63,222 bases of DNA, filler included, from Basidiobolus ranarum (GCA_040143965.1; 32 parts of 32 records of this genome joined end to end with filler, not necessarily neighbours in it), one strand, 5' to 3'; positions 1 to 63,222 are shown, numbered from the whole stretch's first letter. Notes: generated from the sequence alone by a model not told the origin. Program-made: numbers and translations.

Positions 1-11913: not shown

Positions 11914-13773
11914 CTCCTTCCTCTCCGATTTGTATTTTTCTTACTTTCCTTCTACCTTTTTACTTTTGTAATGTCTTGCCCCCTTAGTAAGCTTCTTCCT
12001 TTCTTTTTCTTTTTATTCTTCTTTTCGTCCTCTTGTTCTACCTCCAAATCTTTATTAGGTAAGGGCGTTTATAAAGTAAATAAACACTTTTAGAGTAGTA
12101 GGAGCCGGATTATAACAAGGGTAGAGGTTTTTTTTATAAATATAGGAAGAAGAAGGTATTCGGAGGCGACTAAGTCGATCAACTAGAACCTATACGGTCT
12201 TGAATGAATTGTTAGGGAAGGGCAGGTAAATAATTGATAGTAGGAAAGAAGAAAAAGAAGAAAAAAAGAAAAAAAAAAAAGAAATTTTGAAAGTAGTAGA
12301 AGAAGAAGGGTAGTAGAATTTAGGGGGTATAAACAGTTAGTAGAGTAGGTAGGGTGTTAGGTGGCTTTGGTTGTATGGGTAGGGAGGATATGTTGAGGTT
12401 AGTATATTAATAAAGAAGGTTGAATTGGTAAATGTAAAAAGAAAAAGATAAGAGTAATATGAATACTTTTGGTATAGTTATAAGATGTTGTAAATTATAT
12501 TAGGGAAGATAAAAAGTAGTTAGCTTTTTACTTAGTGGAAACGTAGTTTGAGTGGACGCTGTAGGGTAGGCACGTCTGCTTTATATAAGAAAGGCGCGGC
12601 CGAGGTTGAAAAGGTGGAAGAGGGAAAGGCAGTGAAGGGTGGTACTTACCGAGTGCAGGGTAGGCAAGAACGACCGGGTAGGTAAGGAAGGCGCAATCGA
12701 CCTTTGGAAGCCGAAGTTTTGAAAAGGAAAATTGCGAGTAGGTAGCGCTTATTAAGTGTAGGGTAGGTAAGAACTACAGGGTAGGTACGACGGGCCTGTA
12801 TGAGAAAGGTAAGATCAAAGTTGAAAAGAAAAAAGTAGTAGGCGGGTAGTACCTACCGAGTGCAGGGTAGGCAGGAATGACCGGGTAGGCAAGGAAGGCG
12901 CAACCAACTTGACGAGGAAGGCGTGGTCTTTGTGAACTTGGAGCGAGATTCCTGAGAAGGTGCGACCCAGTTGGGTGGCTGGGTGGCCGTGAGTCGATTT
13001 TTAAAATTTCCCATACTGGGGAATTTCGCGGGAGTTGAAAAGTCGCGGCTCAGACCGTCGGGCCGCACCGTCCCCAGACTCGAGGTCGGAGGGTATACAA
13101 GAAGGAGCGGCGGAGAGCAATGGGAAAGAGCGAGCGGTAAGACTGCTCGGTCGTCCCTGCCTCCGGCTCCCTCTTACAGGTGTGGGCAAGGACGTACAGG
13201 GCCTGCTCCACCTGGAAGCCTTCTGCGGGAGGGCTGCTCTGGCCTGTGGCCTAGGCACCTTCCCGCGGTAACCTGCAAAGGAAACCAAGTTCCAGTTCAT
13301 GGAGCGTTGTTATCGCGTGGCTCCCTACGGTCTGCCGGGGAGTCAACGTTAACAGCGCGAGCCACCTCAGCACCGTTCCAGCAAGGGCTCTGCCTCTGCC
13401 GGGCGGCATCTGAGAAGATCCTGCAGGCGCTAGGGAGTACCCCATAAGCGCCGAGGGGTGGGCTCTGTGGATGACTGGCCGCTGGCCAAACTTATCTACA
13501 AGCCGCCGGGGGTACCGGCCAGCTGGGGAAGCCTTCGGGCAGAACCTTCTGTGCTGGGCCTCCTCTTGGGGCGCATAGGCGGTGTGCGAGAGGCGCTCTG
13601 CGCTCTCCCGTCCTCCTGCCGACCGCGCTCTGGGGAATTCAGGAGGGGAAAGCAGATGCGTGTCTCGAGGCAAGTTCGGCCCTGCCGTACGAGCTTCGGA
13701 CCGCCTACCTTCGTAACTTTGTGAACTCTTCCGCTCGCTTGCGAGCGGTTGGCCTTTCCAGGCGCACGATAGT
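11914..13773 (+). other. rDNA intergenic spacer and 5' external transcribed spacer
   Basis: Immediately precedes the 18S start; has IGS subrepeats, a GC-rich ETS and GATAGT before the 18S 5' end. Confidence 0.9.
12578..12905 (+). repeat. IGS subrepeats (GTGCAGGGTAGGCA core)
   Basis: Copies near 12650, 12756 and 12859, about 100 bp apart. Confidence 0.8.
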
Positions 13774-13796
13774 TACCTGGTTGATTCTGCCAGTAG
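13774..13796 (+). rRNA. 18S rRNA, first 23 nt
   Basis: TACCTGGTTGATTCTGCCAGTAG is the conserved eukaryotic SSU 5' end. Confidence 0.95.
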
Positions 13797-14755
13797 NNNN
13801 NNNNNNNNNNNNNNNNNNNNNNNNNNNNNNNNNNNNNNNNTTAATTAATTAANNNNNNNNNNNNNNNNNNNNNNNNNNNNNNNNNNNNNNNNNNNNTTCA
13901 AACACACGGTAAGCCATCGAAATAAAGTGTGTACAAAACACACCCTAGAATAGATTGCCCTAGATCTTATCTGTAAGGCGCACTAACTAGAGCGTCTGAT
14001 CGCCAAAAGAGGGCTAGGACTAGAGGGATCCGCGAGTGGTGGCTAGGAGGATCAGATCATTTATAGATTAATGGATTGAAAGCAGTGTTGCTACACTGTT
14101 GTTTGCTTTTGAAACACAGTATTACTTATTTAATCGCTTGTTTTGAAGTCATGGGGTTGGGGTGCGAAGATCTATGCTATGGCTGTGTGACTGGTGTAAA
14201 GGGGTTTATCTAGATCGCTATTCGAATATTAGCCTTAGCTTCGCAACTCACTGTTACCGGAATTCGTCACTCAGATGGAAGAGACTTAGGCAAGGCCAAT
14301 AAGTAAAAGATGTTGGTTGCACCGCATGAGCATTCGTGAGAATATTACCTTCAGAGGGAGAGACTATGAGCTAGCTAACACTTCAGCGATAAGCATCCAG
14401 TAATTTCGCTACTCTGTTTTGCAATGAGTCGACCATCCGTGGGAAATCTACTCAATAAGAGCTCGACCATGAATTAATTAAGCCTTTTGGCTGGTTTCAA
14501 AGAAACTGACCATCACCATATTAAATCAGACCTTTGAAAATCGGCATAATAATTCAACGAATGAATGATGAGTGAATTTAGAAATATCCCTTACTATACC
14601 CGTTCACCCTCGCCAGTACTGATCTTTTCCATATTGAGTAAATACTGAGACCACTGAGTGGATATAAAATACTCCAGGTGCATCCACTGTGGCTTCATAT
14701 TAACTCCTCTCTAGTAGTGTGATAGCTTGAAGATCGCATTCACGTCGCATCACCA

Positions 14756-15779
14756 ATGTTCAAACCAAGAATAACCGTTAGGTAATGTCCTCACTATTAT
14801 CTGGAGTACTAGTACTTTGCTCACCCCCTTTCCACCTCTTGCCTGATTTCTAGTAAAGTGCGTACGTTCTCAAATGCTACTTACAAACTCCCCATACGAG
14901 CCTTCTCAGCTGCTCCCGCGCTAAGCAAACGACACTCTCCTACATTATTTAACCCATACCAGAGGATCAAATCAGAAGGTAACTCATCTGAGCAACGCCA
15001 TCCTCTAGTTTTCCACATACATTAACATCGACTGCACACCAAAAAGATCTCAAGAATCCAGCAGACTATCCGGGCAAGAAAAGTCCACTAACGAATTTGT
15101 TAAATAATAATGCCGCGTGGTCCAAGAATGTCCATCAGACAGATCCCACCTTCTTTGCCCGTTCAGCTACCAAACAGACACCAAAGATCCTTTGGATAGG
15201 TAGAGTCTCCTCAGAAATGGAGTAGCTTGATGCTCATTCGTACTAACTGAATTTGATGGAGAAAAGGTTGCTCCGATTCCAGAGTTTCGGCGGAACAGAT
15301 TGTTGGCGCTGGTATGTTGATTCAACTCATGTCATGTCATCCCATTTACCAAAGTGAAAGAATCCCCTTATTAAACCTTCACTCATTCCGTTAGGTCCCG
15401 GGGAACTTTTTGTCCACCGCAACATTGCCAATCTATGCGTGCACACTGATCTTAACTGTTTGTCGGTAATTCAGTATGCTGTAGATGTTCTAAAAATCGA
15501 GCACATCATTGTGTGTGGTAAGGAATTCCCTTTTGTCTTGATAGTCACCATGTACACATAATAATTGAATGAAACTCTTAACACCAGGTCACTACGGCTG
15601 TGGAGGAGTTGCTGCCGCGATGCGTCCCGAGCTTTGCGGGTTAATCGACAACTGGTTGGTTAATATTAAAGATGTGTATGCAGCAAATAAAGAAAAGTTC
15701 CAAGGTACATGCTATCTCATTACATATCATTGCAACTTGAGTGCTAATCAATGTATAACGTCAACCAGGTATAGAAGAC
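14756..15779 (+). CDS. Beta-class carbonic anhydrase, 3'-truncated; exons 14756-14781, 14854-14978, 15047-15199, 15267-15311, 15395-15517, 15588-15704, 15769->15779
   Basis: Spliced product has [20 protein letters not shown] and [10 protein letters not shown] zinc motifs; all introns GT-AG; TATAAAA at 14663. Confidence 0.95.
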
Positions 15780-15879
15780 NNNNNNNNNNNNNNNNNNNNN
15801 NNNNNNNNNNNNNNNNNNNNNNNTTAATTAATTAANNNNNNNNNNNNNNNNNNNNNNNNNNNNNNNNNNNNNNNNNNNN

Positions 15880-16480
15880 GGATCCAATCCGGATCAAATT
15901 GATTTAATTTTTGTTAGGGGCAAGTGTCAGTGCTATTTGAAATTTCAGATATTTAACAATTTTTCCTCTGTTAGTTTGCTGGTAAGGTATGTTGATGTTG
16001 TTGAGTTATGTCTGATCAGTCAAGTATGTGCATATGTAGAGACTAAATACAACAAGATTCTTGTATTTTTGATTCTCATTATGGCTGGAATACAAAGCCT
16101 AAAGTATCTAAATAAAGTCATGCATATTACTTCAAATTCCTCCATCAGTAGACCCAAAAATATGCCCTGCAGAAATTAGATTTTTATGATAATTGCTGGA
16201 AATCAAATAACAAATGCCATTTGTTAGGATCCATCTTTTAACATGTATGAATACCATCAAAATACTGTCAAGAAGTCACCATCATACAATCAAAATCCCT
16301 GGCAGAATGCAAGCCACCAATATTGTGAGGGTTCTCTGACAGTTTTGCAATCCAATAGGGTGGATACCATCTGGATCAAATTTATTTTATTTTGGTTAGA
16401 GGTAAATAAGCAGTAAATCAAAAAGGGATTAAAATTGTGATGGTTTTCTCACAATGACAATCATCAAATATCTGTTAGGG
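15880..16480. mobile_element. Cluster of CMC termini: right end at 15919, second right end at ~16401, inverted left end at 16480
   Basis: Matches to the family's two terminal sequences. Confidence 0.85.
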
Positions 16481-17762
16481 TATAGTAATCAGAGCTATTT
16501 CAATCTGATTAGGCTTTCAAGTTTGTGAGTAGGTATTACAGCTTATGGCATTGTTATGGGCACTTCAGTAGGCTGAATCTTGGTTGAATGATCCACTGGA
16601 GTGCTACTTTTACTCATTTTTTTTGTTTGAATCATTTGAATGATTGGATTGGGAGAAAACAGTTTTTTTTCATCATCTGAGATCATTTTGGGTGAAAATA
16701 TTTCATATTCATTAAACAAAACATCCCTGGACTTGATTAACTTTAAAATTTGGTATTGTACAGTCTGTGGGCTTTAGTTTGAGTGCAATAACCCACAAAT
16801 ATACATTTTTACTTCTTAGATCATATTTTGACTGATTTTTGGTCAAAATTTTGACATAAGCGATGCATCCCAGGATTTACAAATATTTTACATCAGGTTA
16901 AACTCCAAACCAAGCTTGATTTGGTTTAGAGTTAGACAAACTTCTGTTAAGACTCCTATTCTTCAGATATACAGCTGTAGCAACAGATTTTGCCCAAAAG
17001 TTAAGAGATAAATTTTGTGTATTTAGCATAGATCATGCTATTGCTATTGTATTCCTGTTAGCTCTTTCAGCAACTCAACTTTGTGGGGCAAATTGGGGCA
17101 GTAGTTTCTTGTTTAATTCCATGAACTTTGCCAAAGTGATAAACAATGTAGTAATATATTCTCCACTAATTTTAGTGCACATTTTCTTAATACTAGTTCT
17201 AGTTTAAGTCTCCGCAAGTCTTTTGGAATCACTAAAGATAGAGAGAGCTTCTTCTTTTCTTTCCATAAAGTGAACCAAAGTGTGTCTTGCATAACTGTCA
17301 ATAAATGTGATTTAATATCATTTTCCACCAAAAGTCAAATTTTGCAAAGGTCCACACTAATCTGAATGAATTAAATCCAATTTTGACAGATTTGATTCAA
17401 CTTGAGCTCTTGAATGATTGCCTGGCTTGCTTTCCATATATATAGCCCTCACAAGTTATCATTTTAGTCAGGGGGGTTAATTTGATTTCCACAAATTAGA
17501 CATTTTTTGATAATTTTGCTCAAGTAGTCAACTCCAATAGAGCCCAATCTCTGAAGCCATAATTGAATAGTTTCACGATTGGAATAACTTTTATTTACAC
17601 ATAAGCCTCTTTGATTTTATGTAAGCTTGTGTAAGCCCTGATCCTTCACTCCCAAAGCAAAATAATTCTCATTTTGATTAGTGATGGTGCATCCTGACTA
17701 ATCAAAATTGAATTTTAGCCCTTCTGAGGTGGCCTAGCATACCTATATTGAATTCTTGAAAA
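16481..17762 (-). mobile_element. Ty1/copia integrase remnant
   Basis: Homologous to 37660-38100; remnants of CEGCIYGK, DLIHSD and PQ..VAERANRN..FWA motifs. Confidence 0.85.
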
Positions 17763-19635
17763 NNNNNNNNNNNNNNNNNNNNNNNNNNNNNNNNNNNNNN
17801 NNNNNNTTAATTAATTAANNNNNNNNNNNNNNNNNNNNNNNNNNNNNNNNNNNNNNNNNNNNCCTTTAGTTAGGGAGTCTTACATTGCATGTGAATTGGA
17901 TATGATCACTATTTCAATTTCTTTTGGGATAACCAACCCCAGTCTCAATTTAGCTGTACATTCACGCATCCTGACGCAAATGAATATGGAGTTGTTCTCG
18001 ATGTTTTATTCGACCACACTTGAGCTACTTCTGGACCAGGCATCGTCTAGAATGCAGCAGTGTTGGGCGATATATTTGGTTCTTTTAGCCCATTATTTTG
18101 ATCTATCACTTGACTCCAGTGTTACGGGTAATATCTTAATATCTATCAGCAAGGGTTAAAGCACCTGTTGAGACATGAAATCAGCCCATAATTCCTTCTT
18201 AGTTTATCGTCGATCCTCAGATTATCTGCTGTCGACGAACTCTGACTAGACTGCTTTATTATCGAATTTTCATTTCAGAGGCTCAAAGTCTCGTTGTCTA
18301 AATTGGCTTTAATCAAGGTTGAGCATGCTGATAAATGGTTTTCGGTGTTACCAAGTATAGATACTTGTATACACCTTGGCATAGTTTCTAAACAGTTAGG
18401 GTAGCAGGCCATTGGACAGAGATCAAAAGGCAATTAGTAGAATATTGGGTGGCACAAGTCACAGGGTGTTCTAATCAGTCTTATATTGAGTAATGTATTC
18501 AACCAAGTTGTCTTACAAATGATTACATGGAACAGAAGACCAAAGGGGTTCTATTCAAAAGCGTAATTGAGGAGTCACTAAATCTTCATGTTGACATCTA
18601 CGGAGTGATTTATTGTTCCTGGAGGGAACCATTCATTCAAACAACGTCCCTAACTAAAGAATTCTGGCATAATTCTGTATGCAGTACTGGATCAATCAAG
18701 AAGCATTTAGATAATTCTAAACACACCCACACTAGCACTATTTCAAGATTTTCACTCATTCAGGGAGTTCGGATTTGAATGTTTTCTGATAAAATTCTGC
18801 ATATTAAGGATATTTACTGTAGTTACATTCATTGAGTGCAGATAACCATATAAATAAATTAATTGGTATCTTTTTGTGGTTCCATACTAAAATGGTATTA
18901 ACGACCTCTTTAAAGAAATATCAATTTGTATGCAAATTTCTTGACTCTACTTATGTATTAGTGGACCGAATCTAGTTCCTAGTGTTAGGATTGATGAAAA
19001 AATTGGTCAAAAAAAGTGCTTATCATTTTGGAGATCAAGAAAATCCTATGCATACCGAATAAGGCATGCGAAATCCGTTTGCTAACAGAAACACTAACAA
19101 AAAAATGGCCTAGTTGTTACTCCACAGCTAATACAAAATACCAAGTCACCTTGGTGTTTACGTAAATAATGCAATACGCTCATATTACTGCATTTTGAGG
19201 TTAAAGTATCCAACCATGGTTAATGAGTAAACAAGACGTACACAGTTGGTGGAAATATCTCCAAAGCTTAAAAACCTAGAGAAATACACTAAATAGCAAC
19301 TACATATATATTCGCGTTATTTTACGTTTGGAATTTATGTCTTGTCTAGACTCCAGGAATACATATTGTTGAGAGTAAAGCAGGTGAAAGTCGAAGAGTG
19401 GAGCAATTGGAGTTCTATCGCAGTATGACTGGTATCAAGATACACATCACTTTTGAAGCGTCTCTGGATATAGCACCTGACGCTATCAATCTATCTGTAG
19501 TATTCACAAAGCTGGCATTACTTGAACATAGTATTCCTCTCAATGGAGTCTAACTAGTTGCCTCATAAACTGCTCATACACAATAATCTTCTAAACGTAG
19601 AGTGTTACTAGCTCCACATCTTCATATATATATAT

Positions 19636-19744
19636 TGTTGGATAATTAATCTTTATTCAACATCATAGTTAACTTTAGTTATGATACATATATCAGAAAC
19701 AGAAAGCAACGTATCTATAGCCCCTATATTCTAAATAGGAATAT
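19636..19744 (+). repeat. LTR family B start
   Basis: TGTTGGATAATTAATCTTTATTCAAC matches 51889. Confidence 0.8.
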
Positions 19745-19844
19745 NNNNNNNNNNNNNNNNNNNNNNNNNNNNNNNNNNNNNNNNNNNNTTAATTAATTAA
19801 NNNNNNNNNNNNNNNNNNNNNNNNNNNNNNNNNNNNNNNNNNNN

Positions 19845-20288
19845 CTTAATAATTGGTTCCATCCAATTTTTCAGAAGGGGGAAAAGTTCCATAGATTTGA
19901 GAAGTAGACATTACAGAGAGTGCAAGCTTGGGGCTCATAACCTGTTAAAGTATTTAGGGAGCCTGTTGGAAGTGGTTTGGAGAATTAGAGGAACTGGTGG
20001 TTTTCACTTATTGATTTATTGAGTAGAAAGTTGACATTTGCAGTTTTGTCAAAATATAAGCAAAAAAAACATGTGGAATGTGTTAAGGAAGGTTCCAGGA
20101 ATATGTGTGCAAAGTTTGGGGCTTCTAGCACAATTTTGAAAAATTTATATATCTGAGAACTTCTAAGTGGTAAAAATATTTAAAGTAAATTCCAATTGAG
20201 AATAATGGATAATGTCTTAGTGAATTATAAGATAACTAAGTACTAAGCTTATGACTATATAGGTGTTTAGGCAAAGCTAATTTCAATA
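19845..20288 (-). mobile_element. Copia 5' LTR (family C, 19943-20288), PBS (19931-19942) and gag start
   Basis: GGGCTCATAACC|TGTTAAAG junction; gag start homologous to 39120. Confidence 0.88.
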
Positions 20289-20585
20289 ATAGATATGTTG
20301 CTTTTTGTTTCTGATATTTGTATCATAACTAAAGTTAACTATGATGTTGAATAAAGATTAATTATCCAACAACATTTACATGTTTCATTGTTTACATTTT
20401 GACTAAACTATCAATGTCAGCTTCTAACTAAATAAATCAACAAGTGAAAACCACAAATTTCTCTATTTCTCCAAACTACTTCTATCAGGCTCCCAAGATA
20501 CTTTAACACTTGAAAGCTTCAAATTCATGGTTTCCAATTTTTTGCTGTAGTCTTGGGTAAAGATATATTTTACATCTCTATATAC

Positions 20586-20926
20586 TGCTCAAGTATCTTG
20601 GGAGCCTGTTGGAAGTAATTTGGAAAAATAGGGAAATTTGTGGTTTTCACTTATTGATATATAGAGTAAGAAGTTGACATTTATAGTTTTGTAAAAATAT
20701 AAGCAGAATTATGTGTAAGATATGTTAAGGAAAGTCTCAGAAACACATGTGCAAGGTTTGGGGCTTTTAGCACAAGTTTGAAAAATCTATATATTTGAGA
20801 ACTTTTAAGTTGGTGTCAATACTCCAAGTAAATTACGATTGAGGTGATATCTTAGTTAAATATGGAATAACTAAATACTAAGTTAAATATGACTATATAG
20901 GTGTTTAGACAATGCTAATTTCAACA
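20586..20926 (-). repeat. Solo LTR family C
   Basis: Full-length match; flanks TATAC/TATAA form a near-perfect 5-bp TSD. Confidence 0.82.
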
Positions 20927-21826
20927 TATAAAAGATTAGATGTAACGTAACAAGCAATTGTATTTAAACAGACCTGAATAGTAAGGATCATGAGTAAAAT
21001 AAACTATTACACTTCCAAGTGGCTTCACTATGAGAATGATTACTTGTTAGGGGCTTCAAAGGCAACTTCATGATTAAGCATAACTGCAACAGGTTGGGGA
21101 CTCAGGTTACAGAACTGAATTAGTGATTTCCAATTGAAAAAGTTTCACCGATACAAATACCCTACTAAACGATAAAATATTCCAATGGAGTGAAACCAAC
21201 ATACTACTTATTTGCCACTCTAACGCAACCCATGTTGACTGTATCACACTCATCGTCAATTCGATAATTCTAATGATTTATATTTTGCTTAAGAATTAGT
21301 TAGCATGTCAGCAATCCAGTCTAAAGTTCTATAGTATTTTGGTAGGCTATTGCTATCTCAATGGAATCTCCCGGCATAATGGAATGTAGTTGCATGATAT
21401 ATGGTACTCAACACTAACACATGCAACTTCAACGGCATTAAAGTGGGATAATATGATCAGGTTTAGTCTAACGTTCACCGGAAAGAAAAAATGTCAAGTC
21501 CTTCAGAGTTCACTCCAAGAATTCCCACATCGTTATTTCATATAATGTAGTAACCATGACATCTAGTCATAGGACGGATATTAAATAGTCCGGTCATTTC
21601 ATTGCATATGGAAACTACGTGTTAGTGTCCTCCTGACACGTATTCTCTTTGGCAAATATGGATAATAAAAACCCCATGGGTAGAGAAGTCACTTCGACTA
21701 ATTTGCAATAATTAAAGTATGTGCGCNNNNNNNNNNNNNNNNNNNNNNNNNNNNNNNNNNNNNNNNNNNNTTAATTAATTAANNNNNNNNNNNNNNNNNN
21801 NNNNNNNNNNNNNNNNNNNNNNNNNN

Positions 21827-23447
21827 CTGAATTCTTTATGGAAATTTGCCAACATCCAAGAGCTTATTTTTGTTGTGAACAGTAACAAGAGTCAGCTATT
21901 TGCCAAGTGTCGGTGCTATTCAAAATTTCAGATGTTTAGCAATTTTTCCACTGTTAGTTTGCTGGTAAAGCATATTGATGTTATTGAGTTATGTATGATC
22001 AGTCAAGTATGTGAATATGTAGAGACTAAACATAACAAGACTCCTGTATTTTTTGATTCTCATTATGGCTGGAATACAAAGCCTAAAATATCTAAATAAG
22101 GGCATGCTTATTAATTTGAATTTCTACAGCAGTAAACCCAGTAATTTGCCATTCAAAAATTAGATTTTTGCAAAAATAGCCAGATATTGAATAATGCATG
22201 CCAAATTTGACAATCAATATTTTAACATGTATGAATACCATCAAAATATCATCAAGAAACTGCCATCACACCATCAAAATCCCTGGCAGAATGCAAGCCA
22301 CCAATATTGTGACAGTTCTCTGATGGTTTTGCTATTCAGGAGGATGGATCCAATCTGGATCAAATCAATTTTATTTTTGTTAGAGACTTCATCATTGCTT
22401 GAGTTAGTTTCCAGCATGTAAATGCCTTCTAAAGTGGATAGTGGATCACTAGACTGCTTGTCAATCAAGTCCTCTGTTCTTACTGGTTTTTTCCTTTTGT
22501 GCCAGCAGGCTTTTGCTTGGAAGCCAATTTGGATTCAGATTTCAAATGCTTTTTGAATGCCATTGAGATTATCAGATGATAAACTTGGTGTAATGAAAAT
22601 GCTTTGAAACAGCTTATAATAGACCAAAATTGCCATCCACTACTGGAAATAGCTTATAAATACCCTGATGACTCATCTGTGACACTGTCTTATATTCATC
22701 TGATGATATTGATGGGATATACCTGAAATATCACCCTTATGTAAGATTCAATAATTGGATATGAAAAACTTGATTACAGGTTTGAAGAAGATACACTGAA
22801 TCTATGCCAGTACTCTATACATTCCCTGCTACTTGTTTACAATGCTTAGAGATTATAGGCCCTTGCTATACACTCTGGGATTTTCCAATGGAGCACACCT
22901 ATGGTGAAATGATGCTCCATGTGAAATAGTCAGTATTACCATATGTTAATCTGATTAACAATGTATCAGCTAAATCAGTGATAGATGTAGTGCAATAGGT
23001 TCAGGAGACTCCAGAGTATATTAACCTTCCAACAACAGGCTCTTTTCACTCTGCTCATGGGTTTTCACACTGTTTGAGCACAATAACAGCAACAAAACCC
23101 AATCCATGGACTCCAAATAAGTATCTCTATGACTTGGACTAATTTGTTTATGTGGCAATTTGATTGTCCTTCTAGGAGAGCTGCAAGACAGACTTCTTTG
23201 TGAGATGGATCAAGATACATATTATTATTGTTTTAGCCATGGGGTAATCTATTAAAGAATGACACAACTACTTGTGGTAGGACATTTGTTGACTGCAAGT
23301 TGGGGATATATTAGCTGAATACTTTATGGACATTTGTCAAAATCCAAGAGCTCATTTTCATTGTGAGTGATAACAAGAGTCAGCTATTTACCAAGTGTCA
23401 GTGCTATTCAAAATTTCAGATGTTTAGCAATTTTTCCACCATTATCT
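21827..23447 (+). mobile_element. CMC right end (to 22385) nested in a second, internally deleted CMC copy
   Basis: Terminus TTTTGTTAGAG is followed by ORF-A/intergenic sequence and then the transposase C-terminal half. Confidence 0.85.
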
Positions 23448-23707
23448 TGTTGAAATTAGCATTGCCTAAACACCTAGATAGTCATATATAGCTTAGTATT
23501 TAGTTATCTGATAACTCACTACGATATTATCAATTATTCTCACTTGGAATTTACTTAGAATATTTTACCAACTTAGAAGTTCTCAGATATATAGATATAT
23601 TAAACTTGTGCTAGAAGCCCCAAACTTTGCACACATGTTCCTGGGACCTTCCTTAACATATTCTACATGTTAGTTTGTTTACATCTTGACAAAACTATAA
23701 ATGTCAA
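23448..23707 (+). repeat. LTR family C inserted in the CMC transposase
   Basis: TGTTGAAATTAGCATTGCC start. Confidence 0.85.
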
Positions 23708-23807
23708 NNNNNNNNNNNNNNNNNNNNNNNNNNNNNNNNNNNNNNNNNNNNTTAATTAATTAANNNNNNNNNNNNNNNNNNNNNNNNNNNNNNNNNNNNN
23801 NNNNNNN

Positions 23808-25687
23808 GGAATGTATTGAACACCAGCATAGATTCAGTCTATCTTCTTTAAACCTGTAATAAAGTTTTTCATATCTAATTGCAAAATCTTTGCTCAGTCA
23901 CTGTATCTGGCTGAGATCTGCCAGTGTGAGTTGATGCCAGAAGAATATGTTAACAATATACACAAATAACTCCCAATGTTGCCAATACTTTTCAGGCAGA
24001 AATCTGTTCAATATTCCACTTGAATATATACAAAGCCAATACCTCCAGTTTTGTATTTGAATAAATGGCCATCTGAGTGGATATGATGAGAGTTCTGTTA
24101 AAATATGATGGTAACTTGATGTTTTCAAGCATCTTTCCAATCAATTTGAACTGTGATTTTATCTCAAATGGCTTATTCATATTGAATTTTCCACTATAAA
24201 GCTGAGTAAGTAGTATTGGAATGTTATTGAATAGTAAGTGCATAGTGCCTAATGGGAAGCTCTGGCTCCAGCTGATCCCCTTTAGCTCTATAATCTTAGT
24301 CTTATAGCTAATACCAAGTTTGATGTTAGATTGACTATTTGGTGAATAAATATCAGTGATAATGTTGAAATCTGACCAGGCTCTTGACAGTAAAATCATG
24401 GAGCTTGCTTTTGTATTGGGATAGTAGTAATGAGTATGCCTGATAGAGTAGACTCCATTGATTTGACAAAATCTTCAGCAAGATACTGCATTGTGCCCAC
24501 AAAACCATCCAATTTTGCTTATGGCAGTAGTGTCACAAATGCATACAATGATATTAGCCCTAATAAAACATACACCCATCTGAACCCCATTAGATAATTA
24601 TACAAATTCCACAATCAAAGGCTCCAAGAAGCTATTTGTAAGCACTGATGACTTAGGTCCAGATATGATGGGTAGTGTCAAAATATTATGTCTCTTATAC
24701 CATTCAGAAGGAGGAAGATTTAAGTTAATTAAAATTATTGGCCAGCAAGCCTTTCCAACAGTGTATTTATTTAGCAAGAAACCATCCAGAGGCAATGTAA
24801 ATGCATGATCATATGTGCTCTCAAAGAAATCTAGACTTTTCAGATTCCAGTGGTAATACACCAAGTATATTGGCAATACCATCAGCTTTATGGTGAGTAC
24901 TTTGGTATTGGATCAATAATCTATGTTAGGGTGAATTCATCAAAACTTTAAGATTGGGAATCATCAGAATTTAAGCCAAATATCAACAATTCTTACTTGA
25001 CTCAGATATTGCCAATTGTATGCAAACAGTCCATGGCCTCAGGTTTATCAGAACATTGGTGAAAGGCAAACAACCATTTGGACATGAAGGTAGTTTAATT
25101 ACTGAAGAATTATAAGTCTTTCAATTGACAAGTGTTTTGCACTTGTACCAGGTCTGTGCAATCAGTGGACTCAGTGGGCACAACTAAAGTCAACTTTCTG
25201 CACTTATTACTGCTGATATTTACCAGGCTTTGTGCCACTGGTGGCTTTTTACAGTGACCATGCTTGTGATTATTTTTTCTATGAAGCCTCTGGCTTTCAT
25301 AGCACAAGCATTTGTGACAATAATATCAGGGCTTCTTTAAATGTTTATGTTGTGGCATGAGAAGGATATTGTGGAAAACAGAACACCTTCTATGTGAGAG
25401 TGGTATTTTAGATATAGCCAATCAATATCATCAGCTGATTCTGAGACGGTGTCACAGATGAGTCATCAGAGGATTTACAAGATATTTCTTGTAATGGATG
25501 GTAATTTTGGTTTATTATAAGCTGTTTCTAAGCAATTCTATTACACCAAGTTTACCATCTGAAAACTTCAATGCCATTCAAAAAGCATTCAAAATCTAAG
25601 TCAAAATTGGCTTCCAAGCCAAAGCCTGCTGGCACAAAAGGAAAAAAACAAGCAAGAACAGAAGACTTTATTGATGAGCAGTCTAGC
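23808..25687 (-). mobile_element. CMC transposon interior: transposase pseudogene (ATG 25358, minus) and ORF-A start (ATG 25571, plus)
   Basis: LDGF..KACWPIILINLNLPPSE..SGPKS..FLEPL Transposase_21-type motifs. Confidence 0.9.
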
Positions 25688-25810
25688 NNNNNNNNNNNNN
25701 NNNNNNNNNNNNNNNNNNNNNNNNNNNNNNNTTAATTAATTAANNNNNNNNNNNNNNNNNNNNNNNNNNNNNNNNNNNNNNNNNNNNCAGCCCATATTTT
25801 CCCAATAACA

Positions 25811-26802
25811 TTATTGCAACATATTGGCCAGATAGCTGGAAGAATATTGATTCAGCAACATTAATACAATGGTGGGCTTTGATAGAGATATTGACACATA
25901 GTGATGTTGGATCAGAGCTAAACCTTGGGTATGAAAAACTCTATAAAATATTCAGCAGAGTGTATCCAAGAAACTAGGGATTTTGAAGGTGACATATTAG
26001 CATTCAAGTGATACTTGTCTAAAACTTGAGTTATTTCTTTTGCACATGTGTGTATCCATAGTTTTCTGGTATTGTAGCCAATCATGTCCAACTATTTTGC
26101 AAGATCCTGTATTTTTACTACTGAAACTGAAAAAAATTTTAAAATCACATCTAACTTGACATCTTTATGACAGAAAGTCAATAGTCAACACATTCATGAA
26201 ACATCTTGAAAAATACCTGATTATCTACTTGGAAAAGAAAAAAAGAGGCTGAAGCAGTACCCAAGGGGCAGGTTATAAAAAAATTTATAGGAAAAGGAAA
26301 GAAATAGTGAGCCCTTAAGATACCAACCCACTTGCTCACTTCTCAACATTGCAACTAAGAGAAAACTTTGGAGTTTAGTGCAATTCCCAACTGTGCACTG
26401 AAAAGCATGACTTTGCAAGACAATAAAGCACACCAGTGCAAATATTTCATGGATCAAATATCTTTGGAACATATGTGACATTTAGCTGACTTATATTAAC
26501 AGTAACTAAGCTCTATTCAAACCACTACTGGGACTTTTCACAGTGTTGATGTTAGGAGTATTTATAAAAGCATGCAAAAATCTGGTGAAAATTCATCAAT
26601 CAGAGTTAGTAGTGCCAAACCAGAACATCATACAAAATACAAAAGAGTACTTGGAAAATACTTCAAAAAGCTTAAAAGCAAAAACAGAGTGGAGTCTGGC
26701 ATCAAGTTGCTTCTCCAAAATAAAATTGAACTACACATCAATTCCAATGTTGACCATGCAAACATCCAGGAAGAACTTAACAAAAGGTGGCACCAGGTTG
26801 TA
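25811..26802 (+). pseudogene. ORF-A C-terminus plus a second, more divergent ORF-A homologue
   Basis: VLGKYFKKLKSKNRV...IQEELNKRWH aligns with VLEKYFQTYEGKNAV...IWEELNTEWH. Confidence 0.65.
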
Positions 26803-27667
26803 CCCTAACAAAAATAAAATTGATTTGGTGGGGAATGGATCCACCCTTCTAAATTGCAAAACCATCAGAGAACCATCACAATATTGGTAGCTGGCATTCT
26901 GCCAGGGATTTTGAGGGTGTGATGGTGGTTTCTTGATGGTATTTTGATGGTATTCATACATATTAAAATATTGATTCTCAGATTTGGCATGCATTATTAA
27001 TTTCTGGCAATTTTTGCAAATTATAATTTTCAAATGGCAATTTACTAGGTTTACTGCCGTAGGAATTTGATTTAATATGCATGCCTTTTTTTAGATATTT
27101 TAGACTTTGTATTCCAGCCATAATGAGATTCAAAAAGTACAAGAATCTTGTTGTTTTTGGTCTCTGCATATGCATATACCTGACTGATCAGACATAACTC
27201 AACAACTTCAATATGCTTAACAAGCAAACTAATGGTGGAAAAATTGCTAAACATCTGAAATTTGAATAGCACTGACACTTGGCAAATAGCTGACTCTTGT
27301 TACCATTCACAATGAGAATAAGCTCTTGGATTTTGGCAAATTTCCGTAAAGAATTCAGCCAATATATCCCCAACTTGCAGTCAACAAATGTCCTGCCACA
27401 AGTAGATATGTCATTGCTTGAATAGATTACCCCATGGCTAAAACAATAATACTGTGTATCTCCATCTATCTCACCAAGAAGTCTGTCTTGCAGCTTTCCT
27501 AAAAATACTGTCAGATTATCATGCAAGCAAATTAGTCCAATTATAAAGGTACTTACTCTGTGTCCATGGATTGGGCTTTGTTGCTGTTATTGTGCTCAAA
27601 CAATGCAAAAACCCGTGAGCACATTGAAAAGAGCCCTTTGTTGGCAGGTTAATATACTCTGGAGTCT
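26803..27667 (-). mobile_element. CMC right end and transposase C-terminus
   Basis: CCCTAACAAAAATAAAAT at 26803. Confidence 0.9.
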
Positions 27668-27767
27668 NNNNNNNNNNNNNNNNNNNNNNNNNNNNNNNNN
27701 NNNNNNNNNNNTTAATTAATTAANNNNNNNNNNNNNNNNNNNNNNNNNNNNNNNNNNNNNNNNNNNN

Positions 27768-29170
27768 AAATGTGAAAGCTGTATTCAAGGGAAAATCTCC
27801 AGAAAACCATTTCCAAAAGAAGGAGCTAGCAAAGCCAAAGATTTATTGGATCTTATTCATACAGACTTATGTGGCCCAATGCAAACTCTGACACCAAGTA
27901 AGCAACGATATTTACTCATCTTTATTGATGATAAATCTCACTTCACAGTTTCATATCTTCTGTCAAGCAAAGGAGAAGTGTTTCAATATTTCAAGATATA
28001 CGAAGCAATGATCACAACCATAACAGGAAGAAAAATCAAATAACTACGCAGTAATAATGGAACTGAATTAGTCATGACGCCACTTGGGAACCTGCCAGAG
28101 GAGTATGGGAACCTCATAATTGCCCTAGAACCAAGATCAGAGCCATTAATGAAGGAATATGTTGGTAATAGACTTTTAAATGAGGAATTCTGGAGATCTA
28201 TTTCTCAGCCTTTTTTTGGAGCTGTAAAACATTCAACAAGCTGTAATAATGGTGCCCCTAATAGGAAATCAATTATCTGCAAATATTGCAAGAAACAAGG
28301 CCATTCAATCAAAGATTGCAAAATAAGGATACTTGCCAAAAAGCTAAAATTGGAACAGGCAAATCAAGGAAGCACCAGCAGGAAACATCTATTTCTGTCT
28401 GCCCTAGCAGTAACCTCCAAGGAAGACTCAGAAATGTGGTACATTGATTCAGGAGCTTCCCAGCATTTGTTAAACCAGAAAGATTGTTTTCCAGCCTAAA
28501 ACCTATCCAAACAAGGAAAGTCTACTTAGATGCTGACTATGCACCAGAAGCAGTTGGTGAGGGCATCATTGTGCACAATTCAAATCAAAATTTAGTCACA
28601 CCATCTGCAAAATTGAATGATGTACTCAATGTACCAAATACAGCAAAGAATCTACTCTCAGTAAGTAAAGTAACAACTCAAGGACTAAACTTCATATTCA
28701 GAAAGAATGGATGCACTATTGTAGATCAGAATAATACCAAAGTAGCCACTAAGATCAAAGCCAAACACCTATACAAGCTAGAAAGCAACAAATTGCATTC
28801 TGCGCTTGCAAACTTGGCCAAAACTGGTGGAATGAGCTGTCAAACATGGCATAAAAGGTTAGGCCGCATTGGGGAACAAAAACTGACCCAAATGATCTAT
28901 AATTGGCAGGTTTTACACTTGAAAATTGATATTTTTACTAAATTTGATCTGTGTGAGGGTTGCATATATGGAAAGCATCACAGACAGCAATTTGCAAGAT
29001 CTGGAAAGCATAAGTCTAATAAAAATTTTGCCTTGATTTGTTTTGACCTATGTGGCCCCATGAGAATGGTCTCACTAGGTGGCAAAAGGTACTTTATGCC
29101 TCTATTGATGACAAAACAGGCTATACTTAGACATTACTTCTCAAATCAAATTCTTTAGCCTTAGCTGTGT
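27768..29170 (+). mobile_element. Two fused copia fragments: integrase, then gag-protease-integrase
   Basis: DLIHTDLCGPM; CKYCKKQGHSIKDC; WYIDSGASQH; WHKRLG; CEGCIYGK. Confidence 0.92.
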
Positions 29171-29239
29171 TGAAATTAATTAGGGAGAAATATTGGTCCG
29201 GCCAGAATTTGGAGCTGGTACCTCCTCCAGTCCTTGTAT

Positions 29240-29646
29240 CCCTAACAAAAATAAAATCGATTTGATCCGGATCGGATTCACCCTCCGAAATAGCAAAACC
29301 GTCAGAGAACCATCACAATATCGTTGGTTTGCATTCTGCCAGGGATTCTGATGGTGTGATGGCGATTTCTTGACGGTATCTTGGCGGTATTCCTACATGT
29401 TAAAATATTGATCCTCAAATTTGGCATGTGTTATTCAATATCCAGCAATTTTTGCAAAAATATAATTTTCAAATGGCAAATTACTGGGTTTACTGCTGTA
29501 GGAATTTGAATTAATATGCATGCCTTTATTGAGACATTTTAGGCTTTGTATTCCAGCCATAATGAGAATCAAAAAATACAAGAATCTCGTTGTGTTTAGT
29601 CTCTACATATGAACATATTTGACTGATTAGACATAACTCAACAACA
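29240..29646 (-). mobile_element. CMC right end, young CpG-retaining copy
   Basis: CCCTAACAAAAATAAAATCGATTTGATCCGGATCGG. Confidence 0.92.
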
Positions 29647-29746
29647 NNNNNNNNNNNNNNNNNNNNNNNNNNNNNNNNNNNNNNNNNNNNTTAATTAATT
29701 AANNNNNNNNNNNNNNNNNNNNNNNNNNNNNNNNNNNNNNNNNNNN

Positions 29747-30144
29747 CAACATTAATACAATGGTGGGCTTTGATGGAGATATTGACACAAACTTGTGTTG
29801 GGTATGAGCTAAACCTTGGGTATGAAGAACTCTATAAAAATATTCAGGAGAATATATAAAAGAGACTAGGGATTTTGAAGGTGACAAATTAGTGTTCAAG
29901 TGGTAATGGTGTAAAATTTGAGTTATGTTTTTCACACATGTGTTGATCCATAGTTCTCAGAGATTTTAGCCAATCATTGGCCACTATTTTGCAAGATCTT
30001 GAAATTTCACTCCTGAAACTGAAAAAAATTAATTAAAATCAAATCTAACTTGACAATTTTATGTTTGTAAGTAAATGTCAATCCCAAATGGATTAAAATT
30101 GTGATGGTTTTCCTACAATAACAATCCTCCAATTTCTGTTAGGG
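29747..30144 (-). mobile_element. CMC left end inserted in an LTR-B
   Basis: Ends AATTTCTGTTAGGG; LTR-B continues 30145-30423. Confidence 0.88.
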
Positions 30145-30423
30145 TTTGGTTATGATACTTATATCAGACACAGAAAGCAGCATATCTATAGCCTCTATAT
30201 TCTAAATAAGAATATCTCCATATCTATATAATAAGTATGTCTTATTACCCCCACTTATCTGTTATATCTTATTACACAAGCTCCTCAATATCTCAAACAA
30301 TTGATTTACTTTTCTACTATATAAGTCACCATATACTATAAAGAATAAAGTAACTAAAGCACACTATTATAAGTTGCTTCCAATACTCAAATTCTACCCC
30401 AATTATGTTAAGATCCTCCAACA

Positions 30424-31281
30424 CAAATGAAAGCCAGAAATTTCTTTATCAATCTATGGTTGGAACATGGCCAGATATTGCATATTCTGTGGGAGTTACA
30501 TACCAATATCTTCAAAATTATAGGATCTGATCAAATCATATCAATTAAACAAATTTTCAGAAATTTGAAAGGTATTGCAAATCTGTACTTAAAATACACC
30601 TACTCTGAATCAAACTTTGATCTGATTGGATATTTGGATGCAAATTGGGGAAGAGAATTTGGGGATACTTATTTCTTGCCTGTAACAGACCTAATTCTTG
30701 GAATTCAAGGAAACAACCTACCATAGCACTTTCAACAACAGAAGCTGAATACATGGCTGATGGTGAAGCAACAATAGAAGCAATATGGTTAAGAAAACTC
30801 TCAACATATTCAGGTTATTTTCAAAATTCACCAACTACAATATTTTGAGATAATCAAAGTTGTATCAAATTAGCTAAAAATCCTACATTTCACAATAGAA
30901 GCAAACATATAGATATTAAGTGTCACTTCATTAGAGAGACTATAGAGTATAAGTTTATTGACTTACCTTGTGGTTCTACAGAAGACATGATTGCTGATAT
31001 ATTAACTAAACCATAAGCTGGACAGAAAATTGAGAAATTTAAACCTTTATTAGGATAAGTTTATATGACTATTTAGTTAAGGGAGAGTGTCAAAATTAAC
31101 ATTGCCTAAACAACTATATAGTCGTATAGAGCTTAGTACTTAGTTATCTTATAACTTACTAAGATAATATCAATCATTCTCAATTGGAATTTACTTGGAA
31201 TATTTTTATCAACTTAGAGTTCTCAGATGCATAGATTTCTCAGACTTGTACTAGAAACCCCAAACTTGCACACATGTTCCT
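30424..31281 (+). mobile_element. Copia RT/RNase H remnant, polypurine tract (31079-31087) and 3' LTR-C (from 31088)
   Basis: LIGYLDANWG, SRKQPTIALSTTEAEY, HNRSKHIDIK; AAGGGAGAG|TGT junction. Confidence 0.92.
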
Positions 31282-31625
31282 CCCTAACAAAAATAAAATC
31301 CATTTGATCCGGATTGGATCCACCCTCCAAAATAGCAAAACCGTCAGAGAACTGTCACAATATTGCTGGCTTGCATTCTGCCATGGATTTTGATGGTGTG
31401 ATGGCGGTTTCTTGATGGTATTCATATATGTTGAAATTTTGATCCTCAAATTTGGCATGAATTATTCAATCACCAGCAATTTTTGCAAAAATATAATTTT
31501 TGAATGGCAAATTTCTGGGTTTACTGCTGTAGGAATTTGAATTAATATGCATGCCTTTATTTAGATATTTTAGGCTTTGTATTCCAGCCATAATGAGAAT
31601 CAAAAAATACAAGAATCTTGTTGTG
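31282..31625 (-). mobile_element. CMC right end inserted in LTR-C
   Basis: CCCTAACAAAAATAAAATC at 31282. Confidence 0.9.
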
Positions 31626-31725
31626 NNNNNNNNNNNNNNNNNNNNNNNNNNNNNNNNNNNNNNNNNNNNTTAATTAATTAANNNNNNNNNNNNNNNNNNN
31701 NNNNNNNNNNNNNNNNNNNNNNNNN

Positions 31726-32183
31726 ATTTGTCACCGGTGTGCCAAAACTACTAGTGTTTTGTAATGCAGGAGCTGTTGTGCCCAATTGAAAATCAGGATA
31801 CTGTGTTAGTGAGGGACAAATGATTGGCCTAAAAACTTGTGAATGTCTCGGTTATACATTTGATTGGGTAAGTTACAGTATTAATTGTTTATTGTTACAC
31901 ATTCAGTAATTTGTAAGTTACAAACTAGGGGATGAATTTACTTTGTCAGTTACCCAAAATCATAATCTGGCAATACTAAATTGGATAACTTGGTACGGGC
32001 TGGCACAATATCTCCAAAAAAATCATCATGTCCGATTGTGGTGGGATAGTGCCATACTTTTCCTTATAGTTTCTGATTGAGTGTTACAGGATCCAGCCAT
32101 GGTAATTGACCGATAGCCCCAGATGGTGTACTAGCAGGCTGGATCAAGCAGCACGATCTGACCTGGTGCAATGGAACAAGTCT
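31726..32183. mobile_element. End of a longer element sharing the terminus of the 48367 MITE (Harbinger-like)
   Basis: Ends CAATGGAACAAGTCT|ATT, inserted in the CMC transposase. Confidence 0.55.
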
Positions 32184-33603
32184 ATTGAATTTTCCACTAT
32201 ATGGCTGCGTAAGTAGTATTAGAATGTTGTTTAATAGTAAGTGCATAGTGCCTAATGGCAAGCTCTGGCTCCAGCTGATCCCCTTTAGCAATATAATCTT
32301 AGGCTTATTTAGGCCCAGATATGATGGATAGTATCAAAATATTATGAATCTTATACCATTCAGAAGGAGGAAGATTTAAGTTGATTAGAATTATTGGACA
32401 GCAAGCCTTTCCAATGGTCTATTTCTTTATTGAGAAACCATTAAGAGCCAATGCAGATGAATGTCATACATGTTCTCAAAGAAACCTTGACTTTTCAGAT
32501 GCAGGTAGTGATATCCAATTAGTATTTTGGTAATACCTTCATCTTTACGGAGAGTACTTTGGTATTGGATCAATGATCTATATTTAGGTACTTTCATCAA
32601 AACTTTATGACAGGAAATCAATGGTATGTAAGCCAAATGTGAATGATATTTACCTGATTCAGTGATTGCCAATTGTGTGCAAACAGTACATGACTTCCCC
32701 TAACAAAAATAACATCAATTTGATCCGGATTGGATCCACCCTCTGAAAGGGCAAAACCATCAGAGAACCATCACAATATTGGTAGCTTGCATTCTGCCAA
32801 GGATTTTGATGGTGTGATGGCAGTTTCTTGATTGTATTTTGATGATATTAATACATGTTAAATATTGATCCTCAAATTGGCATGCATTATTTAATATCTG
32901 GCAATTTTCGCAAAACTATAGTTTTCAAATGGCAAATTACTGGGCTTACTGCTGTAGGAATTTGATTCAATATATATGCCTTTATTTAGATATTTCAAGC
33001 TTTGTATTCCAGCCATAATGAAAATCAAAAAATACAAGAATCTTGTTGTATTTAGTCTCTACATATGCACATACTTGACTGATTAGACATAACTCAACAA
33101 CATCAATATGCTTTACCAGCAAACTAACAGTGGAAATATTGCTAAACATCCAAAATTTTGAATAGCACTGACACTTGGCAAATAGCCAACTCTTGTTACC
33201 ATTTACAATGAGAATAAGCTCTTGGATCTTGGCAAATTTCCATAAAGAAATCAGCCAATATATCCCTGACTTGCATTCAACAAATGTCCCGCCACAAGTA
33301 GATGTGTCATTGTAGGAATTGATTACCCCATGGCTAAGACAATAATGCTGCATATCTTGATCTATCTCACTAAGAAGTCTGTCTTACAGCTTTCCTAAAA
33401 GTACCATAAGATTATCACACAAGCAAATTAGTCAAATTATAGAGATATTTACTCTTTGTCCATGGGTTGGGCTTTGTTGTGATTATTGTGGTCAAACAAT
33501 GAAAAAACCCATGAGCACATTGAAAGCAGCCCTTTGTTGGCAGGTTAATATACTCTGGAGCCTCCTTAACCCATTGCATTACATCCATCACTGATTTTGC
33601 TGA
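32184..33603 (-). mobile_element. CMC transposase fragment with another CMC right end inserted at 32698
   Basis: GISWSQSLPLGTMHL; terminus CCCTAACAAAAAT. Confidence 0.9.
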
Positions 33604-33703
33604 NNNNNNNNNNNNNNNNNNNNNNNNNNNNNNNNNNNNNNNNNNNNTTAATTAATTAANNNNNNNNNNNNNNNNNNNNNNNNNNNNNNNNNNNNNNNNN
33701 NNN

Positions 33704-34017
33704 GTCTCTACATATGCATATATTTGACTGATTAGACATAACTCAACAACATCAATATGCTTTACCAGCAAACTAATGGTGGAAGAATTGCTAAACATCT
33801 GAAATTTTGAATAGCACCAACACTTGGCACAGTGCTGACTCTTATACCATTCATAATGAGAATAGGCAATTACATTTTGGCAAGTTTCCATAAAGATTTC
33901 AGCCAAAATATCCACAGCTTGCAATCAACAAGTGTTATGCCACAAGTAGGTGTGTCATTACTTGAGTTGATTACCTCATGGCTAAAGCAATAATACTGTG
34001 TATCTTGATCTATCTCC
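33704..34017 (-). mobile_element. CMC transposase C-terminal fragment
   Basis: KHIDVVELCLISQ homology. Confidence 0.85.
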
Positions 34018-34063
34018 TAACCCTATTTTACCATCCATGTCTACCATCCTAGTACCATTAAGA

Positions 34064-34439
34064 TGTTGAAGTTTTTTATCTCTAACACATTTGTTCTCTC
34101 TATCTTTATACACCTAAATACTTCTTATATCACACATAAGCTAATTAAGATTACTTTGTCACATATCACTTAACTGTAAATTGGAATATATAGTAAATAT
34201 ATATGTGACTAATGTGAGCATTAGCAATTCCATATTGAAATATCAAAATTGTCCAAATTGCCCCAAAAATAGCTTATTTTACTCCCACAGATGTTGTGAG
34301 CACAACCTCAATGTTGATTTTTGGTATTACTACCAAAATGTATAAATGCTTCTCTGCAGGACAATAAATAATTATCTCACAACAATATTGACAACTCCAC
34401 TTTCTAAAGTTCCTCCAAACAACTCATATTTTTCCAATA
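34064..34439 (+). repeat. Solo LTR family A with a perfect 5-bp TSD (TAAGA)
   Basis: TAAGA|TGTTGAAG...TTCCAATA|TAAGA; homologous to 6930-7306. Confidence 0.88.
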
Positions 34440-34469
34440 TAAGAAGCTACTATCATACCATTTACTAAA

Positions 34470-35395
34470 CATCTGGCAGAATGCAAGCAACTAATATTAG
34501 GATGGTCCCATGACTATTTTGTGCTCTAGGAAGGTGGCTTTAATCCAGATCAAGATGATATTAATTCAGTCAGGGTGTGCTAAAGGGTTTTTACACTCCT
34601 TGAGCACAATTACAGCCCCTAAACCCGGTCCATGGTGAGGGATTAAGTTCATGTAGAATTTGAACTCTTGTGTTCTTGTGATAATCTGTTGATATTTCTA
34701 GGAAAGCTGCAAGGTAAATGTCTAGTGAGATATATCAAGATACAAATATTATGCTTTTAGCCTGGGGATAATCTATTCAAGCAATAACACTTCTCCCTGT
34801 GTCAGACATTTGTTGGTTTCAGCTTGGGCATAGTTTGATTGAATTTTTCTTCAAAATTTGCAAAATCCAACAGCTTATTCTGATCCTTAATGGTTACAGG
34901 AGTTAGCTTTTGCAAAGCATCAGTGCTATTCTTAACTTCAGCTGTTTAGCAATTTTCTCACCATTATTTTGCTGGCAAAGCATACTGGTGTTGTTGAGTT
35001 ATGAATGATTAATCAAGGATGTGCAAATGGAAAGACTAAGCACAACAAGATTGTAGAGTTTTTTTATTTTCATTATGGCTGGTATTCAAAGCCTAAAGTA
35101 TCTAAGCAATGGAATACATACTAATTCAAATACCTAAGCCAGTAAACCCACTAATATGCCACTTGAAAACTTATATGTTCTAAAAAGTGTTAGAAATTCA
35201 ATAATCCATGCCAAATATTGATGTTGATTAATTTAGCATATATATATATTGTCAGAAGACTGTTAGTAGCTGCCATCATATCATCAAAAGCACTGGCCAA
35301 ATATAACACATCAATCTCAAGACAGTCCTCTGATAGTTTTGCTGTCAAGCAGGGTGGATCCAACTCAGATCAAATGAATGCTATCTTTTTTAACA
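34470..35395 (+). mobile_element. Older or divergent relatives of the CMC element (right-end regions)
   Basis: Collinear with 8100-8921 but clearly more diverged. Confidence 0.7.
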
Positions 35396-35681
35396 CTACT
35401 TAATTTTCTATGTTTGCTCTGCAAGTTTCTACAGATCTGGAGTAATATGTCATTTCAACTGCTACTCAAGAATAAGAATTAGTAATGCCATATCGGAAAT
35501 TTCAAACTCATCCAAATTGCCCCAAAGATAGCTCATTTTACTCCCACAGATGTTCTGAGCATAACCCCAGTGTTAGTTTTCNNNNNNNNNNNNNNNNNNN
35601 NNNNNNNNNNNNNNNNNNNNNNNNNTTAATTAATTAANNNNNNNNNNNNNNNNNNNNNNNNNNNNNNNNNNNNNNNNNNNN

Positions 35682-37559
35682 TATCCTCACAGCTGGCTGG
35701 ACTTACTGGTTTGACCAAATTTGCATTTCTATCTACTTCATTCTGGTCATATAACTTTGGTAACTCCACAGTATGTTGACTTTTGGCAGTGTTACTAAAA
35801 CTTTGAGGCAGAGCACAGCCAGTGGACTCAGTGGGCAAGGCTAAAGTTAATTTCATGCACTTGTTAGAGTTGACATTGACCTAGCTTTGTGCAGCTGGTG
35901 GCTTTGTACAGTGACCATGCTTGGATTATTTTTTCTATCAAGTCTCTGACTTTCATAGCACAACAATTTGTGTCAATGATAGCAGGGCTTCTTTAAATGT
36001 TTTGGTTGTGGCATGAGAAGGATATTGTAGAAAAAGGAACACCTCCTACGTAAGGGTAGTATTTTAAGTATAGGTCATCAATAGGATCAGCTAACTCTGA
36101 GATGGTGTCACAGATGAGTCATCAGGGGATTTGGAAGATATTTCTGTTAGTTGAGGGCAAGTCTGGTTTATTTTAAGCTGTTTCCAAGCAATTTCACTAC
36201 ATCAAGTTTACCATCTGAAAACTTTGGTGCCATTAAAAAGCATTGAGAATCAAGGTCAAAAATGGCTTTGAAGCCAAAGCCCGCTTGCACAAAAGGAAAA
36301 AAACCAGCAACAACAGAGGACTTAATTGAAGAGCAATCTAGCAATCTACTTTCCCTTTGGAAGGCATTGACATGCTTGAAACCAACTCAAGTAATGATGA
36401 ACCATTGATCAATTTGCAGATGTTTTCTGTTCTATCAATAGTGCAAGTGAAGAGATTGTAATCCCCCAATTATGTAGTCAAGCAGTAGTTGAACAAACAC
36501 CAACCAAAACACCATCAAGACTGTCAACTTCCAAAATGGCTACTTTGCCCACTATTGAACAACCCTATGTAGAAATTGGATAGAATTATAACAACAAGGG
36601 AATCACAGGCAGAACACCATAATGGTTTGTATGCAATCATAAGTAAAAGCTATAAAGTTGCTATACAGGCCATGACAAGCAATAAAGCCACAATGTAGCA
36701 ATTAATGTAGTGTTTGGAACCAACTAGTCAGCAGTTAGAGAGTCACTAAACAGTGATACAAGACCTTGAGACTGCTGTACTTGGGCTACAGCAAAATGCT
36801 GCACCCTCCATGCATTCTCATATGGGATTTCAATCAATTGCACACCATAAATATGAAAGTCACCATGACAATTACCTAACAAAAATAAAATTGATTTGAT
36901 CTGGACTGGATCCACCCATCTGGATCACAAAACTGTCAGAGAACCATTGCAATATTGATGGCTTGCACTCTACCAGGGATTTTGATGGTGTGATGGCGGT
37001 TTCTGGATGGTATTTTGATGGTGTTCCTACATGTTAAATATTGATCCTCATATTTGGCCTGCATTATTCATTTCTGGCAATTTTTGCTAAAATATATTCT
37101 TTGAATGGCAAATTACTGGGTTTACTACTGTAGGAATCCAAATTGATATGCATGCCTTCATTTAGATATTTTTGGCTTTGTATTCAAGCCATAGTAATAA
37201 TCAAAAATTAAAAGAATCTTGTTGTGTTTAGTCTAAACATATGCACATACTTGACTGATCAGACATAACTTTACAACATCAGTATGCTTTACCAGCAAAC
37301 TAATGGAGGAAAAATGCTAAACATCTGTAATTTTGAATAGCACTGGCACTTTGCAAATAGCTGACTCTTGTTACCATTCTCAATGAGAACAGCTCTGGGA
37401 TTTTTGCCAATTTCTGTCAAGAACTCAGGCAATATATTCCTGACTTGCAGTCAACAAATGTCCTGCCACAAGTAGATATGTCATTGCTTGAATAGATTAC
37501 CACATGACCAAAACAATAATACTGCATATCTTGATCTATTTCACCAAGAAGTCTGTCTT
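35682..37559 (-). mobile_element. CMC interior (transposase ATG 36014 minus; ORF-A plus ~36227-36873) with a CMC right end inserted at 36874
   Basis: Homology to contigs at 23808 and 61574; ACCTAACAAAAATAAAA terminus. Confidence 0.88.
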
Positions 37560-37659
37560 NNNNNNNNNNNNNNNNNNNNNNNNNNNNNNNNNNNNNNNNN
37601 NNNTTAATTAATTAANNNNNNNNNNNNNNNNNNNNNNNNNNNNNNNNNNNNNNNNNNNN

Positions 37660-39446
37660 TAAATTTTGCATATATCCACACAAATCTGAATGAATTAGAT
37701 CCAATTTTTTGACAGATTTGATTAAACCAGAGCTCTTGAACAGCTCCCTGGCTTGTTCTCCATATATAGAACCCTCACAAACTTCCATTTTGGTTGGTGG
37801 GATTAATTTGAATTTTTGAAATTAGGTGATTTTTGATCATTTTGCTCAAATAATCAGATCCAATATGGCTGAATCTCTTATTCTATAATTGAGTAGTTTC
37901 TTGATTGGAATAACTTTTATTTATACATAAGCCCCTTGGACTATATGTAAATTTATATAAGTTGTGATTCTTTTCTCCCAAAGCTATATACTTCCCATTT
38001 TAATCAGTGATGGTGCATCTGGACTTATGAAAATTGAATTTATCCCTTCAGAGGTGGCCTTGCATACATATATTAGGTTCTTGGCAATATCTGGAGCAAG
38101 CAGTACATCCTGAAAAGTATTCACTTTCTCTTCAGAAGCTCCAGTTAAATTGACTTGAATTGTTCTCATTCCAATGGCATCCAATGTATGGTCATCTCCC
38201 ATGAAAACCTTTCTAGTTTGGATTTCTTTGTAATCCACAAATCAATGTTTTCATTTGTGAAATGTTGAGAGGCTCCAGAATCAATATATCATGTCTGAGA
38301 ATACCTGTTGATAGTCATAGATAGAGCAGATATGAACAAGTGATCTTCTGTTGTAACCACATTTCCAGATTCAGTATGTTTTTCTTCTTTTGCAATTCTT
38401 TTAAAGCAATCTTTGCTTATATGGCCAGTTCTTTTACAGTAATCACAGAATGTGTTACTTTCTTTCTTAAAGCTCTTTTGACCTTTATAGGAAGGTTTCC
38501 CATAGCCTATTGAAGTATTTTCTTCATTCTTTGGGTTAGATCCTGGCTTCTGCAAATCTTGATCTAGAAGTCTGCCAAATACATAATTTAAGGTCAAATT
38601 TTCAGGTCTTGATTCTAGACCAGTACTAGGCTCTAAATCTCATGTGACAGGCTATCCAGGACTGTAACCATGATATCTAGATCAGAAGTAGATACTCTAA
38701 TGCATTTCATTTCATCCACTAAAATAGTGACTCTATTAATTAGGGATTTATTGACTTCTCCTGGCTTCATATTAAAGTTAAAGCATTGTCTTCTTGGAAA
38801 CATCTTGTTGGCAGCAGAACATGTTTGGTAGGTATCTTCCAAGGCTTTCCATACCTTATTGGCAGTTTTAGCTCTTGAACATTGAATCAGCAACTTGTCT
38901 TTAACTTTTAGACAAATTGTGTTAAAGGCACTTTGTTCTTTTTTAACCTGGAGTAAAACTTTGGTTTCACATAGTTTTGCATTTTCTTCTTCTCCTACAA
39001 CAATGTCCCAAAGTTCTTTTTCTTGCAGCAGCATTTTCATTTTAATTTTACAAACTCAATGATTGGTTCCATCCAATTTTGCAGAAGAGGGAAAATTCTA
39101 TAAATTTGAGAAGTAGACATTACAGAAAGGGCAAACTTGGTGCTCATAGCCTATTGCAGTATTTGGGAGCATGTTGGAAGTGGTTTGGAGAATCAGAGAA
39201 ATAGGTGGCTTTCACTTGTTGATTTATTGAGTAGAAAGTTAACATTTATAGTTTTGTCAAGATGTAAAGAAACTAACATGTAGAATGTGTTAAGGACAGT
39301 CCGAGGAATATGTGTGCAAGGTTAGGGGCTTCCAGCACAAGTTTGAAAAAATCTATATATCTGAGAACTTCTAAGCTGGTGTCAATATTGTAAGTAAATT
39401 CTAACTGAGAATAATGAGTGATATCTTGGTTCAATATAGGATAACT
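37660..39446 (-). mobile_element. Copia element 5' half: LTR-C (39152-39446), PBS (39140-39151), gag (ATG 39120), protease, integrase start
   Basis: MKMLLQEKELWDIVVG, CDYCKRTGHISKDC, YIDSGASQH. Confidence 0.93.
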
Positions 39447-39636
39447 TGTTGGAGGATCTTGACATAATGGGGTAGACTTTGAGTATTAGAAGCAACTTAT
39501 GATAGTGTGTTTTAGTTAGTTTATTCTTAAGAGTATNNNNNNNNNNNNNNNNNNNNNNNNNNNNNNNNNNNNNNNNNNNNTTAATTAATTAANNNNNNNN
39601 NNNNNNNNNNNNNNNNNNNNNNNNNNNNNNNNNNNN

Positions 39637-39911
39637 ATTGATCCTTGTAGTCCCCAACATGCCAACTCTCAAACTTGCCACAGTATATTCCCTATTCAGT
39701 ATATTATGTTTCACCCTGCAATATCTATATAAGCCCCATATATTCCTTAATTGGACCTCCGTCTGATCAATGCCAGTTATCAATAAAGATTCTTGCCAAA
39801 GTATCTTCCTTGTCCAGTCTTGTCTTGTCTTGTGGTCTATACCCAAGTACTCTCCTGCCTTCTAGCTTCTTGTTGTTGTTTCCAGTCCTTGTCCAGTTCC
39901 TTATTGTGACA
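39637..39911. repeat. LTR family D (probably Ty3/gypsy)
   Basis: Ends TTATTGTGACA; other copies at 41614-41870, 43013-43108, 51489-51886, 53462-53681 and 61351-61573; opposite end ATCATGACA. Confidence 0.7.
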
Positions 39912-40650
39912 CAGCATGTCCTTAAAGTTATCTGGACTTGCTGGATTGACCAAAGTAGCATTTGTACCTGCATCATTTAAGTCATATAACTGTAGTAACT
40001 CCATAGTATCCTGACTTTTGGCAGTGTTACCAAAACTTTAAGGCACAGCACAGCCAGTGGACTGAGTGAGCAAAACTAAAGTGGATTTTGTGCACTTATT
40101 ACTGTTGGTACTCACCAGGCTTTGTGAAGCTGGTGGCTTTGTACAGTGACTATGCTTGTTATTATTTTTTCTATGATGTCTCTGGCTTTCATAGCAGAAG
40201 AATTTTTGAATTAGCTTCCAAGCCAAAGCCAGCTGGCACAGATGGAGAAAAACCTGTAAGAACAGAGGAGTTGAATGATGAGCAGTCTAGGGATCCACTA
40301 TCTACTTTGGAAGGCATTGACACACTGGAAACCAACGCAATCAATGATGAGGCATTAATCAATTTGCCAGATGTGTTCTTTTCCTGCAATGAAGCAAGTG
40401 AAGAGATTGTAATCCCACATTTACATAGTAAATCAATAGTTGAGCAAAGTTCAAAAAATCACTCTCAAGACCATCACCTTCCAAAATGTCTACTTTGCCC
40501 ACCATTAAACAACCCTCCATAGAAAATTTGGATAGAATCATCACAACAAGGGAATTGCCGGCAGAACACTATCATGATTTGTATGCAATCATAAGTAAAA
40601 ACTACAAAGGTGCTGTACAGACAATGACAAGCAATAATGCTGCAGTATAA
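39912..40650 (-). mobile_element. CMC interior with the transposase/ORF-A intergenic region deleted
   Basis: Transposase N-terminus joins directly to ORF-A ASKPKPAG at ~40200. Confidence 0.8.
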
Positions 40651-41513
40651 CCCTAACAGAAATTTGAGGATTGTTATTGTAGGAAAACCGTCATAATTTT
40701 AATCCATTTGGGATTGACCGTTTACTTAAAATCATAAAATTGTCAAGTTAGATTTGAGTTTAATCAATTTTTTCAGTTTCAGGGGTGAAATTTCAAGATC
40801 TTGCAAATAGTTCAGCATGATTGGCTACACTCTGAAATTTCAAGATCTTGCAAAATAGTTGCAAATGATTGGCTAAAATCTCAGAGAACTATGATTCAAC
40901 ACATGTGCAAAAAACGTAACTCAAATTTTAAACAATTACCACTTGAACACTAATTTGTCACCTTTGAAATCCCTAGTCTCTTTGATATATTCTCCTGAAT
41001 ATTTTTATAGAGTTCTTCATACCCAAGGTTTAGCTCATACTCAACATGAGTTTCTGTCAATATCTCCATTAAAGCCCACCATTGTATTAACGTTGCTGAA
41101 TCAACATTCTTCCAGCTATATGGCAGATACCCTGCAATATTGTGCCACTCTGTATTAAGTTCTTCCCAGATATCAGCACAGTCAACGCCAGACTGAATGT
41201 CAAGTTGAATGTTCATCTTCTGAAGCTACTTTCTGCATACTTGCACTGCATTTTTCCCTTCATATGTTTGAAAATACTTCTCAAGCACTTTAACTATTTT
41301 TGTACGTCCTTGTAGTGTGACACTACTGAGGGTGCTTTGCAGTGTTTGTGCGGCTTTTTGCTTGCCTTTACCTCTGGGACTAATTTCAACACTTTGAAAA
41401 GTACCAGTTGAGGTTAGAGAGCCATGAGTTTTATTTGCTGGTGTTTTGGCTTGTTGAGAGGTGCCAGGTGTTGGATAGACTTCCAAATTTAGCACTCTTC
41501 CAACTGGTGTACC
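40651..41513 (+). mobile_element. CMC left end with the ORF-A C-terminal half on the minus strand (40950-41513)
   Basis: CCCTAACAGAAATTTGAGG; ORFs 41226-41495 and 40950-41216 are one frame split by a stop. Confidence 0.9.
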
Positions 41514-41870
41514 NNNNNNNNNNNNNNNNNNNNNNNNNNNNNNNNNNNNNNNNNNNNTTAATTAATTAANNNNNNNNNNNNNNNNNNNNNNNNNNNNNNN
41601 NNNNNNNNNNNNNATTGTGACAGGGATGATGTAAGGATGACCAGGTTATTTTTCATGAAAGGTCTTGGCAGAAATACACTATATTTGGGATGACATGATT
41701 AGTTAGAATTCATGTAATATTCCAACAAACATGACTTCTATATAAGGTAACCTGGATGAACTAATACAAGATTGCCAAGAAGGGAGGGCATAGCAGATAT
41801 GATATCTTAATCTAATAATAGAACAGTTCAATTTGCAGTGGATTAGTATGCCAAGATCACAATCATGACA

Positions 41871-43012
41871 CCAACTGTGCAAAGATTTTATAATTGGATA
41901 AGAAATATTTTATTACAGGTCAAAGAAGATAGACTAAATCTATGCTGGTTTTCAATACATTCCCTGCTCCATCTTTCACAATGCTTAGAGATTATAGGCC
42001 CTTGCTATACATTCTGGGAGTTACCAATGGATCACATCTGTGGTGAAATGATGCTCCATGTGAAATTGTCAGTATTACAATATGCTAATATGATTAAAAA
42101 TGTATCAGCAAAATCTTTGATTCATGTAATGCAATGGGTTAAGGAGCCTCCAGAGTATATTTACCTTCCAACAAAGGGCTCTTTTTAATGTGCTCATGGG
42201 CTTTTGCATTGTTTGAGCATAATAACAGCAACAAAACCCAATCCATGGATATAGAGTAAGGACCTCTGTAATTTGCCCTAATTTGTTTAGGTGATAACCT
42301 GATGGTATTTCTAGGAAAGGTGCAAGAGAGACTTCTTGGGGAGATAGATCAAGATAGGCAGTATTATGATTTAAGCTATGAGGTAATCTATTCAAGTCAT
42401 GTCACATCTACTTGTAGCAGGAGATTTTTTGGCCACAAGTCAAGGATATTTGGGCTGATTTCTTTATGGAAATTTGCCAAAATTCAAGAGCATATTCTGA
42501 TTGTGAATGTTAACAAGAATCAGCTATTTGACAAGTGTCAGTGCTATTCAAAGTTTGAGATGTTTAGCAATTTTTCCACTATTAGTGTGCTAGTAAAGCA
42601 TAGTGATGTTGTTGAGTTATATCTTATCAGTCAAGTTTGTGAATATGTAGAGACTAAACACAACAAGATTCCTGTATTTTTTGATTCTCATTATGGCTGG
42701 AATACAAAGCCTAAAATATCAAACTAAAGGCATGCATATTAATTCAGATTCCTATAGCAGTAAACCCAGTTATTTGGCATTCAAAAGTTAAATATTTGAG
42801 AAAATTGATGGAAATTCAATAATGCATGCCAAATATGAGGATCAAAATTTTAACATATATGAATACCATCAAAATACCATTAAGAAGCCACCATCAAACT
42901 ATCAAAATCCCTTGCAGAATGCAAGCCACCAATATTGTGACAGTTCTCTAAAGGTTTTGGGATCCAAAAGTATGGATCCAATTTGGATCAAATTGATTTT
43001 TTTCAGTTAGGG
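41871..43012 (+). mobile_element. CMC transposase C-terminal half and right end
   Basis: HSLLHL..IIGPCYTFWELPMDHICG (WxFPMER motif region); ends GTTAGGG. Confidence 0.9.
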
Positions 43013-43108
43013 ACTGCTCCTAGAGCAAAGTCAGATGCATTAATTTCCATAATGAATGATTAAGTTCCATTTGCAGTGGATGAGTATGCCAAGATCAGAA
43101 TCATAACA

Positions 43109-43489
43109 GTTTCTCACTAAACAAACACACCATTGGAAAGGCTGCTGGCCAACAACTTTACTTAACTTAAGTCTTCTGGCTTTGGAATGGTACAAGAGTT
43201 ATACTATTTTGATACTATTCATCATATCTGGACCTAAATTGCCAGTCATTATACATAACTTCTTGGAGATTTGATGGCAGAATTTGAATGGTTATCAAAT
43301 GGGATTCAGATGGGTGATTATTTTTTTATGGCTAATAGAACTCTATGTATTGGTGGCACTCCTGTTATCAGTAAACTTGGAGGTTTTTGCAAACAAAATG
43401 CACTTTCTCAATGTAGATTCTGTCAGATCAACAGAGTTTGCTCTACTTAGCATATGCATTACTACTATCCAAATAGAACACTAAACTAC
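43109..43489 (+). mobile_element. CMC transposase core fragment
   Basis: Homologous to 49980-50355. Confidence 0.85.
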
Positions 43490-44190
43490 NNNNNNNNNNN
43501 NNNNNNNNNNNNNNNNNNNNNNNNNNNNNNNNNTTAATTAATTAANNNNNNNNNNNNNNNNNNNNNNNNNNNNNNNNNNNNNNNNNNNNAATTCTCAGTA
43601 GGTAACCTACTTTGCTAGACAGGAGATGCTGATAAGGTCACACCAAATAGCATTCCAATTGTTTAACATGCAATATTCTCACAGCATTCAAATTTTGTCT
43701 ACATTTTTTATTGTAAAAATATGTCACTTGGTATACATCAGATAAATGACTTTAATATCTTAGAGATAAGAAGTATTAAGGAGCTTTAGGTACACAAAAG
43801 GTTAGCGCCATGATCTCTAACAAGAGTTTTGATATACCCAATTTGCATTAGTTTTAAAAACAGCTCATTTTGTAAATACATCTGATCTTATGCCTCCTTG
43901 AATCATTGTCTTTTGATAGACACTATAGTTCAAAGGGTTAGGGTATAGATGTTCTAGTAAGGGTAAGGATGTAAACAAGGGGTCTGGGGGACACAGTCCT
44001 CCCAGTATGAAAAGAAAGCAGGGAGTATTGCGGATGCAATCGCCCATGTACACCCCTCCCTCACAATAAACACAAGTTATTAGTATTTGGGAAGTATTGG
44101 GCTTACTCAATATTTCCAAATGTCAGATATCTGATCTCTGACTCAAGTGAGAAAGTTAAACTGCTGGAAATATTGTTACTAAGTCATTTC

Positions 44191-44536
44191 TGTTGAAATT
44201 TGCATTGCCTAAACGCCTATATAGTTATATATAGCTTAGTATTTAGTTATCCTATACTGAACTAAGATATTACCCATTATTCTCATGAAGAATTTATTTA
44301 GAATATTGACACTAACTTAGAAGTTCTCAGATATATATTTTTTTAACTTGTGCTAGAGGCCCCAAACTTTGCACACATGTTCCTGGGATCTTCCTCAACA
44401 CATTCTACACGTCAATCTGCTTACATCTTGACAAAACTATAAATGTCAACTTTCGACTCAATAAATCAATAAGTGAAAACCACCAATTTCTCTAATTCTC
44501 CAAACCACTACCAACAGGCTCCCAGATACTTTAACA
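44191..44536 (+). repeat. Solo LTR family C
   Basis: TGTTGAAA...TTTAACA; flanks ATTTC/CTTTC. Confidence 0.88.
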
Positions 44537-44689
44537 CTTTCCTACTTGTATAGCTCTAATCAATTTTGTGACATTTCCCAATTGTTAAATCTTTGCTAAT
44601 ATTTGATTTTTGTTTTGTTTGATGTGTGCTCTATTAGCAATACTTGACAAATAAACATATATAGTGGAAGTTGAAACCAAGGTTCAGAA

Positions 44690-44869
44690 GGATATGGTCC
44701 CAGGAACATGCGTGCAACGTTTGGGGCTTCTTTGAAAAATCTATATATCTGAGAACTTCTAAGTAAATTCCGATTGAAAATAGTGAGTGGCATCTTAGTG
44801 AAATATGGAATAACTAAATACTAAGCTATATATGACTATATAGACGTTTGGGATATGCTAATTTCAACA
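44690..44869 (-). repeat. LTR-C-like fragment just downstream of GFA1
   Basis: Matches 20090-20288 and ends TTCAACA. Confidence 0.8.
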
Positions 44870-44913
44870 ATATGCAGGTGATAAATCGTCAAGTAGCAGT
44901 TGCTTCTCTAAAC

Positions 44914-45465
<552 letters not shown>

Positions 45466-45565
45466 NNNNNNNNNNNNNNNNNNNNNNNNNNNNNNNNNNN
45501 NNNNNNNNNTTAATTAATTAANNNNNNNNNNNNNNNNNNNNNNNNNNNNNNNNNNNNNNNNNNNN

Positions 45566-46272
45566 GCTGATTAACAGGCTATAAAAAATGTATTTCCATA
45601 AGGTAAACAAAATAATAAGCAGGTACTCTATATTAGATAATATTTTGTCGACTTACCCTTCCTTTAACTCTGTCGTTAGGATTCATGAAGCTTTTGAATT
45701 CGTATTTATCTCTAACATAGCCCTCCATCAACCTAAAAAAGCAACTTTAGGTTAGCCTCACGTACTTTCCCGGTAAAGTTGCATCTCAGGGAGTTTGCAT
45801 ACTTGCTATCTAAAGGAATTGGGTGTTTTTCAGGATGAGGATTAAAGAACTGGTTCGTGTTGGCGTTTCCCCAGTTGATCATGTTCTATGAGAGGGAATA
45901 TGTTATAGGAATAGTGTAGGCTAAATATGGATTAAACCTTATAAAAACCTGAATCTGTTCTGGTGTCCAGGTATCTAAATTGATAGATTTGACTTTGGAA
46001 ATGTGAGTGCCTAAACAGCGATGAATTCCCGCACAACTAATGCATAGAAAAATTCCTAGGTTATGTGAAGCCCAGCGTGGGCCTATTTGCAAAAGGGAGT
46101 CAATATCTCACTTCACATACTAACAAATGCTTAGAAATGAAAAGTCGCAGATACCAGAGGCTTTACAATCTGCACAGGCGGAATTCCCAGGTTGCTTCAC
46201 TAGCTCTTCAAGAATTTTTTCATGTCGGTCGTCCAATTTCTTCTTCTCTCTTGCTGACAGAGTGGCACTCAT
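45566..46272 (-). CDS. ArfGAP-domain protein (SMAP/Age2-like), 5' exons 46272-46155, 46082-45949, 45885-~45803, ~45732-45657
   Basis: [55 protein letters not shown]. Confidence 0.95.
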
Positions 46273-47307
46273 TCGAGGTAAGACTGTTGTTGAGATACGT
46301 TTATTTCGTGAATCAGATTATGGTACGATACAGATCAGAAAAACCCATGAAATTTTAAATGAATATCTCGGTATATGCCATGATTTTGATCTGATCCATG
46401 ATCTGATACTGTGACTTACCACCCCAATTTTCAATCGGAAATTAAGCGAAGTTGGATCTGAGACATGACAAAGAGTCTCTCATTCCATCCTAATTTTAGC
46501 TAGGTTTTGAACACTGGCGAATAGGATCGGGGAACTGGTGTTGGTGTCGTAAGTGGCACATGATTTCTTCTTAGGAAAAGACGTGAGCACACTGCTGACG
46601 GTCATTGAGTTCGTGGTAGGACAACTGCCATATACCAGCATCAGGTTTTATAGAAAGCTCTAGGATTATGTCCAACTGTATTTTTAGAGCTTACACACAC
46701 CGCAGACTTTCGCTCTTTTCATGTTCACATTACTTGGCACTTACTAATATATTTAAGAAAATGATTTAATTTATGATGATCCAGCTTCGCTTTGTTCCTG
46801 GATCAAAAATATACAGCTCAATTCATTAGGCAAGAAACCCATCCAAACTAATACACAAGTCACTAGCTCTGCCCAGTGTGATCTTCACCGTTGATCTTGT
46901 CGAATAACTGGGAGTCAACCACCTAAATGGAATCACGTTTAGTAACTGAAGAGGATTAGATCTTTGCTGTAGAGATATGCAGATTACTAACGTGTAGTTT
47001 GGAATCAGACATGGATCGCTTCCTTGCTATGGCTTGGGGCTCAACCAAGCTCTCGAGGTTAATATCTTCCAGCTCATCTGTCGATCTCCCCCAGTTAAAC
47101 CCACCACCGCCCTCTTTCTTGGGTAGACCGCGGGCATCTTGGTAGCCAGTCCTATAATGAACATCAGTACAAGCTTATCAAACTGGTAACCGCTTCGACC
47201 TACCGACTGATGTGATGATCTTGGATGAGAGCAGATGGATTGGTGCTTCTTCTGGAGCGAGTCATAATGTTGGAGATTAAGAGCAATTTGAAAACTTCTT
47301 CGGGCCC

Positions 47308-47440
47308 TTACTGCTTGGCTTTTAACGCTTCTCGCTGCGCTCGGTAGCCGCACATCGGCAAGTGATCATTCAGTCAGGTGAAGAAACCATTACTCACCTT
47401 CCTGAATAGAAAGGTTTTCAGCACCTTTAGTAATTTCTTG
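47308..47440 (-). CDS. Possible last two exons of an unknown gene
   Basis: A GTGAGT..CTGAC..CAG intron joins KKLLKVLKTFLFRK to REALKAKQ*. Confidence 0.35.
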
Positions 47441-47540
47441 NNNNNNNNNNNNNNNNNNNNNNNNNNNNNNNNNNNNNNNNNNNNTTAATTAATTAANNNN
47501 NNNNNNNNNNNNNNNNNNNNNNNNNNNNNNNNNNNNNNNN

Positions 47541-47846
47541 TCTCTATATCTATATAACAAGTATGTCATATTACCCCTGCTTATCTATTATATCTTATTA
47601 CACAAACTCCTGAATATCTCAAACAATTGATTTACTTTTCTACTATATAAGGCACCATATACTCTTAAGAATTAACTAACAAAAACACACTATCATAAGT
47701 TGCTTCTAATACTCAAAGTCTGCCCCCATTATGTCAAGATCCTCCAACATTTTCCCTCTTCTGAAAAACTGGATGAAATCAATTATAAAGTTTGGAAAAC
47801 TAAAATGAAAATGCTGTTACAAGAAAGGACTTAGGAACACTGTTGT
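47541..47846 (+). mobile_element. LTR-B end (47749) followed by a copia gag fragment
   Basis: CCTCCAACA, then FPSSEKLDEINYKVWKTKMKMLLQE. Confidence 0.82.
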
Positions 47847-48835
47847 CCCTAACAAAAATAAAATTGATTTGACCGGGATTGGATCTACTGTTCTGGTTTG
47901 CAAAGCTATCAGAGAACCATCAAAATATTGTTGGCTTGCATTCTGCCAGGGATTTTGATGGTGAGACAGTCGCTTGTTGATAGTATTTCAGCAGTATTCA
48001 TACATAGTAAAGAATTTATCCTTATATTTGGCATGCATTATTTCATTTCCAACAATTTTTGCAAAAAACTAATTTTTGAATGATAAATTACTAGGTTTAC
48101 TGCTGAAGGAATTCAAATCAATATGCATGCCTTTATTTAGATATTTTAGGCTTTGTACTCCAGCCATAATGAGAACCAAAAAATTCAAGAATCTTGTTGT
48201 GTTTAGTCTCTACATATGCTTGTACTTGACTGATCAGACATAATTCACCAACATCAATGTGCTTTACCAGCACACAAATGGTGGAAAAATTGCCAAACAT
48301 CTGAAATTTTGAATAGCTCTGACACTTGGCAAAGAGTTAGCTCTTGCTACCATTCACAATGAGAATAGACCTGTTCCATTGTGCCAGGATTTATTGGACC
48401 TTAGCTTTTTTTTTAAAATTGATCATGCCAGAGGGTGCTGGATAATGCCAAATTGTGCTGCACAAATTTTTCAAAACTCTATCAAAGATGATATATATAG
48501 CACAATCTGGCACTATCAATGGGAACAAGTCCAATAAGCACTTGAATTTTTGCAAATTTCCATAATGTATACAGCCACAATATGCCCAACTTGCAGCCAA
48601 CAAATGTCTTGCCACAATTAAATGTGTCATAGCGTGAATTAATTACTACATGGCTAACTATAATACTGTGTATCTCTATATCTCACCAAGAAGTCTGTCT
48701 TGCAGCTTTCCTAGAAATACCATCAGATTATCACACAAACAAATTAGTCCAAATTATAGAGGTACTTACTCTGTGTCCATGGATTGGGCTTTGTTGCCAT
48801 TATTGTACTCAAACAATGTGAAAACCTGGTACTTA
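47847..48835 (-). mobile_element. CMC right end inserted in copia gag
   Basis: CCCTAACAAAAATAAAAT at 47847. Confidence 0.9.
48367..48532. mobile_element. 166-bp MITE, probably PIF/Harbinger-type
   Basis: AAT|AGACCTGTTCCATTG...CAATGGGAACAAGTCC|AAT; absent from other CMC copies. Confidence 0.75.
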
Positions 48836-49414
48836 TGTTAAGGTATTTGGGACCTGTTGGAAGTGGTTTGGAGAATTAGAGGAATTAGTACTTTTCACTA
48901 ATTGATTTATTAAGTATAAAGTTGACATTTGTAGTTTTGTCAAGATGTAAACAAACTAACATGTAGAATGTGTTAAAGAAGGTTCCAGGAGCATGTGTGC
49001 AAAGTGTGGGGCTTCTAACACAAGTTTGAAAAATCTATATATCTGAGAACTTCTAAGTTGGTAAAAATATTCTAAGTAAGCTTCAATTGAGAATAATTGA
49101 TAATATGTTAGTGAGTTATAAAATAGCTAAGTACTAAGTTATATATGACTATATAGGTGTTTAGGCAATGCTAGTTTCAACACTGTCCCTCAACTAAATA
49201 GTTATGTAACCTAATCCTAATAAAGATCTAAATTTCTCAAATTTCTGTCTAGCTAATAGTTTGGTTAATATGTCAGCAATCATGTCTTCAGTATAACAAT
49301 AAATTAAGTCAATAAACTTATTCTCTATAGTCTCTCTAATGAAGTGATGCTTAATATCTATATGTTTGCTTCTATTATGAAATGTGGGATTTTTATCCAA
49401 TTTGATACAACTTT
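48836..49414 (-). mobile_element. Copia RNase H end, PPT and 3' LTR-C (48836-49182)
   Basis: KNPTFHNRSKHIDIKHHFIRE...MIADILTK. Confidence 0.93.
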
Positions 49415-49514
49415 NNNNNNNNNNNNNNNNNNNNNNNNNNNNNNNNNNNNNNNNNNNNTTAATTAATTAANNNNNNNNNNNNNNNNNNNNNNNNNNNNNN
49501 NNNNNNNNNNNNNN

Positions 49515-51388
49515 GGAGAGTTCAATCTAATCTTAGCAACCAGGTGTTTATTGGTTTTCTTACACTATTACCACAGTTGATTGGCAACTGTTGCTTGCCC
49601 CAGACCTGATACAAGTGGAAAACACTTGTCAATTGTATTATTTATAATCCTTTGGTAGTTAAACTGCCTTCATGTCCAAATGGTTATTTGGCTTTCACTG
49701 GTGATCTGAAAAACCTGAAGTCATGTACTGTTAACACACAATTGGCAATCACTGAATCAGGTAAATTGCAATCATATTTGGCTTACATACCATTGATTCC
49801 CCATCTTAAAGTTTTGATGATATCACCCAAATATAAATCATTGATCCAATACCAAAGTACTCACTGTAAAGCTGCTGGTTTTACCAATATACTTGATGGA
49901 TATCACTACCTGAATCTGAAATGTCAAGGTTTCTTAGAGAACACATATGATCATGCATTTGCATTGGCTCTGGATGGTTTCTCACTAAACAAATATACCA
50001 TTGGAAAGGCTTGCTGGACAATAGTTTTAATCAACTTAAATCTTCCACCTTTTGAATGATATAAGAGTCATAATATTTTGATACTATCCATCATATCTCA
50101 ACCTAAATCACCAGTGCTTGTAGATAGCTTCTTGGAGCCTTTGATTGCAGAATTTAAACGGTTATCTAATGAGGTTCAGATGGGTGAATATTTTATTAAA
50201 GCTAATATAATTTTATGTATTGGTGACACTCCTGCCATCAGTAAACTTGGAGGATTTTGCAGGCACAATGCACTATCTTGCTGCAGATTTTGTCAAATTA
50301 ATGGAGTTTATTCTATCAGTCATATGAATTACTATTATCCAAATAGAACACTAAACTCTAAGATTTTACCATCAAGAGCCTGGTCAGATTTCAACGCAAT
50401 CACTGATATCAATTCACCAAATAGTCAGTCTGACATCAAACTTGGAATTAGCTATAAGCCTAAGATTATGTTGCTAAAGGGCATTGGCTGGAGCCAGAGC
50501 TTCCCATCAGGCACTATGCACTTACTATTCAAGAACATTCTGATACTACTTACTCAGCTATGTAGTGGAAAATTCAATATGAGTGAGACATTCAAGATAG
50601 TATCAAAGTTTGAATTGAAAGGGAAAATGCTTGAAAACAACAAGATAACATCATATTTTACCAGGACTCCCATCAATATCCACTCATCTATGCATTTATT
50701 CAAATACAAGGACTGGAAATCTTGGATTTGTATATATTCAAGTAAAATTTTGAAAAGATTTCTGCCTGATAAGTATTGGCAACTTTGGGAGTTGTGTGTG
50801 GATATTGTTAATATATTCTGGCAATATTCTGGGAGTTCCCAATGGAGCACACCTGTGGTGAAATGATGCTCCATGTGATATTGTCAGCATTACCATATGC
50901 TAATCTGATTAACAATGCATCAGCTAAATCAGTGATGGATGTAATGCAATGGGTTAAGGAGACTCCAGCGTATATTAACCTGCCAACAAAGGGATCTTTT
51001 CAATGTGCTCACAGGTTTTTGCATTGTTTGAGCACAATAACTACAACAAAGCCCAATCCATGGACACAGAGTAAGTACCTGTATAATTGGACCAATTTGC
51101 TTATGTGGTAATCTGACGTTACTTTTAGGAAAGCCGCAAGACAAACTTCTTGGTGAGATAAATCAAGATACTTAGTATTATTGTATGAGCCATGGGGTAA
51201 TCTATTCTAGCAATGACACATATACTTGTGGCAGGACATTTGTTGACTGCAAGTTGGGGATATATTGGCGGAATTCTTTATGGAAATTTGCTAAAATCCA
51301 AGAGCTTATTCTCATTGTGAACAGTAACAAGAGTCAGCTATTTGCCAAGTGTCAGTGCTGTTCAAAATTTCAGATGTTTAGCAATTTT
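49515..51388 (+). mobile_element. CMC/EnSpm Transposase_21 (Tnp2-type) pseudogene, best-preserved copy
   Basis: ALDGF, NLNLPP, DSFLEPLIAEF, IGDTPAISKLGGFCRHNALSCCRFC, MHLLF, WEFPME. Confidence 0.93.
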
Positions 51389-51888
51389 NNNNNNNNNNNN
51401 NNNNNNNNNNNNNNNNNNNNNNNNNNNNNNNNTTAATTAATTAANNNNNNNNNNNNNNNNNNNNNNNNNNNNNNNNNNNNNNNNNNNNTAACTGGTGTTG
51501 ATCAGATTGAGGTCTGATCAAGGAATACATGGGGCTTATATATATATTGCAAGGTGAAACATAATATACTGAATAGGGAATATAATGTGGCAAGTTCAAG
51601 AATTAGGGTATTAGGGACTACAAGGACCAATACAAAGAGGGATGATGTAAGGATGATGAGGTGACCTTCCATGGAAGGTCTTGGCGGAAATATACTATGT
51701 GCTGGATGACATGATTGGTTAGGTTTCATGGAATGTTTCAAAGCACATGACTTCCATATAAGGTAATCTGGATGAACTAACACCAGTTTGCCAAGAAGGG
51801 ATGGCACAGCAGATATGATGTCATAATCTATTAATAGAAGAGTTCTATTTGCAGTGGATCAGTATGCCAAGATCAGAATCATCACAGG

Positions 51889-52205
51889 TGTTGGATGATT
51901 AATCTTTATTCAACTCAATAGTTAACTGTAGTTATGATACATATATCAGAAACAGAAAGCCATGTGTCTATAGCCCCTATATTCTAAATAAAAATATCTC
52001 TATATCTCTATAACAAGTATGTCTTATTACCCCCACTTATATATTATAACTTATTACACAAACTCCAGAATATCTCAAACTATTGATTTACTTTTCTACT
52101 CTATAAGTCACTATATACTCTTAAGAAAAAAGTAACTAAAATACATCGTCATAAGTTGCTTCTAATACCCAAAGTCTATCCCCATTATGTCAAGATCCTC
52201 CTAGA
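51889..52205 (+). repeat. LTR family B
   Basis: Full-length reverse match to 9977-10292. Confidence 0.85.
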
Positions 52206-53205
52206 AAATCAGCTGTCAAATATGGCATCAAAGATTAGGCAACATTGGGGAATAACAACTGACCCAAATGCTCAAAAATCAGCTTGTTTCAGGCTTAGAA
52301 ATGTAAATTCACAAAATTGGATCTGTGTGAAGATTGAATATATGGAAAACTTTGCAGAAAGCTATTATCAAGTTCTGGAGTGATCAAATCCACTGAGATT
52401 TTTGACCTGATTTATTTTGACCTATGTGAGCCCATGAGAAGTGTCTCACTAGGTGGGAAAAGGTACTTAATGATCCTTACTGATGAAAAAACAAGATACT
52501 CTTGGGTATTCTTTCTCATAGCAGAACATGAAGCCTTAGCGGCATTGAAGCACTACCAAGCAATGGTTGAGAAAGAATCGGCACAAGAAATAAGGGTACT
52601 ACAGTGTGAAAATGGTGGAGAAAACTGCACTGAGGACTTTTCTAGTTTTTGCTTCAAATATGGAATGAAGCCACAAACTGCTGTACCTTATACTTCACAG
52701 CAAAATGGAGTTGCAGAATGTGCTAATAGGACCATAGTAGAGATGGTGCAATCAAGGTTACATTGTCAAAAATTAGATTACCAATATTGTGCTGAATCTG
52801 TCTCCTCTGTAGTCAATATCAAAAACAGAAGCTCAACAAGATTGCTACAAAATTCTACCCCATCTGAAACACTATAAGGATCAAAACCAAATGTGGATCA
52901 TCTTAGGATATTTGGTTACACATATATTTCCTATTTCCCACACAAACATGTTCTAAATTGGAACCCAAGAGTACAAAATGCACATTTTGTGGTTACTGTG
53001 ATGGATCTAAGGCCTACAGACTGCTTGATACCACAAATCAAAAGTTAATTAAGTGCAGAGATGCAATTTGTGATGGAAAAGCAAGTTTTTTACCATAAAT
53101 CAAATTTCTTGATCCAGAATACACAATCAGCACAATTCAGGAAATGTCTGCAAAATTTCCAGCAGTGTTTGAGCCCTATTCAACCAAAATTCCATTCTCA
53201 ATTGC
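52206..53205 (+). mobile_element. Copia integrase remnant
   Basis: DLIYFDLCEPM, ENGGE, PYTSQQNGVAECANRTIVEM. Confidence 0.92.
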
Positions 53206-53361
53206 CCCTAACAGAAATTTGAGGATTGTTATTGTAGGAAAACCGTCACAATTTTAATCCATTTGGGATTGACCGTTTACTTACCGTCATAAAATCGTCA
53301 AGTTAGATTTGATTTTAATCAATTTTTTCAGTTTCAGGAGTGAAATTTCAAGATCTCGCAA
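53206..53361 (+). mobile_element. CMC left end, young CpG-retaining copy
   Basis: CCCTAACAGAAATTTGAGGATTGTTATTGTAGGAAAACCGTCAC. Confidence 0.92.
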
Positions 53362-53681
53362 NNNNNNNNNNNNNNNNNNNNNNNNNNNNNNNNNNNNNNN
53401 NNNNNTTAATTAATTAANNNNNNNNNNNNNNNNNNNNNNNNNNNNNNNNNNNNNNNNNNNNCTATTCAGTATATTATGTTTCACCTTGCAATATCTATAT
53501 AAGCCCCATGTATTCCTTAATCAGACCTCAGTCTGATCAATGCCAGTTATCAATAAAGATTCTTGCCAAAGTATCTTCCCTGTCCTGTCTTGTCTTGTCT
53601 TGTGGTCTACACCCAAGTACTCTCCTGCCTTCTAGCCTCTTGTTGTTGTTTCCAGTCCTTGTCCAGTTCCTTATTGAGACA

Positions 53682-55334
53682 TCATGTAGGAAATTTGCAG
53701 CTATTTTGCATTCCAGCTTTTTTAGTCTTCCAAGGACATCTCTTATATGTTTTTTGTGTCACATAGAGTGTTCCTGTTACAATTGTGATTATACCAGTAC
53801 CTTTATTGCAATATATAGCATCATATTTAGTCATCTTACATTGCATCAAGATATTGCCCATTGCTCTGAATCAACACATACCTGAAGTACCTTGATAACT
53901 TGATTGTTCTGAGGTATATAGTTTTTTGCAACTAGTGCTAGAAGCCCCAAACTTAGATGCTCTTAAAGGTCCTGAATCTTCCTCTGATGTAATTAGGGCT
54001 GGAATTTTTGGTTGAATTAGGCTCAGATACAGCTGGAATTTGGTCTGACACTTCCTGAATACTGCAGATGATGTTCTCTGGATCAAGAGCTGTGATGTGA
54101 AAAGAAAAATTTGCTGTTTAATCCAAAATCACATCTCTGCACTCAATTAACTTCTGCTTTTTAGTACCAATAGTCTGTAGGCTTTAGATCCAACACAGTA
54201 ACCAAGAATTAGGCATCTACTGCTTTTGGGTACCAATTTAGAACATTTTTGAGCTACAATTAGGCAATATGCTGCTAAACCAAAGATCCTGAGATGATCC
54301 ACATTTGGTATTGATCCTTATAGGGCTTCAAATGGAGTAGAATTTGTAGCAATCTTGTTGGGAATTTGTTTTTGATATAGAGTGCAGTGGAGGTAGATTC
54401 TGCCCAGTATTGGAAATCTAACTCTTGATCATATAACGTGGATCTTGCCATTTCCACTATGGACCTATTAGCATGTTCTGCAACCCCATTTTGCTGTGAA
54501 GTATAAGGTACAGTAGTCTGTTGCTTAATTTTGTGCTTAGAGCAGAAACTAGCAGAGTCTTTGCTGCAGTATTTTACACCTCTATAAATTCAACTCTACA
54601 AATTCAACCTTAACATATATGCAACTTGGTAATATTTTTAATTTTGGCCTAATCTTCCATGACCCATTTGAGAGCTTATTTCACCAGTTTTGGCTAAGTT
54701 TGCATGCTCAGAATGCAATTTGTGGATTTCTAGCTTTTATTGGTTCTGGGCTTTGATCTCAGTAGCTAATTTGGTACTATTTTGATTAGTCATAGTGCAT
54801 CCAGCCTTGCTGAAAGCAAAATTTAGTCCTTGAGTTCTAGCTTGGCTTACTCAGAGTAGATTCTTGGCTATATATGGTATATAGAGTACATCATCCAATT
54901 TTGCCAATGGTGTAGCTGAATTTTGGTCTAATTTGAACATATCTGTGCCCTTACCAACTGCATCCAGTGCATAGTCTTCACATTAGGATGTTTTACAGCT
55001 CCAAAACATGCCTGATCTGTGTTATTTTGCTCAGAATTAGATCTCCTTAACTCCTCATTCAAATGCCCAGCACTAACATATTACATTGTTATTGGTTCCA
55101 ATCTTGATTTTAGGGCATTTATGAGGTTCCCAAATTCATAAGGTAGGCTGACCAATAGTGTCATGACTAGCTCATCTTCATTTAGAGTAGCTCCAATGGA
55201 TGAGAAGCAATCTGCCATAGCATTTATTCAATTTATATGATTAGCCATAGAATTATCAGAATTCTTCTGAACTGAGAACAGCTTTCACCTAAGATATAGC
55301 CTATAAGCCAGACTTTTAATCTCATATAGTCCCT
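53682..55334 (-). mobile_element. Heavily decayed copia gag-pol
   Basis: Reverse homologue of 57964-59278 and 52380-53200. Confidence 0.88.
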
Positions 55335-55434
55335 NNNNNNNNNNNNNNNNNNNNNNNNNNNNNNNNNNNNNNNNNNNNTTAATTAATTAANNNNNNNNNN
55401 NNNNNNNNNNNNNNNNNNNNNNNNNNNNNNNNNN

Positions 55435-56546
55435 CAAGCAACACATCGGGACGAACGGGTACTGAGAAATTCTTGACACCGTGAATGAAGAAGTCAGTAA
55501 TCTCAGCCTTGGTTCCTCTACGACGAGTGTGACTGACTACTGCAGCTGGGGTAGCATCTTGAACCTCAGCGGTGGTCACAACACCAATGGCTGCGGGTCC
55601 ACCTTGCTTCTTCTCTCTGCGACGTAGAAGTTCAGCTAAGAGTTCTTGCTTGGGATCATCAAATGGATCATCAGAAGTATCAGCATAAACACCAAGCGCA
55701 TTTACGGAAGACTTGTGACCGGTGTTATAAGCTGAAGCACTGTTGGCAGAGTCAGTGATCAGGGAATCCAATCCACATGGAATGACATGGCCAACCTCTT
55801 CCATTCTGTCCATTTGCATCCACTTCTGGAACTTGCCATTGACATTCTTGCGAGAGATGACTCTGGCAGCACTGATCATAGGAGTGGTCATACCATCACC
55901 AATGAAGAAGATGACATTCTTGGCGATACGCTTCTTGAACTGGCTCTTGCGGACCTTCCACAAGGCCTCAGTCTTCTCACCATTATTGTAGTTGACGGTC
56001 ACCTTGAAGTCACCAGAGTGACGGAAAGCTGCCTTACGCCACACCTTGGAAACGACATTGACAGGAGTGGAGGCTAACTTATCTCCACTCTGGCCCTTCC
56101 AGAAGTGAGCAGCGTCTTGGTAGTAAGTGAAGTTCCAAGATTCCAATGGAACTGGCTTCAAGCGAAGGTACTGAGCCAAAGGAACAGGCTTAGATTCGCT
56201 AATGACCTTGCCATCATTATTCAAGCGAACTTTGGAAATGGTCACCTCGAAATTAGAATTGGGTTGGCCAGCAACTCCTCCAGGAGCTGAAGCTTCATCG
56301 TGAACCTCCACTCTTACATCGAAGTTAGCACCCAAAAGCATCTCGGCACTACAAAGTCAAGAAATGGTTAATATAAGATTGTCTGAATCAAGCGTTCACT
56401 AACGTATATATGAAGTACCTAGAAGGAGGGAAGATGCATGCTTTATCTGGACAGCCGGGATGTCTGGTAAATTGTTCGGACTGAGCCTCACTACAGAAAG
56501 CACTAATAGTGGCCAAGAGGAGAAGAGACTTCGAGTTGAAAATCAT
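55435..56546 (-). CDS. Secreted alkaline phosphatase, 3'-truncated; exons 56546-56419 and 56348-<55435
   Basis: Signal peptide MIFNSKSLLLLATISAFCSEA; NVIFFIGDGM, ITDSANSASAYNTGHKS (catalytic Ser) and DATPAA. Confidence 0.95.
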
Positions 56547-57406
56547 TTCAGAGGATTTCAAAGGATGAATTGGCTTCCGGTTTGTGAGAACCAGAAAACG
56601 TGAAGGTTATTACTTATAGTTAACTGGAAATTGTGAAGTCACCAATCAAAGCAAATATTGATAGCACACCTTGATCAAGTCTTTCATAGAAAGATTCCAT
56701 TTGATTGTGAGCATTTTTATGGAAATATAAGTAACAAGATTCACTTATTTAAAATACATATAAAAGTATTCATGTACTAAAAGACGGAAAGATGGGTGTA
56801 TCATACCGCATAGGAGCGAATCTTGTGTTTTAGTCTAGTACCATTTGATGTAGTACAAAGAAATGTACATTAAAGCTCGCTATCGTACGAGGTGATAGAC
56901 AAATGAAGTTGTTACATTTGGACATGACATTGAAATATTCCACTTCAAGAGGTGTGTAGATTAAATAGTTAACATGTTGCAACCTAAAAATGAAGTGTAC
57001 TAAACGCCTTTATGCTTGCACTCGGCCATACAGGTAAAGTACGTCTTAATTGGATTCCAATCTCTTTCAGTTGGTATCCTAGTATGCAGAATTATTGTTC
57101 TGGTTGCTGTTTATCGTTAGTGTAACACTGTTGTAAGGAGACGAATAACTTTACTTATAGAGAATTAGACCTTTTCTATTCCCCTTCTATTATACTATTT
57201 TCGTTCACATTTTTGTTTCATACAGTGCTCCAGTAGGTCAATAAATATATTTTGTAGCTATAAGAAAAACTCATATCTTTGTGATATTATCATCATGAAT
57301 AAAGTTNNNNNNNNNNNNNNNNNNNNNNNNNNNNNNNNNNNNNNNNNNNNTTAATTAATTAANNNNNNNNNNNNNNNNNNNNNNNNNNNNNNNNNNNNNN
57401 NNNNNN

Positions 57407-57580
57407 TACTGTCCCACAAGAAGACTGTTGATCCAGCAACATTAATACAATGGTGGGCATTGATGGAGATATTGATACAAACTCATGTTGGGTATGAGCT
57501 AAACCTTGGGTAAGAAGAACTCAATAAAAATACTCAAGAGAATACATCAAAGAGACCAAGGATTTTGAAGGTGACAAATT
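57407..57580 (+). pseudogene. CMC ORF-A C-terminus
   Basis: ATLIQWWALMEIL...GFEGDK region homologous to 40950-41110. Confidence 0.8.
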
Positions 57581-59278
57581 TGTTGAAATTAGGTAAATAG
57601 CAACTCATTATTTAGTAGTAAGTTTATTCAAATTCTGATTATTTAGCACTCAATTCTGTCATTCAAAAATGTGTGTTTATTGCTCTAATTGATAGAAACT
57701 TCAATTAGATCACTTTCACCTATTTTCACCATTTTCTCAAAACCTCTCCAAATCACCTCATATTTTCACCCATGCTTAACAGGCATGTTGGTCATGATCC
57801 AAGCATGTCCAATAGTTCTATTACATAGTAAACTATAAGTAGGACATATTCAATTCAACAAAACTTAACTGTCTAATTCACAAATCCAAATCTTGTCCAA
57901 AACACTTCCAAATCCCCTAAACACCTTTATCAGGTTAAGAGCCCCAAGCTAGCTGTTAAAGGAATGTCTACCAGTACTATTACCAGCATTTTTGCATCCA
58001 CAGAGAAGTTTGATGGTGAAGACTTTTACCTTTGGAAGTTAAATATGCAAATGGTGCTTGAAGACAAGGACCTTTGGGGATTTGTTGCAGGCAAGGAAAT
58101 GGAGCCAAAGGGACCACCAGAAGCTGTTCTTGCCTTTCACAAGAAGCAGAGGAAAGCACTCTCTACTCTTTGTCTACATCTCAGGGATTCTCAATTGAGG
58201 CACATTTATTCAGCCAAAAATGTCTAAAATGCTTGGGAGACACTTGAGGGACTATATTAAACTAAACTCTGGCTGATAGGCTATATCTTAGGCAAAAATT
58301 ATTCTCAATTCAGATGAATGTTGATGATTCTTTGCCTAATCATTTAAATCAGATAAAAACTATGGCAGATCAACTCTCATCCATTGAAGCATCTCTAAAT
58401 GGAGATAACTTAGTCATGACACTACTTGGGCACCTGCAAGACAAGTTTGGGAACCTCATAATTGCCCTAGAATCAAGATCAGAGCCATTAAAATGGAATA
58501 TGTTGGTGGTAGGCTTTTGAATGATGAATTAAGGAGATCTGATTCTCAGCAAAATAATGCAGAACAGGCATTTTTTGGAGCTGTAAAACATCCAGCAGGC
58601 TTCAATAATGGTGCCCCTATTAAGAAGTTAATCATCCACAAGTATTGCAAGCAACCTGGCCTTTTAATCAAAGATTGCAGAAAATGGATTTTTGCAAAAA
58701 AACTATAATTGGAACAAGCAATTCAAGTAAGCACTGATAGAGATCATCTATTTGTGTCTGCCCTATCAGTAACCACTAAAGAAGACTCGGAAATGTGGTA
58801 CCTTGATTCAGGAGCTTCCCAGCATATGTCAAACAGGAAAGATTGGTTTTCCATCTGAAAACCAATCCAAACAAGGAAAGTCTACTTAGGTAATGACTAT
58901 GCACTGGATGCAGTTGGTAAGAGTACTGCTTTACTCAATTTATACCAAAATTCAGCTACACCATTTGCCAAATCAGATGATGTACTCAATCTAAAAATAT
59001 AGCCAAGAATCTACTCTCAGTATGCCAAGCAACAATCAAGGATTAAATTTCATGCTCAGTCAGGTTGGATGCACTATCCCTGAGCAGAATAGTACCAAAG
59101 TAGCTACTGGGATTAAAAGTCAAATCTTATACAAGCTAGAAATCAACAAGTTGCATTCTGAGCATGCAAACATGGCCAAAACTGGTGAATTAAGTTGTCA
59201 AATGAGGCTTAGAAGAGTTGGCCATATTAGGGAACAAAAAATGACCCAAATGATCCAAAATTAGCCTGTATCAGGGTT
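57581..59278 (+). mobile_element. Copia element 5' half: LTR family E (57581-57932), PBS (57933-57944), gag (ATG 57964), protease
   Basis: TGTTGAAA..TATCA|GGTTAAGAGCCC; EKFDGEDFYLWKLNMQMVLEDKDLW; WYLDSGASQHM. Confidence 0.93.
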
Positions 59279-59742
59279 NNNNNNNNNNNNNNNNNNNNNN
59301 NNNNNNNNNNNNNNNNNNNNNNTTAATTAATTAANNNNNNNNNNNNNNNNNNNNNNNNNNNNNNNNNNNNNNNNNNNNGGTTGAAGTTTGTCAACTGGAA
59401 CTAGGCGAAAGGTGGAACAATCCTAGTTCGTCAGTTCCTTTTTGTACATCATTATCACAAATTTTCATGAATTCCTTGCAATCATTGGTTAATCATTGCT
59501 CTATCAGATTCACCACAAAAATAGCATTTTATGGTTGGTATTTGGATGCTTGGATGCAACCCCACACTGGATAAACAAAACTAGATAAATCGAACACGAT
59601 GGTGTGGCTAATTTATTATTTGGTTGAGTGGCAAATATTCTACGTTGAAGTTCTATTCGAAAGCACGAGTCGAGGAAGGTTAAGGACATCTCTACCCGGA
59701 TTTTAAGATAATAATACATAGGGAGGAGGAGGCAGCAGCTTG

Positions 59743-61130
59743 TTACATAGTTTTTATCTTCTTTGTTCTAGGAAGGAAGAGGCCTAGTCCAGTATAGGTT
59801 CCTATCGCAATAACCACAAGCAAGGTCACTAAATTGGTGATGCATATGATCCGAATGACTAGATGGTCAAAATACGGGCAATCTGCATAGTGATAATTCC
59901 AAGCTATATCCAAAGGTTAACCAACTTTCATTTACAAGATGGATCTGAAATTACTTACCGCCGGTTGAGGTTTTGTATACTTCCAGTAATCCCAAATTAC
60001 CACCATAATCACCCATGATGGAGCGAATGGTAAGCTCTAGAGTGACTGAGGTAAGATTTCTTTCAATATTATAGAGGTATTCTGAGTGGTTGTAAGGGAT
60101 TGTGGTAAGGTTGTATTCTACATCTATTGACAGATCCGGGACACCATCCTTCTCCTCAATTTCTACAGGGATTTCCTGTTCAGAGGTTATCGATTCGTGC
60201 TCCTCTGCATTGGGTGTTTCAAGACACGTCGATTCTTCTATTGGTGAAGTTGAATCTTGTGTATGTTCAAGAATGTTGTCCGAATCGACATATTCCTCAG
60301 TCAAGTCAACAAATCTTTGGGTAGAATCACTCTTTACTTCTGCTTCAATTTGACTTTCCGTATGCTGTGTATGAGTCTCCGATTCTGTGACTGAGGGCTC
60401 TTGGGTGAGGTTGTCTAATTCATTTTCGTTTGGAGATATTTTTGGTTCATCTTCATCTATCCTTAGCTCTTCAACATGGATCTCAGGATTGATCGGATCG
60501 TTGTCCATTATTTGAGGGGCTACGTTAACAAGATGTATGGAGGCGCAGCCGTGGTGATCATGTCCAGTCACAATGATACTAGGCTTTAGTTGGATTAGGA
60601 TATAGGCGCTGACTTCTGATGACAACATATTCTGCTCAACTATATGACCAGAGCTAAATATTTCAGTTTAATAAATATTAGATGGTGAGTGTTGTCGTAT
60701 ATAAAGAACTGGGGGCTTACCCATCGGTATCGGTCATAGGTTTGTCAACACACCATTGAACTTCTTTATGTAGAGGTACGTGTGTCAGTAAAATCAGAGG
60801 TATCGGGTTCTGTTCTTGCTCGTCAACTACTGACTTGAGAAATTCCCATGTCTCTCGACGAAGATCCTATTGTTCAAGTTAGGTCAGTCTTGAGTTTACG
60901 CTGTAAGTTCGTGCTAAAATAAATGCCTTATCGCTTGAGGAATCCAAGTTCATGGAGTTGAGGATAACTACTCGATGATGTTCGATATCGAACTCGTCAT
61001 ACAATGAAAACCAATGGTTCACTTCGCCGAAAGATTTCTTGAATCTATCTACACGATGTTTGGTCATATCCGAACCATAGCCAATGTCATGATTACCAGG
61101 CAAGTAAATTGTCTTAAATTTGTCATTTTG
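59743..61130 (-). CDS. TED1: Ted1-type ER metallophosphoesterase (GPI remodelling), 5'-truncated, four exons visible
   Basis: LPGNHDIGYG, ILLTHVPLHK, IVTGHDHHGC and ELTIRSIMGDYGGNLGLL; C-terminal TM helix and KKIKTM* ER-retrieval signal. Confidence 0.85.
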
Positions 61131-61573
61131 CTAATGATCATGAAAAGCCCCGAGGACGAGGAGAGATAGTTTAGACAGGTTTGGGTTTTCAATTTTCATA
61201 TGAATGCTTTCGGTAAACTATGCAACAGAAGATATTCTTCCCAGAAATAANNNNNNNNNNNNNNNNNNNNNNNNNNNNNNNNNNNNNNNNNNNNTTAATT
61301 AATTAANNNNNNNNNNNNNNNNNNNNNNNNNNNNNNNNNNNNNNNNNNNNATTCAGTATATTATGTTTCACCTTGCAATATCCATATAAGCCCCATGTAT
61401 TCCTTGATCAGACTGAGGTCTGATCAATGCCAGTTATCAATAAAGATTCTTGCCAAAGTATCTTCCTTGTCCAGTCTTGTCTTGTCTTTTCTTGTGGTCT
61501 ACACTCAAGTACTCTCCTGCCTTCTGGCCTCTTGTTGTTGTTCCCAGTCCTTGTCCAGTTTCTTATTGTGACA

Positions 61574-63222: not shown

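Follow-up and report, generated by a model that had tools for sequence, protein, structure and literature searches.

Two start codons stand back to back at positions 25358-25573: CAT at 25356-25358, which on the minus strand is the ATG of a transposase, and ATG at 25571-25573, which opens a second reading frame (ORF-A) on the plus strand; 212 bp lie between them. The window, i.e. the whole stretch of DNA that was analysed, comprises 63,222 bases and is an artificial chain of 32 unlinked contigs of 1872-1887 bp (c1 to c32), ordered by descending length and separated by linkers of the form N44-TTAATTAATTAA-N44 (e.g. 1888-1987 and 3874-3973). Sites in separate pieces are therefore without physical linkage, and the layout of a whole element proposed below is a composite. 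The stretch with the two start codons falls within c13 (23808-25687).

The same arrangement is found in c32, with CAT at 61809-61811 and ATG at 62024-62026, again 212 bp apart, so that both the codons and the spacing given by the initial annotation for these two pieces are confirmed. It had also pointed to a similar arrangement at 36014, in c19: here the transposase CAT at 36012-36014 (a minus-strand ATG) and the ORF-A start site at 36227-36229 are once more separated by 212 bp, but the ORF-A start is GTG. The region of the ORF-A start is present in five pieces (c12, c13, c19, c21, c32), three of which hold both starts. In c12, the ORF-A ATG is intact at 22561-22563 (minus strand), and the spacer runs on until 39 bp before the transposase ATG, where an internal deletion sets in; in c21, both starts have been lost through a deletion equivalent to positions 426-716 of c32. 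The three copies with both starts are 81-87% identical; the junctions in c13, c32 and c19 are thus independent copies of one junction, as they differ from each other in 13-19% of their sequence.

All four copies of the spacer retain a TGACTCA site, which was set aside as a conserved site, since its retention is no evidence at an overall identity of ~80%; a CCAAT box in the c13 spacer is not kept in the other copies. The gene model of P0001, a database relative of the transposase (see below), begins 56 codons downstream of the transposase ATG used here; if this were the true start, the spacer would measure ~390 bp. Exact-pattern scans of metagenomes for the conserved spacer block and for the right terminus yielded 0 matches each.

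The Tnp2 family to which the transposase belongs occupies 20,281 of the 60,122 non-linker bases and is present in 18 of the 32 pieces; in none of the 32 was a whole element found. Scans of the whole window for tRNAs (ARAGORN) and Rfam families gave 0 matches. Three host gene fragments are recognisable by eye, all on the minus strand: an alkaline-phosphatase-like one in c29 (55436-56356), the C-terminus of a glutamine-fructose-6-phosphate aminotransferase in c23 (44917-45465), and a metallophosphoesterase-like one in c31 (59954-60667). One piece, c7 (11914-13796), has 50% G+C and a CpG observed/expected ratio of 0.88, all other pieces having 32-42% G+C; it contains long open frames on both strands, has no repeat matches, and may be foreign or contaminant DNA.

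Table 1. Positions of the spacer, reading frames and ends of the Tnp2 family in the window.
Feature	Piece	Position	Strand	Basis
212-bp spacer	c13	25359..25570		divergent start codons
212-bp spacer	c32	61812..62023		divergent start codons
212-bp spacer	c19	36015..36226		divergent start codons
Transposase, ATG to ~residue 586 of P0001	c13	23808..25358	-	decayed
Transposase N-terminal third (P0001 residues 1-342, 3 stops)	c32	62024..63222	+	P0001 comparison
Transposase start	c19	35684..36014	-	alignment of copies
Transposase core; best ORF 50060-50863; DG, GD, CRFC motifs	c26	49515..51388	+	80% identity to P0001
Transposase C-terminus (...FFDSHYGWNTKPKISK, then stop)	c12	21827..22096	+	reading frame
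ORF-A, first 39 codons (MPFKKHSKSK...), cut by contig end	c13	25571..25687	+	ORF
ORF-A N-part, cut at 61573 by unrelated ~220-bp repeat	c32	61574..61811	-	ORF
ORF-A N-part, GTG start; longest stretch of arm	c19	36227..36873	+	ORF
Left-arm ORF, C-terminal 187 codons, one TAG stop; conserved helical domain (predicted)	c21	40953..41513	-	ORF and relatives
Left-arm ORF, upstream continuation; overlaps c21 at 86% identity	c4	7297..7845	-	overlap with c21
Left-arm ORF, diverged paralogue, 100 open codons, cut by right terminus 26803	c14	26506..26805	+	40% identical to c21
Right subterminal region and right terminus (...TTTTTGTTAGAG)	c12	22097..22385	+	shared end
Left terminus CCCTAACAGAAATT with its subterminal region, which has the ACCGTCATAAT motif and a direct repeat of 47 bp	c21	40651..40952	+	shared end
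Right subterminal region and terminus	c5	8633..8921	+	exact 28-mer
Left-end fragment, 78 bp, abutted by right terminus at 16401	c9	16403..16480	-	shared end

The transposase and the frames on the other side of the spacer

The initial annotation had named the element a CMC/EnSpm transposon, and both the Pfam score and the relatives of the transposase bear out a Tnp2/Transposase_21 identity. The ORF in c26 itself reaches 27.5 bits against Pfam Transposase_21, just below the cut-off of 28.6; its sole close relative in a database search, P0001 (intact, 80% identical, 698 aa, on a contig of 5,233 bp), reaches 60.3 bits. The nearest named proteins are annotated "Transposase family Tnp2" in Rhizoctonia and Ceratobasidium, at 26-31% identity (E 1e-62 to 1e-35), and the next relatives include one protein of a red alga. 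The nearest Atlas clusters of P0001 carry PF02992; arthropods and basidiomycetes are the sources of these Transposase_21 clusters, the best of them being from arthropods. Against the PDB, P0001 had 0 sequence matches at E values up to 10. By eye, without alignment to reference families, DG and the series IGD...CRFC...HSLLH...WE(F/L)PM(E/D) are seen in P0001 and in c26/c22; these motifs (DG, GD, CRFC, HSLLH followed by E) conform to C(2)C / H(3-4)H, the pattern that PMC12730594 describes for the CMCT clade.

The rightward ORF starts with MPQHKHLKKPCYYCHK.LCYESQRLHRKNNHKHGHC... (majority of three copies). Taken by majority over the aligned copies, this frame stays open from its ATG across a part rich in Cys and His and on into the stretch that resembles P0001; as read from the sequence, the whole transposase would be ~900 aa long. 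All transposase copies in the window have stops, frame changes or deletions relative to P0001. The copy in c13 has eight stops in the stretches aligned by tblastn, reads TGA in frame at codon 11, and shifts frame in places.

On the other side of the spacer, ORF-A opens with MPFKKHSKSK.KLASKPKPAGTKGKK..., and c19 and c21 in combination allow it to be traced over ~150 codons; the c19 copy ends at 36874, against the right terminus of a different copy. The repeat of ~220 bp that breaks ORF-A in c32 (61351-61573) also breaks the N-terminal part of the transposase in c21 (39692-39911) and recurs in c28 (53462-53681); the three are 90-95% identical with a sharp common boundary, and look like a small separate mobile element.

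Near the left end of the family lies a further frame, the left-arm ORF, whose C-terminus (...LIQWWALMEIL....ELNLGYEELYKNIQENISKRLGISKVTN) is found in c21, c5, c16, c14 and c30, and which measures at least ~330 codons when extended by c4. A search of 1.84 billion protein representatives returned nine matches, eight of them credible (four fragments of ~75% identity and four small proteins of 31-44% identity), all short (99-151 aa); longer relatives, of 329-2000 aa, were not found. A saposin match was taken as chance. Alignment of the relatives brings out a conserved motif, DIWEELN..WH..GYPPD.W...WW, and the paralogue in c14 is 40% identical to the c21 copy without gaps (E 2e-20), with almost no similarity of the DNA by blastn. 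The library relatives, the shared motif and the c14 paralogue together show the left-arm ORF to be a genuine gene of this element family that encodes a conserved protein. None of the parts of ORF-A, the left-arm ORF included, matches a Pfam family or has similarity to Transposase_24/TnpA; the domain is predicted to be all-helical, at low confidence (mean pLDDT 56.5). HEPN-type Atlas clusters, considered as kin of this domain (score 0.91, 127 shared features), fall below the level of kinship.

A repeat of ~380 bp (82-89% identity; 6930-7306 in c4, 34064-34439 and 35475-35581 in c18) adjoins the middle part of ORF-A in c4 and, in c18, is embedded in a transposase copy that has diverged. The piece c18 (33704-35581) represents a second, older subfamily, with a transposase and right end 72-74% identical in DNA to the others; c14 (26190-26802), with its 40% identical (protein) ORF-A paralogue, belongs to the same subfamily.

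Ends, insertions and condition of the copies

The copies of the family end on the consensus 5'-CCCTAACA[G/A]AAAT...GTTAGGG-3'. Right ends (...ATTTTATTTTTGTTAGGG) number 12 and occur in c5, c9 (two), c12, c14, c15, c16, c17, c18, c19, c22 and c25, one being a 40-bp stub and one belonging to a copy of only 72% identity; left termini (CCCTAACAGAAATT...) number five, in c21 (40651), c27 (53206), c16 (30144), c5 (near 9454, degenerate) and c9 (16480). Right and left ends alike stand in unrelated flanks. The exact 28-mer of the right end has nine matches where 0.00 are expected, and the terminal 14-mer has 14 where 1.06 are expected; the left and right tips form a terminal inverted repeat, matching at 13 of 14 positions. 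The motif ACCRTCAYAAW (nine matches, 0.35 expected) occurs exclusively in subterminal position, within ~90 bp of the termini, at both kinds of end, and the left arm additionally contains a 47-bp direct repeat.

The initial annotation had described a left and a right TIR with genes facing outward; the inverted-repeat match of the tips and the outward reading are both supported. Its distances between gene and terminus hold as well: the transposase, said to end ~290 bp inside the right terminus, has its stop at 22096, 289 bp inside 22385, and on the left side, where ~300 bp had been given from the terminus at 40651, the left-arm ORF ends at 40953, which is 302 bp inside. Of its count of about 11 right and five left ends, the left ends stand, and the right ends come to 12.

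No piece holds both ends of one copy, from which the TSD could be read; paired ends inside one piece always face apart or the same way, and no empty insertion site was found in the window. Of the 17 termini, about seven are nested self-insertions, in that they border directly on other copies of the family (15919, 16401, 22385, 26803, 32698, 36874 and 40651), and in c9 a right terminus stands one base from the 78-bp left-end fragment; such self-insertions may be due simply to the density of the copies or to a preferred target. Two further termini (29240 and 53206) lie inside copia-type fragments, at different copia positions. These fragments, identified by matches to gag_pre-integrs, Pol_BBD and rve, are found in c15 (27768-29646), c27 (51489-53361), c28 (53462-55334), c30 (57407-59278) and c20 (37660-39536).

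Internal-deletion derivatives (c12, c17, c21) and many insertions into copies of the family itself are present; this combination of internal deletions and nesting is typical of DNA transposons. In 15 pieces made mostly of the Tnp2 family, the CpG observed/expected ratio is 0.00-0.18, as against 0.55-0.88 in nine pieces without these repeat families (c1-c3, c7, c8, c10, c24, c29, c31). Such a loss of CpG is what cytosine methylation and deamination directed at repeats leave behind, and it fits old, methylated, dead copies. Transposon-filled pieces with low CpG are c4, c5, c9, c12-c14, c16-c22, c25-c28, c30 and c32. A further repeat family, of ~350 bp and 78-91% identity, is present in at least seven pieces: c11 (19845-21726), where it is partly tandem or inverted, c6, c12 (23448-23707), c16, c20, c23 and c25.

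A proposed composite element and its alternatives

Assembled from these parts, a whole element would measure at least ~5 kb. It would start with the left end CCCTAACAGAAAT and ~300 bp of subterminal DNA, followed by ORF-A as an accessory gene reading toward the left end, the 212-bp spacer, the transposase of ~900 aa reading toward the right end, ~290 bp of subterminal DNA, and the right end ...ATTTTTGTTAGGG. The transposase would cut at the terminal inverted repeats of 13-14 bp, ORF-A might assist as a TnpA-like helper at the common subterminal motif ACC(A/G)TCACAAT, and the spacer, common to both genes, would drive both.

The steps of this proposal differ in strength. The 212 bp are probably the spacer between divergent starts in decayed copies of a Tnp2/Transposase_21 (CMC/EnSpm) cut-and-paste transposon, a reading that includes the composite element. 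Provided ORF-A is a gene, the spacer is predicted to be a two-way promoter, a prediction that we hold to be evenly balanced. From their orientation, equal depth and similar divergence we infer, with a slight preference, that the left-arm ORF and the frame starting at the spacer belong to one gene; the full composite layout is likewise somewhat favoured. The helper role of ORF-A is a tentative suggestion and goes no further than analogy, because ORF-A has no Pfam family and a poor model (pLDDT 56.5).

The joint between the two parts of ORF-A is where the composite is most open to another reading. The N-part as preserved in c19 (to 36873; c19 1007-1193) and the left-arm continuation in c4 (from 7845; c4 1338-1886) have no overlap by blastn or tblastx, right ends outnumber left ones by 12 to five, which speaks against one composite element, and the relatives of the left-arm ORF are all of 99-151 aa, with none at 329-2000 aa. 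The composite may accordingly be a chimera, in which the spacer-side ORF is short or a different gene from the one near the CCCTAACAG end, or in which the left arm comes from a partner family (e.g. a non-autonomous one) that shares the terminal repeat. We regard this as rather unlikely: the orientations suit a single outward-reading gene, the promoter and N-part are found at the same depth as the left arm (five pieces each), the divergence of the left-arm copies (81-95% identity) resembles that of the other parts, and the ends are joined both by tips that match at 13 of 14 positions and by a subterminal motif common to left and right.

The coding nature of the N-part can be questioned as well. 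In every copy, stops or frame changes occur within 40-110 codons, the start in c19 is GTG, and pN/pS among copies of this CpG-decayed family is 0.53-0.72 in coding frames and 0.44-1.48 in non-coding controls, i.e. no better than in the controls, the two classes not being separated. The ORF-A start might then be a chance leftward opening in the 5' flank of the transposase rather than a gene start, and the 212 bp a one-way promoter or leader. This is improbable, however, as the ATG is retained in three of the four copies that hold the position (c12, c13, c32), the frame can be traced over the ~150 codons that c19 and c21 provide together, and broken frames are equally common in the transposase gene, which is beyond doubt. 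Lastly, all pieces are ~1.9-kb leftovers of a fragmentary, repeat-rich assembly, and the head-to-head junction might have arisen in assembly, from repeats collapsed into very short contigs. This is highly improbable, since the junction recurs with its 212-bp spacing in three contigs differing by 13-19%, and a fourth (c12) has most of it.

Relation to known elements

The proposed element of two divergent genes resembles maize En/Spm and the plant CACTA elements, with which it has in common Transposase_21 (tnp2), short TIRs, subterminal motifs, a second protein and internal-deletion derivatives. The termini of CMC/EnSpm elements are usually CACTA...TAGTG or CA..TG, with a TSD of 2-3 bp. Here, at least 10 copies end 5'-CCCTAACA...TGTTAGGG-3' instead, the CCCTA of these ends being one base from CACTA. 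Three hallmarks of the superfamily are found: the Transposase_21 domain through P0001, the motif pattern of the transposase by eye, and repeated subterminal motifs in the form of ACCRTCAYAAW. The second protein sets the element apart, as no TnpA-type protein (Transposase_24) is seen on the transposase strand and the second ORF, without Transposase_24/TnpA similarity, starts on the opposite one; in En/Spm, according to the passages on it in PMC1636069, TnpA and TnpD arise from one transcription unit by alternative splicing. By analogy, the element is taken to work like the En/Spm type, in which a DDE transposase is accompanied by a second protein and acts on short TIRs with subterminal motifs.

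The animal TRC elements offer a parallel for the termini. In the parts of PMC1636069 that describe them (SmTRC1 of Schistosoma and relatives in Tribolium and Aedes; DeMarco 2006), their TIRs begin with CCC, in Tribolium with CCCTAG..., and their TSDs are of 2 bp. The Tnp2 transposase, the CCC core at the start of the TIR and, for the composite, a length of ~5 kb are shared with the family described here, and the best Atlas cluster of P0001 is from arthropods. The gene layout differs: TRC elements, as presented in the same parts, make several proteins from one unit by alternative splicing, whereas the starts here are divergent. The host here is apparently a fungus, to judge by the basidiomycete origin of the nearest named Tnp2 proteins.

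Among fungal elements, the Tnp2 proteins of Rhizoctonia and Ceratobasidium are the nearest named relatives, at the identities given above. As far as the passages on their termini go (Kojima 2025, PMC12730594), PlavakaA ends in TGT..ACA and PlavakaB in CATCA..TGATG, with TSDs of 2-3 bp, and fungal EnSpm elements end in CAC..GTG; the termini here, in contrast, are CCCTAAC..GTTAGGG, and no TET/JBP gene is seen in the window. Huge expansions of CMC-EnSpm in Basidiobolus are reported in the section of Muszewska 2017 (PMC5751038) on Zoopagomycota; the elements were counted there by Pfam domain, in passages that give neither ends nor gene layout nor a second gene. If the host is Basidiobolus-like, the family in the window belongs to this expansion.

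Within the published texts that were searched, neither a head-to-head Tnp2 layout nor CCCTAAC termini in fungi were found described. It is conceivable, though doubtful, that the family is an undescribed Tnp2/CMC lineage of an early-diverging fungus, in which a compact control region of 212 bp, in place of the single spliced transcription unit of En/Spm, would drive divergent expression of the transposase and of an accessory protein measuring at least ~490 aa, the latter protein bringing a new conserved helical domain (DIWEELN..WH..GYPPD.W..WW) as a TnpA-like, end-binding helper. As a structure, it is a modest variation on a known kind of transposon, CCC/CCCTA termini and the expansions in Basidiobolus being already in print.

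The understanding of cut-and-paste transposition is unchanged by these observations, and their practical value lies in annotation and comparison, since the copies are dead and depleted of CpG. If the composite layout holds, a divergent two-gene architecture with an unrelated accessory protein would be added to the CMC/EnSpm superfamily. The family, which occupies about a third of these repeat contigs, would also receive a name and boundaries, an aid to repeat annotation in a poorly assembled genome of an early-diverging fungus, and the conserved domain of ORF-A is a candidate for a new transposon helper domain.
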